From NCBI GenBank assembly GCA_008632985.1, contig QPGO01000094.1, positions 44,721-108,720 on the forward strand: 64,000 nucleotides of DNA, read 5' to 3'. The stretch comes from Psammoneis japonica (lineage: Eukaryota). Under the pieces are notes generated by a model. It saw only the letters and a list, made by a program, of their open reading frames with translations. It ran no database searches and was not told the DNA's origin. Positions 1 through 64,000 of this stretch are shown in pieces. A program made the position numbers and the translations under genes. Positions within the stretch are counted from its first letter, which is position 1. The number at the start of each line of letters is the position of its first letter.

Positions 1-65
1 ATCAAAGAAGATCAAACAGATTTCTGCAAGGCATCAAACTAAGACAAGACACTCGCTCAGTTAAG

Positions 66-2543
66 ATGTGCCAGTGTGATTTCCCAGATGCAGCAAAATT
101 CGGCAGTTCTCTCATGGACAGTGATGCACCATCCTCGCCTGAAAAAGAGTTGTGTTGCAAGCTAGCTCTTGCTTTGTTCACATCATGTCGGACTGCCTCA
201 GACGTGCGACTGTTCGATCAAACCTGCTTACAATCATTCCGTCAAGCGGTGGAGAGAGAAATCGTCACTGAAGAAAATCTGAAATTCTTGCAAAATCTGC
301 AAGATGCAAAATCTAATTGTCTGCGATTAAAAAGCACATCAGATTTTCTTAAACGCACCACCCGTGAGCACACATCGGACGACAATGAATTTAGCACAAG
401 GTGCGAAAGCGACACCAAAGACGACATCGGAATGGCTTTGCAAGGACAAATGCTTGATGCTCTTCTAGATGAATTGGTGAACCATGAACACGAAGACGGG
501 ATAGAAGCGAATGATGAAGCAGCCGTGCCCACGAATTTAAGTGGCAAACAAACCAGACAGAAGGGAAGTCACCTTGCAGGACATCAGCACTTGGCACGCA
601 TGTGCATGACTTCTTCAGATCAAAACACTGTCATCAATTCGGTCCCTGTCGTAGAAACAATGGAGCCACCAGAAATTGAGGTTAATGAAGAAGACAATGA
701 AAACAGCATGCAAGCAGATGAAGAACCTGCACCTCAAATTAGGAAACGAGACACAGTTTGAGCATTGCTGACCAAGACTGGATGCATTCGACAATCTTTC
801 CAAGACATGACTAATTTGGAAGAAGCCGTTGATGTCCTTGAAGCTAACGGCTCAGCCAAAAGCTCAGTTGATTGGTCAAAAAAAGCCAAGCTAGACCCAC
901 ATCAAAGTCGTGCTTTTGAAGTCATGGCAGGAACTTTCATTTTGACGCACTGCAAAGACGCTCTGGGAGAACAAGCAAGTGGCAATGTAAGAGGAGGAAT
1001 TAGACACGAATTTAACAAAGAGTGCAGGAGATTAGCCAAGTTAGTTGAAGTGCGAGAACGAAGAGGCACACAGTTGGTTTGTTTCTTGCATGGAGCAGGA
1101 GGAAGTGGCAAATCCACTGTTGTCGATCTCATTGTTTTGTGCGCAAGAGAATGTTGCTCTTTAATTGAACGACCATTCACTGCACAAACAATTGCCGTCA
1201 CTGCCATGACCGGAGTTGCAGCGACAATTCTGAAAGGAGACACCATTCACAGAGTTGCCCATCCAAACAGGAAAAAAGAAATGACAGAAACACAAATGGA
1301 AAGCTGGAGTGACACTCGTCTGCTGATCATCGACGAAATGTCATTTGCTTGCAGAAGAGATTTAGAAAAATTACATGCTGATCTATCTGTCGTGAAATCC
1401 AATTTAGACAGGCCTCATGGGGGTGCAAACACAGTGTTTGCAGGGGACCTGAGACAACTCGAGCCAGTTGGACACGGAATGCACCCTCTGTGCAAGGAGA
1501 CCTGTGCCGAATTCCAGGAATGGGTGAACTGCTGTGTCCAGTTGCATGGGATGCACAGATTCAGTGAGGATCCAGAATGGGGCAGTTTGCTAAAACGATT
1601 TAGAGATGGCGAAGCGACTCTCGAAGATGTCGACAAAATCAATGAAAGAGTGGCAAGAAAGGGTCAACAACTGCCAGAGAACATCAAATGTGCATCACAC
1701 AGAAACAAAGAAAGAGACTCCATCAACACAGCCTTGTTTGAGGAAAGGACCAAGAGACTGCACCAAAGAGATGGAGAAGTCTTGGACTCTCTAGCCATTT
1801 TCAGTGACGATTTACAAGTGCGTGACGGAGCAAGACAGTGCAGGCCTTTCCCGGTGCACAAAACATTCTGGAAAAACTGTGGAGAGAGCGATGTGGAAAT
1901 GCAATCTGGCAGGCTTGATCCAGTGTTACGAACATGCAAGGGATGTAGAGTTATGATCCCGCACAACGAAAATGTGGCAAATGGCATTGCGAACGGAACA
2001 CAAGCAACTGCAGCAAAAGTCGTGCTGAAACCAGGAGAACATTCATCGCAAGTGGTCTTGGACTGTGGAACATCCATTCGAGGTGTCACAGCATCCCAGG
2101 TGGATCATGTAGAACTCAAGCACAGCAACAAAAGCATCGGTCCACCCACCTTTTCGCTCAAGCCTGAGTCTTCCACTTTCAAAGCCTGTTTAAAGGACCC
2201 AACCCAACAGATGACAGCTGAGGAAAAAGAGAAACACATGCTCGGACTGAAAGCAACCCAATTGCCATTCACAACAAACAATGCGACTGCAGGACACAAG
2301 CTTCAAGGAAGCGGTGTCGACAATGTGTTTGTGCACAGCTGGAGCCACACACAAAACTGGGCATGTGTCATGCTCTCCAGGGTTAAGACCAGAAATGGTC
2401 TGCATCTTCGGCAACCGCTGAAGAGAGATTTAAGTCTACACAGACTGCCGGACGGGTGTAACGCCCTGCTCCGGTTGATGGAAGGAAGAAGTGTCACATG
2501 CTTCACCAACGAACAGTGTGATGACATTTTGCAGTCCAATTGA
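66..2543 (+). pseudogene. PIF1-family (SF1B) DNA helicase, mutationally damaged
   Basis: ORFs 66-761 and 765-2543 share a frame and are split by one TGA (759-761, plausibly CGA->TGA). Motifs: Walker A GAGGSGKS, TAMTGVAA, GDTIH, Walker B LLIIDEMS, GDLRQLEPV, HKLQG and VMLSRV. No Tyr in 823 translated residues. Confidence 0.88.
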
Positions 2544-2607
2544 CAAACAGAACATTTTGATGCTGCACATGGGAATTGTTTCTACATTTTGGAAAATGTT
2601 CCAGGCT

Positions 2608-2640
2608 TTGTGTCGGGCTTGCAGGCGTGCCCGGCAACAA
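2608..2640 (+). other. Imperfect GC-rich hairpin, candidate Helitron 3' terminal palindrome
   Basis: ttgtgtcgggc...gcccggcaacaa arms with one G-T pair and one bulge. A canonical CTRR end is not found at the usual spacing. Confidence 0.45.
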
Positions 2641-2649
2641 CCGATAGAA

Positions 2650-3330
2650 AACAAAGGGTCTAATCTAATAAATCGGTGTTAGTACATTATTACAATGATA
2701 GACACACTCAGCAACCAGTGATGCACAACGTTAGGACAGTTCTCTTATCATCTACCATAGAACGATCACACCAGAATTATCAAAAAGGGGAAACCCACGT
2801 CTCTTCTTATAATATATACATACACGAATACGAAAATTAAATCGCCATTTTTTGATATAATATTAAAACATTAATATAGAATTACGTCGCACATTAATTA
2901 ATTGCGAACCCATCATTTAAGCGTGCGAATTTTTCAAAAATGATTGGTGGCAAGTAAAGATCAAAGCTCTAAAATTTGATGCTCGCGCGCATGGCAATCC
3001 AAACCAGCCCGGGTTCCACACCTCCTCACTTCGTGTCCAGAGTTCCTACCATAAAGGAGGAACCAATTACTTAGCTTGCGGAACCTCTATTTCGTGGATA
3101 TTAACGGATTACTTAGATTTTAAACTTATTCATGTATAAAGTTCTATTACGTAAATGTCATCTTAGAATTGATTATTCGTATAATCATGCGATGCCCCTA
3201 CAGTGTGTTTGGTTGATCTTTTCTCACACATGTGTTAGATCTAGATTATTTTACTGTACGTGAATTTGACGGCTTGCTTTGAGTGATGGATTTCTTCAGA
3301 CCGATCTTAGGGTTACGAGATCAAGGCAAG
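2650..3330. other. AT-rich non-coding island retaining TpA and CpG
   Basis: Rich in tata, taat and tacg words (e.g. tataatatatacatacacgaatacg). No ORFs. Lies between two TpA-depleted blocks. Confidence 0.7.
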
Positions 3331-6300
3331 ATGCTCTCTGCTCTAGAGCTGCTCTCTGCTGTAGAGCTGGCTAGAGCCAGAGTTAGCAGCAGAGAGTGGC
3401 ACTGTCTTTCAGAAGGTCGTGACAAAGCACCGTGGGCCTCAGTTGTTTGTTCAACCCCACAGGGCCGTTGTCAGCAAAGGGTGGAAACTGCGCACATGTT
3501 GATGCACTGGCATTGCTGGCCACCACCTCCAGAGTTGTTGGATCACTTGGCAGCACGTGCTGCTCTGGCACAAGCCATTTTTCTTTGTTTGGCACAAGCT
3601 GCACCTGGGTTCTCCAAAAAAGCATTGGGAGTCTTTGGTCGCTGGGTGCTGACTGGACATTTGTGTGATCTCCATCAACCTCCAAAGCTGCCTTGTTGGC
3701 GATGTGGGCTTTCACATTTGCTTCATCAGCACTGCTGCGGGAGCATTTTTCATGTGTGAGCTGAAAAGTTGAGATTGGTGTTTCCAATGACTGACATTGC
3801 AGCTGACCTTGCTGGCCCATCAAAAAAACAATGGACCATTGGAGAGTGCTTGGTGCACATGTGTGCACATGGTCTTGTCAGCTCAAAGCTGAAGTGGAGA
3901 AAGAATGCTGGGTGCCATGCTCTCAGACAATTGGCACCAGCCTGAGCTTGCAAGTCAAAGATCAAAGAGCATGAGCTGCCATGGTGGGTTAGCTGGGGTC
4001 AGGTGTGGCCCTGATTTAAAAAGCTCACATGGCAGACAAGTCTTTAAAAATGAAGTGGTGTTTGCCATTGGTGCCTCCACAGGAAAAGCAACCCCCAGCA
4101 GAGGCAAATTCTTTGTGTGGCTCAGGCAGCTTCTTCTCTTTTGAGTGCTCTTTCAAGGCAGCAGGGCTGCACAGCACATGTGTGGCCAGCCATGACAAGA
4201 AAAAACTCTGCCAACCAACTGCGCAACACATTTCATCTAGCTGCCAATGCATGTTTTCCAACAACCACATCAGAGATTGTGGTGCTCCTCAGAGAAAGCT
4301 TTCCTGTCATCTGCAACCCACCACTTCCAAAGCAAGCTTCTCATGCCAGGTTGTGTGCTTCCAAAGCCAATGATGGCTGACTTTTTGTCTGAATTTGGGG
4401 ACATGACACTCACACTGCCAAAATCACTGCCAAAAGACAAAAGAACTTTGCAAGCATTTTCAAAGTTTGCATCAATGTTGCTTTCAGCTGCCAAGAATTT
4501 GGCTGTGATTTGCTTTCACATCTGGCCATGCTCTGTGTGCAGTGCAGCACAAACCAAGCAAGCAAAGCAGCACTGACACAGTGGCCTGCTCACAATGTTT
4601 TCAATGGATGCTGTTGGTGTGGATTGTGCTGTCTTGTGCTTCCACACATGTGATCATTGGTCTTCTGCTGCAGACAAGATGGCGGCACTTGTGCTCAACA
4701 AGTTTGCCAACCTCAACAAGGGAGGTCTAGATCCAGGCAAATGCCTTCAGTGCAGATTTGTGAAGGACATTTGCTGGTGTGCACTTAACCTCTGAACCTG
4801 ACAGAGTGGTTGTGTTGGCACTAATTTCTTCAACAACATTGGCTCAATCTCTGTCATGCCATCCCATTTCAAGCTCTCAGATGTGGTGTTCAGCCTCATG
4901 CATGAGAACAATTTTTTGCTGCATGGCACACTTTTGGCAAACAGAGGCGCTCAGCCATGCATGTGCTTGTGGCTCCTGGGGTCTTCCAAGCTGCTGCTGC
5001 TCAGTTGTGTGGGACCGGATGCCAACCTTCTGGGTGCACTGCAACCCCAGATGGTCAGGCTTTCACTTTGTGAGCTGTGAAGTGCACATGCTTTTTGGCA
5101 ACTTGTTGGCTGATGTTCCCTGTGCTGTCTCCACCTGTTTTGATGCTGCTTTTCTTGAGAGAGCTGGGCTCATCATTGAGAGTTGTGATGAGCTGGACAA
5201 TGCTCAACAAATGCTTCACTCAGAAGAGCCCAAACACAAGCTTGCAAGCCCAGAGTGATTGAGACAGGGCCCATTGCAATTTGCTTTGTTGGTGGTCAAA
5301 AAGTGAAAATCACACCATGAGCCAGTTTGGTCGCCTCTGTTGCTCAACTTGCCTCCATGCAGCACATGTGGTTTGTGCTCCACTCCACCTTTTTGAACCA
5401 GCTGATTCTGTTTGCCAAACCCAGCCAGCACAAGAAAAACTCTCCAGCTGATTCATGATGTTCTTGATGCTGTTGGCCCAAGATTTGGCAAAGTCTTTTG
5501 GACAAAGTGCACACCTCACTCTGCCAAAAATTCAGCTCAATGCACTTGACAGGGTGCACTGGGAGTTCTTTGCTGCATTCTTGGAGTGGCCTCTGCAGCT
5601 CTGCAGCTGTTTGCTTGATGTGCCCAACTGCAGCATCTGTGACACACATGCTTTGAGACTCCTGGCTCTGTCAAGCCCAGCTTCAACAAACAGTGGTGTT
5701 CAGCAGAGAATGTGTTCATTTGAGTGACATGTCAAATCAGGCCAGCAGCTTCCAAGCATGCCCTCAACCACCCTCTCTTGTTGGCCTTGTCTTCTCAGCA
5801 CAACACAACAACCAGCTGTGGTGCCAGAATCTTTTCTCTTGATGCAGCAGGTCGTGAACTTGAGTGGGCTTTTGCAGATCGTCATGGAAGACAGCAATGC
5901 CAAAAACAGTGTCACAAATGTTGTGATTTGTTCCACTGAATGGCCAACTCTTGCTGCAAGAGCAAACAATTGTTTTTGTGCTGTGCTCTGCTCTGCACAA
6001 AACTTTTGGTCATTGTGTTTCCCCAGCAAGTGTTCCCAGAAGAAGAGAAGAGTGGCAGAACAGCTCAGCTTCTTGATCCTGCCCTGCCTCTTGACTGAAA
6101 AAAAGAAGGTGCATGGGTGCATCATGTCACGCTTGTCATTTGCCAGCTCTGGCACAATGCACACTTCCCAGTGCACCCATTTCAAACAACAGATCTTTTG
6201 AAAAATGCAGTTTGTCCAGTGCTTGAGAGGCTCTCTGGACAACCCCTTGTGCATTTTTTGGCAAAGCTTTGACATTGCAGCTTGCTGTGAGATGTGTGTG

Positions 6301-7179
6301 TGCTCCCTTGCTGTGCTGACAGAATCTTGTTGGCACTTGCAGCACCCTTGTGTTTGTTCTTCAAATGCATCAACTGGCCAGTTGAGCAAGATCACTCTGA
6401 AGCTCTTCCTCTGCAACAGGATGGTGTCTCACTGTGAACTGCTTTCAAACACAGAAGTCAGATCCATCAAGTGTGTCACAAGCTCTTTCTTGGATGCATT
6501 GCAGCAGTGAGCAAGCAACTTGAGATGGGTGTGCCAAAAGTGAGTGGTGCCCATGCCCACCACTGGCAGAGCACACTCTGCAAGAACAGCTGAGCAGCAG
6601 CAACCTCTGGCAGAATGCACTCTACAAGCCCAGCTGAGCAGCAGCAGCAGCAGCTGTTCTCACAAGCACAGAAAATGAGAAGCAACAAAAGCATGCTTGC
6701 TTGTGTGAAGCTTTTTGTCACCCAAGTGCTCTCAGGCCAAGCAGACTCTGCCATCCCCCACCTTTGAAACAAGAATGCAGGCACCAGCTTGCTTGGACCC
6801 TGGTGAGCAATTTTGACAATCTGGGTGATTTTGAATTTTTTGCTTCCACAACCCAACAGAGTTTTGTCAGAGAGTTGGGAGCCATTCCCTCCACTCCTCT
6901 GGGTGGCAGGTGGATGACTCACTCTCACCAGGTTGCACTTGACACTCCAGTGTCTGCCCCAATCTCTGCTGTCTTTGAACACAGACTTCAATCTCTCTGC
7001 CCTTTTGTGCAGGGAAGGGCATTGTTTGATGACCTGATTCTGTGTGCACCCAGAGAGATCCAGGGCACCACAAGAGTTTTGTCATGGCACTGGTGGCAGT
7101 GTGATGGATTTGTGACATCTTCCCAAAGAAACCTTTGGCTGAACCCTTGTGATGTGTGGAGCTGTTCAGGAACTTTGAC

Positions 7180-7490
7180 AGACCCAGACATGTTGAAGAA
7201 AAGATGTCATTGCTCCTGATGTGGAGGACGCGGCAACTCATTGAGTGCAAAGATGTGCCATCGCTGATCCCACCCATTTTGTTGTTCTCACTCTTTGGAG
7301 TGAATCATTTGGTTTGCATGATTGTTGAGTGGTGTCAAGAGGCACCTGATGTTTTGGCAGTTGTTGATTTTCCATTAATTCCCAGGCAAACCACAGCCAC
7401 AGCAGACTGCCAAGACAAGTGCAACCAGTTGCTCAGGAGAGGACCTCAAGGAAGGGATTCCCTTTACAAGGCATTGCCTTGCTGATTCAA
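7180..7490 (+). repeat. Dispersed repeat, copy 1 (copy 2 at ~12760-13080)
   Basis: Shared blocks include ttgaagaaaag, tgttctcactct-ttggagtgaatcatttggtt, gaggcacctg and gttgctcaggaga. Confidence 0.8.
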
Positions 7491-10400
7491 CATTCACACC
7501 AGAGAGTCATGGGTGCCAAGTTTGGTGCTCATCTGCTGGAAGACTGCTGACAACACCAAGATGTCAGAATGCCTGCACAATGAGTGGCAGAGGAGGTGGC
7601 AGATCAAGCTGTTGAGGCCAAGGATGTGGTCCCAGCAGAGGAGATGGAAGTCACAGGTTGCAACCACAAGGGTGACATGTCTTGTGCCAAGTGGTTCAAG
7701 AAGACCAGCAAGAAACTGGAGATTGAGAGGCAGAGCCATGCACAGATGTGAGAGGCAGAAAAGACAATGACCCATCAGTGGACAGCAACAACACATGAGT
7801 GTTGACACCAAAAAATCTGACAGATCAACCTGTTCCAGCCAAAGCAGAAGAAGCACTGCATGACCACCAAGAGAACAGAGGGGAGCATGAATGACCAAGC
7901 CAACACAGACATTGATTCCAAGGAGATTGTCCTTGACAATGGCTCTGGTGCCCTTGGCATGGCAGCAAGCTGGAAACTGGTGCACAATGTGTGACCAGTG
8001 AGGATCAAGATTGACCCATCAACCAATGCCCACACCCCAGATGAAGCCTGAAACAATGCCAGGATGGAGAGACATTGAGCTTGGGTCAGATGATGTGATG
8101 GCCAGTGACCTCAATTTAAAGGATGTGAAGAGCAAGCACTGCATGACTTGAGATGACGGAATTGCAGATGAGTTCCAACTGTTGGGCAAGAAAACTGGGG
8201 ACAAAAGCTGCAGTGTTCAAAGTTGACAACATTGGGCTGCACATGTTTGCACCAAGTTGAAAATTCTTCAACTGTGCCAAAGAGCTGCAAGAGCAAGAAG
8301 AGCACACGAGCATGCTGTTGAAGGACAAGAGGAGAGCCACCACCAAAAAGGAGCACAAGGACACATCCAGAGTGATCGTTCCCACTGCAGAACAAAACAC
8401 CAAGGGCTGCTCTAAGAGAAAGCAGCCAATGCCAAGAAAGCTTTCAGACTGCAGTGTGAGAGATTTTAAACTGTCATTTTCATCAAACCAGGTGAAGAAT
8501 CTGACCATTGCACCTGAAGACATTGACAGAATGGTTGGCCATGTGGGGACCACAGACAGACACACTAAAAGAAAGACCAAGCCTGCACACCCTGCCCATG
8601 AGAGAAATGCTCTGCATTGATGTCATGGAAGCATGTGGAGTCAAGACATTGTGTGCAACAGACAAGACAAGCAAGCACCAATCAAACATGAAGCCAAACA
8701 CCAAGAACTGCACCAATGCACACAAGGCATTGGACGTGGTGATCCTGCAACAGCGCATGACACCAACACATTTAAGATCAACTTCATCAAGAACAACCTT
8801 GAGTTCAAGGATGTGGTGTTGGCGGCCATTGTTGATGGCATGGACCCAGAGCCAATGGTCCATGAATGCCAACCACCATGTTCCTGAAGTGGAGAGGAGC
8901 ATCCAAACTGTTGAAGAGCAAACTCAGGCACCCGTGCACTGTTTGCCACACAAGACAACACTTGCAGCCCACACACTGTTGTGCAACAAAGGAACCTTGT
9001 TCACAACAAACATTTTGAATTCTCCTTTGGAAAATTTGTCCCATCCCATGCTGAGCCCAACCCATCAAACACTGTGGGTGCACATGGCATTAACTGCATC
9101 CACCTGCAACCACACTGCAACACACCAAAGGGCAGACACTGCACCAGATGAACTTGCACATGGGCAAGCTGCTCAATCCTTGCAGGTGTGCCACAATCCC
9201 CGCCCCAACCAACACGCGTGTGCATGTGTGTGTGTGTTTGAAAAAATTGCCATTGCCAAGGACATTGAAGAGCTCAAATGTGCAGGTGAATGTGGGGATG
9301 ACCTGCGTGATGCTGGTTGGACTGCAGGAGTGGACCACAAAGAAAGCAATGCCAAAAGTGACAATGAATGCAGAGAAAATGGTGATGAAACTAGAAGTGC
9401 AACAACCAATGACAAAAATTGTGAAGAAGAAGAAGAAGAAGAAGAAACTGAAGACTCTGGCAATGCATGCGAAGAAGCTCAAGACATCCCAGGCAGCAGA
9501 TGAAAGATCCAGCCCAGCTCAGCATCACAAGGATGATGAAGACTTTGATGAGCAAGATGAAGAACACAAAGAAGAGCAAGAAGAATACAAAAATGCATCC
9601 CATGATGGGAAAACAAACAAGCAGAACAATGCAAAGCAAAACAAACCAGAAGCAGAAGATCTTGTGCAGTGGTGGCACACCACCAGAAACACAAGACAAT
9701 GCAAAGAAAACCAAAAGCATGATTTGCAGGAGTGGCAGATGCCAAAAGAGAGAGACAAAGACAGTGTGAGCTAGAGTGCTGCCATCATTTGTGAACCAAT
9801 GTGAGTCCTAACCTTGAGAATGACATGGAGTGCAACACAGAAGCAGGGGTGGCAATGGCACAGTTCATGTGCAAGATCAATGACTGAGCACAGTCATGAA
9901 AGAGCATTTCCTTTGCCCAACAACAGCTGCCACATGAGGGTCTTAGAGGTTTTGGTCAACAAGGATGTGATGCCTCAGAAAAGGAGATTAGACAGCTCCA
10001 CAACCCAACAGAGCATGCTTTGCACCCACATCAGTTAAAGAAATGTCTCCGACAGAGAGGTTGAGGGCCATGGTTGCCTTGATGTTCCCAGTGGAGAAGC
10101 AAGGCAGTTGTGCAAAAGGATTGGTGGTTTGCAGTGGGAAACCAACCAGGGAATGGCTGGACAAAGACAAGTCAGCCAGTCTGATGGCATCACTGGAAGG
10201 AGTTGTGATGGCAGCCATGTCATTGACTGTGAAGAAGGGCATGGCATTGTGAGTGCAGACATGCCAAACATGTTCACTTGGATGCAGAGTGGGCATTGAC
10301 TCCAACCCATGTGGACCACATGTGGTCAGGAGAAGAGGAAGCAAGTCTTCTGCATCAAGGCATTGGAGCAACACACGGGATGCTTGTGGCAGCCCCGCCA

Positions 10401-11350
10401 TGGCACAAACAATTCCGCAAAGACTTGAAGAAGATTGGGTTTGAGTTCAACCCATGCAATCCTTGCATCACCAGTTGCACAGCAAATGGCAGCACAACAT
10501 CCAATTTGTGTGGATGACCTGCTGTTGAGCCACAAGAACACCCCAAGGTCAATGACCAATTCCTGAGCTGGCTCAACAAGACAAATGGGAGCTGCAGTGA
10601 AGTCATTGCTTGCCACTTGAGGGAAGAGGCATGACTGTCTGGGATGACCCCAGATTTCAGTGAGAAAAGCAAGGTGAAGATTGACATGACTGAATGTGCA
10701 CAGAAGGCAGTGTGCACAGAAGACAATCAACCAGCTCCCAGAGAAAATTAAGAGCACCAATGCTGCCATGACACCAGTGGCAGAGAACCCACTTGAGACA
10801 GGCTGTGCTGGATTGCCGACCAGCAGAGAACAGACATTCCATGCATGGGTGGCCAAAGGACTGTTCCTGTCTGAGAAAGGCTGCATCATGGACATGCACC
10901 CTGCAGCCACAGCATTGCGCATGAGAGTTGGACAACCCGCCAACAGGAGGGGCTGGGAGAAGCCAGTCCATTTCATCAAGCATCTGAACCAGACAAGGAA
11001 CAAAGCTGCTGCACTGAGCACAAAAGACATCCGTGTCATCACAAGTGGTGCACAGATGCATCATTCATGGTGCACCCGGGTTTAAAGAGCCACACCGGAG
11101 GTGCAACAATGATGGGAAACAGTGCGATGTCCAAGTGCCAGAAGCCAAATGCCCAAAGCAGCACTGAGGCCAACCCAGTTGGTGTTGAAGGTGCAATGGC
11201 CATGATCCTGTGGATCAAGTCATTCATGAAAAAACAGGGTCATCCAATCAACAGGAATGTCTGGCATCAGGACAACAAGAGCGCCACTCTGCTGGAGACA
11301 AATGGGTGCAAGAGCACAGGAAAACAATGACCAACAAGCCACTGCTGGGA
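7490..11350 (+). mobile_element. Degenerate Ty1/Copia (CoDi-like) retrotransposon remnant
   Basis: Motifs occur in Copia order: protease-like IVLDNGS (~7925-7950), integrase-like HVPEVERSIQTV (~8877-8915), RT VDDLLLSH (~10510-10533), and RNase H KSHTGG...SSTEA...QDNKSATLLETNG (11085-11310). Many stops and frameshifts. Confidence 0.75.
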
Positions 11351-12759
11351 ATGAAGTTTGTGACATCAGACAAGAATTCTGACACATGTGGGTGAAAGAA
11401 CTCTGTGACCCAGAAGATGTGTTGAGCTGTGTGGCTGAAGCAATCACAGTTGTTCATGTTGCCAGAACCATGATGTCAATTGCTGTTTCCACTGATCCTG
11501 ATGAAGATGATGTGATGCATCTCAAAGACCGGCTTGAGCTGAATGACACATTTGCATGACAGTGGCAGAGGAGCTGTTGGGACAGGTTCACAAAGTTGGA
11601 TGAACTGTTGCTGCTGAGAGAAAAAGAGATCAAGACTTCCAGAATGCACTGGAAGAACACAACGAATGGACACAATGTTGCAGTGAGAAACTGACGACAG
11701 ACCCCTGCATCCGTTGAGAGGCAATCAACACGCATCTGTTGACAATCAAACTCATGGAAGACTGGGCTGCAAGGAAGACTGGCACCCTCTAAGAGGACTT
11801 TGAGAAGAACAAGAAAAAATTTGAATGAACGTGGCATGAGCTGTGGACAGCAAGGCATGAGACAATGGGGCGCATGCACAACAAGTTGAGGCAATGCAGA
11901 TGGAACAAGTGATTTTGTGCCAGCACATGTTTGCCAGCCACTGCTGCGCCAATGATCTCCTCACTTGGCAATGGACAAGAAATGACAGCCATTGTCAAAC
12001 ACCATGCAAGAGTGGCACACAAGACTGAGGAACATTGGCAGATCCTTGGAACATGGGTTTGGGGACAGGGACACTCATGTCACAAGCTGGGATTTTGGCT
12101 GGGTGACTTGCACCTGAGAGAATGCACCGTGGACTCAGTCATGGGATCAATGGGCAACAAATTCTGATTTGCATTTAACACCAACAATGTGCTGTGTGTT
12201 GAATTTGGGGTGCCCCAATGTGGGTTGGACCACTGTGGAACATGCAGACCTCCAAGTGCACCACCAATTGGTCTCTGGAAGCCAAGAAGTGGTGATTCAG
12301 GTTGGTGCAAGGCAACAATGGAGTTGTCTTTGATGCTTTTGAAGTTAGCATGATTGTTCAAGCTTGCAGTTGTTGAAGCAAAGCCCCACAAGGAATGGCC
12401 TTGCCACAACCCAGAGTTCTTTGAATTGAGCTGCAGAATCATCAACAACTGGCTGATGGAAATGATTGGCAACACGCATCCACACAGCATTGCTGTGCAA
12501 GAGAAGATTCAATGAGCTCACACCAAGCATTTCATGGACAGGGTCATGACTGCATTTGATGATTTGCTCAGCCCACCACACATTTGCAGACCAAGTGGAC
12601 ATGACTGTGGAGGCATCAATGTGGCCAACACATTGAATGGACATGTTGTTAACATCCCACTGGGCAGTGCAGATCCAGAACATCCGGGTGAAGTTGGGCA
12701 TGGACAGATCATTGGTGCAAGTGGTGGGAGAGTGTTGGAACAAGTTGTGAGACAGGAAC

Positions 12760-13080
12760 TTTGAGACCCGGATGTCTTGAAGAAAAGAATTTTGTTGCTC
12801 CTGATGCAGAGGACATGGTGACTCATCAAGTGCAATGATGTGCTGTCACCAAATCCCATCTGTTTTGCTGTTCTCACTCTCTTTGGAGTGAATCATTTGG
12901 TTCACATGATTGTCAAGTGGCATCAAAAGGAGGCACCTGCAATCTTGGCAGTCATCATTGAGTTTCCATTGACACCTGGGCAAACACCACCGCCGACACA
13001 GACCACCAACGCAAGTGCAGCGAGTTGCTCAGGAGACCTCACAGGAGGATTCTCTTTGGGAGACATTGACTTGCTGGTTC
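12760..13080 (+). repeat. Dispersed repeat, copy 2 (copy 1 at ~7180-7490)
   Basis: Same colinear blocks as copy 1. Many differences are TG-versus-CA swaps. Confidence 0.8.
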
Positions 13081-13839
13081 AGCAGGAGCTCCACACTGGC
13101 AGATTGCACAGATGCTGTGTTTGGAAATCTCCTTTGTCAATGCAGAGCCAAAACCACCCTGTTGAGTGCACTTTCCTTTCTGCTGTGTCAGCAGTTGGTG
13201 CTTTTGCTTGCTGGAATTTTGTGGCATTGCGCCCAAGCTTGGCACCGCTCTTGTTTGCAACAACATGGCCCCACGGTCAATGTGATTCTGAATTTAAGTC
13301 CTTTCCTCCTGCCCTGGAGCTTTTTGTTGGTCAAGATGGAGAGAGCAACTTCCAAAAAGAGGCATCATTCAGCAAACATGGCATCTCCTGATGAGTGGGA
13401 AGTGGTTGACAAAGTTTGTCATGTGCAGTCAGTCATTGCTCAGCGCAAAGTTCAAAGACAGCCAATCTGTTTCCCAGCCCCCCCCACGCAGCGGAGTGGG
13501 AATTCTGCCCCTCTTGTGGGGACCGCATGGGTGGGTTGAAGTGACGAAATAATGTGCTCTTCGAGTTAAAGAGCAAGCACTGGCAGAGTAAGAAGGTCTT
13601 GGCATTTCCCGCCTTTTCGCGATCCGCACTCCAAGTGCCGCAACTCTTGAGAAGCATTGTTCCCTCGTCTTGCGCACAATACTGAGATGAGATCTAATGG
13701 CTCTTCAGTTCTGATTCTCCGTCGAGACAGAAGAAGTTTGACGTGATACAAGCTCTCTAGGGCCCTAACGATGATTCATACGTAGCTTTCGGGAGCAACT
13801 TGATCTGAAAAGTTTTTGATACAATAAACATTACATTAC

Positions 13840-14250
13840 TTAAGCATCCTCTTCTGCTCTGAGCTTTGCGTTTGCATTAGTCACACGAATGGCAAGCTGT
13901 TCGGCACGTTCGATAATTTCCTTGCGAACACGAGAAGACACGGAGTGTGCAACGGTGGCAGCGTAGGTACGGTTGTGGAGCATGAGCATTTCCAAGTCCG
14001 CAACGTTGCTAACAACGACACTCTTGAAACCGTTGGGGTGAATATTACGCGTGGCCTTGTCGGAACCGTATCCAATACTTGGCATGGGAATAGCTCCCTT
14101 GAAACGACGACGGACACGTCCGTCAATACCCTTGGGCTTGCGCCATGATGAATTACGGATGCGAATAAACTGGTCCGACTGGTGACGTGCGAACTTCTTC
14201 GTTCGCTTCTTCACAATGGTCTTTTTGTTGATGGGTGTAGGTCCCGCCAT
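13840..14250 (-). CDS. RPL32: 60S ribosomal protein L32 (eL32)
   Basis: [15 protein letters not shown]...[17 protein letters not shown]...PSIGYGS signature. ATG at 14250 gives 136 aa. Confidence 0.97.
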
Positions 14251-14898
14251 TTTTGCAAGCACTGAAAATAAGCACAACGAAAAAAGAAGTAAATTTGTGA
14301 GACAGCATGTCGGAAGGTGCTGATTGAGTCGAATGAGACAACGATGGGAGATGGCGAAAGTTATCGGAATCGAATGCAGATTGCGAATCATGTCACTTCT
14401 TCCAAGATGGCGATATCATACATGCGTTTCGGCATTTCTTTGTTTGTAAAGCTAGACGAGACTGGCACAGGCGGTTTCGCCATGGTCGCTTACCTTTCAA
14501 TGCCGTCGTGCGGTGTCGAAGTATGCTGAATCGAAGAGACAGTTCTACGTAGATATCGTACTGGATCGTACGTTAAGTTTTTCAGTAAGAAAGTAAGCAG
14601 TATTACGAGCTCCAATCGACTAGATTGACTCATAAGAAAACTCGTATGGTCTGACTGCTGTCCGCAGAGTTTCCACACAGGCCACAAAAAACAAAAAAGG
14701 CGCGGAGTTCGATTGATTTTACTTGATCAACGCAGATAAATCAATGCATGATTCTCATAAAGATCAACAACAGCAAGACAACAGCGCAAAAAGCACCATC
14801 ACCTTCGAACTTCGAATGGAGCGAGCTCATGCCATTCAACCCTTTCTCTTTTGCAACGTTATCATTACAAGACAAAGACTGACTAGCTATTTTAACAG

Positions 14899-16980
14899 AT
14901 GTGTGGTATTGTTGGGCTGCTTTTGGCAGACGAGAAGGCGTTTGTGAGTTTACGCGTTCGACCGCTCAATTCTTTTCGCCAGGTTCAGGTAGCAGCATGT
15001 TCTCATTTCTCATTGCCTCCCTGTTTCTGTTTCTCTTTTGCTGCAGGTCAATCAAATGCTATTTGACGGTTTGACTGTGCTTCAGCACCGCGGTCAGGAT
15101 GCAGCGGGAATCGTAACTGCCGAGCGTCGTCGTCTTCATCTTCGCAAAGATAATGGTTTGGTAAAGGACGTCTTTCACACACATCACATGGTGGATTTGC
15201 GAGGCAACGTAGGGCTCGGACACGTTCGGTATCCTACCGCAGGTTCTTCTTCTGTGCAGAAGCTCAACCTCTGTACACGAACTATCCTTATGGTATTTGT
15301 GTTGCGCACAATGGGAATCTTACAAACACGGAGGAGCTTTCCGCCGTTATGCTTCAGAAGAAAAGGGTACGTGCATCTTGATGTGCCTCTTACATGTAGC
15401 TTTTTTATACGATCCGGTTTCTCATGTACTTGTATTGTTTGCAACTCTGATAGAGACATGTCAATACAGATTCGGATTCCGAATTGTTACTAAACACATT
15501 CGCTGACCACCTAACGAAAGCCGACCCAGACGACATGGTGGAGGCGATTTTTGCTGCAGTGGCTGGCGTCATGCAGCAGTGCAAGGGTGGATATGCCGGC
15601 ATGTACCTAATCAATGGTGTCGGTTTGGTTGGGTTTCGCGATCCGAACGGCATTCGCCCCATGGTCTTTGGCACCCGCAAGCCTCCCGGATCAAGGCAGG
15701 TTCAGCACAATGGCGTGCCTATGACGCCGTCGAGGCTCAAGAACTCTGAGCAACGCCTCGACTATGTCATGGCCAGCGAATCCGTCGCAATCGACACTCT
15801 TGGATTCGATCTTGTGCGAGACATTAACGCTGGTGAAGCAATTTTTGTGGACATGAACACTGGCAAGTGCCACTCTCGCGTCGTTCACCCCGGTGCTGTC
15901 AAGTCTCCCTGCATTTTCGAATACGTTTATTTTGCGAGACCGGATTCCATTATGGATGGTGTGTCCGTCTACGAGACTCGTCTCAAGATGGGAGAAAAGC
16001 TGGCAGACAAAATCATGAAGCGGTTTCCGGATCATGGTATCGACGTGGTGATTCCCATTCCAGATACCTCTCGAACCTCAGCACTCCAGGCTGCTTACAA
16101 GTTGAATCGGCCCTTTCGGGAGGGTTTCATCAAGAATCGCTACATTGCGCGCACCTTTATCATGCCCGGACAGGAAACTCGTAGAAAGAGCGTCAGACTC
16201 AAGCTCAATACCATAAAGAGTGAGTTTGCGGGTAGAAACGTTCTTCTTGTCGACGATTCTGTCGTGCGAGGAACAACCGCGAGCGAAATTGTTGAAATGG
16301 CCCGTGATGCTGGAGCCCGCAAGGTCTTCTTCACGAGCGCCGCACCACCCATTAGATATCCAAACATTTATGGGATCGATATTCCCACGAGACAAGAACT
16401 TATTGCCTTTGAAAGAACGGAAGAGGAGATTGCCAAGCAGATTGGATGCGACTGGATTATGTAAGTAGTTGAATTGTGTGATGCTGCAGCTTCTCCTGAG
16501 TACAAGGAGGTCACTTACACTTTTTACCGTACTATGTTTGTCCATCTCAGATACCAGGACCTTAGTGATCTTGAGGATTCGGTGAAATCATGTGCACCTG
16601 AAGGTCGTCCCTTGACAGGTAGGCGACGCCAACGCTCTGTCCGTGTGTCTATTATATGTTCAGATGCTTCACAGTCTGGCTTCTACTAACACCAAACTTG
16701 CTTTGTATATCGTTTCGAAGTTTTCGATACCAGTTGCTTTAGCGGGAAGTATGTGACAGGTGAAGAAATTGAAGATTCGTACTTCAACAAGCTGCATGAT
16801 CTGAGAAACGACACAGCCCAAGAGAAAAAGAGGCTGTCGACAGGCATGGGCGGAAATGACCCTCTTCCTCAACAAAGCAATAATGGTTGCGAGTCCATGT
16901 TGAATGACACTCGCTCTTCTCTGATCAATGATGAGGGTTGTGAATCTCTCGCAAATGATGTCTCTGATGGAGCTCACTAG
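14899..16980 (+). CDS. PPAT: Amidophosphoribosyltransferase (PurF/ADE4), multi-exon
   Basis: N-terminal [59 protein letters not shown] and YGIDIP. GT-AG introns near 14944-15047, 15368-15453, 16461-16550 and 16619-16720. Apparent 1-nt frameshift at ~15253. Confidence 0.95.
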
Positions 16981-17291
16981 GTACCAAAGACCTTCCCATT
17001 TTTGTAGAACGCCTTATGTAGTACCTTTTTAATCATTCCTCCGAAATGGCTGGTACATGTTGCAGGTACCTTCGAGTTAATAAGTAGAGGGATGTGGAGG
17101 AGGATTAGCTACTGTACACACTTCTTGGAAAGCGAGAATGCCGTTTTGGGAACAAACCATGGTGTGTTTGCAGGCGGCTGTGCTCCAGGCTCCAGAGCAC
17201 AAAATTAATCTAATCACATCTATCACATCATCACACATCAGTATTTTCATGTCACTTTCAAGACTTGTGTCAAGGGAGTGGATCGTTCACC

Positions 17292-18852
17292 ATGAGATTA
17301 CGGTTTCGACACTATGTTCCTATTTCGATTGTCGCTTGCGCTATTTTCGCATGCTTAGGGGTAGGATCCACTGCCTTCCAACCATCGGTTTCTGCTTCTA
17401 GATCGAGTGCTGTTCATCCTGGTCGAAATCCCCGATGCAAGCCGCAAGTCGCTCGGGTAGCTGGCAATCGCAAGGAGACATTGTTCAGTCTCGAAGGAGG
17501 AGGTAATGCGGAAGAAGGGGATGAGCCATCACGTGTATCCCAGTGTATGTCAAAGTTTCTCAGTTTTAGCAAGAAGAACTCATTCCTTATGGGTATGTTC
17601 GTTGCTGTATGGTTGGCGCGAGCTTTTCCTTGGGTACGTACTTTGTTTTGTGTTCAAGCGACGAAACTCTTTAAAAATTGTCTTTCAATCTAACGGACCA
17701 TTCTTCGTCGCCATACGTGTGTAATGTTGCGACAGCTGGGAAAAGACGGAGGTGTCACTCGTCCCGAGCTATTCATCGGAAAGTTTGGAGTCATGGGGAT
17801 CTTCCTTTTGTCAGGACTATCCCTCGAAGTTTCGGAGCTGAAGCAAGCGGCTGGTAACCTAAAACTCAATGCATCAGTGCAGCTGTTGACGTTTGGTGTG
17901 TGGCCTTTCTTGGTTGGACTGCCGCTGACCAAACTGTTAGCATCTTGCTCTTTGTTACCCCAAGTTTTGCTTGATGGACTGCTCATTTTGACTTGCCTTC
18001 CTACGACCGTGAACATGTGCATCCTGCTAACTTCTGCGGCCGGAGGCAGTGTACCTTCGGCATTATGTAATGCAGTCATTAGCAATCTCTTGGGGGTGTT
18101 CCTAACCCCATCTCTCATACTCTTTTTCTTCGGAACAAGCACTTCCCTCCCTTTCGTCGATATGGTGCTAAAGCTCTGCAACAAGGTCCTTCTTCCCGTT
18201 GGTAAGCGTGCTTCACTGCCCAAATATATTTCAAATTGTAGCTTTTCTCAATTCTTGTTCTTCTTTGCTGCTTACTATACAGGCATTGGGCAGGTTCTGA
18301 GGCAGACCGGAGCAAAGGAGCTCAGTAATAGACACTCCAAGCTATTGAAGAAGTTTCAAGAGGTATTGTTGAGATATGTTCTATCGTATTCCCCTCTCTG
18401 CATCCCGACATTGAGCTTCTTCTTATTAGCCACGTTTCCTTTGTTTTGTGCTATTGGTGGGTGGCAATTAGCTCATTCTCCTTGGAATTGTTTGGAACGC
18501 GTTTTGTAACGCCTTCTCGCAGGGACTTGGTTTGGAGCTTAGGCATGCCTTGGCACTGTTGGCAATGATTCCTGCACTTCATTTCTCCGCGCTACTTGGG
18601 ACAATGAAGCTCTTTTCACAACCATTTTGGGGGTTTTCACGCGGGGAAGTTGTTGCGGCTATGTTTACATCATCTCAAAAGACACTAGCTTTTGGACTTC
18701 CCCTGGTGAATACAATTTTTGAGGGAAACCCAAATCTTGCCACTTACTGCGCCCCGATCATGATTGTTCACCCGCTGCAGCTTATAATTGGGTCGCTCCT
18801 TTTGCCAAGAATAAGGAAGTACACAGAGGGCGAATCAGAACGCAGAAATTGA
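17292..18852 (+). CDS. Sodium/bile acid symporter family (SBF-like/BASS4-like) transporter, probably plastid-targeted, multi-exon
   Basis: [41 protein letters not shown] and HPLQL motifs. The hydrophobic signal ends in STA-FQP, resembling the ASAFAP cleavage motif. Confidence 0.88.
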
Positions 18853-18982
18853 CACGATGACATCTTGATCTGTCAATCAAGCAGCGCTAAGGGTCTGAGT
18901 GCAGAGAAGCTATAAAGTACAAACGAAGCCCCGATACCACTGCAAGCAAAACTATTGCGATCTTATCCGCTACTAGCTCTAG

Positions 18983-21470
18983 TTAGTATCCTTGCTGGTA
19001 AGGTGGGGAGCTGAATCCCTGGGGCTGCTGCATTGGTTGCCCGTACTGCTGTCCTGCAGCTGGTTGAGGAGGGGCTTGTCCGTATTGAGGTTGCGGCGGT
19101 TGACCATACTGAGGCTGTCCCATGGGAGGCGGAGCAGCTTGACCGTACTGTGGCTGCCCCATCGAAGGTGGTGCCTGACCATACTGAGGCTGAGCTCCGT
19201 ATGCTGCATTCTGTCCGGGCTGACTCATTGGCGAAGCTCCGTACTGTTGTTGTCCGTAACCACCAAAATTCCCCTGTTGCTGCTGATTGGACACCACCAT
19301 GGCACCGTGGGACCTCATAATCTCCTTTTTCGGCGTTGTCTGCGGAAGACGGGGAAAACCAAGAAGCGTGAGATCCAAGAAATGCAACAAGCGAGTTGTA
19401 CCCATCCTTGAACAACCTCTACAGATCACATACCTGCTTCTGTGCCTTAATGTCCGCAAGGCTGGCCTGGCTAACAGCCGCAACCGTGCTGTCAAAGGGG
19501 TTGGCTCTAGGCGACTCCTTCTTTGACACTAGATCGAAGTCCCCTAGATTCGCAAGCTTTGCAAACGCCTGGTCAGCCATGGAGCCGCCCGTCCCCGTAT
19601 CTTGGGCAAAAGAGGTGGGTTGCTGTCCGCTTAGCGAATTCATCGTCAGTGCAGCAGGGTCAACCGCAGCCGGTTCAGGAGCCGGGGCCGGCTCTGGGGC
19701 GGGTGCTGGTGCAGCCTCAGTGGCAAACTGCGGTTCGGGAACCGGAGCTGCTGCACCATATGGCTGTTGAGCGAACTGCGGTTCGGGAGCAGGAACGGCG
19801 CCATATGGCTGAGTGGCAACTTGCGGTGCCGGAGCAGCATCATACGCGGGAGCAACAGGTGCAAAAGCTGTAGCTGGTGCGGGTTGTGCAAATTGAGACG
19901 TCCCTTGCGTGTTGGGAGCTGCAGTAAGGGCAGTCTGTTGTTCAGGGGAAGCAAAAGGTGGGCTTTGTACATTTGGTTGAGTTGGAGGAGCACCGTAAGC
20001 GGGGGCGGCTGCTGGTGGCGGAGCACCGGGATATGCTGGAGCGGCAGCAGCAGGATACTTCAAGCAACAAAGAATCGCATAGACTGTGAGAATTGCAAAA
20101 AAAAACCGCAAAAGCACTGCAGCTCATAAATCAGCACCTACCTCCGAGGCCATTCCATTCAATGTCGGCTGGGGAGCAACTGGGGCTGCCGGATCAAACG
20201 CGGCGGGTGGTTGGCTGTCACAAAAAACAGAAATGGTAAGATATGACATGCTACACATCAGTCATGAACGAGTCGGCTTTGATGATTACTCACGCATATT
20301 GCTGAATGGCAGGTTGCGTCTCGGCTCCGTACCCATTGGCCGTGACGGGAGCGGGAACTGGAGCAGGGAGAGCACTTCATAAAAAAAAAACAAAAATGTT
20401 TCAAGCAACGCCGTCAGAAACAATCAGCATTCGTCAATAACATTATCTACACATGACTGATCACAAAGTGAATACACTCACGGAAGGGTAGGTGCTGCCG
20501 GTAGTGCCGCCGGTGCGGGGGCCTCTTCGAAGAAATCAAGCAAATTCGCTTCCTGAGAAGGCGGAGCGGCGCTTCCGACCACTGAGGGAGAACCGCCGCT
20601 TGGGCTGGCATCCTGCAGCGAGAGCTTTATTGCTTCGCTCAAGTAAGCGGCCTCCTGCGGTACGAATAGAAAACGTGACATAGATTAAAATGAGTCGTTC
20701 CTAATAAACCGAAAAACGAAAACAAGCAGTGAACAAGACGTACCTCGTCGGCTGTGTGAGGGGCTTCGATTGCTGCAATATCAGTGGAACTCCCCCTTCT
20801 CGGTGCAGCAGCAGGTGGAATCGAGTAGTTGCTATACGGCGAGCCGCCGCCAGCACCTGCAGGTGAAGCGCCCCTTGGGTCGTTAGGCGCCAAACCAAGC
20901 CTGAACACCTTTGGAAACGTGAAGAAACTTTGTCCGTCCACAAAAAAGTCATACTGACGGAAACCAGGAGTGGCGGATAACGGAGGAGAAGCATGAGCTA
21001 CAACTTTGAGAACATGATTGCCTCGCATAGTCCAGCTAAAGTCTAGCACTCCGCTTCTACTGTTCGAGTAGTGCACTTCCTGCCCATCAGCTAGGATAAG
21101 CCTCTTTCCCGATGTGATACTCCACACAATCGTAATATCGTGCTCTTCACCACGACAATTCGTGCCTGTTTCTCCGGTTGCAAGTGCTTCTGGATTCGCG
21201 AAACCAAACCTCCTGGAGGGATCAAGACGACGATGTACTTTTGTTAGCTTTTAGCGCTCAAACAATAATTCACGCAGCAGCACATTCGTGATTGACTTGA
21301 CTCGTGACAACAATCCGAGCGACTTACCACCGGATGCGGCGCTTCGTACTTGCAATTCTCTTTCCACTTGCGACAGCTGTAAAATCAATCTGGTACACAA
21401 GAGGGGCCCGAGCGCTGCTGGGCATGTTGGGACTGGCATTCACCATCGTTCCTGGACCTGGACTCGCCAT
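18983..21470 (-). CDS. Hypothetical multi-exon protein: globular N-terminal domain, UIM-like helix, long Pro/Ala/Gln/Tyr-rich tail
   Basis: Exon-like ORF segments (21470-21328, 21214-20744, ~20657-20480, ~20060-19432, ~19315-18983) are mostly bounded by GT/AG. EAAYLSEAIKLSL is UIM-like, and there are GQPQYGQ repeats. Exon limits are approximate. Confidence 0.7.
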
Positions 21471-21835
21471 GTTTGCCGCTGTCTTTCTTGCTTTTGTCGC
21501 GGTTGGATTGACAAGAATGCGCGAGCAGGAGGTGACCGCCAACAACAACCAACACAAGATTCTCCCTGCGTACAATCTGGTACAACATGCACGTGTCGTG
21601 CAGGTTGTGCGTTGAATTTGTGATCGATCATTCCAAAAAAAAGAAGCATGAGGAAATGCATCCACTCTCGTACTGTTCCTGTAGAAGCTACAGAGGCGAG
21701 ATTATGACGTATGCAAAATGACTGAATCAATCGCTCAGTCGAACTAATCAACGAGCCTCAGAAATGGCGGGAAACATCCAACATGGCACTGATGATGAAT
21801 GAACACTGAATGAGAACAGCACGTTACCCGACACC

Positions 21836-22251
21836 ATGAACCCGGCGACTGCAGGAGCCTCTTCTTCCACTGTTCGTCATACGTACCGTACATTGGCCCG
21901 TCTTGTGCGACGTCAACCCAATCAGAAAAACGAATGGGAGAACTTGCGGTCCGCGTTTCGACGAGAGCTATCTGCGGATGAAACACTTGAAGATCGACTT
22001 CGAGCAGCCGGTGAACGAATTGCGTTTCTGAGAATGATTACGCCGAAGGAAAAGTCTACCGGGGAAGCTGGAAGATGGATTTATAAAGATGGGAAACGAA
22101 TAGAGGGTCGAAGGCAACTACGCGAGATGGCAAGGGGGTCGTGAGCAATTGGGACGGTTCGAACCTGGACCCGTGCTCTGTGAAGAGGCACCAACAATCA
22201 CTGAAACGAGCTGGTTTCGCCAACAATTTGCACGCCAAAGGCATATTCTGA
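21836..22251 (+). CDS. Small LYR-motif-like (probably mitochondrial) protein
   Basis: TYRTLARL...LRSAFR...RIAFLRMITPK. A plausible C-terminus (SNWDGSNLDPCSVKRHQQSLKRAGF) lies in another frame, implying a frameshift near 22100. Confidence 0.6.
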
Positions 22252-22537
22252 TACTTGATATTCTTATCAATGCTTTATTGTGGCATTCGTCTGCGTACTT
22301 CTACTGAGACTATTCTTTTGACTTTTTAACTACACGGTGTACTTCTGAATTTCAAAGCTCTCGTGCGATGCTCGACGCAATTGAGATGCCAGCCACGCCA
22401 TTGCACAGAACTTCCAATCTACCCTTGCTAGAAACAAATTCCATAACAATAGTGAATTCAATGATGCAATTGCAACTGTTTCCTCTCATGCCCGCAGCAA
22501 CGCTGTACAGCAGAGCGCTACTGTCCAATCTCGATGT

Positions 22538-23917
22538 CTACAGAAACACGTATTCGTCTTCTTCACTCGACTCCGCCGCCTCCTCTCCCGCAGCAAATGA
22601 ATCAATGCATGTATCAATACCATGTTCTCCGTTTGACGGGAGCATCATGTCGGTCATTGCAGAAGACACGTCCGCTGCGTAATCAGGAACAACGTCCATC
22701 ACGGAAAACAGTTCTGGTATGCTCTTTTGAGATGCAAACGCTTTGCTCCGTTGACGCATGGTATTGCACAGATGCTCAAAGTCATCTCGATCCTGACAAT
22801 ACAGCCCAATCGACAAGCTTGGGTCAACCCTATTGAACTGTACTGCTTCGGGATTCGTGCAATGTACAGAACGCACATACTCATCGGTCAGAGCCAAGAC
22901 TTTGCTACCATTTCGCACCTTTCGCAACTGCGGAGCATTTTGTACAGTGTGGGGATCAAGCCCATACAGTCTGGAACCGTCAGACGAGGCACCGCAAAAC
23001 CACCTTGCCGCTCGCGGTCTTCCTCCGAGAACACCAACCGATTGAGGCAATGAAAAAAAGTGAGCCAAAGACGGTGCGTATGTTTGGTTAAAGGACTTGA
23101 GTCCCAATCGAAGAGGGACAAGAATAAGAAGAGCAGTGTCCCATGGAATTTTCTCTTCTTCCTTTTCAACATAGTCGGGATCAAGCGGATGTGATGGTAG
23201 CTCGTGTCCTGCATCTGGTTCAGGAATAATCGTGCGTCCGTCGCGAGTCATTAGCTTTTCCACTTCATCTTTAAAAATAGTACCCTGTGATGCTATATGC
23301 ACACGAAACATTGGTCGTTTCAGGCAATCATCAGATGCATTGAGTTGAATCTTGTTGGCCTGTTGTTCATGAAGCAGACACAAGTCTCTCATTACATAAC
23401 AAGCAGTCCCAGGCCCATACCATTCACCAGGCAGAGTTTCGTACTTTGACAAACCAGTGGCAACCATGTTGTGAAGCGAGTAACGGCACTCATCATTGGA
23501 AGGGAAATCCGCAAACCAAGTTAATATTTTTCGGAAAAATGGGTCCGCCTTTTGCTGAGCAATCGTTCTTGGAGGTCGCCATCCTCGTCCTTTAAAGTGC
23601 ACACGCAGAGTTTGGGCCAACATCATTTGAGCAGACCGTAGCATACAACCCCATCCAGCATCAGTAGAGATTCCATAAGGTACAATCGTAGGAAAATCGC
23701 ATCGATAAGTGAACCAGAAAAGAGAGCGCTCGTCGAGTCTTCTAGCTTCGTCGTCCCGTTGCGGCAGATAGGTTCTTCCGAGCAAGTGTACAGCACACAA
23801 ATCCTTCTCTTTTGCGGACTGTATTTGAATCATTGAAGCTGTAGCGACTGAAGTGAGGGACGAGAGGAACGGATTTGGGGTTTCAATTTGCTCGAGATCA
23901 TGTTTCTCATCCGTCAT
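22538..23917 (-). CDS. ATG4: Autophagy cysteine protease ATG4 (peptidase C54)
   Basis: WFTYR, TDAGWGCMLRSAQMMLAQ, PGEWYGP, PQSVGVLGGRP, LDPH catalytic motif, and a C-terminal LIR-like EDEYVFL. Start codon uncertain. Confidence 0.93.
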   Translation of the reverse strand: MTDEKHDLEQIETPNPFLSSLTSVATASMIQIQSAKEKDLCAVHLLGRTYLPQRDDEARRLDERSLFWFTYRCDFPTIVPYGISTDAGWGCMLRSAQMMLAQTLRVHFKGRGWRPPRTIAQQKADPFFRKILTWFADFPSNDECRYSLHNMVATGLSKYETLPGEWYGPGTACYVMRDLCLLHEQQANKIQLNASDDCLKRPMFRVHIASQGTIFKDEVEKLMTRDGRTIIPEPDAGHELPSHPLDPDYVEKEEEKIPWDTALLILVPLRLGLKSFNQTYAPSLAHFFSLPQSVGVLGGRPRAARWFCGASSDGSRLYGLDPHTVQNAPQLRKVRNGSKVLALTDEYVRSVHCTNPEAVQFNRVDPSLSIGLYCQDRDDFEHLCNTMRQRSKAFASQKSIPELFSVMDVVPDYAADVSSAMTDMMLPSNGEHGIDTCIDSFAAGEEAAESSEEDEYVFL

Positions 23918-24284
23918 GCTGTTTTTAGAACGACGGACGACGGGATATGTCTGTGATGTCCCATGGTGTGTCGGGTGTCGGGTGTTCAACGTGCTATGGT
24001 AGAACTTTAAAATTGCACACCCATATCATCAGCCGCACGGACATGCAGAAAGAGGCGAGAAAGTGCGGGAAAGCGGAATAGTATAGCGAGACGAGATGCC
24101 AACAACCAACAACCAACAACAAAAACTACTACCCTTCGACCTCCATGAAGCACTAGCGTTCGACTCAGTCTCTCTCTAGTGTACGGTCAAGTCCGAAAGG
24201 AAAAAGCGAGACTTTCTTCGACGAGGCTTCACTTAAGTTTCAAAAGGGTATAACGCAATCAGCGGGGCAGAAATCCATCATAAT

Positions 24285-27200
24285 ATGTCTACTGTAGCAG
24301 CACCGAATCAAAAGAGTGCGGCTGAAGCAGCAAAAGCTTTTGAAGCTGCAGCAGCTGACCTTCGTGTTTGGCACCAGAAAACACGTCTATCATTTGCCTA
24401 TGCTCGTCCGCCAACTGATTCTCCGGCTTCGTGGTGTTGTGAGGGGCGGACGGTGTTGTATGTTGTGGATGAAGCCGATTCACCGAGCTGTTTACCCTGC
24501 CTGCATCTACGAGGAAATTGCAAGGTCACCGAGGTCAAAGTCGAGGCAGTGACGAAGCAGCCGTATTCCGCGACGGATGCTTCTTTGGTGGAGTTACAGG
24601 CTCAGTTTCTTCATGCTGATCCCCTAGCACATGTGTTGGTCAAACCGCCGACGACTTTTGCAGACAATGAAGTCACGACGGGCAGATGTGATGCCGACTC
24701 ACAATTTCATCGAGGAGCCGTCGGGATGACAACGGGGCTGCGAGCTGCAAGCATTGCGAGCAACATGGGTGAACTACGAATTTTTGTTTCGGGATATTCC
24801 GGGACAACTGCACTCAACCGTGATCATGTCAAAAAATGTTGGGAGAAGGATTTGTCTAGTACTCTCGTTTCTGGCGGCGAAGCTGAGGAGGACCTGGCCG
24901 ACCAACTTTTTCAGCGCTCTGAGGATCGAAGAAAAAGCAGGATTTCACTTGTTGCTAATCGACTCGCAGATGCATCCTGTCATAAAGAGACTGATACCAG
25001 TGTTCCACTTTCGAAAGTACGAAGAAAGGCGTTGAAGCTGACTGTCAAATACGAAATCAGACTGGACGATCTCGAATCTCTGCACATGGGGGGCATCCAT
25101 TTTCATTCCAACCCAATTCCAATCGTGTACACCACACGTGGAACTGTGGGAGATCACGAGGGCCCGCGAAGTTGGCTACCTTGTCTGGACTCGGCGTCAG
25201 CTCAGCACCGGGCATCCCATGAGATTGCAGTGAAGGTCTCGGCCCCAATGAAGGAGGGTATTTCGCCAACGGGGTGTGGGGAAGATTTTGGGACGGAATC
25301 GACTCTTCTTCACGACTTGTCGGGCTCTGACGGTGCAAATATAAAGCTTGGGAGCGAGCATGTAAAGTTGGTTCAAAGGTTTGCGCAAGAAATGCGAGAT
25401 AAAGGAAGTGGCGAGCTGCACGTGATTCCTTCAGGAAGATCGGTTGATAATATTATGGCCACCAGCATTTGGTGTTCGAACATATGGACGCCAATTCCCG
25501 CTAGGTCGCTGGGATTTACGATCGCGCCACTAAAGGAGCTGTTGGATCCAGAATACTACAGTGCATCATCCGACGACGACGAGGACGAAAACATGGCCGA
25601 GGGAGATTCACCGTCGGAAGACCAATCGCTTGTAGCAGATGAGGCGAGAGCAAATGGGGAGGGGGTCCGACAAATGTACATCGCACCTATTTACGAACGG
25701 AAATTCATTCATGCAAAGGCAGATACATCTCTCTTACCAAACACAGACATTGTATTAGCTCCGTTGGCACGTCGGCACGTCGAGATGTCGACCCGCATAC
25801 ATCGTACGATCGAAGCCAACACTTCTGGCGTTTCAAATCGTGCTTTGTCACTGATGCGGGATATTCTGGCGCTGCCAACTTATCGAACGGCGTCATACAC
25901 GCAGATTTGGATTCCTGACGCCGTCCATGGCGGGTCCACATGTGGAGCTCTTCACTGTTGTCCCGAAGTTCTTGTGAATCCATTCCTTGGGGGCGCCATT
26001 ATGGACTCAAGGCTGCTGCCACCGGTTGGTGGTTTCCGACTCCCGTACTACAACGGCGGACGATCGCTGCAGTTTGTCCAAGCGCGTTCTGCGGTGAGAG
26101 GCTGGCTTGTTGCTGCTTTGCCACTTGGAGGGCATGATGACGTTGGTTTCGGCTATATTCACACGCTTTTTGAATGCTTCCTCATGAGTCTCTACGAACG
26201 CGCTCATGGGGCACAAGGCGAAGGTATTGTATCGCATACGTTTCTATGGACGTGTTTCGACAAACTCTTACCTCGCCTTTGCTTCTTCTGCGCAGGAGGT
26301 GCAAGTGGGTCTGTCTTTTTCTCGGAGAGATATGCCGTTACGAGTGGCTTAAATAGCAGGAACTTGGACTTCCTACCAGTTCCGAACATTGAAGAAGAGG
26401 AGCTAGAGGTGATTGTTGGTGGCGTGGTTGGTGTCCGCACCGATTGGTGAGCTCCTATTCTTGGAAGCACCTCTTTGCCAGGGATGTCTTATTTACTGAC
26501 CTTTTCTTCTTGTTTCATTTTTAACAATTGAATAGAGGACCGGAACAACGATCAGCTGTGGCGGTCGGCTTCCAATGGAACAGAGTCTCACACGTCCGCG
26601 ATGGATGAATTTGCAGTGAGGCAGGTTCTATGCAAAGATATCTTGGATGCCTTCGAACGCGGCACTGACAGAGACAGAACAGTTCCGTTGCCTGGTTTTG
26701 GGTGGCTGGGATCGCACTTTTCCTTATCATTCTTGTCCAGTAATTCGGCATCTAGCAGCGCGTTGGGCTGCGGGGCATTAGAGTTGGTTCACCCTGTTGG
26801 TGGGCTGGTTTATCGCACAGTAAAGAGCGAAATACTTCGACGCGTGGTTGAAGGAAGGGCAGGCATATCTAACTTTATCCGAGTTATTCGTGCTGCATTT
26901 GTTGCGGCACATATTGAAGATAAAGGAGAGTCCGAATTACGCATGCACAAGGGAATGGACGAAGCACCGAAGGATAAAAAAGAATCGATGCAATCAGAAG
27001 ATGTGTCGCGACAGAATACTTTACCGAGATTTGGACTCTGCGTGGACGAGATCCTTAAGAAGCATGGCTTGACGCACACTCTTTTCACCGTTGTCCTAAG
27101 GAAGCTCGCAGGTCACAGAGAACCGCATCTTCGGGGAACGCTAGTAGACGTGGAACGTGACAACCTAGATGCAAGGACAAATCTGCGAGTCGTCGAGCCA

Positions 27201-30200
27201 GAAGGATTTCCGAACTCGTTCGTTCGTGGCGCTTCGGAACTGTATCTTCGTGTTGGCACTCACGTAGAGCCTGCTGGTGGCGCCGACGGAGGAGGTTCCT
27301 CCCAGACCGCAGCTTCTGCGGCGAAGCGATTTCAGTTGCACGTGTTCGCAGAGCCCATAATTCCAGAAGGTGGCATTGCTTTTGGCGGACCTGTCACATT
27401 AAGAGTGGTAGAGAATGAAGGACAGAATCACTTCGTGGTTCGGGCATTGAAGAGCGACGGCAGCCGCTGTGACTGGGGACCGATTTCTCTTCACACGACC
27501 AAACCTGTAACTACAGCAAGACAGCAGACGGCGGCGAGTGGCACTATTGAAGGGGGGAGTGGTCAAGCGAAGGCTGACGCGAGCCGCGCCGATGGCAGAT
27601 TAGCCGGTGTTAGTAGAGGCTTCAACCGGGATATACTTCATGGCGGAGGCTATCAGGCGATTGAACTGATGCGCCTCACAAATCGCACTCCTCTGCTTTG
27701 GGTGCGCGCTGATCCACAAGGTACGTTGTAGCACCAAGACTATGCTTCTTCACTCCCGAAGTTACACTCTCACTCATCGTTGTATGCTTTCAATCTTTTC
27801 TGGAAGGGCTGTACGGAGGAAGGATTTCTATTTTTCAGCCGGACTCTTGTCTTTCGGAACAGCTCTTTCATGACGGAGACGCTGGCGCTCAGGTTGATGC
27901 CATTCGCGCTCTCGCGGAACGCCCTCTTCGCGTTCAAACTCCTCTTAAAGTGTCTGCAGTTTATGATGTGGATGTCAACAAATTGCCGGTTCTCATTTTG
28001 GGCGACTGTCTTCGGGGTGCGCCAGCTCTCCATAGCTCGCTACCGCACACTCCAGCAGTACGCGCTCAAGCCGCCCTGGCGATAGCCCAATGGCAAAACA
28101 ACAAAGCGCCGATGTCCGCGGGTGCCGTTACGGCAGACTCGTGGATCGGTCTTAACCTTCTCATGCAGTACTTCAACGAGCGATTTTTCAGCGATCGGGT
28201 TTCGGTTCCTGTGAAATTTTCTCGTGTTGTGCTGAAGAAAAGTGAAGAAGAAAGGATTCAAAGTGGACACCAAGCTGAAGGTACCGGAAACAACCCGTCG
28301 AGCGACGACGATGCGTACCAGTACGTGGATGCAATAGTTGACGAGACTGAAAGAGCCGCTGCGTTAGAATCAGCTGAGGCGATTGAAGTTGAGGAGGACG
28401 AAGAGTACCGAGTTCGATCCGCTGTATTGACTGCAATTTCGTCAGTTAGAGCAAAAGATGGCATGACTCCTCCCTCTGTTTTGCGATTTCTCGAGTCAGT
28501 GCTCCTTTCGGAAAATATATCTACTGCCGGGAATGTGCTTTCACCCGATGAAGACGGGATAAATCGTACAAAGCGGCGTGCCGTCCCAGTGAACGACGAA
28601 GAATTCAACGAGAATAACAACAGTGACTCTGAAAGCACTGAGGACGTTTCCGGGATGACATATGTCCCCAGTTTGCTTGTAGCTGACGCATTGCTTGCAT
28701 TGTGCAATGTCAATGTTCGTCCTTCAGTGTATGTCGACCCTGCGACAGGAAAGTCAGTGCAGTCGTCAGCCAATCATCCTGTGCTCCCGCTCATGAAGGT
28801 CACGCGGAAGTGGCTAGAATGGGAGTTGTTCCGCGAATCAATTAGGATAGAAGAGGAACTTGAGACTGTGACGGGGATCGGCGGTGGCTGTTATGCCCCT
28901 ATCGCGGCGAGCGCTATTACATCATTGTCTTCCATGGCCATTCTCCGACAGAGTACGATGGATCCTCCAGACGAACCCGCCACGTCCGCCGCTACCTCGA
29001 GTAAAGGCAACGACCCCCCCGCTCCGGGTGGATCCAAACGTAAATCAACAGACTCGGATACAAGCAGTTTGATCGATGAAGTGAGTTTCCGTAAGACTGG
29101 CCGGAATTTTTTACACGAAACCTTCTAATTGACGCGTCCTTTTTGACCTTATTCCTATTTTTCAGGCGACATCGCAGTTTTACATGAAGATATTCGATGA
29201 AGAGCCACGAAGATCAGATATCACGAGAGCTGGTGAGTGACAAAAAGCAAAAAGTATCAGTAACTTCGTGCGAGCATTTCGCGTCTTTCTTTTTCCCCTG
29301 GACGTTCCGATTCTCACGACAAACGTTGTGGAACTTGTTGGTACCGGTAGCTTGCGCTCAGGCCGTAGCTTGCATATGTTGTGCAGCGGATAGGCTCGAA
29401 GACGTGTCAAAGGAACCTCTGGGACTTCTTTCTGCCCTGGAATTTTTGCTCGAGAGAATATTGGGTACGTCGACGTGTGATGCAATGTTCTTTCAATCGT
29501 ATAAGTTTTCATCTCATTCTTCTCCCCCCCAGATAACCGCAATTCTCCTGGATTGAGGCAGACTTTGGCGCTTCTTATGGTAGACTCCTGCACTGGAAAA
29601 GTCTGTTCAATGCAGAGAACTGGAACTATTGGGGGGCGCTCCGACTTGTGCGCTTCAGGTGCTCGGTTCATGGCAGGTCCATTGGGAGTGAGTCACGGAG
29701 GTGACAACGGGAGTGCCTTGATAACAACGGTATCGGAAACGTCCCATCCAGCCGCTAATGCCGTTAATGATGGAGCAAGACGTGGGCTCCGCCTGATTAC
29801 GCGGGCCGGGCATTCTCATGATGCTGACGGACGAGATCAGATCGTCGTTCGCGTAGCGAAATTCGCGACGTTGCTCTGGAGGACCATCAACGGTGACAGT
29901 CCACGCGAATCGCCGGATTCTATGCTTGAAGAACTGAATGGCATATGCTCATTTGATAGCACTTTGCGCTGCACTCTCTTGTCTCTTTGGCAGTGGATCT
30001 GGCCCAAAGGATGCTTTGCGGTTCTTCGAGTCCAGTCGTGGATTTCATTAGAGGGCACTTCACGGGAGAATCTTGGGTGCGAACATGTCTTGAAGACTAC
30101 TGACATGGAAAAGGCAGCAGCACAGGTGGAAGAAGCGTCGCTTAACGAGCTCAACAAAGCAGTGACGACAGAAATTGATCGACAACTCTGGCGGGGAGAG

Positions 30201-30419
30201 ATGGCAATGTCGGCGTGGAGGCAGTACAAGGCTGAGAAGAGAGGAACATCCGTAGCGAAGGAGACTGATGTCGGCTACCCACTTCCTCCGGTACAACGGA
30301 ATGCTGCATTTAAACAAGGCGGTTGGATCGCATCTGCCGCGCAGCAAAGACGTGCCATGAATATGGACGGTGGTTCAGCAGTAAGGAAGATTAGACTGAC
30401 TGTGAAAGGTAGTGGTTAA
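24285..30419 (+). CDS. TFIID subunit 2 (TAF2)-like large protein, multi-exon
   Basis: M1-aminopeptidase-like segment (GPRSWLPCLD), LLWVRADP, then QLFHDGDAGAQVDAIRAL and VRAQAALAIA, matching the TAF2 layout. Same-strand ORFs are joined by GT-AG introns. Confidence 0.68.
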
Positions 30420-30485
30420 ATCACGAAGTAGCATCGGCATAATTGTTTTGGTGTGAGTCGCGGCGCAAGTGTTGCAATCTACGAT

Positions 30486-32204
30486 TCACGAAGACGCAGC
30501 GGTCGAAGAGCCTTCGGTTGCCCGCAGCCTTGCTGCCCTCTTCGCTTCTCTATTCGCCTTTCTCTTCTGCTTCCTCGCCAGGGCCTTCTGTTCGTAGCCG
30601 GGTTTCTGCTTGGCCAACTCTGCGAGCTTATCGCGAATATTGGCACACTTTTCTGCACTTTCCGGCCCATTTACCCAACAAGTTGAAAGATACTGCTCAT
30701 GCTTTGTTGCATCATATTCCTTTATCTTTTTCATTGTGACCATTCTTCGACCAAGTTCCAGTGACAGTGGCTGGTAGCAAACATGCACCAAATCAAGGCA
30801 TTCGTGCTGAGGAAGATCTGTCGCTTCGTCAAAGTCAGACATGGATGGGATTATGTACACTAATCTTCCTCCAATTACAAGAGTTCGCGCCGCCACGTCC
30901 AAAAGATCTGACATGACATCGGATACCACGTAAGGTTTCGTCTGTGCAATGTGGTCGTGCCGATTTTCTTCCAGTACAGGTCGCGGGTTTTCGCGTTTGG
31001 ATCCCGACTTTCTTGCCCCGGCGCGAACACCGTATGGCGGATCACAAACAATTGCATCGTAGAGAGGGACATCTGTGCGATAGTGACGATGATAGATTGC
31101 GTTGTCGCTTCGGACAATTTCCGGGGGCAGCAAGTTGAACTGTTGGAAGTTGCTCACAATATTTTGATTTTCCCCGCGACCACGCAGCACACGAATGTCA
31201 ATATCAGTGCCGAAACAGAAGCCTCCTTTCAATGCACAGGTCAACAAGATTGACCCGGTTCCAACAAAGGGATCAAAGCAAAAGGATCCCTTGCGCACTT
31301 GTCCCAGATTGGTCATGATCAAGCTCAATTCAGCGTCCATGCTGGTCGGACCCAGATATGCGCGTTTCTTCAAGCTGTACTGGTCTATATTTCCCCGTCC
31401 TTTGAGACTTCTAACACCACCCAGGACTCTTCCAAAATAGACACCCAACGGAGGTCGTGCATCGTTTTCTGTTATTAAGACCTTGTTGAGGCCACGGCGA
31501 GGATACTTTGGAGCTCCCATGTTGTTCAATTCAATCTCTCTTATGAGAATGAGCTCGTTTGATTCCTTCATTCGTACATTTCCTTTGAAGCCGAGATTCG
31601 AAAACTTGCCACGCATATGTTGCTGCTCTTCACGAGTAAATGTAGATCCCAGTGTGTGAATTGTAATCTTCCATGGATGCGATTCTTTGAACCGCTCAAA
31701 TAATTCCCGTCCAATGGTACAATTGGTTACGCACTCAGACGTGGCCGAGGCGCATGAATCAATTGTTGTTCCCACGCCCCACAGCTCTACAACACTTCGG
31801 ATTAACGTGCATCGAGAGAGAACATCGAATATATTGGGAAGAGAAGCAACATGGGAAGAAGAAGTTCTTCTCTCGTGTTGCTGCGCGTCCGCTGTTTCGC
31901 CTTCCGAGATTAGGTCGTCGAGCAGAAAGAGTCTTGATATTGCATCGCTAGGAAACGACAGAATAAGAAATGGTCTGTGGGGACTCTGTGAATTGGTTTC
32001 TGCATCGCTGACTGACGTAGCCGCATGTTCCGACCGTTCAACGAACACTTCGTTGGGAAGAGGAAGCACCGTGCAGGCCTTATTCAGCTCGTGCATCTCG
32101 AGAACCGATTCCAACTCGGCCCTCTGAAAATCGAGATGCTTGTGGGCAAACTCGACCAAGAGATTGTATCGATCAGACCTGAACGTGGCGTCGCGTTGGA
32201 GCAT
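30486..32204 (-). CDS. TRMT11: tRNA (guanine10-N2)-methyltransferase
   Basis: YSLKKRAYLGPTSMDAELS, DPFVGTGS, GTDID and IVCDPPYGVR. Confidence 0.92.
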   Translation of the reverse strand: MLQRDATFRSDRYNLLVEFAHKHLDFQRAELESVLEMHELNKACTVLPLPNEVFVERSEHAATSVSDAETNSQSPHRPFLILSFPSDAISRLFLLDDLISEGETADAQQHERRTSSSHVASLPNIFDVLSRCTLIRSVVELWGVGTTIDSCASATSECVTNCTIGRELFERFKESHPWKITIHTLGSTFTREEQQHMRGKFSNLGFKGNVRMKESNELILIREIELNNMGAPKYPRRGLNKVLITENDARPPLGVYFGRVLGGVRSLKGRGNIDQYSLKKRAYLGPTSMDAELSLIMTNLGQVRKGSFCFDPFVGTGSILLTCALKGGFCFGTDIDIRVLRGRGENQNIVSNFQQFNLLPPEIVRSDNAIYHRHYRTDVPLYDAIVCDPPYGVRAGARKSGSKRENPRPVLEENRHDHIAQTKPYVVSDVMSDLLDVAARTLVIGGRLVYIIPSMSDFDEATDLPQHECLDLVHVCYQPLSLELGRRMVTMKKIKEYDATKHEQYLSTCWVNGPESAEKCANIRDKLAELAKQKPGYEQKALARKQKRKANREAKRAARLRATEGSSTAASS

Positions 32205-32390
32205 GGTGACAGAGGATGATCACGGATGAAAATTCTAGTAGAACGAGAGTGATGGCGTTGGTGATGTCGATAGGAAGCTGACGAATATAAGAGTCGTGGA
32301 GAGGCGCGGTGGCAACGGGTATGGCCATTGGCAATACGTACGGTATCTCTATTTCTGGTTCATGGTGTTCCACGAAAAAGTGCCAAGTTG

Positions 32391-32421
<31 letters not shown>

Positions 32422-32449
32422 ACAGACGCAATTTTTTTTTTTTTTTTTT
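32391..32449. repeat. (CA)14 microsatellite followed by a poly-T tract
   Basis: Read directly from the sequence. Confidence 0.95.
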
Positions 32450-33229
32450 CAGAACAACATCGTCGCTATGCAACAGTCTGCGTCTCTTTTTTCATCCACC
32501 AAGCCACGCCTAGAGACATACAGGCTTGATAAGGCTATAACGCGAAAGAGCGAATAACGTTCGTACTACTAACGAGAATTGGCGAAAATTGACGCGCAAA
32601 ACGTTGTTTTGTTCCTGTGAAATCGAGAAAGGTTGTTTGTTTGTACCAAATACCTCTTTCCCCAAACGTTACCCGCTGTCTAACAATCGCCTTTTGTGTC
32701 TCGAATAACGCCGTGTACTTGATATTGTTGAAAACAATGGGCTGCAAATAATATTCAGCAACCTACCGAGGGCATATTTTGTCGCGGAAATCATCTACTC
32801 AGTGAAAGAGTAATCAGAACGGACTATGGCTTAGGGAAATCAGCAAAGAAACACTATCAAGATTGACCCAACGGTTCGGCGTTACAATCGCCGTGGTTTT
32901 CAACAGGCTATTCGTTTATTCTAATCGGATTGCGTTCAGACATTGTCAAAGTCGGAACTGGCGCGAAAACCCAGCTCTCCAACCTGTGTAAGCAAGCAAG
33001 CGATCTCTATCTTCCTCGGGACACCCACGATCCTTCGACATGTCGAAGATATTTCAATCATTGTCTTCAGTATGGTGAGACTCCTGCTGAAACTGATCGT
33101 TGGATGACAAGATCTTATACAGGGCACAAGCGATACTTCGTAGTCGAAGGATCTCGAGGAATTTGAAATTTTTTTGAACAGGGACGTACCCGTACTGTAT
33201 GTACCGTACAGAAAACTCCAGCCGATGAC

Positions 33230-33976
33230 AAAGTGAAAAGGAGCATCGCTGGAATTCATCACACCGACACCAGAGGAGACTCCTGACCTAGTCGAAGGAA
33301 AACAGAAAGAGTTTGAAAAAGAATTAACCGCATCCCGGCTAAAACTTGCGTTTCTTCGATGCGAAGTACGTATTCAATGTCGAGGCGGCGGTCGCTCGTT
33401 TCGTCCTGTACTGGGACAGGCGCATTGAATTGTTTGGAAAAGAGAAAGCCTTTCTACCACTTACACTCGATGGGGCACTAAAGAATGACCATGTTGCACT
33501 TGCCGAAGGTCGAGCTCTTGATCGTCTGACGGGCCACAAGGACAGGGACGGCAGAGCGATTCTCTTTGGAGAGTTCACAACCGGCGACAACGGCAAGTAC
33601 GAGCGAAGAAGCTTGGCGAGAGCCTTCTGGTACATGGTCCATGCGGCACTTGAAGACGAGGACTCGCAGAAGTGTGGGGTGGTGGGACTTTTCAATACTG
33701 TGCACAACTTATCTCAGTGGGACCGGTTGGCCACCAAGTCGATGGCATATTATTGTAGAGGCGTTTTTGTGTTGTTATGTGAAGACGACGAAACTGTTTC
33801 TCGGCCCAAAGTTAAGGAAGAGTCTTTATGTACACAAAGGAACGAACGAGAAAGTCATCGAAACACTTGCAACGTATGGCATCAGTAACGACGCTTTGCC
33901 CACCATGCGGGGTGGCAACCTTGTTTTGGACCATTCAAAGTGGCTCAACGAGAGACGCGAAACTCAAAAGAGGTGA
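33230..33976 (+). pseudogene. CRAL-TRIO/SEC14-like lipid-binding protein pseudogene, copy 1
   Basis: AFLRCE / FNVEAAVARFVLYWDRRIELFG / KDRDGRAIL / WYMVH / LPTMRGG are spread over shifted frames. Has an internal deletion relative to the copy at 57057-57763. Confidence 0.7.
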
Positions 33977-34199
33977 AGTTGACGAATGTTGCTGCCTTGG
34001 ACCGTATCGAGATTCGTCGCCGTCGACAGTGAAAAACACAGGAAGGCTACTTCGTCCGATGATCCTACTTTTTGAAGAGAACAGGGTCTAGAATATACCT
34101 TTTTTCTACGCTGATCAACACATTGGGGCGTGTGTTTTTCTTGGTATTGGTACGATGTCCTGAGCGCGTGCTGATATGTTCAAGTTATCAAAAGGTGTT

Positions 34200-35053
34200 G
34201 CCGTCAGAATGTCCAGCAGACGGGAGGACCGTGCTGGTCCACCGCTGCTGTCACTTCGTGTTCTGCCTGACAAGATGATTCTTCAGAACCTTCCTTCAGT
34301 CTTGGTTGCCGACGGCACCCCACAAGGAGAGTTTGTACTGGGCATGCACTCTGTGCCCGGAGGGAAACAAACCACATCGCTAGCCTTGTTATGGCAACAG
34401 TTGTAGCATGCGACAAGAGTGATGGAAAGATGGTGACAGCAGAAGCGTTGTTCCAGAGAATGACGGCGTCCTGCATAATTCCTCTTGTGCTTGACACCAC
34501 TTTATGCGTGCTACGGGAGAGTAGTGACTCTAGGAAGAGTGTGTCAGAGGTAATTGTGCGCTCTACGTCAATTCATTTGATTTCGAGAGGAAAGTCTCAT
34601 TATTATGTCTTCTGTATTGTGAATGCAGGTACTATCGACTGTAAGCACGCCAGGGCGAGGATGGGCTTTCGGTAGTAGAATTCTTCTATCCTTAATTTCT
34701 TTGATCGGATACTTCTTGATCCACCTTGTAGCGCATTGGGGCTACGAACGAAACTGAAGATAGAACAATTCAGATGGAAAAGTATAGAAACGCATTCAAA
34801 CTACCAAACGCGTTTTGTGAGGGAAGCTGTCTCATTGCGAAAGCAGGGAGTGACTCTAACCTACAGCATATGCACAAAAAACACTTTGGAGAACGAAGAA
34901 ATGGTACGGCATATTTTGGATGAATATCTTTTTACGAATCTTTTCTTAATCGAGTCTGGCGTGTGCCTACCCGGACTCCAAAGGGCCGGACTCCAAAGGG
35001 CAGGACTCAACGGCGTTGAAAGAGCGATGGTGCGGAGGTTTGAGTCCAAGTAG
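34200..35053 (+). pseudogene. Fragmented NOL1/NOP2/Sun (NSUN6-like) RNA m5C methyltransferase
   Basis: LQNLPS, degenerate VLGMHSVPGGK (for VLDMCAAPGGK), VVACDKS and LTYSICT...ENEEMV, in broken frames. Confidence 0.65.
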
Positions 35054-35854
35054 TGACGAGGCGGCAGACCCCATGGGATTTTTTCGTCGCCAAGTCCCGC
35101 AAGACCTGACTTCCTTGCCTTGACAATGCTTCGCGTCGAGAGGCTTCTTCGGAGACTATCTTCTAAAGTGCACAGGCGACATGAAGCCGCACTGCCAAGG
35201 AAAAGTCTGTTTACATATTTCTCTAGCTAGGAAAAGTTGTGAAGTGATCTGCAACAAGCCAATAAGAATGAAGTGGGAGGGAGAGACTCGAGATCGCCGA
35301 GAGACTAGGCCTAGCATTTTTGGGGGCTGCTTCATTTACTGCCAAGGATGCGGCACTCTTCCCAAGAGAATGTGTCCGTATGTCGTTCAGATGATGCCTC
35401 ATTGTTTGTTGTAATAAAGGTGCACGATGCTGGCCTATCTAAACCTTCTCCGCCAGAGAGTAAAGATCCTCCCTTCGCTCTTCCGACTTCCGAAGCTAGA
35501 GTCATTGGATGCATTTTGTAGAAGGTCTAGAGAGGAGAGGTGTGCATCCGCCTGACGAGCAAGGAGTGTAGGTAAACGTTATCAAATCTCTTACACTCTC
35601 TTTACTGTCTCTAGAGAGAGCTGTACTCTCTTGATAGTGTTAGCAGTAGGGTAGGGAGTAGCAAGCAAGTCTTCTGGCTCCAGTGTAGTGTTGCTGGGTG
35701 CCCGGGGCTGCAGAAGTAGCTCTACCCTTAGGAGTACGAGCACGGTAGCTACGGTAGCTAGAGAGAGCAGGTGGGTTTGGCACCACGACTAAACGGCACA
35801 AAGTGCTGGATTTCTAAAGGTGCTAAGTACAGCATTATGGTGGAAACAACCCTT

Positions 35855-37541
35855 CTATTCCACCTGCCCCTGAAGGATGGTGGAACAAATCTTGGCACGG
35901 CCAAAGTTCCCGGACGCACCTAGAATCTTGTCCTGGTCAAAGTGTCCTTCGCGGACATCATACCCCAACGACAAAAAGTAGGCATACATGCAGACGAATA
36001 CACCGCAATCAAATCCATTGTGCTGCTTGGGGATGTCACGACTCTCTACAATAGACCAGTCGGACGGGAGTTTCTCGTCATTGTGCTGGAGACGATGTTC
36101 CTGCTCGAGGAACTCCAACAACTTCTTGGCGTACGACTTGCATGGACATCCGCACGAATCGTACCCTGCGACTACGTGAGCTTCGAAATCAACAACCAAC
36201 AGAGCCCAGTGGACATTGCTTTTGTTGATTGGGACCAACAGGCGGTCATATTCAAACACCCCCTTGCCCGGCAGTTTCTTCAGTTGACGACGCACTTTGA
36301 TGTTCTTGACGGACCCGTCCTCTACAAGCTTTGGCAAAAAGTATGAGTTGACGAAGTGGCATTTCTTGGGAACCTCGGCACCGTGCTTTTTTGCACGCAT
36401 GGACAGCAGACGGAAAAAATCAGCAATGATGATGTCGTTGAGATATTCTCCGGCTTTCAAGGTGGCAAGGTCTTTCGCGCATACAAATGGGGCAACAAGA
36501 AGTGTTTCATCAGCAGCAGCTGCTGCTGAGTGTTGCAAATACTGGCGATACTCGTCGTCTGGGATGCCTGCATCCAACAACGCACCAAGTTCATTGGCAG
36601 TCGGGTCCGGATCCGGTTCCACTGCGGCGGGAGCTTCCTTGTCAACATCCTTCTTGCCCTCCACTGTGACGGGAGTGTCCCGCTTGCTCTCGAGGATTTT
36701 CAAACGAGCCCCAAGCTCGTCGACCGTTGACTCCAAGAAATCCAAATCAAGACGACTCAGAATCTCAGCGATTTTTTTATCCTGTGCATCGGCACGATCG
36801 TCAAGGGCCTGCAAGAGCATTGCCTGCTCATCAAGACTCGCCTGATGTCCTGTCGTAGTGTTCAACATCATTCTAATCATCTCTTCGTGCCGGTCCAAAC
36901 AGGCGGCATGGGTGGAAAGATTAGGCCGGCCGGTGCCTTTGCCAAAAACATTGGAGTACGCCATCAGAGCGTCCAGCAGTTTGTTCAGGTTCCAAGTGTG
37001 CGTCATCTTCTTTCCGACATCTGCACCAAACAATGGCAAACGTGTCAGTAATGTGGCAAATGTCTCAGCATACAAAAAAGGATGACACTTGTGTCACAAA
37101 AGTTTACATACCAAATTGTTTCGAAATCACAGAGTAAAAGAACTTTGACAAAGCCGTCTCGGCTGTGGGGGAAAGCTTGCCCTTGTTCTTGGACTTCTTT
37201 GCATGGAACTCTTTCAAAGTGCTAAGGAGCTCCTTATTTTCCGCAGAAACAACAGCCTTGAAGATGTGAAGCTTGGCTCGCTCTTGGTCGATGGGGCTGT
37301 CATTGGCCAAGGTCCACTTGCGCACTCCACCGTGTGCAAAGTAGACTTGCTTCGTTTCAGGGTCCACAGCATGGCCACACTTGAAGGTGGCGGGAAAATA
37401 ATCAACCTTATTTCCATTCTCATCCAACAGGGGGGCGGCAAAATAGGAATAGGCTGTCTGCGACGCCAGCTTCTTCTTGGGTAGGGCCCTATCTTTTTCA
37501 AACGGTCCTCGGCTTCCTTTTTCTGAGCCTCCTCACTTTCG
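35855..37541 (-). pseudogene. Ulp1/SENP-like (C48) protease gene, 3' part, disrupted by the Copia insertion
   Basis: YLNDIIIADF, VPINKSNVHWAL, YDS and QHNGFDCGVF catalytic motifs. GT-AG intron at ~37111-37021, frameshift near 37485. The frame continues beyond the element at 44821-44897. Confidence 0.8.
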
Positions 37542-37830
37542 AGTCACGAGTCAACAACCGAGTCTGATTCACGGATGACGCTCCCGGTCATGGATCTCTT
37601 CTTCCGGAAGAAATGTCCGTTGAGTCTTATAGCGATAGTAATCGGAGTGACACACACGACCGTTAGGTCATAATGTCATCTCCAATCCCTCGTGAGATCT
37701 TCTCACAATTCGTATCTTTAGCGTGTCTTATTGTCCCAAAACCCACTTCTTATCATCCTCTGTTGTATTGTACAACCTCAAGAGAGTCCTGAACTCTCCA
37801 TCCTACACAGTGTGTTGTTGTATCCCAAGT
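37542..37830 (+). repeat. 5' LTR (289 bp)
   Basis: Ungapped match to 44527-44815 with 10 mismatches. Confidence 0.96.
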
Positions 37831-37842
37831 GGTTATGACCCC
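37831..37842 (+). promoter_or_regulatory. Primer binding site, half-tRNA-Met type
   Basis: GGTTATGACCCC lies immediately after the LTR and resembles the GGTTATGGGCCC PBS of Drosophila copia. Confidence 0.65.
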
Positions 37843-38009
37843 AATCCACGCACCGGTGTCAACTCGCAACGGAGTTGCTGCCACTCGTTCGTCTCGTTAC
37901 AGACGACATCCCATCCAACGGCGATCTTCCGTGTCGCAATCCAACGGCGATCATCTATATCGCAATCCCTGCCTACTAATCGATCCTCTATGTCGAATCA
38001 TCCACAACC

Positions 38010-41000
38010 ATGTCCATGGATCCTGATGCCGTCAAGATGTTTGCTGAGGCCTTCGCCAAGATGCAAACCTCGACCAACCCTCCTACGATCCCCACGCCGC
38101 TTCGCGGCGGCATCCACCACTCTCATGGAGTGTATCTGGGCGGTTCGGCTCTGAACAACAAGTGCGAGCAGACCGACACCCGCACCCACCGTTTTGCCTC
38201 GCAACGTCGCCATCCGAAAGCTGTCGACTCTATCGAGCGATCTCTCAGAGATCAACTCGCCTCGGCAACCACATCCAAGTTCAACGGCCAGATTGAGTTA
38301 TCCAACGGTTCCAGTGCTGAACTGGACAAAGACCACTTCGTCAAGACCATTCAGGACTTAATCGAGTCGCACGGACAAGAAACTTTCTGCCATCTCAAGA
38401 AAGTCGACGGCAAGGTCGTGTGCCTTTTTGATCACCTTCACGCCTTCACTGTCAAAGACCTTGAGAAGGAATGTGAGACCCGTGTGGCGGCTGCAGGTGA
38501 CGAAGGCTACGATCAGCATGAAATCGATGACATCGGCTCATCACAACTCATCGTCAAGTCGCGCATCACCGAAACCTTCCGTGAAAAGATTGAAACCAAG
38601 TTTAATCACTTGAAGAACTACAAGGATCTTCCGGGGTCTGTCTTATTTATGATGGCTCTGGACACCTGCAACGCCAGTGCTCTGGTTGACGTCAAGGCCG
38701 CCAAGGAAAAGTTGAACGACTTAACTCTGGACAACTGCCCTGGCGAAGACTGCACCGAGCTTGCAACCGAAACTCTGCGCCTGCTCAAGATCATGCAGAC
38801 GGACCATGCGTCACCAGTTGAAACTGGGTCTGCTGTTTTATCTGGGGCATCAAAGACATCCTCCGAGTTTTTCAATCGTCAAGTTTTTGCCAAGCTCGAC
38901 TCCGTCAAGCGCTTGGAGCGCAAATGTCGCTTGCGTGACCCGGCAGAAGTCCCCAAGGATGCCGACCATGCGGATCTTGGACCTGTTGGCCTCATTGGCT
39001 GGATCACCAAGACCCATGGCGAACTCATTAGCGATGAAGATTGGCCTGCCTTAGCAGCCAAGCTCCCGGAATCCAACCTCGCCAAGGACCACTCGGAAAA
39101 GCATTGCTGCGGCTGTGGCAAGGTTGGGTGCACCAAACGCACGTGTCCCACCTGCAAGGAGCAATGCAAGAAGGACAAACAGGGCACGGCGGACAAGTCC
39201 AAGGATGACCCTCCGGATGTCCGGAAGACCAACCCTTCCAAGAAACCACCCAAGCCGGCCTGGCGTTTTGTTCACAAAGGTGCCACTGTCACCGACGAGA
39301 AAGGCACGACCTGGCACTGGTGCGACAAGTGTGTGAACAAGGAAACGGGCAAGAAGGGCATGTGTCAAGGCCACTCCTCCGCTCAACACACCGGGAAACC
39401 GTCTGTCAACACCGACACCGCCGCTGCGGCAAATTTATCTGCTGTGTCGGACCCTTCTTCGGGCATTCCTTTTGGTCCTCCCAAGCAGACGACGTCTCCG
39501 CCTACAGACGAACCCTCTGACCCTAACGAGCTGGTTTATTGCGGCATGTGGTGTGCACCAGTGGACGACTCTTTGAGTTCGACTCCAGTGACTACGTCCG
39601 TCTCGTTCACTCCTGCTCCATCGGCCGAGAGGGAGACTACCGTGGCCAAACCCGCTCCCATCTTGGTTGAAACGGTTGCCCCCGAAGACGCTGACGATTA
39701 CTCCGAGTGCTCCGACGCTCACTCCTCTTTTGACTCCCTACCGTCAGCTATCGAGCTATTTCCGGCCCACACCATGCACGAGATTCAAAATCCGGACGTG
39801 TTTTATGACACGATCGCAACTCACGTGGAAGGTCTGTCTGACGACGTGTTAGACGATCTCGTTTCCGGGGCAAGCATCCTACTTTTCGAAGACAGCTACG
39901 AGCACTTACCTCCAAGCACCCAGTATCGCGGTTTCGAATTTTACGATCCCGAACCCCAAGATGTTGATTGTGGCGTCGAGGAGGCAACGCCGAGCTCTCG
40001 TCTTGAGCTTTTCTGGAACTTCTTGAAGCTCCGAGTTTTCTGGCTGTTTGCTATGTTCTGGGAAACGGTACTACACATTTGCTGTGCGCCGATTCCTGTC
40101 TTACCTCGTCGTATACGCCGTAAGGCATTCATCCCAACCATTCACGGTTTCCCCTCTACCTGGATGGTGCTGACTGGAGCTATCATGGTCTGGGCGTCTG
40201 TTTTCAACGGTCAGCCTCCCACGTATCCATTCTCCAATGTCCCTTCTCGCTTCTCCAAAGCTAGCTCTCAGGTCTACTCGATCATTGAAGAACTAGACGA
40301 TAAGACAGTGTTAGATCCGGGCAGTTTGGTGGAATACAACAAGATCAAGGCGCGACAAGTGCTTACCGAATTTGTGGAGCGCGATCCGGACCATCATCTG
40401 AGCAAGAAATTCACGCAGCTCTGGGAGAACGACGTATGCTCTTCCCCAGGCCGCTGCATCCCTCCAGCTCTAGAAGACCTCGAGTCCTACTTCGACACCT
40501 ATGATTCAGAGGAAGCCCTCGACCCGCTCCCGACCGAGCCGAGCCACTACTTTGATGCGGTTGAGGAGCTCTCTCCGGACTATTTTCGTTTCGACGAGCT
40601 GTCCACCAAGTTTGGTTTCGTGGACACCACTCCATGGCAAGACCCTGTGAAGCTTCTCCAGGCAGCTACTGACGGAACCGAAGCCTATCCTACTCATACC
40701 TCTATGCAGGTATTGACGGGCCAACGCTCTTTAGCACAACTCGCCGCCGACCCGCAAGCTTTGCTGAGCCCAGCACATGAGCGCCACACCGTCACATGCG
40801 ACACTGGCGCATCCCTAGCCATTGCTTACGATGAAAATGACTTTGTCGGACCTCTGACGATCCCTGATGGCCCATTGAAGCTTGGGGGTCTAGCAAAGGG
40901 CTTAACCATCGCCGGCATCGGACCCGTCTCCTGGGTTTTCCACAACGAGGACGGCTCTGAGCTCGTCGTCAAGACGATGGCGCACCATGTGCCTCAGGCC

Positions 41001-44000
41001 GGACAACGTCTTCTATCCCCACAACGCCTCTACAGCAAGGAACATGGCGTGACAGGAAAACATGAGGGAGACGAGGACTCATTTCGAGTGCATGTTGATG
41101 GCGTCGGTTCGCTCAAGGTCGCGTGCGCGTCAAATCACTTGCCGGTTGCGTCTGTGACCAACGGGGTGGCACCCGCTCCTCAAGTCAATCTGTCTGTGTT
41201 GCACGAGGACAACCAGAACCTCACCACCGGTCAGAAGCTCCTTCAAGAATGGCACTTCAGGTTTGGTCACCTGAACATGCCACGCATCCAAGGCCTGCTT
41301 CGGGCCGAACCTTTTCTCCGACCCAAATTCAAGCATGCTTCGCGTTGCGACATTCCGCGGTGCGAGGTGTGCGAACATGCCAAAGGACATCGCCGAACCC
41401 TCAAGTCTGCCAAACATGCGGCTACTCCAGAGCGTGAGGGTGCTCTTCGAGCCGAGCATCTACGTCCAGGCCAAGCCGTCAGCGTGGATCACTTCGAATC
41501 CCGTCTCCTCGGCCGAACCTGCGACTCCTGCGGGAAGGCCTCGTCCCAGCAATACAAAGGAGGCTGCATTTTTGTGGATCATGCCTCCGGTTACCTGCAC
41601 ATTGAACACCAACTTGGTTTCTCTGCTGTGGAAACGGTGCGCGCGAAGCAAGCGTTTGAGAAGCACGCGATGGACCACGGAGTCATCATCCAAGAATTTC
41701 TTGCCGATTCTGGCGCTTTCAAGGCCAGTGCTTTTGTGCAACACATGCGACAGCACGAACAACGTCTACGTTTTTGCGGAACCAACGCCCACCATCAGAA
41801 CGGCGTCGCAGAACGCGGCATTCGCTCCGTCTCCAACATGGCGAGAGCGATGCTCCTCCACGCATCCATCCGTTGGAAGGGGGGCANNNNNNNNNNNNNN
41901 NNNNNNNNNNNNNNNNNNNNNNNNNNNNNNNNNNNNNNNNNNNNNNNNNNNNNNNNNNNNNNNNNNNNNNNNNNNNNNNNNNNNNNNNNNNNNNNNNNNN
42001 NNNNNNNNNNNNNNNNNNNNNNNNNNNNNNNNNNNNNNNNNNNNNNNNNNNNNNNNNNNNNNNNNNNNNNNNNNNNNNNNNNNNNNNNNNNNNNNNNNNN
42101 NNNNNNNNNNNNNNNNNNNNNNNNNNNNNNNNNNNNNNNNNNNNNNNNNNNNNNNNNNNNNNNNNNNNNNNNNNNNNNNNNNNNNNNNNNNNNNNNNNNN
42201 NNNNNNNNNNNNNNNNNNNNNNNNNNNNNNNNNNNNNNNNNNNNNNNNNNNNNNNNNNNNNNNNNNNNNNNNNNNNNNNNNNNNNNNNNNNNNNNNNNNN
42301 NNNNNNNNNNNNNNNNNNNNNNNNNNNNNNNNNNNNNNNNNNNNNNNNNNNNNNNNNNNNNNNNNNNNNNNNNNNNNNNNNNNNNNNNNNNNNNNNNNNN
42401 NNNNNNNNNNNNNNNNNNNNNNNNNNNNNNNNNNNNNNNNNNNNNNNNNNNNNNNNNNNNNNNNNNNNNNNNNNNNNNNNNNNNNNNNNNNNNNNNNNNN
42501 NNNNNNNNNNNNNNNNNNNNNNNNNNNNNNNNNNNNNNNNNNNNNNNNNNNNNNNNNNNNNNNNNNNNNNNNNNNNNNNNNNNNNNNNNNNNNNNNNNNN
42601 NNNNNNNNNNNNNNNNNNNNNNNNNNNNNNNNNNNNNNNNNNNNNNNNNNNNNNNNNNNNNNNNNNNNNNNNNNNNNNNNNNNNNNNNNNNNNNNNNNNN
42701 NNNNNNNNNNNNNNNNNNNNNNNNNNNNNNNNNNNNNNNNNNNNNNNNNNNNNNNNNNNNNNNNNNNNNNNNNNNNNNNNNNNNNNNNNNNNNNNNNNNN
42801 NNNNNNAAAAGCAAAAAGATCCCGATGTGCCTTCTTCACACGAGGCCATGCGCAGCGATGAATCCGAAGAGTGGGTCAAGGCCATGAAAATCGAAGTTGA
42901 CGCGCTGCTCCACCGACGTGCATGGGAAATGGTGCCAAGAACGGCAGATGTGAATGCACCACCCGGCACATGGGCTTTCAAACTCAAACGACTCCCGGAT
43001 GGTGCGCCCTTGAAGTACAAGGCACGACATTGTGTTCGCGGCGATTTGCAGAAACACGGGATCGATTTTTTCGAGACCTGCGCGCCGGCAGTGCAATGGT
43101 CGTCCATGCGCCTTCTCCTCACCACGGTGCTCAAGGAAGGTTGGACTACACGTCAAGTGGACTGTGCCACAGCCTTCTGCCAAGCTGACATCAAGGAGAA
43201 GGTCCATGTAGAGCCTCCAAAGGGTTTCCAACCAAAATCGGGCGCCGACCTGGTGCAAAATTATTGAAAGGCCCACACGGCCTACGCCAGTCTCCCAAGT
43301 GCTTCTGTGAAAAGCTGAGGGACGGATTGCTCGAAAGAGGATGGATTCAATCCGCCATTGACCCTTGTCTTTATTTCAAAAAGGGTGTGCCATGTGTGGC
43401 ACATGTTGACGATGCCGTGTTCGCCGGCGCATCGGCCCAAGCCTTGGAAGCAGAGATTGCCAAGTTGGGCATTTCTGACGATGAGCAACGCCATGTCTTT
43501 GATCTACGTGATGAAGGCGAAGTCGGCAACTTTCTAGGGATCAAGATTCAAAAGCTCGAAGACGGCCGATTCCTCCTGACCCAACCCGGCCCAATTGAGA
43601 AAGTTCTCCGCACCGCACAGATGACTGAGTGCAACGGCGCACCTGCTCCTGCCTTGCCTGCTCCTGCTGGCAGCGATGCCGACGGGCCACCGTTCGAAGA
43701 GCCTTATGACTGCCGTTCCGTGGTCGGCATGCTGATGTGTCTAGCGTCCAACAGCCGCCCGGACATTGCTTGCGCGACCCATCAAGTCGCACGGTTCTCC
43801 TGCGCACCCAAGGCCTCCCACGCTGCGGCTGTCAAGCGCATTCTTCGTCACCTGAAGGATGCGGCCGACAAAGGACTTATCCTAACTCCAACCGCCGATC
43901 AACGACTCGACTGCTATGTTGATGCTGATTTCGCGGGACTCTTCAGTGTTGAAGATGGACAAGATCCCACGTCTGTCAAGTCACGTGCGGGACATGTCAT

Positions 44001-44490
44001 TTATTATGCTGGATGTCCGATTGTCTGGGTGTCCAAGTTGCAGACCCTCGTCGCACTCTCTACCATGGAAGCCGAGCATGTCGCCCTCTCCCAAGCGATG
44101 CGTGATCTCATCCCCCTTCGCGAGATCGTGAAGGAAATCAACGCGCTCGTTTTCGGACAGCCGGACAGACAGACCGACATTTCGACACATTCGAAGGCTT
44201 TCCGACACGCCAACGACGGAACTGAGGATTCTCCCATTGACTCCACTAACCTCCCAGCATCCGTTGTGTACGAAGACAATGCTGCCTGCCTCCAATTCGC
44301 CCGCATGCCAAAATTATCCCCACGAACCAAGCACATCGGCATTCCCTGCCATTGGTTTCGCACTAAAGTTGAGGCTTTGGAGATCAAAATTGAGCCTGTG
44401 AGCTCAGCTGCACAGCTTGCTGACCAGTTTGCTAAAGGATTGACTGTTGATCTATTCCGCACTGGTCGCAAAGCCCTCATGGGCTGGTGA
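38010..44490 (+). pseudogene. Copia gag-pol polyprotein with Tyr->Cys/His damage
   Basis: Zn knuckle-like CCGCGKVGCTKRTC, protease DTGAS, integrase WHFRFGH...CEVC with VSVDHF/LADSG/NGVAER, RT KARHCVRGD and HVDD, RNase H YVDADFAG...STMEAE...YEDN...LADQF. Frameshift at ~43257. An assembly gap lies inside. Confidence 0.93.
41887..42806. other. Assembly gap (920 N)
   Basis: Run of N within pol, between integrase and RT. Confidence 1.
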
Positions 44491-44513
44491 CTGACAGTTC
44501 TCCTTCTCTTTTC

Positions 44514-44526
44514 GGTTGAGAGGGAG
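44514..44526 (+). promoter_or_regulatory. Polypurine tract
   Basis: ggttgagagggag directly before the 3' LTR. Confidence 0.8.
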
Positions 44527-44815
44527 AGTCACGAGTCAACAACCGAGTCTGATTCACGGATGACGCTCCCGGTCATGGATCTCTTCTTCCGGAAGAAATG
44601 TCCGTTGAGTCTTACAGCGACAGCAATCGGAGTGACACACACGACCGTTGGGTCATGATGTCATCTCCAATCCCTCGTGAGATCTTCTCACAATTCGTAT
44701 CTTTAGCGCATCTTATTGTCCCAAAACCCACTTCTTATCATCCTCTGTTGTATTGTACAACCTCAAGAGAGTCCTGAACTCTCCATCCTACACAGTGCAT
44801 TGTTGTGTCCCAAGT
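44527..44815 (+). repeat. 3' LTR (289 bp)
   Basis: Ungapped match to 37542-37830, followed by the TSD TTTCG. Confidence 0.96.
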
Positions 44816-44820
44816 TTTCG

Positions 44821-44897
44821 TCGGCTTTCTTGGCCTGTAAGAAGGCACGAATCGCCTCTGCTGTGTGGTTGGATGGCTGTTCCGTTACCGCCGGCAT
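44821..44897 (-). pseudogene. 5' part of the interrupted Ulp1-like gene
   Basis: MPAVTEQPSNHTAEAIRAFLQAKKADE joins in frame to SEEAQKKEAEDRLKKIG when the element and one TSD are removed. Confidence 0.7.
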
Positions 44898-45393
44898 TGT
44901 ATTCGTGCGGCTTTTCGTAAAGATGGCTTCGTAAAGACCGGGAACAAAAACTGTTCGTTGTCGTCTTTGCTTGAGTTGTCGCACCCGAGAGTTGAGTTGT
45001 CGCCCTTGCTTGATTCTCGCCAAGGCCTTCACCCAGGATCCTCCACTGGTAGGCAATGAAGAAGGGATCTATCCATGCGCAATAACTGTACAAATGTGCT
45101 GTTAACCACAACAACAACAACAACATCCGTGTTCAAGTTTGAGTTCAAAGTGGCTGGAAATCTCAAAATTGTATCATGAAATCTCAAATCCGAAAAGACG
45201 GGATAGACGGACGGACGCACGGACGCACGACGTACAATCAGTGCTCCGTACGTACGTTTACTGTACTTATGGTACTGTAGTTTGCTGCTACTGTACACTG
45301 TAGAGCCTTGCCTCCACGTAGAGTTTGTATCAGACTCTACGCACGACACTTCTTTCAGGGCGGCGATCAATCTTGAGAGAAAGGCAAGTCACC

Positions 45394-46526
45394 ATGACGT
45401 CTCTGGGCGCCCAAGTGGTTGCAGCGGCTTCCAATGTGGCCCGTAGACTAGGGTAAGTCTTTATTGTATGAGATAATACCTTCCATAGGTTGAAATCGGA
45501 GAGAATCGCGTTGGCATTCGAATTATCTGAGCCCTTGACGCACTGTTGTCCCGAATTTTTAGTATGCTCTGTTTTTTGCTCTCCAACTGCAATGCAATGT
45601 TTTCCTTTGGCGTCTTACTCGTTTATCGACTGCTTGTGTACTCATAGATCCATGCTGGATGGCATGGGAGCACAGTTGGAAGTAGCAAAATACACGGAGA
45701 GATTGGTGCCTTCAACCAGATTTGTGGCTGTCGATGGCACGGCTCCGGCGGTGTCTGACGGTGCGGCTTTTGTTGCCCCATCAGCGTCAATGATTGGCGA
45801 TGTCACGCTTGGAAAGAACTCCAGGTTAGTATCCTGTTCGCAAAATATCGAATGTATCGGCGAAACTGCAGAACACGACAGCTATTTCACCGGCATGTTT
45901 GCTCAAACTACCTTTCTCTGTAATTCACTAGTCTCTGGTACGGCTCAACAGTTCGAGGCGACGTCAACAAAGTAACAATTGGAGAGAATTCTAGTATTGG
46001 TGATCGTGCAGTTGTGCATGTAGCAAAGATTCAGGGAAATTTCAACACCCACATTGGCAGCAACGTAACAGTGGGACCGTGTGCTTTGATTCATGCCGCC
46101 ACCCTCAAGGATTCTGTCGTTGTTGGAGCTTCCGCCCAAATTTTGGACGGAGCAGTGGTTGATTCTCATTCTATTATAGCTCCTGGCGCGGTGGTGACTC
46201 CGGGTACAAACGTGAAAAGCGGTGAACTCTGGGCCGGATCTCCCGCAAAGATGGTTCGTGCCCTTACTGCCGAAGAGATTGCTGGGATCGCCGACTCTGC
46301 CAACACCAAAGTTGAGCTAGCCTCTCTGCATGCTTCTGAATGCTCCAAGGACTACCAACAAGTGCTTGCCGACGAAGAATTGCTCGAGGACACCATCAAC
46401 AGGGATCCTGACTACCTTCCGCGTGAGGGAACCGATCCAACTGACATTCTCGGACAAGGAGCTCCTGGACGTATCTTTGACTCTACTCTAACGAACCCAG
46501 AGGAGGGATTGAAGCAGAAGTCATAA
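45394..46526 (+). CDS. Gamma carbonic anhydrase-like protein (hexapeptide repeat; mitochondrial complex I type), 3 exons
   Basis: AFVAPSASMIGDVTLG, VWYGSTVRGDVN, IGDRAVVHV and GELWAGSPAK. One Zn-ligand His position reads Pro (VTVGPCALIH), so it may be non-catalytic. Confidence 0.88.
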
Positions 46527-46939
46527 GGAATTTATATGGATGAGTTCATCAAGCCTGCTCATTTCTCAAGTTTCGCTTATTGTAGCAGCACTCGATGCTT
46601 TAATTAACCATAGGGCTATCTTACATAGCGCATCCTTTCGTCCTACCGGTACTCTAGAGTAGAGAGCAAGCAAACAAATCATACAAGGATTCTTCTTTCG
46701 TTCTACAGTGAAATGATGCGTGTGATAAGCAACGTGCATACCGAATGAAAATATACTACTTCAGCAAGTTATGGAAAAGTAACGAGACTGTCGCTGGCGG
46801 CGGATCTAATCCAGCGCTAACACAACCCTCAAAAAAATCCAACACCTGTCTTCTAATTCAACTGTTGAGTGACAGTCAATTTTGCAACGGATCAAGGACA
46901 CAAAACCATTACGTGCCAAAACCCATCCACAAAAGACTT

Positions 46940-47448
46940 CTACTTTCGCAAAATACCAAATTGGTTCTTGTATTCCTCGCGAGCCTGGCGCTCAAGCTCC
47001 GGGTTGACTCTACCGCTCTGCGGGTCGGTACCGAGGGGGCGACGAAAGAGGAGAATATGGGGTTCCGGACTGTTCAAAACATATAGAACGCGAATGCAGT
47101 GGTTGAGTAAAAGAACACAAGATGAAACAGCAGATTTATGCTTGTTGTTTCTTACCGATGAATCGCGTAGTGATGCCATCCACGACTTTGCTGGACACCA
47201 ATACCGCGCCATTCCGATTCAGACAAGAGGCGGCTCTTTGGAAGATTCTTGGCCAGTTCCTTTGGAAGAATCACATGCCTGCAGCGGAAAACATCAAAAC
47301 AAACACGCGAGATCAGTGGGCTGTGGTACAAATTGTACGTAAATTTAACGTCTCTTTTTCGAGACGGCATTTTTGCATGCTCTTACCGGTACTCGTTGGT
47401 GTCGTCGGCATACTTTTCACTGTATTCGATACGGGAAGCACTAGACAT
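46940..47448 (-). CDS. CKS1: Cyclin-dependent kinase regulatory subunit, 3 exons
   Basis: [15 protein letters not shown] / HVILPK...[25 protein letters not shown] / [11 protein letters not shown]. Confidence 0.96.
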
Positions 47449-47912
47449 GATGATAAAGGAGAGATGTGGGCAGGGAGTGTGATTGCGGTCGACTTCTACT
47501 CTCTCTAAAGAGGCGGTCGGATTGGGTCGACGTTGTCTTCGTCGTTGTGCCTGTGATGCTGTCACAGTTCAAACGAGAAATAGTCGTGTGTAGTAGCGAG
47601 CCGTACATTTTCTACGCGGTGCCGCAAAAAACGAACTGGCGCGTTCGTGGGTCTCCCGCTCTCCAACGCGCACTCATGAAAAGCAGGAAAGCAGCCATCC
47701 ATGCTCAGTCCGACAAGCTGATTGATCACACAACCCCAGACATCCCTGCTCATCCCTCGCTCATTCATCATTCATCGACAATCGACAAGTGTAGTCAATA
47801 GGGCCCTCTAAGCTAGAAGTAGATAGAAGGCGTCATACACATATTGTATCCCTTGTCTGCACTGACGGCCCACTCTGCTCCCAATCTGGCTCTAAGATAG
47901 CCTCAGAGAACG

Positions 47913-50779
47913 ATGGACTTTCCCGTAGGTGCCGCAGGACGGAGGGAACTGAGAAAAGCTCTCGTTGATTCGACGTATCCAGAGGAGACGATTCAGTCTT
48001 ATCAACAGTCAAACTCTCTCAATACCATGTTGGCACGTGCTTTGGGCACTCAACCTCGCAACATACCGGAAGCAGAAAGAGACGAAAGCAAAAATACCGA
48101 GCCTTTGGATACTGATTCAGTGTCAACCTTCCTCACCCATCTCGGTATTTCTAGACACGAAATTCACAAGCGCATCGCAGATTCATTGAGAAGTCACTTG
48201 GAAGATGAAATTAGAAAAACAAAAAACGACGCACCTCTTCTCCAACTCTTAAAGTCGTGCTGGCCGTATGCGACTTCAACGTCGGTGCCAGAGTTACGGC
48301 AAGTTCTATGGGCGGTTCTCAAACAATTGGGTTCCAGAGTTCCACCGGCAGTTCTGGAAAGACTCGCTGAAAGGGATAAGACAGGAAAGCTCAAGCATGA
48401 TGAAATTTGGCAGCCTCTCACCCCCCTTTTGAAGCGGTTGGTTTGGGAAGCTGATTGGGACCGACGTGTCTCGGGAGAAACTGATAGTGATCCAGATAAA
48501 TTCCTTGCGGCAGCAAAGAAAACGCTATTGGGTGAGATGGTAATGCCTTTGATTGATGATTACTGTTCGGACGAGTACCTTGTTGCCGCCGCGAACAAGG
48601 CCTTTGTCGGGACGAGTCGAGAACGTCGCTTGGTCACGCCACAGAGAAGGACTCTAGCGGGAACCACTGCTACCGTTGCAAGCACGACCATGCCAATGCA
48701 GCTCTCCAAAAGTAGCAACAAAGAAGCGCAGGCGAATTCATCCCAACCTTCAAAGTCCGCTGAAGCCTTGTCGAGTCTAAGGCATATCCTTGGAGGCACC
48801 GTAGATTCAGGCAGCGCCGCCGCTCCCTCGTCATACCGACCCAAACTTTTGTGTGCCGTCCTGTCCATCATTATTGCTAAACACGGACGAAACGAGATGA
48901 GGCTTTTGGGCGGATCTTCGCACTTGCACTGCACACTTGTGACCGATATTATCCTATCTGCTGCAGGCCCGTTACCAAAGCCATACCAGTTCTTGCTAGC
49001 ATTGGCGCGAGTGCTCGATGACAAGGTCAACACTGGAGAATTGACTGACGCGTCAATTGCAGCTACACAAGCGCATGTGAGAGAGATATTCCAGCAAGGC
49101 GACAACGTGGGCGAATCAGCCGCAAGTGTTCCCGGCAGCCCATCTCCCTTGTCGCCAGAGAGGAAGGCTGCCAGTGCCAGCCAAACACCTGCTGATTCTG
49201 ATAGGCAAACGCTGCAGCGAATTATCAAGGCCGCGTTATCAGCCATGAAGGAGGCTGACCCTCAGTCGCTTTTTCTCAATCCCGTCACGGACGAAGTCGC
49301 TCCCGGCTACTCCTCTGTGATTGAGAAGCCAATGTGCATCAAAGCAATGGAGGAGAAAGTAAGGAAGTCAAGATACCACACCATTACAGAATGGGATCGT
49401 GACGTGCAACTCATGTTTCGTAATTGTATTGCGTACAACACTGGAAACGGGGGACAATGGTTCAGGGGCGAAGCACGACGTCAGAACAAAATATTTAAGG
49501 ACGATATTTTGTCACAGGCTAAAACTCTTTATCAAAAGGAGGTGTCAAAACGTCAACAACTGGCTGATGCAGCTGCTAAAAAGCGGAAAGTAATGACACC
49601 AGAGGAAATCTCTTCACAGGGTATTCAGCCACTTCCGGAATCCAAGTCAAAGAGACGAAAGAAGGATCATCAGAACGATTTGCCTAGTATTCCGGCCTTG
49701 GCATCTATGGTGCTGACAGATCCATTTGTGGTTCGTCTACTCTTGGATCGCGTCCTAAGGCTGCTGCGACTGGACGTGGTGCGCGGAACGGCGATTCCAT
49801 CTTCTCATCGGGTTATTCCATCGCTCCTTCAGCTTCTGCACATCGCCCAGTATTCAGCCCAGGTCTGCGAAATTCGAGGGAAACGATACTTTGTGCCCGA
49901 TGCAGGTCTTAGCTTGAAAGAGGAAGATAAGAAGGATAACATTGGTGCTGGCACAGTTCCGTACGTTTCACTGCGCATTTACACACCCATTGTTATCCAG
50001 CTGCTGCTCGAGTCAGAGCTGGACAAAAGGACAGCAGTAGGAGGAGATCTGAGCCTGGCTGCAAAGAAGTTACCCAATCGCACTAGCAAGATAAACTACG
50101 ATTTGTTGACAGATGGCTCCAATCTTCATACAGCAAGAGCTTTGGTTGAAGGTGCGCTGGTGCATATCTGCAGGCCGGGAAACTCACAAGAGTCATCGCT
50201 TGCCATTACTTTTCCCAAGTTTGCAAATGCGTTAAATCATTTGCCACAAAATCTTTGGGATGAGAAGCCTTTCTTTGTTTCGCTCATTGAATCATTGATA
50301 AAGCACAAGTCGAAACTCTTCCGTAGTACTCGAGATGCTGTGTTTGCAGCTTGGCTTGATTGGTTCAAAGTGGGCACCAGTGCTACAGACAAGAAGACGG
50401 GTGCAATGACTTCTGCATTACATGAGTGTTTGTTATCACTTTTGAATGAAGTAAGTTCTCCATTGTTTATATCCCTTGTTCGTCCTTCTGTGATTCCCTC
50501 GCTAAATGTCGCATTCTGTATTGCTAGTGGGCTGCGTTGGGAAACCAAGTGTTGCCTCGAGATATGCTTCTGAAATATGCAAAAGACGCGGTGGCAGCTG
50601 CAGACGCGACCGAAACCTCGGCTCGATCGTTTGCGAGCATGTGGATGCATTCAGAAGAGGACAAAGGCTTTGCTCTTGTAAAGGCTCAATACATTCGTAT
50701 GTTGCAGAGCATTCCTGATGACAATGCGATCGCCTGGAAACAAAGCGTTGGAATCATGGACGCGGATGAGGAGGCTTAG
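47913..50779 (+). CDS. NELF-B/COBRA1-like N-terminal domain plus bromodomain protein
   Basis: Bromodomain LFLNPVTDEVAPGYSSVIEKPMC...LMFRNCIAYN. The N-terminus follows the COBRA1 pattern (I..YQ..N, FL.HLG..R.E.H, LL..CWPY, PELR.V..VLK.L...VP...L, KR.VWE). Intron at ~50451-50528. Confidence 0.78.
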
Positions 50780-50969
50780 GTATTACAATTCAAAGTATGA
50801 CTATAATGTCAATGGCCAATCGCATTTACTAGTAAGGAAGGGCGCCTCGAGTCGTCTAATGCAGGAGGAGGTCGTTCGAACTTGTTCCGCTCGATGTGAA
50901 CGATGACCATTATTGCACCTCTGCCAACGATGCAAAAAGCGAGGGTACGCCCCGCTCGACTCTATTCAT

Positions 50970-52808
50970 TCACGACGATGATTCATCTGAAGTCGACTCT
51001 TGTGCATCGTCGCTACGGGATGGTTTGTTGCACGTTCGTTTCTTCAGGGTGTGCATGGAATGAAATATCGTCCAGCAAGAGTCCGTCTGGCCCGGATACA
51101 GACGGGTGCATAGTGGGATATCCCCGCACGTTTCGCAGCGATAGGATGTCCGGTGACCAACTTTCTTTTTTGTCTTTCGGTTGAAACCCGCACAAAGGGC
51201 ACAACAACGAGTCTGGCCAGGGCATTGACGCAGCTGGTGATTGGCTACGTGCAGTCTCAATCTCCTTCCATCGACGGAATTGAAAAAGACAAGCTTCCTC
51301 CCCTTGTAATCTATTGCAGCTTGCCGTAGGCGTCGGATTTCGCCGCTCTTGAACACAGTGCCACATCTTTTTTGAATCGCGGTGTACGCTACCGTCGCAG
51401 CGACAGTTCCTGAATCCAAGGGAACATCACCACTCGCATTTCTTTCCTCAGAGGATTCAATTTCAGATTGACCAAGTGAAAGACTTTCTTCTTGGAAGCT
51501 TGAAGAGGAAGACCAGCATGGAGAGCAAATGGATGTGGAAGGCGACGCTACCAAGGCAGATAAACCAGACTGATGTGCACCGGGAAACACGATTTCATCC
51601 ACTACACTCCTTTCTTGGTCACGACTACTCTCTGTCTCACATGCCGCTTTCCGATCAGGCGTCATTGGCAAAAGGGGTGAGCTGTAGGAGCTTCTATCAT
51701 CGTTCCGCGGGAACTCAATCGACGGCATCGATTGGTCGTCCTCTTCGTCTTGAAACACGGCCACGGAAGGCTCTGCGTCGACAGAATTATGTCCCATTTC
51801 CAAGTTGTTCTCGTTGGAGTTCGAATGCGCTGCCAGCGGTTGCGTATATACGTTATCTGTATTGCGTATCAAAGCTCCGCTGTCCGAATGAATTGAACGC
51901 GAGAGTTGGGAGTGTGAGACATGCCCCATGTCATCAAGTCTGTCGCTACCGCCATTCCCAAGCGACGACAATAGATCCGTCGTGGTGAGACAAGGAGAAT
52001 CATCTACGCTTTCGCCAGTCCTTATCGTGGATTCGCTTTCTTCATCGTGTACGCCAGGGGTCGCACTTTCTTCAATCAAATCTTCTTCATTTCCAATCAA
52101 ATGTCCCTCGCTCTCGTCATCGCTAGAATCTGCAGTATAGTACAGAGGCAGCGAATGAAACGCGTTGCAGCCACGATCGCGGTGCACTAAACGCGCTCGT
52201 CGAGCTCTGAATACTGGATTCCATATCTGTGCAACATGATGTTCCAATAGGATTCCGGCATCGCCAGACAAGAGGGAGTACTGAGACTTTGTTAGGAGAG
52301 AGAGTTGCGTACCTCCCGTTCGAACGTTCGACACAGAACGCCCACATATTAACGCGCCATCCTCCATTTCCGCTAGTCCAATATTGACCGAGAGCTTCCT
52401 CATCATTGCGACTTTCGGTTCTCCAATCCATTGGGGAAGGACGTCAATGTGACCACCATCATTCCATTTCGTGGTTTTCGGCAAAACGAGCTCTGAGTTG
52501 ACGCGAAACCAAAGGAGAGGGACTACCAACATGTACGCATGGCCCATCTTTTGGATTTCCTCTACATGTTGTCCTTTTGTCCAGAAACCAACAAAAGACT
52601 CAGTCGCTTGGAAAGCAGCAACGATGCGAAATATCTCTTCTCCGCATTGACAGAAATCTCCCACCGACCAGATTCTACCATTCAGCTCGAACGCGGAGAA
52701 ATAGACTCGGCCCAACTCTATGTTGGAAGCGAGGCAATTACCCTGCCACTTGACACATTGGAGATGCGACCTTCCGAGGGGAAGCGAGTGATTCGTTTGG
52801 AAGTTCAT
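50970..52808 (-). CDS. Hypothetical protein with a C-terminal piggyBac-type Cys-rich zinc finger and a possible BAH-like N-terminus
   Basis: 612-aa ORF. C-terminal CALC...HRTSYRCETCGDIPLC...CWTIFH, N-terminal FELNGRIWSVGDFC, and an acidic Ser-rich middle. Confidence 0.6.
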   Translation of the reverse strand: MNFQTNHSLPLGRSHLQCVKWQGNCLASNIELGRVYFSAFELNGRIWSVGDFCQCGEEIFRIVAAFQATESFVGFWTKGQHVEEIQKMGHAYMLVVPLLWFRVNSELVLPKTTKWNDGGHIDVLPQWIGEPKVAMMRKLSVNIGLAEMEDGALICGRSVSNVRTGGTQLSLLTKSQYSLLSGDAGILLEHHVAQIWNPVFRARRARLVHRDRGCNAFHSLPLYYTADSSDDESEGHLIGNEEDLIEESATPGVHDEESESTIRTGESVDDSPCLTTTDLLSSLGNGGSDRLDDMGHVSHSQLSRSIHSDSGALIRNTDNVYTQPLAAHSNSNENNLEMGHNSVDAEPSVAVFQDEEDDQSMPSIEFPRNDDRSSYSSPLLPMTPDRKAACETESSRDQERSVVDEIVFPGAHQSGLSALVASPSTSICSPCWSSSSSFQEESLSLGQSEIESSEERNASGDVPLDSGTVAATVAYTAIQKRCGTVFKSGEIRRLRQAAIDYKGRKLVFFNSVDGRRLRLHVANHQLRQCPGQTRCCALCAGFNRKTKKKVGHRTSYRCETCGDIPLCTRLYPGQTDSCWTIFHSMHTLKKRTCNKPSRSDDAQESTSDESSS

Positions 52809-53305
52809 CGGCAGCGATCATTCAAGGAAATGTCGTTACGCGTGCCGGTTGTTCGAGACAATACGATGAAATCGACCTCCGACGAAGCTTTCAAACGTTT
52901 CGCGTTATCAAAGAGGATGAGTCTTGCACGATGCGCTTCGATCGACAGCCACTTTTGGGTAGCTTGCGGCAAACGGAAACCGCGTTCGATCATTGGCACC
53001 AACGATGATTTCCGAGCGTCGCGATTTGAATTCACGTAGGATTTGTACTGGTCTCCACTACTGTACTTCAGCACGTAGCCTGTACGTGAAGGACGAGTCG
53101 TGGATTGATCGCGGATTTGAGTAGACTAAATGCTCCGAGTTGCAACTCAAAAAACCCACAATACGCGGAAGATAGGGATTGAAAGAAGGTCAGTCAATCA
53201 CGTAACTGGGACAAAATTTGGATATTCGACACTGTCTGTGTCCCAACATTCACTCCCCCCACGATTTTTTTAGTTTCGTCCTCGAGAGCTTACGCGGTAG
53301 AACAA

Positions 53306-54589
53306 TTATAGTTTCGTGTCTTTCCGTTCCGTCAATACGCACTTGTAGAGTTTATTCCATACTGCGTCTTGGTGAGTAGATTCATAAGACCACAATGTTT
53401 TAAACTGAGTCTCACCCTCTTCTGACTTCGGAACCAAAATTGCTCGTATAGGAGTAATTAGCTTTATAGAAGAAGTCAGGAATGCCCCTATCCAGCGATT
53501 TGACTCTGCTAATGTGATGGAGCCGAATTCCACCATTATCCCGCATTGATTTGCGCTTTCCACCACGAGTTTGCGTGCGAAGCCTTCAAGTACGCCTTCT
53601 TTCGCCGTACGCAGTGTCCCGTCGTCGTACAGAACAAAAAAGTTTGAAGTTAATCCTTCAAGAATTTCCACGTTGCCTAGATTTCCATTATCCTCAGGTT
53701 TGTGAACAAGTAGTACTTCATCCACCTTTTTGGGTTTATAGTTTTCTTCTAGTGGCCGGCGACGGCGACACCACGATGACAACTTTGCTTCGGGCGAATG
53801 ACCAAGGCGGTCCGGGAGTGAGGACATTTCTTTTGAAGCCATTGCAACGCAGACAGTTACTGGATTTGGCATATGCTGTCGAAAAACGGTTGCAGCACCC
53901 GAAGTACAAGCGTGGCCACGAATGACAACATCCGCAGGAGTCGTGCCCCTCTCCCAAAGCAGAGTTACCATAACAACAACGCTTGATCCAACCTCTGCAT
54001 TGACTTTTCGTCTTTTTAAGGCCGATTCAGCTTCCTCCAAAAGGTATCGTAGAACTTTCTTGCTCGTGACAGAAGCCTTATCAAGGTCGCCGGCATTTAT
54101 CTGACGTTCCTTCCTGATGAGGGTTAGGTATGAAGAACAAAGTCGTTTCAAATGGAATTTCTCTCCCCAAATCTTCCAATTTCCTGAACCACTGTCGGAA
54201 ATTGTGTAATCGCATCGAATAACTGTGTAAGCCCCTCCTCTCGGTATTTCATTGTTTGAATCGAGACTTGTTTCTTCAAGATATTCCATCCATTCCCTTG
54301 GCGAAGAAAGATCATACGCACGCGAGGCATTGAACATCCGACTTGTGGAACTTGGCTTGATCCTAATACCCTGTGCATCTTCTGAACCCGTAACTATTTC
54401 TGCTGATTGGCTCCAAAATGAGAATACCGGAAAACCCGTCTTCTGCTGCCTCGTGAAGACATAAGGAGATGGAGCAACGAACCGGTCGACAAAAGCAAAC
54501 ACCTGATTTGCCCAAGCCGAAACTGCGAAAAGAACGATGATTGTCCGCTTTGACAGCATCCCCAGCAATTCTGCTACCTGTAGTCGCAC
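53306..54589 (-). CDS. Class IV PLP aminotransferase / aminodeoxychorismate lyase-like protein
   Basis: FHLKRL, EAKLSSW, ILEGLTSNFF, VLEGFAR and AFLTSS. N-terminal signal-like segment. Start codon uncertain. Confidence 0.85.
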   Translation of the reverse strand: MRLQVAELLGMLSKRTIIVLFAVSAWANQVFAFVDRFVAPSPYVFTRQQKTGFPVFSFWSQSAEIVTGSEDAQGIRIKPSSTSRMFNASRAYDLSSPREWMEYLEETSLDSNNEIPRGGAYTVIRCDYTISDSGSGNWKIWGEKFHLKRLCSSYLTLIRKERQINAGDLDKASVTSKKVLRYLLEEAESALKRRKVNAEVGSSVVVMVTLLWERGTTPADVVIRGHACTSGAATVFRQHMPNPVTVCVAMASKEMSSLPDRLGHSPEAKLSSWCRRRRPLEENYKPKKVDEVLLVHKPEDNGNLGNVEILEGLTSNFFVLYDDGTLRTAKEGVLEGFARKLVVESANQCGIMVEFGSITLAESNRWIGAFLTSSIKLITPIRAILVPKSEEGETQFKTLWSYESTHQDAVWNKLYKCVLTERKDTKL

Positions 54590-55112
54590 GATACATACGG
54601 TCGCTTTGCTTGGAGGTTATACAGTAGGTATTTCCCTTCTACCGGTAACTGCGAGGTGAAAGGCGAAGTGCGGGCATGCCGCATTCCGGCAGAAAAATGA
54701 GGCGAAATTTCTGGCAAATCTGGGGCAAATTTTCAAAAGATTCTTCCGAAAATCGACCGAACATAACATTATTCCCAGTTACTAACATATCGTATATATG
54801 AATACTGATTCATTATAAATATTGTCCATATTTGAATATTTGTAAATTGTCAATGAACATAACGGTTAAGTTAACGAATGTTCAATAACCGATAAAACGC
54901 ATAAAATGAAATGGGGCGCGAAAAACGGAAAAACACAAGAGAGGAAAGGAAGGAAGAAGGGAGAGTCGTCGTCGTCAAGAGTTTACATACATACAGTAAG
55001 GCTACCGCTACCACGGCAGGTATCAGGGTTTATCACCTGGATAACTGGACAGCTAGTGCACCGCTTGTGACGACACCAGGAAGAGCAGGACGATCGGAAT
55101 TCGAACTCTCCA

Positions 55113-56723
55113 ATGTTGCAAGAGGAATCATTGAACGGGATGGACCAAAGTACGAAGAGTCCTCGAAGTTTCGTTGCGGAGGAGCTTCCGATCGAAAGCC
55201 AACGTACCGAAGACTACTCTGACAAAGATCACGGTTTTGAGGAATGTCTTATAGAAGCCGGTCAAGACAGCTATGGAATGGAAGACGAGGAACTTAAATC
55301 TAAAGAATCGAATGAAGGACAACTGACAGCAAGTGACGATGATGTGGTACACAGTCCGTATTCCGACGACGACGAGCTGGAATCATCTCATAACACCAGT
55401 AACATGAAAGATAGGGAGGTGACTAATGGCAGCATCTCGTCAGGACCAGAGGAGGAGGATTACAGCCCTGCCATAAAAGCCGAGTCACACCACGATTCTT
55501 GCACCGAGCCAGTAGTAGGCCACGAACGAGGCCTCTTGGTGTTTGAGAAATCCAATGTGATTATCGAAGACGACCGGGACGTGATTTCGGATAGCTCTTC
55601 TATCAATCTAAGTGCTCAGGACGCCAATAGGCTGAACGTTAGCAGCGAGACTTTGTTCGAAACGCCTGGTTTCAAGTCAACAAACGCTACAACTGGCCAG
55701 TCTGAGAGCACTATTTTCCAAAACCACGAGTCGGGAATGACGGCGCAGGAAAAAGTATCCGGTATCGACGCAACTCCTGAATCAGATTTTCTTGCAGCAG
55801 ATTCCCCGTCGCCGTCAACTACAAGGACTTCCGGAGCACGAAACAGCTTCTCGTTTCGAGAATCAGAAGTCAATGAGGATTTGAGCAGTGCGAAGAAGAA
55901 ACTTGGTGCTACTTCTATGGCATTCATCGAACGCCTTCAAGGAGGAGCTCAGCAGCGAAAGCTTCACGTTACTCGATCTCGAGATTTGTTGGCAGCGAAA
56001 GAGAAGAGACAGCTTCAGTCCATTTCGTCTTCGTCAAAGAGGAGACACAGTTCCCCACGCCTACCATCCGAGGCGGGAAGTACTGTGGTCGAACAAGCCG
56101 TGCCTCCCAAGTCAACAATTGCTCAAGGCGCCAAAAATGCCTACCAACCGTTCAAAGCATTGCCTCTACCTGAAACTACGGGGATACAAGGTAGCGGAGG
56201 AGACTATGGAGTTCCAAGAGTGGCGAAGAGACCCACAACAATACCTCGCTCTCCACTCTTGGGTAGTCGTCGACAGGAACAAGTACGCGTAAAAGTCTTG
56301 GACCAGCTCAAGAGGAGGGAGAGCCGACACCTTCAAAAACAAGGGGCTATGGGTCGCGAAACGGGTTCTTTGCAGGAATCTTTCACGGAGAGGTCTTCCA
56401 TTTCCGTAGATAGCGAGTCTGATCTTATCGGATTGCAGGTTCTGAGAAGCGCAGGAAAAGAGAATAAGAGAGACCATTCAAACGTGAACCGTGACAACGA
56501 TCCTCCTTCTAACGGGGTCGCAAAAGAGGACGATTCTGTGGATAGCGCAAATCTATCAGCTCCTCGACTTTACAGCACGGCTCGTGCAGAACAGCGGGCT
56601 ACCTATGAAGCACAGAGAAAATTAAGGGAACTGGACGAAAATACAGAAGAAAGGAAACGTTTGAATCGTCGTATTCGGAGGATCCGTAAAGAGCTCGATG
56701 TGTTGCGGCCAAGTTTGCGTTGA
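55113..56723 (+). CDS. Hypothetical disordered protein with TPX2-like C-terminal motifs
   Basis: 536-aa ORF with PFKALPLP, PTTIPRSPLL and PRLYSTARAEQRATYE followed by a charged helix. Confidence 0.6.
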   Translation: MLQEESLNGMDQSTKSPRSFVAEELPIESQRTEDYSDKDHGFEECLIEAGQDSYGMEDEELKSKESNEGQLTASDDDVVHSPYSDDDELESSHNTSNMKDREVTNGSISSGPEEEDYSPAIKAESHHDSCTEPVVGHERGLLVFEKSNVIIEDDRDVISDSSSINLSAQDANRLNVSSETLFETPGFKSTNATTGQSESTIFQNHESGMTAQEKVSGIDATPESDFLAADSPSPSTTRTSGARNSFSFRESEVNEDLSSAKKKLGATSMAFIERLQGGAQQRKLHVTRSRDLLAAKEKRQLQSISSSSKRRHSSPRLPSEAGSTVVEQAVPPKSTIAQGAKNAYQPFKALPLPETTGIQGSGGDYGVPRVAKRPTTIPRSPLLGSRRQEQVRVKVLDQLKRRESRHLQKQGAMGRETGSLQESFTERSSISVDSESDLIGLQVLRSAGKENKRDHSNVNRDNDPPSNGVAKEDDSVDSANLSAPRLYSTARAEQRATYEAQRKLRELDENTEERKRLNRRIRRIRKELDVLRPSLR

Positions 56724-57056
56724 TCGGCTTCGTTGTGGCGCAGGCGGGGAGGCTGGTCGGTCGGGGATGGCTTGTGCTATCTTTTCCCGTGCGGTGTTGT
56801 CTTGTTTGCATCGTACAATAAGTATACCATCTAAGAGCAACTTTTCTTTTTAATCCTTCGTACTAGAACTCTTCCAATCACAGGATTTCCAAGAGAGCTG
56901 GGGCAGTTACCTCGTGTAGTCAATAATCGTCAATGGAACGCGAAGCGTGAGAAACAAGAGAGAGGGAGTTAGTCCGCGAGAGAAAGCAGTTTCAAATTTT
57001 TCTGATTTCCCCTCCAAGAGTAACCTTAGCTACGACTCTAGCTATAGTAGAGATTG

Positions 57057-57763
57057 CACTCGATGGGGTACTAAAGGATGGCCATGTTGCATTTGCCGAA
57101 GGTTGAGGTCTTGATCGTCTGGCGGGCCACAAAGACAGGGTCGTCGGAGCGATTCTCTTTGGAGATTTCACAACCGGCGACAACGACAAGTACGAGCGAA
57201 GAAGCTTGGCGTGAGCCGTCTGGTACATGGTCAATGCGTCACTTGAAGACGAGGACTCGCAGAAGTGTGGGGGGTGGAACTTTTCAATACTGTGCACAAC
57301 TTATCCCAGTGGAACCCGTTGGCCACAAAGTCGATGGCATATTATTGTAGAAGCGTTTTGCCGATTCGGGTGGCAGCTCTTCACATCTGTCACCCTACTA
57401 ACGTCGTCAACGTGGTTGTCAAGACGACGAAACTGTTTCTCGGCCCAAAGTTAAGGAAGCGTCTTTATGTACACAGAGGAACGAACGAGAAAACAATTGA
57501 AACACTTGCAACGTATGGCGTTTGTAACGACGCTTTGCCAACCATGTGGGGTAGCAACCTTGTTTTGGACCATCCAAAGTGGTTCTCAGAGAGAGACGCG
57601 AAACTCGAAAGAGGTCGCTCTATCTAATGGAACTTGACGAATGTTGCTGCCTTGGTATGTTTCGAGATTCGTCGCCGTCGACAATGAAAAACACAGGAAG
57701 GCTACTTCGTCCGATGATCCTACTTTTTGAAGAGAACAGTGTCTAGAATATACCTATTTTCTA
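57057..57763 (+). pseudogene. CRAL-TRIO/SEC14-like pseudogene, copy 2 (5'-truncated duplicate of 33464-34108)
   Basis: Colinear nucleotide match that includes the 3' flank. In-frame stops and a frameshift. Confidence 0.8.
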
Positions 57764-58771
57764 GAGTACGCTACTATGGTTGAGGTGACGGAAACGATTC
57801 AACTCACTTATGGCATCCGCAACTTTTAAGCAATGTCTCCATCTAGCTAGTTGCCGAGTGGCGGCTGCAAGCTGCTGAGTTTCGGCTTGAAGCGCCCCGC
57901 CAATGACTGCATCTCGGTGCTGACTCTCAATATTACGTCCGTCAATCTGTTTTCGAAGCTTGAAAATTTCGGCACGCTGCTTTTCTCGACACAACTTAGC
58001 AATGTCTCCACCTTGTTGCTGAGTGGTGGCTACAAGTTGCTGAGTTTTGGTTTGAAGCGTCCCAACAGCTGTGCGTTGGTGCTGATTCTCAATTTGAAGG
58101 TTGTATAACTGTTTTCGAAGATTGGCAATTTCGCTACCCTGCTGCTTGATTTGCGCTTCAAGGGCCGCAATGCGCTTCTCGTGGTTGTCGACGTTGATTC
58201 CAAATTCATTCAAATATGATTCGATTTGTTTCATTTGGCCATCGAAGCGTTTCTTGAAATCAACAGTGGCTTTTGCGTTGTAGTGACTGTAGTTCTTCAA
58301 GATTTTCTCGACACGGGAGTCGAGTTTGGCAACGGCCAACACAGTTTCAGTTTCCACCGCCTTGACAACGTTTTTGACGAAATCATCACGCTTCCAATCA
58401 TCACGAATGAGTGGGACAATCTGTTGGAACAGGTGTTCGTCCGGCTCATCACCAGTGGGCACCAACCATTTCTTAGTCTCTGCAATGATGATTTTGCACC
58501 TCGCTTGTTCGTTGCACCCGCAGCCGTCTGCCGTAACCTTGTGGCCATCAAGATAGATCCTTCCTTTGGACGACTTCCCGGAACGAAATCGCTTTGCCAA
58601 TGACCTTGCTTGGTCAAGACTCAACACGTGAGCCGATCTATGCATGGGATTCGGAGCCGACCGTTTCTTCTTGGCCGGCTGCGACGGCGGTGTCCCGCCT
58701 TGCTCCTTCTTGCGCTTGTGTCCCACCGGACTGTTCATCCTCGTTTCGTCGACACTTCTGGCAATGAACAC
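57761..58771 (-). CDS. Hypothetical coiled-coil protein with a basic NLS-like N-terminus and an internal duplication
   Basis: 336-aa ORF with PAKKKR. EI..LRKQ....IE.QH......LQ..TQQL.A.T occurs twice. Confidence 0.55.
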   Translation of the reverse strand: MFIARSVDETRMNSPVGHKRKKEQGGTPPSQPAKKKRSAPNPMHRSAHVLSLDQARSLAKRFRSGKSSKGRIYLDGHKVTADGCGCNEQARCKIIIAETKKWLVPTGDEPDEHLFQQIVPLIRDDWKRDDFVKNVVKAVETETVLAVAKLDSRVEKILKNYSHYNAKATVDFKKRFDGQMKQIESYLNEFGINVDNHEKRIAALEAQIKQQGSEIANLRKQLYNLQIENQHQRTAVGTLQTKTQQLVATTQQQGGDIAKLCREKQRAEIFKLRKQIDGRNIESQHRDAVIGGALQAETQQLAAATRQLARWRHCLKVADAISELNRFRHLNHSSVL

Positions 58772-59096
58772 GATGGAACGTAAGAGCTTTCTTTTTGCGT
58801 CTTGGCGGGGCGTTGTCTTTGTCAGATCAAAACGTCAAACAAAAACTTCAGAGATTCTTGTGTGTGTTTCAAAATTTCCTGTGTACAGTGTGCAGTGCGT
58901 CAACGGTGCGGGAACAAGCCATCCGCCATCACGACTCACGACCATCACAATGAACAAGCTGATGACCCCTGCGTACAGTACGTACCACAACAACAACATG
59001 TAAAATAATGTGTTTTCATCGTCAGATCAGAGGCGACAACTTCATTTTGTTGCCAATTTCGTTGCCGGTAACCAACGTGGACGGAGATTGCTGCAA

Positions 59097-59676
59097 CGTA
59101 GCCGTAGGACATAAATAATCCTACGTGAACTTTTCGTTCGACGAACATTGAGAATATTATTTGAGAGACATTGAATCTTTTTCACGTAGCTCTAGTACAT
59201 AATCCTACGTGAATTTTTCGTCCTACGGGCGAGCGGCTCAACATTGAACAAATTTGACGGACATTGAATCTTTTTTGCGTAGCCGTAGTACATAATCCTA
59301 CGTGAACTTTTCGTTCGACGAACATTGAGAATATTATTTGAGAGACATTGAATCTTTTTCACGTAGCTCTAGTACATAATCCTACGTGAATTTTTCGTCC
59401 TACGGGCGAGCGGCTCAACATTGAACAAATTTGACGGACATTGAATCTTTTTTGCGTAGCCGTAGTACATAATCCTACGTGAACTTTTCGTTCGACGAAC
59501 ATTGAGAATATTTGAGAGACATTGAATCTTTTTCACGTAGCTCTAGTACATAATCCTACGTGAATTTTTCGTCCTACGGGGAATTAACACGAGCGGCTCA
59601 ACATTGAACAAATTTGACGGACATTGAATCTTTTTTGCGTAGCCGTAGTACATAATCCTACGTGAACTTTTCGTTC
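59097..59676. repeat. Tandem array: ~3.2 copies of a 177-bp unit made of 84- and 93-bp subunits
   Basis: taatcctacgtgaacttttcg occurs at 59116, 59293, 59470 and 59653. The variant taatcctacgtgaatttttcg lies between them. Confidence 0.93.
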
Positions 59677-61849
59677 TGCGACGAAACACCAGTAATTCGG
59701 CGCAGATCGGAGCGAGACCAATGAGAGACAGTGGTCTGTGCCTCCCCCCTGCGCGAGTGGGGGGTTGTTTTCGCGATCTGCTTCTACAATCCGAGCGCAT
59801 CGTAGAAGCAGTACGCGAGTCTACGAGCACCGTCCGAGCCGCAGCAAGCTCATTTCTTTTCTTCATCAACGTTGTGCTGCACGTTGATGAGACGAGAGAG
59901 TGAGTTTTCGAGGGAAGCAACCTTCCTTCGCCCTGCCAATCGATTATCCCCAACCTTTCACCCACACCCGCACCCGTAATAAAAGGATCCAAACGATCTC
60001 GAACGATCTGACCGAAAAAAAGAAAGTCATTTTTCCCATTACTCCGAACCCTACAGTATGTACGAACCCCTTGACGTCAGCGAAGGCTTCTCGCTCTCTC
60101 TAAGTCTACAGTACATAGCTATGGTACTTCTATCTTCAATCTGTGTCAGCCCAAGATCCAGCCACGACGATGGCCAAAAAACTTGGCGTCGGCGCTGCCG
60201 CTGCTCTTGCAAATTTCAAAGCTTGTCTGACAAAATTCAAAAGACACTACTCTTACCAAGCTTGATGCCAAGTTACAGAACGGGTATTTCCTTTCGAACG
60301 AGTTGGTTCGACGTGTAGGCAACGAAATATCACTCATCGCTCCAGAATACCGCTGACTGGACACTCGATAGCGGGCAAAGCAATGATGGCGAGGCAGATC
60401 ACCCTGCTAAACCAAATGGTATGGTTTGTGAGAAATGCACACTGCTATAGTCGGACGAAGGAGCCTCTTCAGCATCACTGGAAACTGGAAAAGGAGATTG
60501 AAGTGCTTGAAAGCGGCACGAACAAGGTGGCGGCTGACGTAATGTTGTCGATTGAAATGACATCCACTGATTGATAATATGCCGTATCAGCAGTGCTAGG
60601 ATGCTTAGTACCAGAGCCCATCGCCACACCCTATCCGCCTGATTCACCACTCCCTCAAGGAATACATAAAACAGCGCATCACTACTGAGGCCGCCTTGGA
60701 AGAAAAACAGCAGAAGCTTTTCGATATGGAAAAGAATCCTCGATTCATGCCAAACAAACAGCTGTAACTCCTCTCTTGACATGTTGGAAAAAGATAGCCT
60801 CTCGTAGAACAGCCGCCTTGTTTCCAAAGCCGGTCAATGTACGTGAGGCACCCGGCCGGCTACACGGATCGAATCAAGTTTCTTATTCTGAAACGCTTTC
60901 GATGTCTTCATGGTGTCTATTCATAGACCTTCTGGAAACATTCTCAAGGACCCTCCTGACCACCTCAATGAGCACTTCGTTTTGTATGGAACGTTATAGA
61001 ATAAGTCGCTGGTGGATTTAGCGGAGAGGATTGTTGATTGGTGGAAGAAGGTCGGCTGGATTCGTGTCTTGCAAGCTACTGACAGGAACGAGCAAGACTT
61101 CTATCTTCCATCTGGGCGTCTTGTTGACATTTCATCTCCTCCGGGGCTTTTGTGCAACCCCATTTTCCTTCGATGTTCCGTGATGATTCGTGGCTTTGTT
61201 AAGCTCAACAATCTGTTTCGGTCTCTTTCATTTCCTGTACAGCATGTCACTCTCATATATTTTCGTTGGTGCAACCCATGAATGCGACGTTTACGAGTAC
61301 GCATACCCTCAAGAAGAAGTATTAAAAATATCTTTTCATGTCCTTAGCAGCAAGGAGGCATACGTTGAGCTCTCTTGATGTCTTTCGCAGCGCCGAGGTG
61401 TTCCTCGAGACTTGGGATTAGAGGGGTGGAAGTCACACCATGAGAAGACGTTTCAGGCAATGTCAAGTGCCTTCGTCACCCTCCGTTCGGCTGTTACAAT
61501 AGATACGACACTAATTTTTTGTTTAAAAACAAAAGCAAATAGATGTGGTACAGAGTAACCTGCCGTGTCTCAGGTTGTCACAAGAGCATGAATCGAATGC
61601 CACGTCTTGGGAATAACGTGAGTCACGCACACTAAGCTTCACCGTCTGACAAACAAGACACTAGTCTTGTCCGTCGGGGTATGTCCACAAATCCTTTCTC
61701 ATTCAGCATGGAGTTGGTGGAAGTGGAAGCATCATGTCTAAAGCCAGCCCCCCTGCAACAACGAAATCGCTTACATCCACTGTTGTGGTGGCATTCCGTC
61801 ACACTCTTTAATGCGCTTCCAAAATCTCTCTTCTAACAGTCTAGCATCT

Positions 61850-62790
61850 ACTTGTTTAGCTTTGCAATCCTCGCAGGACAAGTGTGCTTGGTGAACCCAA
61901 CCGCACCACATCTGCAACAATGTTTTGTGGTGTCAGAGCCCTCAGGAGTGAGACTCGACTCAGGTGAACTGGCTGCCAAGGCAGGCCAGTCTTCATTGCC
62001 AACAAGCTCGACATGGGTCTTGGCAATCCAGCCAACAATGCCAACAGGGCCCAAGTCTAAACAGTCCACATGGTTTGGTGCCTCAGCTGGGTCACAGAGA
62101 TGGCACTTGCATTCCATCTTCTTGACCTGGTGAAGATCTTGGATGCCGTCTTGGATGCTCAGTTAAAATGACACAGAGCCTGTGTCATCCGGCAGCATGC
62201 AGTCCATCTGCATGATCTTGACCAGACACAGAGTTTTGGTCACAAGCTTGGTGCAATTGTGGCCAGGGTGGGACTCAAGCAACAAAGCCTTGAGCTTGTT
62301 TTTGGCAGACTTAACTTCAACAAGAGCACTTTTGTCACAACCATCCAGGACCATCATCAACAACACTGACCCTGGAAGATCTTTGAAGTTCTTTGCATGG
62401 GTGAAGTTCACTTTCATCTTCTCGCAGAACACTTCTGTGATGCAAGTCTTGTCAAGCAGTTGTGAGAGACTGATGTCATCTGTCTCATGCTGCTTGTAGC
62501 CTTGGTCACCAGAAGCCTTGGAATGAGTCTTGTGTGCTCCTTCTCAGGGTCGCTGACAGCAATGGCATGAAGACAGACAAATGGGAACATGACCTTGCTG
62601 TTAGATTTCTTGAAATGGCAGAAGGTTTCCTGCCCATGTGACTCAATGAGGTCTTGGATGGTCTTGACAAAGTCTTCCTTGTCCAGTTTGGCACTTGGAC
62701 CATTGGATGGCTGGATTTGACCATTGAACTTTGAAGCAGTTGATGAGGTGACTTGTCCACAAAGGGTTGGCTCAATGGATCCAACCTGAC
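61850..62790 (-). mobile_element. Eroded gag fragment related to the Copia element at 37542-44815
   Basis: KFNGQIQPSNGPSAKLDKEDFVKTIQDLIESHGQETFCH, KDLPGSVLLMMVLD and DLGPVGIVGWIAKTHVELVGNEDWPALAA align to gag at 38210-39170. Confidence 0.9.
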
Positions 62791-64000
62791 TCTGCTGACA
62801 ACAAATGATCATCATCAGGACAATCCTTCCTCACATGCCCAACCTCATTGCATTTCCAGAATTTGATCTGCTTCTCCTTGTTCTGCACAAAACTTGCATC
62901 CTCAGGTTTCTTCTTGTTCATCCTGCAGGCATCCAACACCTGCAGTGCCTCCTTGCTCAAATTGGGACAAATGTCAAACCCCAGTGAAAACTGTTGATGC
63001 AGATCTTTCAAATGACATGCCAATGTTCCTTGGTGCCATCAGCATCACCGCTGACAACTTGTTCCTTTCTTCTTTGTTCTGGGTGCACCATCATCAGCAT
63101 CCTTGCCAAACCCATCTTCTTTCTTGTGATGAGTGGCCTTTGCACATTGTCAAACAATTGCATTGAATGCCTGTGCCTTCTGTGTCTTCTGTGTCACACT
63201 CTGTTTTGCATGGTGACCACATTGCTTGCCCCAGATTGCCTTGTCCTTCTCCAACGTGGTGTCTGCCAATGGATGCTCTGATGCTTTTGGCTTGCTCTCC
63301 TGCCTCAGAGACACCAATGTCTTCATCTCCACCAGCCCAAACATTCTTCCAAACACACTTGCTGATCTTCCTTGTGGCTTTTGTGCAGCCATCTGCCTGT
63401 CATCCCAACTTGGCAATGGTGTCATGCACCCAATCCTTTTTAAATCTTTTGTTCTTCTGCACTCAGCTGTGTCCTTGCCCATGTTTTCTGGGACTTGTGT
63501 TGGAGCATCACAGCTTGCCCACAGTCTTGTGCTCAGTCTCGCCAACCCCAACACAACCTTGCCTCACCCTCTTTCAGCAGATCTTTGGCAGCTCTTCTTC
63601 AACAGGAAGGCCCTCAAAAGATTGTTTCTCTGCCTTCATCCAGCCAGCTTGTTTGCCACAATCTTCCAAGAAAAGAAGTGCTTTTGGATTCCTGTCAACT
63701 TCCCAGCCTGCCTTCACCTTTGGATTCCTGATGCCTTCCCAGCCTTTAAATGTCACCACTCCTTTGGGTGTCATGCTGTGACTTTTTGGCTTCTGTGTTG
63801 GAGTTTTGTGGCTGGCTCACCAAGGAGTTCTTGGAAGTTGGTTGGGGATGCAGGGGGTCTGATGTCCATTGTGGCTTGTGACATCTGACAGGTCTGCAGA
63901 GGGCATTGGCAGGCAACATGCTTGGGTGCAGAGAGGCAAAGACATGGGTGCTTTCATTGTTTGGGATGAAGTGGATGGGGTTGGGGAGGTGGCAGACAAT
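62790..64000 (-). repeat. Eroded TE remnants, TpA- and CpG-depleted
   Basis: Degenerate zinc knuckle FWKCNEVGHVRKDCP at ~62820-62865. Same composition as 3330-13550. Confidence 0.65.

Follow-up and report, generated by a model that had tools for sequence, protein, structure and literature searches.

Transposable Elements in the Window

The window, a 64-kb stretch of DNA from the diatom Psammoneis japonica, contains both genes and transposable elements, and TA is spared in the former: observed/expected (O/E) ratios of TA are about 0.45-0.75 in gene regions and 0.00-0.25 in elements, and CA and TG are enriched in the window. It opens within the 3′ part of a Helitron-like element, Hel1 (1..3068, plus strand), which is partly TA-eroded (TA O/E 0.23-0.25 over 1-2000) and stops at the same point as its copies on other contigs (94-96% identity). 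Its last approximately 450 bases are less edited, the edit rate dropping at the 3′ end. Within the element lies a PIF1-like helicase open reading frame of 593 amino acids (762..2543, plus strand; Pfam PIF1), whose translation is devoid of Tyr. In an alignment with 94 relatives, Cys stands in nine and His in five of the 14 conserved Tyr columns, so that the change must have run from TAY to TGY or CAY.

The end of the Helitron and the adjoining spacer form a TA-retaining zone (2620..3384), with 61 TA in 2620-3300 representing all 16 NTAN contexts. This is followed by a deeply eroded block (3385..13549; TA O/E 0.00-0.11 and CG O/E 0.02-0.23 per kb over 4001-13000), for which searches of 3400-13400 with Pfam and tblastn gave no identity. 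An old dispersed repeat (8000..11500, plus strand) with 120 matching pieces in the genome (G000) and many relatives at 65-72% identity lies inside it, as does a degenerate direct repeat whose first copy (7050..7600, plus strand) shares approximately 78% of columns with its partner at 12640-13200 and differs from it by many TG/CA swaps. A CVDDLL stretch near 10505 presumably resembles the Copia reverse transcriptase motif with Tyr replaced by Cys, and found no support in Pfam or tblastn. Contigs of sequencing run X1, possibly the source sample, span the block at single-copy depth with few differences.

A young Copia-type element occupies the middle of the window, with a 5′ LTR (37541..37830, plus strand; 42 matches in the genome), an internal region (37831..44525, plus strand; Pfam gag_pre-integrase and RVT_2) that served as the reference for a 21-copy signature, and a 3′ LTR (44526..44815, plus strand). 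In the internal region, 34% of 152 scored TA sites are edited and CpG is lost at 6/418. A second deeply eroded block (61900..64000) holds an old inverted Copia relative with 66.5% identity, and the window also contains a duplicated segment of 711 bases (84% identity) that retains 19 shared TA and has an ordinary substitution spectrum, so that in this single diverged case duplication alone seems not to have triggered the mutator.

The two LTRs of the Copia element differ at ten positions, all at inferred TA (eight TAY, two TAR) and none at CpG. The original prediction had counted these correctly, but the pair lies outside the range 1..13550 to which it referred and is not significant by itself (p 0.16), given that the LTR offers 19 TAY and 13 TAR strand-sites. 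The preference is nonetheless borne out by 14 LTR pairs of the family, in which 113 of 129 differences are at TA, with a TAY:TAR ratio of 86:27 (p 1.4e-4). Since TA differences separate the two LTRs of individual insertions, the changes were made after insertion. Both TA editing and CpG loss fall at LTRs and element ends.

Surviving TA Sites in Eroded DNA

The rare TA left in eroded regions had been noticed to be mostly YTAR, in which neither strand reads TAY, and this holds in the eroded DNA of the window. In 3400-13400, 27 of 30 leftover TA are YTAR, two are mixed, and one is RTAY, where 25% YTAR is expected (YpR slots comprise 606 of YTAR, 1213 of mixed, and 611 of RTAY type; binomial p 9e-14). 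The Helitron part (1-2620) has 27 YTAR, 14 mixed, and no RTAY among 41 survivors (p 3e-8), and the second eroded block has YTAR at six of its seven TA. Over the whole of 1-13550, the range originally proposed, only 76 of 138 TA are YTAR, because the range, although it includes eroded blocks, also takes in the uneroded zone at about 2620-3384.

Starting composition fails to explain these survivors, since the bias is reversed in genes (14000-36000; YTAR 139/821 TA, 17%) and in 30 metagenomic relatives of the Helitron that are for the most part unedited (751/3982, 19%). Twenty old copies of the 8000-11500 repeat, taken from many matches, contain YTAR at 119 of 189 TA (63% versus 23% expected, p 4e-32), so that the 90% share in the window is at the high end; in one TA-erased metagenome relative (L095), just two of seven survivors are YTAR. 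Bases beyond the tetranucleotide matter as well: in the old copies, mixed sites with TARA survive more often (56/2128) than YTAR sites without TARA (21/1789).

Flank Profile of TA Editing in Transposon Alignments

Rates of editing were estimated from 56 young copies of three families (21 Copia, 15 Hel1, and 20 Hel2) at 774 TA sites. Three of the 18 loci from the Hel1 search (L045-L047, 75-79% identity) did not enter this fit and served as old copies instead, and scoring excluded masked stretches and columns covered by too few copies. The A-to-G hazard ratio of TAY to TAR was 2.56, 3.68, and 2.55 in the three families, which rejects an equal depletion of all 16 NTAN contexts. The corresponding rates of RTAY, YTAY, RTAR, and YTAR were 1.36/0.64/0.38/0.26, 1.30/0.90/0.37/0.20, and 1.50/1.04/0.54/0.38. 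Among single dinucleotides with a decided difference between their TAY and TAR strands, TAY was the more edited one in 288 of 371 (84/115, 117/140, and 87/116), and the within-site YTAY:RTAR ratio was 1.66 (1.36-2.11), 2.44 (2.06-2.91), and 1.92 (1.59-2.41). Saturated sites do not create this bias, as an earlier fit lacking TA sites edited in every copy still gave a TAY/TAR ratio of 2.5 (1.9-3.3; 153 sites).

Hexamer effects were fitted to the 413 sites whose flanks do not vary, and the other 361 of the 774 were dropped for their variable flanks. The rate depends on the +1 base (C 2.24, T 1.95, G 0.53, A 0.43), and positions -3, -2, and +2 each contribute approximately twofold (-2: A 1.56, G 1.36, C 0.73, T 0.65; -3 T 0.50; +2 A 0.52), resulting in a near-palindromic profile in which RTAY is the hottest class and TY-TA-RA is almost immune. 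An abutting CpG is protective (CGTA x0.20, 0.08-0.33; TACG x0.53, 0.28-0.84; 28 sites), and no clear protection was seen for CpG at least one base away from TA. Ranking ten hexamer classes by survival, the young copies predict the 20 old copies with a Spearman correlation of 0.95, and site-level extrapolation to 5% survival gives 36-72% YTAR, which is below the 90% of the window and similar to the 63% of the old copies. The original proposal of 5′-TA(C/T) as the target therefore captured a real preference; TAY is a preference rather than the target, as TAR accounts for 29% of the edits (2334 of 8097) and the -3, -2, and +2 bases also matter.

TpA Strictness, Strands, and Independence of Edits

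Outside TA, A-to-G changes are found as singletons at 51/27355 AA, 49/29009 CA, and 26/25153 GA, whereas the TA hazard is 0.58-0.76 per strand; AA, CA, and GA are thus edited >300-fold less than TA. These off-motif changes likewise favor a 3′ pyrimidine (84/33003 versus 42/48514). Only 21 of 11,358 TA-site cells are in a state other than TA, TG, CA, or CG. It was this strictness, rather than the flank bias first put forward, that became the main ground for considering an enzyme likely. Each copy carries edits on both strands, and in none of the 15 family-by-distance bins does the same-strand share of neighboring edits depart from its permutation null (|z| <= 1.8). This absence of strand coordination excludes bursts but is compatible with rare hits on transient single strands. 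Copies mutate independently, concordance exceeding 0.8 in just 3 of 479 pairs. The sense-strand excess is weak (1.10, 0.97, and 1.18) and not decisive for naming the edited base, and since the data read the same for A and for the T opposite it, they fit a modification of either base.

CpG loss is mostly 1-19%, while 57-85% of TA sites are edited in most copies, and the two show no significant correlation at the level of copies (p 0.10, 0.84, and 0.16). A flank profile of RTAY type for CpG loss was considered and rejected as weak and inconsistent across families.

Candidate Genes in the Genome

Searches of the genome for a part of the deaminase families revealed dCMP-deaminase-like, TadA-like, ADAT2-like, and RibD-like genes, two other CDA-fold genes, and two genes with an A_deamin domain; these labels are assigned from motifs. 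In the parts of these genes that were examined, no DNA- or chromatin-binding domain and no standout candidate were found, and the second A_deamin gene is pan-diatom, so that its presence alone does not single it out. No AAG/MPG-family glycosylase was found in the genome (controls matched in 4/14), whereas Endonuclease V is present. C5-methylase domains gave 27 matches, one of them adjoining an open reading frame with a weak chromo domain, and Y-family polymerase domains were detected at five loci. Searches for Tet/JBP and MT-A70 gave no match in the genome, and as their controls were also unmatched, they are uninformative.

Proposed Mechanism and Alternatives

We tentatively favor a host genome-defense mutator, i.e., a heterochromatin-guided enzyme that would act distributively on duplex TpA and is probably an adenine deaminase, and we give this reading as a whole a little less than an even chance. 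The mutator would be guided to silenced transposon DNA and convert TpA to TpG or CpA there, reading the TpA dyad almost absolutely and hitting single sites on either strand across many cell divisions. Most likely, the enzyme would deaminate A to inosine while the DNA is duplex or opened for a short time, and the inosine would then be copied as G. The lack of a match for an AAG/MPG-family glycosylase speaks for this explanation and the presence of Endonuclease V against it. The surrounding hexamer would set the rate, with a 3′ pyrimidine and a 5′ purine speeding the reaction, a T at -3 and an A at +2 slowing it, and an abutting CpG, perhaps through its methylation, lowering it further; this gradient could also reflect duplex physics instead of a protein pocket. 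Because the surviving fraction falls exponentially with exposure, rates that differ 2.5-4-fold would leave old copies mostly YTAR, and the longest survivors would be above all TY-TA-RA sites (TTTAAA, TCTAGA, and TCTAAA).

An unlikely alternative, suggested in part by the original analogy to TadA, is that adenines in transposon DNA are edited by a deaminase of the TadA/ADAT2 type while the DNA is transiently single-stranded or forms a hairpin. The T-A-Y core and the A-to-G outcome are shared, TadA-derived editors such as ABE8e and ABE8.20m favor a 5′ T and a 3′ C and disfavor a 3′ A (PMC8989541), ADAT2-like and TadA-like proteins are encoded in the genome, and ADAT2 has been proposed for Bigelowiella natans (Mettrop et al., bioRxiv 10.64898/2026.01.13.699255). 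However, the likeness does not extend further: natural TadA, which converts A to I in tRNA-Arg2 and mRNA, is described as requiring TACG within the consensus YTACGAA (PMC12255301), whereas YTACG is the least edited YTAC class here (31% versus 41-47% of cells) and TACG reduces editing to x0.5; a preceding T adds 25% in ABE8e and 52% in ABE8.20m (PMC8989541), compared with >300-fold here; CA is edited no more than AA (CA, AA, and GA at 1-2e-3 versus about 0.6 for TA); the 5′ flank effect is near-palindromic; and the sense-strand excess is weak. Equally improbable in our estimate is that T is the modified base, the thymine in 5′-RTA-3′ being altered to pair with G, possibly by a diverged DNMT4/RID-like or other dyad-reading protein. 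O4-alkylation and oxidation of thymine are examples of chemistries that let T pair with G, and the sequence data fit equally well when read on the T strand. The dyad strictness recalls CpG readers, TpA to CpA is the exact reverse of the CpA to TpA change of RIP, and the C5-methylase matches, including the one beside the weak chromo domain, would offer candidates; against this, no eukaryotic enzyme is known to modify T in TpA in such a way. Diatom DNMT4 clusters with RID and is given no known function in a transcriptome survey (PMC9998398), but in that survey it is found in diatoms only, yet the TpA change also occurs in B. natans.

Much less probable, and largely refuted, is error-prone gap filling by a pol-eta-like enzyme (WA to WG) at T:G repair of methylated CpG. 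Y-family polymerase domains are present, TA and CpG loss co-vary along elements, and the pol eta signature of somatic hypermutation likewise consists of A-to-G changes with a TA hot spot. That signature forms strand-coordinated clusters in repair tracts, whereas no such tracts are seen here even within 10 bases, transversions are almost lacking (the 21 aberrant TA-site cells), TA editing far outpaces CpG loss, and an abutting CpG protects TA instead of exposing it. Moreover, pol eta mutates WA and hence AA as well (PMC7884765), while AA is at background here (51/27355). Still less plausible, and refuted as an RNA route, is ADAR-like editing of retrotransposon transcripts fixed via reverse transcription: two A_deamin-domain genes exist, one of them conserved across diatoms, but TA differences are present between the two LTRs of one insertion, Helitron-like DNA elements are equally affected, every copy is edited on both strands, and ADAR favors a 3′ G with a 5′UAG hot spot (PMC10661471), the opposite of TAY. 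An ADAR-like enzyme may act on DNA in R-loops. The >300-fold sparing of AA, CA, and GA and the uncoordinated editing of both strands thus argue against both pol eta and RNA-level editing. A compositional or assembly artefact, with YTAR-rich ancestors or consensus errors producing the pattern, has a negligible probability and is refuted: the window does differ from the X1 contigs by about ten indels of 1-3 bases each, but the eroded block is found again in these contigs, genes and unedited relatives have fewer YTAR than any other class of TA, and the bias is measured directly in substitutions.

Comparison with Known Systems

TpA hypermutation is already known from B. natans, in which it affects integrated NCLDV and virophage DNA and is ongoing at an approximately 1000-fold raised rate, being active in some lines only (Mettrop et al., bioRxiv 10.64898/2026.01.13.699255). 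The two systems share T/A-to-C/G transitions confined to TpA on both strands of foreign or mobile DNA, with genes spared. A deaminase is proposed in the preprint, which leaves the enzyme open, and its main text contains neither a flank analysis nor diatoms. The present case differs in that it concerns a diatom and ordinary transposons (Copia and Helitron), that editing is near saturation, and that a hexamer rate profile has been measured. RIP of ascomycetes (RID/DNMT4 and DIM-2) is similar in affecting repeat-rich DNA at one dinucleotide, on both strands and after insertion, and DNMT-family genes are present here; however, the polarity is opposite (TpA to CpA; Tyr to Cys or His 14/14) and strand-coordinated tracts are absent. 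RIP is set off by duplication as such, takes place during the sexual cycle, and requires RID. A literature search, which covered few subscription papers, found none linking diatoms, TpA, and transposon hypermutation, and no report of a natural DNA adenosine deaminase for double-stranded DNA.

Significance

The profile amounts to a fingerprint, namely strict TpA, RTAY about 4-6 times YTAR per strand, near immunity of TY-TA-RA, CGTA x0.2, and no strand coordination. It provides a direct test for the enzyme, as a candidate expressed in a reporter must give the same ranking, and the mutation list of B. natans can be compared with it to find whether both lineages share one machine. Pol eta and RNA editing leave the shortlist, and the likeness to TadA is shallow. 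LTR divergence here is mostly mutator output, which bears on the dating of diatom repeats. It is possible, although we hold it to be somewhat less probable than the mechanism favored above, that diatoms, and perhaps other algae, have a natural enzyme that recognizes TpA dyads in double-stranded chromosomal DNA in the way that DNA methyltransferases recognize CpG, is directed to silenced transposons, cannot act beside an abutting methyl-CpG, and turns A:T into G:C, whether as a duplex-DNA adenine deaminase or as a thymine-side writer, of a kind so far undescribed. If true, a natural strict A editor of duplex DNA would be important for understanding how transposons evolve and as a basis on which base editors could be developed.

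Surviving TA sites in eroded DNA

Bases 1-3068 of the window (+ strand) belong to a Helitron-like element, of which they form the 3′ part, and carry a PIF1 ORF. Next comes a heavily eroded block (3385-13549) with an old dispersed repeat inside it, and genes lie from about 13.8 kb onward. According to dinucleotide counts in the window, TA and CG are both depleted in eroded DNA and TG/CA are doubled. The eroded block is no artefact of assembly, because contigs of sequencing run X1, possibly the source sample, span it at single-copy depth and differ from it little. About ten indels of 1-3 bases, probably long-read assembly errors, distinguish 1-13550 from these contigs and do not materially change TA counts. 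A tandem array at 59112-59681, built of roughly 177-base units in which two sub-units of 84-93 bases alternate, has its TA intact.

The direction of change can be read from the PIF1 protein of the window, whose 593 residues include no Tyr. Each of the 14 columns where 50% or more of 94 PIF1 relatives have Tyr is now Cys (9) or His (5); since Tyr codons are TAY, the change runs from TA to TG or CA.

The expectation that the TA left in eroded DNA is mostly YTAR was borne out. Survivors in 3400-13400 comprise 27 YTAR, 2 mixed (YTAY on one strand, RTAR on the other) and 1 RTAY site (n = 30), YTAR being 25% of YpR slots (p = 9e-14), and in 1-2620 YTAR makes up 27/41 and RTAY none. YTAR is the rarest TA class both in the genes of the window (139/821) and in 30 mostly unedited metagenome Helitron relatives (751/3982). 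Among 20 diverged copies of the old repeat at 8000-11500, picked by homology, 119 of the 189 surviving TA are YTAR and 154 carry TARA. Four older relatives aligned to the young families, two of which look like duplicates of each other, kept TA at 14/79 YTAR, 4/157 mixed and 1/88 RTAY sites.

Rate signature in young copies

Alignments of 21 copies of the Copia element (37541-44815), 15 of the Helitron-like family at the window start and 20 of a second Helitron family were fitted with competing per-strand rates over 774 TA sites and one term per copy. TAY/TAR rate ratios were 2.56, 3.68 and 2.55, and the order RTAY > YTAY > RTAR > YTAR was the same in all three families, so that this alignment signature rejects equality of the 16 NTAN contexts. 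TA retention per cell was 6-10% for RTAY, 21-38% for mixed and 47-67% for YTAR sites. A comparison within mixed sites, which is unaffected by exposure or composition, placed the TAY strand ahead at 84/115, 117/140 and 87/116 sites, with TAY:TAR event ratios of 1.66, 2.44 and 1.92 (site-bootstrap intervals above 1.3). The proposed 5′-TAY target thus holds as a preference and not as an exclusive one: the motif is wider, and TAR contributes 2334 of 8097 edits.

In hexamer fits to 413 sites with invariant flanks, Y was favored over R about 4-fold at +1 and R over Y about 2-fold at -2, and T at -3 and A at +2 were fitted at 0.5 each. Because -3 mirrors +2 across the dyad and -2 mirrors +1, much of the flank profile belongs to the duplex as such, with a strand-specific effect at +1 on top. 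The coldest 3′ contexts are TAAA (0.07) and TAGA (0.16); TA is kept in 97% of cells with TARA on both strands versus 4% with TAY (not followed by A) on both. A CpG abutting TpA lowers the rate (CGTA ×0.20, TACG ×0.53; 28 sites, mostly Copia), and in the same fit CpG farther off gave no clear protection.

The order of the ten hexamer classes in the young copies forecasts how often their TA survives in the 20 old copies (Spearman 0.95). Extended 4-6 times longer, class-level rates give 77-99% YTAR among survivors and site-level extrapolation gives 36-72%; the 90% share in the window is high, and the 63% of the old copies falls in between.

The LTR pair cited in the original prediction does differ at 8 TAY and 2 TAR of 10 positions, although it lies at 37541-37830 and 44526-44815 rather than inside 1-13550, and against an opportunity of 19 TAY:13 TAR it is not significant alone (p = 0.16). 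Across 14 LTR pairs, the 129 differences include 86 TAY and 27 TAR (p = 1.4e-4). In the two LTRs of the window and the Helitron end (2620-3068), 37-63% of RTAY sites are edited versus 90-100% in element interiors, and CpG loss is likewise lower at LTRs and element ends than inside. Element ends are therefore partly shielded from editing, and the joint drop would fit a shared silenced domain.

Specificity and possible mechanism

CpG decay lags far behind TA editing: most copies have 57-85% of their TA sites edited, against a CpG loss of mostly 1-19%. TG and CA occur in every copy, copies mutate independently, and neighboring edits within a copy show no same-strand excess above chance at distances from 2 to 1000 bases. 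A diverged duplicate (33461-34108/57054-57763; 84% identity over 711 bases) has an ordinary spectrum with 19 shared TA intact and is untouched by the mutator, as we call the process turning TA to TG or CA in transposons.

The simplest model would be a chromatin-guided enzyme that recognizes the TpA dyad and works site by site over many generations. An enzyme, as first suggested, is likely, mainly on account of the strictness for TpA and less of the flank bias; the flank gradient could arise from base stacking or duplex opening and not from a protein pocket. Off-motif A>G singletons are rare (AA 51/27355, CA 49/29009, GA 26/25153, versus about 0.6-0.76 per strand at TA) and neither YA- nor WA-shaped; their 2.9-fold 3′-pyrimidine bias could equally come from the same enzyme acting off target or from the physics of DNA. 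For such an enzyme, deamination of A to inosine appears the most economical chemistry, and the sequence data fit modification of A and of the paired T alike. Deamination is also proposed by Mettrop et al. (bioRxiv 10.64898/2026.01.13.699255).

The analogy with TadA holds only in part. Natural TadA is described as requiring TACG, with consensus YTACGAA (PMC12255301), and sites of this type are disfavored by the mutator. The TadA-derived editors ABE8e and ABE8.20m favor 5′ T by 25% and 52%, respectively, and both favor 3′ C and disfavor 3′ A (PMC8989541), which is the same direction of preference with far weaker strictness. The mutator therefore somewhat resembles a TadA-derived editor but differs from natural TadA in disfavoring TACG and from the derived editors in its far stricter 5′ T. 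Polymerase eta, which targets WA (PMC7884765), does not account for the low rate at AA or for the strand independence, and RNA-level editing does not account for edits on both strands, for differences between the LTRs of one insertion or for the editing of DNA elements.

Candidate genes

The 91-Mb genome, one of whose host genes has diatom sequences as its named best hits, encodes the deaminases to be expected, along with two A_deamin-domain genes and many C5-methylase domains; no candidate enzyme stands out among them. Whole-genome search gave no match to AAG/MPG glycosylase (PF02245); Endonuclease V is present, and an MT-A70 search run without a working control returned 0 matches. The A_deamin (ADAT1/ADAR-type) genes lie at L088:503-2216 (contig C79; relatives across diatoms) and in locus L087 (contig C40), with no dsRNA-binding domains detected in the exons seen. 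A CDA-fold deaminase domain is in frame with DIOX_N/2OG-Fe(II) oxygenase at L025:313-1785 (- strand). Several C5-methylase copies, which we take to be DNMT4-like by motif, are situated in TA-erased DNA (TA O/E 0.07-0.11) and in some cases contain stops: L078 (C301:34166-37723), L079, L080 and L084 (C297). These copies were themselves hit by the mutator and are perhaps carried by a mobile element.

Occurrence beyond this genome

The 80 metagenome relatives of the PIF1 gene include one locus that is wholly TA-erased (L095; TA O/E 0.02, 65% DNA identity to the Helitron-like family at the window start) and one that is partly so (L119). The former retains 7 TA (2 YTAR, 5 mixed, 0 RTAY) and the erased part of the latter 4, all YTAR, each too few for profile comparison. 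Marked Tyr loss with Cys/His gain was found in 6 of the 94 PIF1 relatives. Other public samples yielded the Tyr-depleted PIF1 proteins P0138, P0143, P0154, P0180, P0194 and P0215, and together with the TA-erased Helitron relatives they make it probable that the mutator also acts outside this genome.

TpA-restricted hypermutation has been published for integrated viruses of B. natans, in a preprint whose main text contains neither flank analysis nor mention of diatoms (bioRxiv 10.64898/2026.01.13.699255), and no diatom report was found in the literature searched. The YTAR/TpA feature is real and its first interpretation partly supported; the diatom mutator is a variant of this recently described hypermutation. 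With the flank fingerprint measured, the search for the enzyme becomes testable, and the value of the finding lies in providing a standard against which candidate enzymes can be judged.

Follow-up and report, generated by a model that had tools for sequence, protein, structure and literature searches.

A tyrosine-free Helitron copy points to TpA-directed hypermutation of inserted mobile elements in a diatom genome

We found that the 64,000-nucleotide stretch of DNA analyzed here (the window) opens on a Helitron fragment that has lost all of its tyrosine codons. Very probably, this loss is the work of a process that targets mobile elements after insertion and changes TpA to TpG or CpA (A:T→G:C) while sparing YTAR sites. 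As part of this best explanation, positions 1–2644 represent the 3′ portion of a Helitron copy, now dead, within the nuclear genome of a diatom (by sequence search, the host genes within the window are diatom-like). A protein-atlas query with the ATG4 gene gave animal clusters, which were uninformative on the taxon. The dead copy would have been struck on its DNA after insertion; this process and CpG→TpG/CpA decay would jointly have erased neighboring LTR elements, and the former would already have begun on a younger copia insertion. Within the window, the signature is sharply confined to mobile elements (Table 1).

Table 1. Helitron, LTR-element, and composition features of the window
Feature	Position	Strand	Remarks
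PIF1-type helicase part (C-terminal) of Helitron RepHel, open frame	3–2543	+	Truncated at 5′ window edge
Sole in-frame stop, TGA	759–761	+	
TpA-hypermutated Helitron block	1–~2644		14 non-YTAR TA in 2643 nt; CpG roughly halved
TA-rich spacer of ordinary composition, not hypermutated	2645–3362		Contig depth high
10.2-kb block with TpA and CpG nearly absent	3363–13549		30 TA (27 YTAR), 61 CG
Ty1/copia-type LTR retrotransposon	37541–44815	+	gag_pre-integrs, RVT_2; LTRs 37541–37830 and 44526–44815
Hypermutated fragment of related copia element	61850–64000	−	8 TA (7 YTAR), 11 CG in 2150 nt; exits window

The helicase frame spans 846 codons and is interrupted by a single TGA. The two ORFs of the initial annotation, 66–761 (231 aa) and 765–2543 (592 aa), are both present and share their frame with 3–761. 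Since a paralogous contig (depth 289) has C at position 759 and thus reads CGA, the stop is a CpG transition in the window copy. Pfam matches on the frame are PIF1 (2.1e-15) and AAA_30 (1.2e-12), and the homolog consensus extends over the LQNLQD stretch of the first ORF too. The best longer homologs are 48–49% identical (E ~1e-175). Full-length homologs combine Helitron_like_N, PIF1, and DUF6570, and 76 of the 93 longer homologs (counted by hand from the tabulated matches) carry Helitron_like_N (PF14214) plus PIF1, which bears out the Helitron identity first proposed. The full-length homologs are Helitron RepHel proteins, and the window ORF is therefore the helicase half; the Rep half would fall upstream of the 5′ window edge, and only the helicase half is read here. 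Two copies of CTAA-T (2659–2663 and 2664–2668) lie directly beyond the edge of the mutated block, and a candidate Helitron 3′ hairpin upstream of them folds no better than shuffled sequences (z = −1.13). By comparison with contigs assembled from a public run (exact 31-letter words), the Helitron is multicopy: Contig depth is 361–528 over positions 1–2001, against ~57 in flanking single-copy DNA, and there are divergent paralogous contigs.

The initial annotation had reported both ORFs to be free of tyrosine, and there is indeed no TAY codon in the frame of 3–2543 (frame 0, none; frame 1, six; frame 2, one). Among 25 aligned homologs the mean Tyr content is 2.9% (range 1.6%–3.9%), a rate at which the chance of zero Tyr in 823 residues is ~3e-11. 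There are 15 columns in which at least 60% of these homologs carry Tyr; there, the window protein shows Cys nine times, His five times, Leu once, and Tyr never; 14 of the 15 Tyr columns thus agree with the suggested changes TAY→TGY and TAY→CAY. The motifs in which Cys and His had been noticed in place of an expected Tyr read YAxEYC, xYGG, RYATYFN, and WSYVTNWVYVMLSRV in the consensus. Intact homologs have Tyr, not Cys or His, at these columns, and the claim survives that check. Invariant tyrosines are among those lost (columns 126, 534, and 585, with Tyr in every homolog that has a residue there), while the window copy retains other conserved columns (Gly, 25 of 25; His, seven of seven; Trp, seven of eight). 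A change spanning two codons had been proposed as well, and at a Thr-Thr of the consensus the DNA does read act gca, that is, T-A-C became T-G-C.

Compared with the homolog consensus, the window copy has 115 differences, 28 of which are explained by TA-type single steps; in TA-normal Helitron loci, the corresponding figures are two of 21, three of 56, and four of 58. Since 81 of the 115 are of neither TA nor CG type, the window copy is also an ordinarily diverged lineage. Every Tyr codon (TAY) would be a target of the proposed process, with products, TGY (Cys) and CAY (His), that are never stops; all tyrosines could be gone with the frame still open because of this property of the products.

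Tyr-poor relatives of this Helitron occur elsewhere. In a contig from an unrelated metagenome (L003), a complete RepHel ORF encodes 1878 aa with 0.1% Tyr, and there are eight TA in 5827 nt; the ORF is 47% identical to the window protein and has Helitron_like_N at residues 400–607. Tyr content is <1% in six of 323 fetched homologs; at the Tyr columns, the Cys/His pattern is clean in only one of them (P0023). This protein, from another record, is 98% identical to the L003 ORF and differs from it by Cys versus His or Tyr at Tyr columns. The other five Tyr-poor homologs are 31%–40% identical to the query and poorly aligned at the Tyr columns.

The depletion of TA is found at the level of DNA, beyond codons: It is even across all three codon frames and is also seen in the 3′ untranslated 100 nt. 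The helicase ORF has a rho of 0.22 for TA and 1.55 for TG+CA (ordinary DNA, 0.56 and 1.15). Over 2–2643, the density of non-YTAR TA is 0.17 times that in the window's ordinary DNA and the density of YTAR is 1.7 times (P = 4e-12, Fisher's test), and in the 10.2-kb block non-YTAR TA falls to 0.009 times the normal density. The block edges are sharp (2645, 3363, 13549, and 61850): From 2645 there is about one non-YTAR TA per 12 nt, and edge 61850 matches the end of copia homology at 61847. Ordinary DNA, with 3.6% TA, lies outside the blocks at 13.5–37.5 kb and 44.8–61.8 kb. Contigs of a further run (X2), with GT..AG joints, cover only 13341–20000 and have no bearing on the blocks either way. The highest contig depth is at 2002–3335 (915–1796, against ~57 in single-copy DNA), and since TA is normal from 2645 despite this depth, copy number alone does not direct the process, unless the depth has another source.

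The younger copia element appears to record an early stage. Its LTRs differ at 10 of 290 positions, all of them TA→TG/CA: six single changes and two coupled sites with TG in one LTR and CA in the other. Of 16 inferred ancestral TA, the 5′ LTR has lost two and the 3′ LTR eight; all 14 CpG and every other position are unchanged. In the interior, RTA depletion is limited to the + strand (RTAR 7 vs. YTAY 70, P = 3.5e-14), an asymmetry that counts against our explanation, because a symmetric process on double-stranded DNA leaves a strand bias unexplained. The fragment at the 3′ end of the window is decayed: It has 70% identity to 38206–39177 (54%–66% by tblastn), and opposite 55 aligned copia CpG it has CG once, CA 19 times, and TG 17 times; of 12 aligned copia TA, it keeps two. 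The 10.2-kb block probably derives from at least one LTR element that has decayed. It contains LTR-like repeats at 7167–7398 and 12753–12994, with 44 differences in 230 aligned nucleotides, 13 of which are coupled TG↔CA pairs, and it has contig joints 7316→13062. Pfam found nothing credible in 37 standard-code ORFs of this region (3283–13536) or in six at 62166–63885 (two matches below cut-off, E ~0.009), nor did it in 21 frames where TGA was translated as X. When the copia and Helitron proteins of the window served as tblastn queries, the block again gave no match.

Copies of the same element have been changed differently. Helitron contigs of depth 228–380 have 40 listed differences from the window, 30 of which are coupled TG↔CA changes at 15 dinucleotides, and the remaining 10 are all at CG or TA steps. 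The paralogous contigs have TG where the window has CA, and CA where it has TG. Over the whole 20 kb compared, there are 149 transitions and 22 transversions. A control duplicate that is not a transposon, with 51 differences over 647 aligned nucleotides, shows an ordinary, mixed spectrum and no coupled pairs. Because the copia LTR pair, the LTR-like pair, and the paralogous contigs all differ in TG versus CA, each DNA copy was acted on after insertion. Chromosomal DNA had been named as the target in the initial annotation, on the argument that Helitrons have no RNA intermediate, and that claim stands on evidence that is more direct: The same dinucleotide is TG in one copy and CA in another, and the LTRs of a single insertion differ only at TA-derived sites. 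The TA-free blocks are not an assembly quirk of the record, as separately assembled contigs reproduce them with three to 13 differing letters per 0.8–2.7 kb, from a run that is probably of the same sample as the record's assembly and whose library type is not on record.

The survival of TA depends on its flanks. Observed against expected numbers in the Helitron are zero versus ~31 for RTAY, 13 versus ~46 for RTAR and YTAY together, and 27 versus ~16 for YTAR. This order agrees with the number of T-A-Y targets that a site of each class offers, namely two, one, and zero. The outcomes inferred for the window copy and L003 (YTAY, 10 TG to five CA; RTAR, four CA to two TG) count against a strict single-strand T-A-Y rule, since that rule predicts only TG from YTAY and only CA from RTAR. 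The LTR pair adds two exceptions, one YTAR site (TTAG→TTGG) and one ATAA→ATGA. For the residual CG in the blocks, there is no clear flank context; in L003, the counts are CGA 31, CGC 29, CGG 29, and CGT 18.

Could the changes have been made at the RNA or cDNA stage (by ADAR-like editing, APOBEC-like action on minus-strand cDNA, or reverse-transcriptase bias) and carried into the genome by copying? The pattern of the copia interior, where RTA is lost on the coding strand only, is exactly what would be expected if A in T-A-Y were deaminated on minus-strand cDNA, and cDNA-stage editing may be an additional layer for retroelements. As a full account it is very unlikely. The Helitron family transposes as DNA, yet this copy has both TG and CA outcomes (nine Cys, five His), an identical site is TG in one copy and CA in another, and the 10 TA sites that distinguish the two LTRs of a single insertion include outcomes from each strand. 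Moreover, TG and CA are interspersed as in ordinary DNA, with no strand-coordinated tracts (runs test, z from −2.0 to +1.4). Still less likely is a sequencing artifact, the misreading of TA and CG sites whose bases are heavily modified in silenced DNA. Misreading of modified TA on either strand would likewise give TG or CA in the consensus and never CG, and the sequencing platform is documented neither for the record nor for run X1. However, the contigs built from 31-letter words of the public run match the blocks over kilobases at a depth of ~57–67, the same state is seen in the contig of the unrelated metagenome and in the 98% identical protein of another record, and the published case, in the part of the preprint accessible, concerns new mutations in Illumina-sequenced lines (bioRxiv 10.64898/2026.01.13.699255).

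Least probable of all is selection, by which an element that stays functional would have purged TA motifs, either in evading a TA-directed nuclease or for expression. The frame of 846 codons with one stop and the uninterrupted 1878 codons of L003 are in keeping with it, but an open frame is expected anyway, as TA→TG/CA is unable to create a stop. The invariant tyrosines are lost, the choice of TG or CA varies between copies and LTRs, and TA loss is equal within and beyond the codons. The nearest rival concerns the base attacked: TET/JBP-type oxidation of T in TpA would yield 5-hydroxymethyl- or 5-formyluracil, which mispairs with G and gives T→C. Oxidized thymine does mispair with G, and such bases favor TpA in some protists. 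All of our results fit this equally, since A→G on one strand is T→C on the other, and the attacked base is thus not decidable from sequence. We nevertheless consider it improbable: The one paper found on this signature prefers, in its accessible part, adenine deamination, itself by inference.

An adenine deaminase that acts on DNA at 5′-T-A-Y-3′ on either strand, and that chromatin or small RNA guides to foreign DNA under silencing, could quite possibly be the agent of the mobile-element-targeted process. Adenine deamination would give hypoxanthine, which is read as G. The CpG loss would reflect the usual deamination that methylated cytosines undergo in silenced elements. No candidate enzyme gene lies within the window. 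The strand-asymmetric copia suggests that the same enzyme may also work on one exposed strand, either minus-strand cDNA or an intermediate of replication or transcription. A more speculative extension, which we hold to be somewhat unlikely, is a dedicated diatom defense enzyme that converts A to inosine at 5′-T-A-Y-3′ in transposons and integrated viruses and is shared with Rhizaria by descent or convergence.

Mutation-accumulation lines of Bigelowiella natans are reported to gain TpA→TpG/CpA mutations in integrated viral DNA at ~1000 times the rate seen elsewhere, in dividing clonal cultures and on a single-copy insert, and TpA-poor coding sequences are reported to be enriched for reverse-transcriptase and DDE transposase domains (bioRxiv 10.64898/2026.01.13.699255). 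As far as the accessible part of that preprint goes, the two cases agree in that changes are almost exclusively A→G/T→C, all at TpA and giving TpG or CpA, in the long-term depletion of TpA with enrichment of CpA and TpG, and in the limitation to foreign or mobile DNA; here, host DNA keeps an ordinary spectrum. They differ in the host (a chlorarachniophyte there, diatom-like here), in the TA content of ordinary DNA (6.0% and 3.6%, respectively), and in the targets, which are viral inserts there and almost saturated Helitron and LTR retrotransposons here. In addition, YTAR is spared here, whereas the same part of the preprint states no flank rule, and the process is here accompanied by CpG loss. 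The rate in B. natans was measured directly; the history here is inferred from sequence.

Other known systems share some of these features. Like fungal RIP, the process is a DNA-level transition hypermutation inside the boundaries of mobile or repeated DNA that treats each copy independently and makes elements unrecognizable to similarity searches. We rejected RIP itself, as its direction is opposite: RIP changes C:G→T:A, mostly CpA→TpA, so that TpA is its product and not, as here, the substrate of A:T→G:C changes, and it creates stop codons, which the present process cannot. RIP is also premeiotic and dependent on duplication, unlike the B. natans case as far as described. The CG→TG/CA changes in the old elements resemble the CpG decay of methylated transposons, which accounts only for the CpG part of the pattern and is slower than the TA process (in the young LTR pair, 10 TA changes vs. 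none at 14 CpG). ADAR, an animal family that acts on RNA, and APOBEC3, which acts on retroviral cDNA, likewise make deaminase-type, context-dependent clusters of transitions against selfish elements. They do so on RNA or single-stranded cDNA, on one strand, and before integration, whereas here a DNA transposon is affected, with interspersed outcomes and after integration. ADAR is reported, in the accessible part of the preprint, to prefer a 5′ U/T beside the edited A (bioRxiv 10.64898/2026.01.13.699255). ADAR-type hypermutation fixed by retrocopying was rejected, given both outcomes in a DNA transposon, LTR differences on both strands, and no tracts.

Literature searches on hypermutation of transposable elements in diatoms found no account of the signature in diatoms. 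For TpA-directed hypermutation of foreign DNA, there is one earlier report, the 2026 preprint on a chlorarachniophyte; the present case adds a new lineage, transposons as targets, and the T-A-Y flank preference. Such elements evade domain searches, as the 10-kb block without a Pfam match illustrates, and they keep long open frames that gene callers will report as proteins (1878 codons with 0.1% Tyr in one example). Both the transposons and the genes of such genomes are therefore annotated with distortion. The process is peculiar neither to one alga nor to viral inserts, and an environmental Helitron contig shows the signature too. The search for the enzyme is thereby widened to a group that includes genetically tractable species, and the preference for T-A-Y with sparing of YTAR offers a concrete specificity against which candidate enzymes and the 231 published new mutations of the B. 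natans lines can be tested. A naturally occurring enzyme able to introduce A:T→G:C changes into DNA would attract broad interest. If the proposed deaminase is real, it would be a natural DNA adenine editor and the adenine counterpart of RIP; if it also acts on one exposed strand, it would be a functional analog of APOBEC3 that works on adenine.

The Helitron copy at the start of the window lacks tyrosine altogether. There are no TAY codons in the frame 3-2543 and no Tyr in its two ORFs, as the initial annotation had stated. Among 25 aligned homologues Tyr makes up 1.6-3.9% of residues (mean, 2.9%), and at the mean rate the chance of finding none in 823 residues is ~3e-11. The claim that Cys and His stand in place of Tyr is likewise borne out: at the 15 columns with Tyr in at least 60% of homologues, the copy has nine Cys, five His, and one Leu. 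Among other conserved residues, Gly is retained at 25 of 25 columns, His at seven of seven, and Trp at seven of eight; Ile is retained at eight of 21 (seven Val, three Met, and one each of Thr, Ser, and Leu). We tested 355 conserved columns codon by codon; 240 are unchanged and 115 changed. The changes comprise 28 single TA-to-TG or TA-to-CA steps, six of CpG type, 16 other transitions, 27 transversions, and 38 that need more than one step. In three Helitron loci with normal TA, the corresponding TA-type steps are 2/21, 3/56, and 4/58. The copy is an ordinarily diverged family member that has, in addition, been specifically stripped of TA.

A protein search found 114 relatives of similar length, the best ~50% identical. 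Since the homologue consensus extends over the upstream ORF too (LQNxQD...), the two Helitron ORFs form one gene, their sole separator being a TGA at 759-761, the only stop in 846 codons. Position 759 is C in a paralogous contig (CGA), so this stop is a CpG transition. Of the 93 longer relatives, 76 by table count are ~1850-1920 residues long and carry Helitron_like_N ahead of PIF1, in most cases together with DUF6570. What the window contains is thus the helicase half of a RepHel gene from a Helitron; the Rep half lies beyond it. The closest protein-atlas cluster is labelled Bacillariophyta (phylum known for four of 87 members). Because TAY-to-TGY or -CAY changes give no stop and RTA-to-RCA changes only remove stops, the frame stays open, and its openness here is no sign of function.

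Coordinates of features in the window (R, purine; Y, pyrimidine)
Feature	Position	Strand	Remarks
Block (Helitron)	1-2644		41 TA, 27 YTAR; CpG about half of normal
Block	3363-13549		30 TA in 10 kb, 27 YTAR; 61 CG; non-YTAR TA 0.009x normal
Block (window end)	61850-64000		8 TA, 7 YTAR; 11 CG
ORF	3-761	+	open at window edge; same frame as 765-2543
ORF	765-2543	+	PIF1 (2.1e-15) and AAA_30 matches
LTR-like pair	7167-7398, 12753-12994
Skipped GT..AG segments, X2 contigs	17632-17735, 18200-18282, 18360-18470
ATG4 host gene	22538-23989	-
Methyltransferase-domain host gene	30486-32204	-
Direct duplicate	33461-34108, 57054-57763		dispersed, ~650 nt
copia LTRs	37541-37830, 44526-44815	+
copia interior	37831-44525	+
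Assembly gap in copia	41887-42806		920 N; ORFs listed across it not real
Tandem array	59112-59681		unit ~177 nt (two alternating ~90 nt sub-repeats); TA, CG ordinary

Ordinary DNA of the window has ~18 TA and ~30 CG per 500 nt, and the sharp departures from this composition form three blocks. The loss of Tyr is the effect of such a DNA-composition block rather than a codon effect. In the Helitron block, the density of non-YTAR TA is 0.17 times normal and that of YTAR 1.7 times (P = 4e-12, Fisher's test). Block edges are abrupt: at that of the Helitron block, the spacing of non-YTAR TA falls from ~190 nt (up to 2583) to ~12 nt (from 2645). Compared with the numbers expected from ordinary DNA, the survivors are 0 RTAY versus ~31, 13 RTAR and YTAY versus ~46, and 27 YTAR versus ~16. 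This is the pattern produced if the target is the A of 5'-T-A-Y-3' on either strand, the three groups then offering two, one, and no targets per site. We inferred ancestral context and outcome for the TA-type amino-acid changes of the window copy and of L003, a metagenome Helitron locus: YTAY gave 10 TG to five CA, RTAR four CA to two TG, and RTAY 16 TG to five CA, with two changes at YTAR. The direction of outcome fits a T-A-Y target, if not strictly; a pyrimidine precedes three of the five Tyr-to-His changes. TG and CA outcomes are interspersed, with no strand-coordinated tracts (runs test, z -2.0 to +1.4, as in ordinary DNA), and no clear flank rule was seen for residual CpG in the blocks.

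The second block has no recognisable protein domains in any frame, and its stops are nearly all TGA (61-112 per frame vs. 2-10 TAA or TAG). Its two LTR-like repeats are separated by 5.6 kb, and 7316 is joined to 13062 in contigs. The highest contig depth within window 1-20000 is at 2002-3335 (915-1796 vs. ~57 for single-copy DNA), where TA is ordinary, even high, from 2645 on; either a high-copy segment was spared hypermutation, or something else accounts for the depth.

The initial annotation had argued that the process acts on chromosomal DNA. Three independent comparisons support this, each placing the changes after insertion, copy by copy. The public sequencing run X1, probably made from the source sample, contains 73% of the words sampled from window 1-10000; its contigs were assembled separately and compared with window 1-20000. 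Contig depth over the Helitron is 361-528, versus ~57 for flanking single-copy DNA, and diverged paralogues are among the contigs. All compared contigs together show 149 transitions and 22 transversions. Among the best-supported 40 of the 176 window-contig differences, 30 are coupled pairs (15 sites), that is, TG in one copy and CA in the other at the same dinucleotide; each of the remaining 10 falls on a CG or TA step (eight CG vs. TG/CA, two TA vs. CA). A coupled pair means that the ancestor had TA (or CG) and that each copy changed separately.

The LTRs of one insertion are identical, or nearly so, when integrated. Those of the copia retrotransposon now differ at 10 of 290 positions, all TA-derived (three RTA to RCA, three TA to TG, and two sites TG vs. 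CA); neither any of 14 CpG nor any other base differs. Of 16 inferred ancestral TA, two changed in the 5' LTR and eight in the 3' LTR, and one TTAG-to-TTGG and one ATAA-to-ATGA change break the T-A-Y rule. The LTR-like pair of the second block has 44 differences in 230 aligned nucleotides, with 13 coupled pairs. As a control, a non-transposon duplicate (90-94% identical) shows 51 differences in 647 nt, of mixed types as in an ordinary spectrum, and no coupled pairs. The process thus hits each DNA copy after insertion.

The TA process outpaces CpG decay: in the young copia LTR pair, 10 TA changes stand against none at CpG. In the Helitron, ~83% of non-YTAR TA is gone but only about half of the CpG; from the old blocks both are gone. 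The block at the window end, itself decayed, is related to the copia but lies in reverse orientation (70% identity over 939 aligned nucleotides; protein, 54-66%); there, only one of 55 copia CpG is kept (19 CA, 17 TG) and two of 12 copia TA. In the copia interior, RTA is depleted on the coding strand only (RTAR 7 vs. YTAY 70, P = 3.5e-14; 388 vs. 416 in ordinary DNA), with TAY at normal level and no evident RCA excess. The first ORF has 13 RTA in 3877 nt over all three frames. An additional single-strand stage, in cDNA, transcription, or replication, may lie behind this asymmetry. Retained RTA cluster at 39923-40710. The 1292-codon open frame gave no integrase-core Pfam match, so the copia may be degraded as well.

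The same signature is found in environmental sequences. A helicase-alignment scan of metagenome contigs gave 31 loci, of which we measured 19, the 12 left unmeasured being weak or short matches only. L003 has eight TA in 5827 nt (rho 0.02; CG rho 0.30); two further loci are partly depleted (rho 0.28-0.39), and in the remaining 16, rho over the matched part is 0.45-0.79. One uninterrupted L003 frame (125-5761; 1878 codons) carries DUF6570, Helitron_like_N, and PIF1 with 0.1% Tyr, and gene callers would annotate it as an intact protein. It has only two Tyr, both outside the Helitron_like_N match (residues 400-607). A protein from another record, P0023, is 98% identical to this frame (471/480 residues) and has seven Cys, five His, two Phe, and one Tyr at the Tyr columns. 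There the two differ as His versus Tyr and His versus Cys, the copy-by-copy hallmark again. Tyr is <1% in six of 323 homologues; the five besides P0023 are distant.

One host gene of the window, probably coding for an RNA methyltransferase, matches an RMKL-like methyltransferase domain (UPF0020, 2.6e-11) and, weakly and below the cut-off, the N6_N4 DNA methylase family. Run X2, from the same sample as X1, is RNA-like over 13341-20000; its contigs skip segments of 81-109 nt with GT..AG ends, so host genes contain short spliceosomal introns.

Taken together, these data demonstrate that a TpA-specific transition process, with YTAR spared, affects integrated DNA independently in each copy, only within mobile elements, and at a rate far above that of background or CpG decay. 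The initial annotation was right overall in both its observation and its main inference. Editing of RNA or cDNA as the cause is contradicted by the copy, LTR, and strand results, and selection and sequencing artefact are likewise contradicted by the results of this analysis. The changes could be produced by an enzyme that would deaminate adenine within T-A-Y on either DNA strand and would be directed to foreign DNA that is silenced; CpG loss would follow more slowly from cytosine methylation. A route to T-to-C through thymine modification may operate instead of adenine deamination; the two look alike in sequence.

A precedent, the only relevant one that literature searches brought up, comes from mutation-accumulation lines of Bigelowiella natans. 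The main text of a preprint reports that, of 302 nuclear point mutations newly arisen in these lines, 231 lie in two regions of integrated viral DNA; nearly all are A to G or T to C, all of these on TpA, and the rate is ~6e-7 per site per generation (~1000 times background). Coding sequences poor in TpA show enrichment there for reverse-transcriptase and DDE domains, and the preprint proposes a DNA adenine deaminase resembling ADAT2 (bioRxiv 10.64898/2026.01.13.699255). That main text mentions neither a flank rule nor diatoms, and the TA it reports is 6.0%, versus 3.6% of dinucleotides in ordinary DNA of the window. The window is from a different species than B. natans: its host genes are diatom-like, and named relatives of ATG4 are only diatoms (Mayamaea, Epithemia, Fistulifera, Nitzschia, and Cylindrotheca; ~50% identity). 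Our finding is a clear second case of a phenomenon first described in 2026, now on transposons and in a distant lineage. It contributes further detail on the flank preference, the element-sharp boundaries, and the order relative to CpG decay.

Follow-up and report, generated by a model that had tools for sequence, protein, structure and literature searches.

In fungal RIP, a RID/DIM-2-dependent process of ascomycetes, C:G pairs become T:A, preferentially at CpA, and the products are rich in TpA and in A+T. To our knowledge, every known hypermutation defence against mobile DNA, RIP and APOBEC alike, deaminates cytosine. The single adenine editor that we know of, ADAR, acts on RNA. In animals, retroelements and RNA viruses are known to undergo ADAR-type editing, which tolerates a 5' U or A and favours a 3' G. 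TadA and ADAT2-3 convert A to I on tRNA at adenines that follow U/T, in the case of TadA within UAC. On DNA, adenine deaminases are so far known to us only as laboratory-evolved TadA variants, and we know of no natural DNA-directed, transposon-targeted adenine deaminase.

Here we describe a mutational signature of the reverse kind in a 64-kb stretch of Psammoneis japonica DNA (hereafter the window), which we compared with 80 foreign loci. A:T>G:C transitions confined to TpA are very frequent in the mobile-element DNA of the window and absent from adjacent host genes. The process strikes both strands, and it affects an LTR retrotransposon as well as an element encoding a PIF1 helicase. In old relics the loss of TA is near-complete, and CpG has been lost as well through CG>TG/CA. 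A preliminary description of the locus had proposed a transposon-specific, both-strand TpA->CpA/TpG mutator, and four independent lines now bear this core reading out: Tyr codons in pol, Tyr codons in the PIF1 ORF, family reads and relic blocks. Our search of the full-text literature found no description of transposon-directed TpA>CpA/TpG hypermutation.

Table 1. Features of the window, numbered from its first base
Feature	Position	Strand	Observation
5' LTR, focal Ty1/copia element	37542..37830	+	TA at 6 of 8 differing sites, TG at the remaining 2
3' LTR, focal Ty1/copia element	44527..44815	+	each of the 8 differing TA sites reads CA or TG (against inferred TA, 5 T>C and 3 A>G)
Target-site duplication TTTCG	left copy 37537..37541, right copy 44816-44820		5 bp, identical
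gag-protease-integrase open frame, focal copia	37980..41886	+	enters N gap (41887-42806); few RTA sites left
Reverse transcriptase and RNase H (Pfam RVT_2), focal copia	42809..44487	+	two frames, frameshift near 43190-43267
PIF1-like helicase ORF, second, unrelated element	762..2540	+	conserved Tyr 7/7 lost: 6 Cys, 1 His
Saturated relic block 1	3385..13549 (about)		0-5 TA and 0-8 CG per 500 bp; CA/TG about 1.6-2.35x expectation
Direct repeat inside block 1	7167..7525, partner 12753-13124	+	5.6 kb apart; 16 CA<->TG swap sites, 50 concordant CA/TG sites
Saturated relic block 2	61876..64000 (about; leaves window)	-	gag of related copia at 61875-62785

Sister LTRs differ only at TpA

The focal element is a Ty1/copia retrotransposon in both domain content and layout. 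Pfam detects RVT_2 (E = 1e-19 and 4e-9) downstream of the integrase, with a gag_pre-integrs match upstream, between 289-bp LTRs that are bounded by the 5-bp target-site duplication TTTCG. Direct-repeat detection paired 37541-37830 with 44526-44815 (290 nt, 10 mismatches, 0 gaps), and when the empty site is reconstructed, a 191-aa open frame runs across it on the minus strand. The preliminary description had allowed that the two sides of the N gap might belong to different loci; the matching duplications at both ends and the frame across the empty site argue for a single insertion. The family is present in high copy, with a summed contig depth of 2000-8000 in the read set against 61.7 in the flank.

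The two LTRs of a retrotransposon are identical at integration. Those of the focal element differ at exactly 10 positions, all transitions and all contrasting TA with CA/TG, and their alignment contains no transversions and no indels; the same 10 positions had been listed before. A TA in the 5' LTR corresponds to CA in the 3' LTR at 44615, 44621 and 44624, and to TG at 44650, 44657 and 44807. At two further sites (44709/10 and 44798/9), TG in the 5' LTR lies opposite CA in the 3' LTR. The earlier reading of these two sites, that TA was ancestral, agrees with an equivalent coding site at 43644/5, where a conserved Thr needs an ancestral A. Of the 16 TA sites inferred for the pair, 8 are common to both copies and 8 have been altered; its 14 shared CG and 15 shared AA sites show no change. 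Our recount of TA and CG reproduces the figures first reported.

Chance is a poor account of this distribution. The contrast between TA (8/16 altered) and CG (0/14) gives a Fisher p of 0.0027, and the probability that 10 of 10 random substitutions land in the 32 TA positions of 289 is about 3e-10. A direction-free null, which counts every transition that creates or destroys a TA, still yields about 2e-7. Tallied per copy, there are 10 changes in 32 TA copies, and none in the 28 CpG copies or at the 514 other positions. T>C and A>G are balanced at 5:5. All five T>C lie at plus-strand RTA sites of the 3' LTR. Two changes belong to the 5' LTR by itself, each an A>G in a TAT context. Pol eta-type WA mutagenesis, one of the chemistries put forward initially, is expected at both TA and AA and with many transversions; it fails on the unchanged AA sites (0/15) and on the lack of any transversion among the 10 LTR differences.

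Conserved codons indicate the direction of change

Taken by itself, the LTR pair is symmetric. Its differences could be read backwards, as C>T changes, RIP-like or driven by methylation, in which CA/TG was ancestral and the 5' LTR, together with most family copies, mutated to TA; the two TG/CA sites could then stem from CpG. Coding sequence offers an outside reference. In the RT-RNase H region, 9 of the 11 Tyr columns conserved across 80 metagenome relatives are His or Cys in the focal copy and 1 is kept, whereas each of the 80 relatives has only 0-3 His/Cys at these columns. When 40 relatives are used instead, 9 conserved Tyr columns are scored (1 kept, 5 His, 2 Cys), 5 of 11 conserved Thr columns are now Ala, and 12 of 14 Arg are kept. 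Altogether 45 conserved columns of RT-RNase H have changed. Single TA>CA/TG transitions explain 14 of them, split 7:7 between A>G and T>C, and none is CpG-type. The CG observed/expected ratio of this young copy is 0.97.

The PIF1-like helicase ORF tells a similar story, with 13 TA-type events (11 A>G, 2 T>C) and one CpG-type event. This ORF probably belongs to a mobile element, recognised here by its helicase domain. Across the two coding regions, conserved Tyr, Leu, Thr and Ile codons make TA ancestral at 27 sites, with 0 reverse events, and no conserved His, Gln, Cys, Trp or Arg has changed in a single step to Tyr or stop.

These conserved-codon losses in RT-RNase H and PIF1 refute a C>T direction at coding sites. 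The conserved Thr at 43644/5 rules out a CpG ancestor, and the heavily mutated relics are TA-free, not TA-rich. We regard the backward reading as almost certainly wrong. Comparison with homologous sequences, and not just the LTR pair, supports change from TA to CA/TG, in keeping with the original argument that lost Tyr codons in pol set the direction.

Family copies and foreign relatives

Reads from a single run, which may be the assembly's own sample and so not independent, allowed family copies to be compared with the focal one. The preliminary description had looked to raw reads for confirmation and had considered that the family might carry TG/CA at the altered sites. At five LTR places, family copies instead read T or A where the focal copy has C or G: T accounts for 97%, 56% and 40% of family depth at 44615, 44621 and 44624, and A for 71% and 73% at 44650 and 44657. 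Confirmation extends to these five places; 44709/10, 44798/9 and 44807 fall outside the 40 of 114 variant places listed. Among those 40, 21 are TA-type, 7 CpG-type, 7 other transitions and 5 transversions. At 43592 the focal copy reads CCA (Pro), while 95% of depth carries the T of a conserved Leu. At 44614 both focal LTRs share an A where 99% of family depth has C, and this rare shared variant argues against conversion from another copy.

Relatives from other sources behave differently. Their LTR-like pairs, used as controls, mix transversions with CpG transitions, and TA-type changes make up only 3 of 44 differences. In L040, a foreign relative, the loss is confined to CpG, and observed/expected ratios are 0.03 for CG and 0.47 for TA. 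Another, the foreign metagenome contig L079, is nearly without TA and CG, and its ORF is almost intact with conserved Tyr codons kept. Being purged yet Tyr-retaining, it indicates that lineage-level selection also shapes such sequences.

Could the whole pattern be an artefact, through sequencing or assembly errors at modified bases or a chimeric join over the N gap, or the outcome of lineage-level selection that disfavours UpA and CpG in the RNA of transposons? The gap does interrupt the element, the sole matching run may be the source sample, and L079 is purged of TA and CG with its conserved Tyr codons kept. We nonetheless find these explanations most improbable. A chimeric join is at odds with the equal target-site duplications and the 191-aa frame over the empty site. 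Family-rare variants are common to both LTRs, and a modification artefact would alter both LTRs alike. Selection, for its part, cannot explain the loss of catalytic Tyr (9/11 and 7/7) or differences between sister LTRs.

Relic blocks have lost TA and CG

Two blocks of the window are saturated. Over 4-13 kb and 62-64 kb, observed/expected ratios fall to 0.02-0.17 for TA and 0.03-0.36 for CG, against 0.5-0.7 for TA in genes, while CA/TG rises to 1.6-2.35 times expectation and GC stands at 47-49%. Block 1 (3385-13549) contains no recognisable Pfam domains, and run X1 matches 82% of the words sampled from it. The CA/TG swaps between its direct repeats at 7167 and 12753, which are possibly LTRs, are symmetric, 8 in each direction, as for related copies that mutated independently. 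In block 2 no more than about 20 bp separate the end of gag homology from the start of the TA/CG-free state, and 9 of 12 Arg are replaced by Cys/His relative to the focal gag.

Block borders are sharp, without leakage into the flanks, and one of them coincides with the end of transposon homology. The borders of TA loss and CG loss coincide to about 60-170 bp. Sharp borders fit mutation at birth equally with precise post-integration targeting.

The sparing of CpG first reported holds for the young copy (0/14 LTR CpG) and does not extend to the saturated relics, where CG is lost too. We read this CpG loss as a separate and slower process, because the young copy is missing about half its TA yet has all its CpG intact; either 5mC deamination or an activity like that of RID/DNMT4 could be responsible. 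According to PMC9998398, a RID-related DNMT4 of unknown function occurs in many diatoms.

Surviving sites outline target context and strand use

The TAs that remain in the two saturated blocks are far from random: 33 of 37 are YTAR, against a baseline of 16-21% (p about 1e-19 to 1e-21). Of the 40 TAs that survive in the PIF1 region, 27 are YTAR and none is RTAY. Since the survivors in relic blocks are mostly YTAR, the preferred target is 5'-TAY-3' (A>G), equivalent to 5'-RTA-3' (T>C), with YTAR largely spared. Two of the 10 LTR events (tTAg>tTGg and aTAa>aTGa) depart from this context, as do three of the seven T>C changes of RT-RNase H. The TpA target named at the outset accommodates all 10 LTR changes but is too narrow, with TAY/RTA favoured and YTAR resistant.

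Strand use has a structure of its own. T>C and A>G changes are intermixed over tens of bases, both in the LTRs and in RT-RNase H. The strand that takes most of the changes differs from element to element: PIF1 events run 11:2 in favour of A>G, and in the copia element all four RTAY Tyr codons became His. Few RTA sites are left on the sense strand of the focal element: of the 101 TAs that survive, 17 are RTA, compared with 46% in relatives. The process probably works in strand-coordinated episodes, with a dominant strand that varies by element.

The RTA depletion would suit editing at the cDNA stage, in which a single-stranded DNA adenine deaminase with a TAY preference acts on reverse-transcription intermediates, much as APOBEC3 does on cytosine, so that copies are born mutated and LTRs may differ at integration. 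RTA on the plus strand is TAY on minus-strand cDNA, and under this model the five T>C all in the 3' LTR, the 5'-LTR-private pair of A>G at TAT and borders matching element ends would be expected. The LTR pair alone is compatible with editing of a cDNA intermediate, as it is with action on integrated genomic copies, which we consider likely. The same damage, however, is found in the PIF1-helicase element, where no reverse-transcription step is recognised, and A>G and T>C are even (7:7) in RT-RNase H. Near-total erasure of TA and CG on both strands of the relics and the 8+8 swaps of the 7167/12753 pair are also hard to accomplish within one replication cycle. These points make a cDNA-stage origin distinctly unlikely.

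Editing of RNA fares worse still. ADAR-like A-to-I editing of double-stranded transposon RNA, subsequently fixed via retrotransposition, would be expected to leave clustered A>G/T>C transitions, but the required neighbours do not match. A 5' T is strictly required here, none of the 15 shared LTR AA sites having changed, and a 3' pyrimidine is favoured while YTAR resists (33/37 survivors), the opposite of ADAR's 3' G. With T>C and A>G changes intermixed over such short distances, sister LTRs unlike one another and a non-retro element affected, we judge this origin very improbable.

A passive mark on DNA is a further alternative. TpA is palindromic like CpG, both strands are affected, changes are limited to transposons, and TA and CG are erased in the same relics with agreeing borders (to about 60-170 bp). 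A heritable modified base, either an oxidised T (5hmU, 5fU or J-like) or a modified A, symmetric at TpA in silenced transposon chromatin, could mispair and decay as 5mCpG does. Integrated copies would then be hit through the decay of a mark and not by a dedicated deaminase. In dinoflagellates 5hmU favours TpA, and 5-substituted uracils mispair with G. Yet TA loss in the young copy far outpaces CpG loss (10/32 versus 0/28 in the LTRs), and a symmetric passive mark offers no reason for the strand bias of the PIF1 ORF and of the four copia Tyr codons. On balance we think this mark unlikely.

A probable DNA mutator directed at mobile elements

We favour, as the probable explanation, a transposon-directed DNA mutator that acts on integrated copies, most plausibly through adenine deamination. 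Borders that are sharp at element ends suggest that it is directed at repeats or at mobile DNA. Most likely, a TadA/ADAT2-like or other deaminase-fold enzyme would deaminate DNA adenine to hypoxanthine, which would be copied as G at the following replication. Dead copies retain long open frames because Tyr codons are destroyed but no stop codons are created.

More tentatively, the process may be a RIP-like genome defence with reversed chemistry. A natural DNA adenine deaminase would then convert TAY to TGY on either strand of repeats or mobile DNA, both in the focal organism and in at least one metagenome source, a proposal that we consider possible, though less likely than not. Such editing would erase Tyr codons and TA-containing signals, and transposon lineages would answer by purging TA, as in L079.

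If this is true, an A:T>G:C editor of DNA would have been found in nature for the first time, and with it a new kind of genome defence or mutagenesis outside fungi and animals. Stretches rich in CA/TG and free of TA and CG, which cannot be annotated by homology, would then have an explanation, and a possible natural DNA adenine deaminase could provide a biotechnology lead. Annotators should also take warning: long open frames in these stretches arise as a by-product of a process that removes TAA and TAG and makes no stops.

Comparison with known systems

Among known systems, 5mC deamination accounts for the CG>TG/CA part of the relics, including the Arg to Cys/His replacements of block 2 (9/12), and cannot yield TA>CA/TG. 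Unlike 5mC decay, the process has left CpG intact in the young focal copy (0.97; 0/14) while striking TA heavily. ADAR hyperediting is similar in producing clustered A>G/T>C changes in repeats, but it concerns RNA, animals and other neighbour preferences (here 0/15 AA changed and YTAR is the resistant class), and it cannot make sister LTRs differ or mutate a non-retro element. TadA and ADAT2-3 offer a chemical likeness, in that the 5' T and the apparent TAY preference resemble UAC; their natural substrate is tRNA.

With APOBEC3 the locus shares context-specific deamination and hypermutated integrated retroelements, and the asymmetry of the focal LTRs would fit an analogous cDNA-stage event. 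APOBEC3, however, converts C to U, seen as plus-strand G>A, strongly on one strand and in retroelements only. Here the changes are A:T>G:C on both strands, with T>C and A>G in equal number (5:5 for the LTRs, 7:7 for RT-RNase H), and they extend to the PIF1-like ORF (7/7 Tyr lost) of an element recognised by its helicase domain.

In chemistry and target, RIP is the opposite of this process. Changes at TA sites are A:T>G:C at TpA in place of C:G>T:A at CpA, and C>T occurs only at CpG, in old relics. RIP relics are AT- and TpA-rich, whereas those of the window are TA-free (observed/expected 0.02-0.17) at 47-49% GC, and no stop codons were created. In several other respects the two processes are alike: both are restricted to DNA that is repeated or mobile and end sharply, both consist of transitions only in a dinucleotide context, both affect the two strands in apparently strand-coordinated episodes, and both proceed to saturation, leaving relics beyond recognition by homology search.

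TA-specific differences between the focal LTRs

The two LTRs of the focal Ty1/copia retrotransposon (37542..44815) align without gaps and differ at ten positions (96.6% identity), the same ten given in the preliminary description, and every difference is a transition. TA in the 5' LTR faces CA in the 3' LTR at three sites and TG at three others, and at two more sites TG in the 5' LTR faces CA in the 3' LTR. Our counts reproduced the earlier ones, with 8 of 16 inferred TA sites and 0 of 14 shared CG sites altered and no indels; shared AA sites are also unaltered (0 of 15). This pattern is not due to chance, since random placement of ten substitutions would put all of them in TA positions with p ~3e-10, a direction-free null gives p ~2e-7, and comparison of altered TA with altered CG sites gives p = 0.0027. 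Two candidate sources of such transitions, ADAR-like RNA editing and Pol eta errors, fail specific tests, among them the intact AA sites; Pol eta-like synthesis was one of the chemistries proposed earlier.

An N gap interrupts the element, and the preliminary description had allowed that its two sides might come from different loci. Removing the element and one copy of the target-site duplication reconstructs an empty site that is crossed by a 191-aa open segment (37104-37541 plus 44821-45132, minus strand). This frame and the TTTCG duplications argue that both sides belong to one insertion, and an assembly artefact fails as an explanation on the same evidence. Because the element lies inside a minus-strand open frame, a coding exon was probably interrupted when it inserted. 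Behind 43255, at the frame change of the focal reverse transcriptase, a single contig of the family shows one additional C; a base may have been lost from the focal copy at this point.

Features of the window that bear on the analysis, in window coordinates
Feature	Position	Strand	Size or structure	Basis or remark
PIF1-like helicase ORF	762-2540			Compared with 38 relatives
Direct repeat pair, block 1	7167-7525 and 12753-13124		360 bp, 5.6 kb apart
ORF with RMKL-like methyltransferase domain (UPF0020)	30489-32219	minus		Also a weak N6_N4_Mtase match
Focal LTR direct repeats	37541/2-37830 and 44526/7-44815		289/290 bp	Self-comparison
Target-site duplication TTTCG	Flanking both focal LTRs		5 bp	Identical copies
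gag-protease-integrase frame	From 37980 into the N gap		Without stops
N gap	41887-42806		920 bases	Interior of the focal element
RVT_2 reverse transcriptase and RNase H	Past the N gap		Two frames	Frameshift near 43190-43267
gag of a related copia element, block 2	61875-62785	minus		tblastn

Direction of change

Direction cannot be read from the LTR pair but can be read from coding sequence. Beside 40 relatives of 52-60% identity, just one of nine conserved Tyr survives in the focal RT-RNase H (five became His, two Cys, one Ile), which also has Ala for conserved Thr at 5 of 11 columns; other residue classes are 77-100% kept (Arg 12/14). A second comparison, which used a consensus query on 80 loci from metagenomes, covered 11 Tyr columns. 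There the focal copy reads CHHHCHYHH-C, nine His or Cys and one Tyr kept, whereas the 80 relatives have 0-3 His or Cys (the maximum of three in one contig, L079; two in one other locus; 0 or 1 in the rest). Single TA-type transitions (TA>CA or TA>TG), within an ancestral TA codon or at a codon junction, account for 14 of the 45 changed conserved columns in the focal RT-RNase H, seven as T>C and seven as A>G; CpG-type events (CG>TG/CA) account for none.

The opposite course, RIP run towards TA, would fit the LTR pair equally well. It fails on the codons: no conserved His, Gln, Cys, Trp or Arg in the RT-RNase H or PIF1 columns changed in one step to Tyr or a stop. Loss of conserved codons without reverse steps means that the ancestor had TA and that the change was TA>CA or TA>TG, which bears out the earlier claim that lost Tyr codons in pol fix the direction.

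Copies of the family

Contigs of one coded read run (X1), possibly the assembly's own sample and hence not independent, were compared with 42807-46000 at 80% likeness. Summed contig depth is ~2000-8000 on the focal element versus 61.7 in the single-copy flank; the focal family is high copy. Classed by sequence context, 40 listed of 114 variant places comprise 21 TA-type, seven CpG-type, seven other transitions and five transversions. They show the TA state in family copies at five of the ten LTR positions (T in 97%, 56% and 40% of family depth at 44615, 44621 and 44624; A in 71% and 73% at 44650 and 44657), which gives that half of the LTR sites some read support, the rest lying outside these 40 of the 114 places. 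The same X1 contigs contain 82% of sampled words from the 4000-13000 block. Two further runs, X2 and X3, give almost no cover of the focal element, which says nothing on its expression.

Coding sites in these copies agree with the direction. At 43592 the focal copy has CCA (Pro) and 95% of family depth has T, restoring a conserved Leu. At 43993/4, where the focal copy has His (CAT), T occupies the first base in ~45% of depth and G the second in 47%, so copies differ in which strand of this one Tyr codon was struck. At 43644/5 the focal copy has TG and 41% of family depth has CA; the ancestor was TA rather than CG, because a conserved Thr needs the ancestral A. This site supports TA as the ancestral state preferred earlier for the two TG/CA LTR sites. 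Other copies have TG where the focal copy keeps TA (43263, 44003, 44006, 44316, 44737) and where it keeps CG (five sites in 44298-44359).

Two LTRs could also come to differ if another copy donated sequence by gene conversion. Such a source is unlikely here: both focal LTRs have A at 44614, adjacent to the altered 44615, and 99% of family depth has C. An A so rare in the family marks the LTRs as true sisters.

A PIF1-like element and saturated relics

The PIF1-like helicase ORF, part of a second element unrelated to the focal one, keeps none of seven conserved Tyr (six Cys, one His), while Phe, Gly, His, Asn and Trp are wholly kept. Its 45 changed conserved columns include 13 TA-type events (11 A>G, two T>C) and one of CpG type. 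The process therefore reaches beyond the focal copia family and probably beyond elements that reverse-transcribe. Which strand dominates differs between the two elements: PIF1 changed mainly by A>G on the sense strand, and in the copia RT-RNase H all four purine-preceded Tyr codons became His by T>C.

Two relics, block 1 (~3385-13549) and block 2 (~61876-64000), are saturated. In dinucleotide profiles they have 0-5 TA and 0-8 CG per 500 bp, against roughly 11-34 and 24-39 in genes, and CA and TG exceed expectation by a factor of 1.6-2.35. Both are complex sequence rather than simple repeats. Pfam found no credible domain in 27 long frames of the blocks; long frames abound there as a side effect of a process that erases TAA and TAG without generating stops. 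Between the TA-poor PIF1 ORF and block 1 lies a TA-rich spacer (2544-3384, 32-36 TA per 500 bases), so that three TA states adjoin within <1 kb.

A tblastn search with the focal polyprotein matched only the gag fragment in block 2, which is 68% identical to the focal gag in nucleotides and 86% identical with transitions ignored. The TA/CG-free state begins no more than ~20 bp from the end of gag homology, and TA and CG density is normal in the flank. Of 12 focal gag Arg, nine are Cys (six) or His (three) in block 2, where one Arg is left; these are CGN>TGN/CAN changes, so CpG was lost in the usual C>T direction. The direct repeats of block 1 are possibly an LTR pair. They show 16 CA<->TG swap sites, eight each way; 50 CA/TG sites agree between the two copies, and the other differences comprise 33 transitions and 18 transversions. 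Independent resolution of palindromic TA or CG sites of the ancestor in related copies would give such swaps.

Sequence context and CpG loss

TAs that survive have a distinctive context. In blocks 1 and 2, 33 of 37 are YTAR, against 16% in non-transposon sequence of the window (p ~1e-21) and 21% in 77 relatives (p ~1e-19), and the 40 survivors of the partly mutated PIF1 region include 27 YTAR and no RTAY. In the focal interior, 17 of 101 surviving TAs follow a purine versus 46% in relatives, a baseline lower in GC; this deficit is present in all three sub-regions. For strand asymmetry, the surviving TA classes of the focal element are suggestive only. The simplest rule would be alteration of the A in 5'-TAY-3', equivalent to the T in 5'-RTA-3' on the other strand, which would leave YTAR without a motif on both strands. 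It fits eight of the ten LTR events; since two LTR events and three of the seven T>C events in RT-RNase H are exceptions, it is a preference rather than an absolute rule.

CpG is untouched in the young focal copy (observed/expected 0.97, no event in the RT-RNase H columns), slightly affected in the PIF1 ORF and gone in the relics. TA loss is therefore earlier and at least several times faster. We read CpG loss as a separate process, the alternative being a single enzyme with a strong preference for TA. One related copia contig from a metagenome (L040, 5315 bases) has CG at 0.03 and TA at 0.47 of expectation with every conserved Tyr kept, so the two losses are separable.

Relatives and other repeats

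TA loss is not a general property of the transposon clade. The 80 metagenome loci mostly have TA at 0.5-0.9 of expectation and keep their Tyr, and their 11 LTR-like pairs, which lie at contig ends and are possibly assembly overlaps, mix transversions with CpG transitions (3 of 44 differences TA-type). Contig L079 (1789 bases, copia RT-RNase H) has TA at 0.04 and CG at 0.20 of expectation in a nearly intact frame that contains a single stop. Of the five TAs it retains, four lie in conserved Tyr codons, although Cys has replaced the catalytic Tyr of YVDD. The contig seems to represent a lineage that purged TA and CG under selection, and it makes the phenomenon, or a response to it, visible in an environmental metagenome contig.

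Within the window, 33461-34108 and 57054-57763 form a diverged duplication (~84% identical) with plenty of TA and CG. It was considered as a carrier of the signature, being transition-rich in purine/pyrimidine space, yet it has 37 transitions and 51 transversions and is duplicated host-like sequence without the signature. Offset self-matches mark a tandem array at 59096-59685 whose period is roughly 90-180 bases. To the right of the focal element an X2 contig skips 107 bases (45823-45929) bounded by GT..AG. X2 probably derives from RNA, and the gene there would be spliced and expressed. The ORF with the RMKL-like domain probably encodes an RNA methyltransferase, and a relation to the TA finding is without support.

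Proposed mechanism and comparison with known systems

Transposons of this window carry, and are alone in carrying, TA-specific A:T>G:C transitions on both strands, with a TAY/RTA preference, reaching saturation and making no stops. Within the window we regard both the phenomenon and its direction as well established, with high confidence. The mutator first proposed, acting on transposons on both strands, is supported, and the PIF1 ORF and the two blocks extend it. Action on integrated DNA is likely, because sister LTRs differ, swap sites occur, a non-retro element is affected and saturation is reached. Sharp borders and a high-copy family suggest that mobile or repeated DNA is the target, and a dominant strand that differs per element points to strand-coordinated episodes. 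In the mechanism we favour, integrated mobile or repeated DNA would be targeted in such episodes by a deaminase-fold enzyme that deaminates adenine in DNA at TAY. In one rival, silenced chromatin would carry at TpA a modified T or A that mispairs. Another, an adenine analogue of APOBEC that edits cDNA, would account for the sharp borders and for T>C being confined to the 3' LTR, but not for the affected PIF1 element, the balanced strands or the saturation.

Full-text searches of one collection turned up no account of transposons hypermutated by TA>CA/TG, and searches by terms in PMC2806351 and PMC9998398 returned no mention of it. RID-related DNMT4 is described as widespread in diatoms, with function unknown (PMC9998398); it could be relevant to the CpG half only. 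That half resembles 5mC decay. RIP shares the logic of repeat hypermutation in a dinucleotide context, but the chemistry, the target and the composition of the products, which define RIP, all differ here. For the TA half, the favoured adenine deaminase would have a parallel in TadA, whose UAC context resembles the TAY preference that the sequence suggests here.
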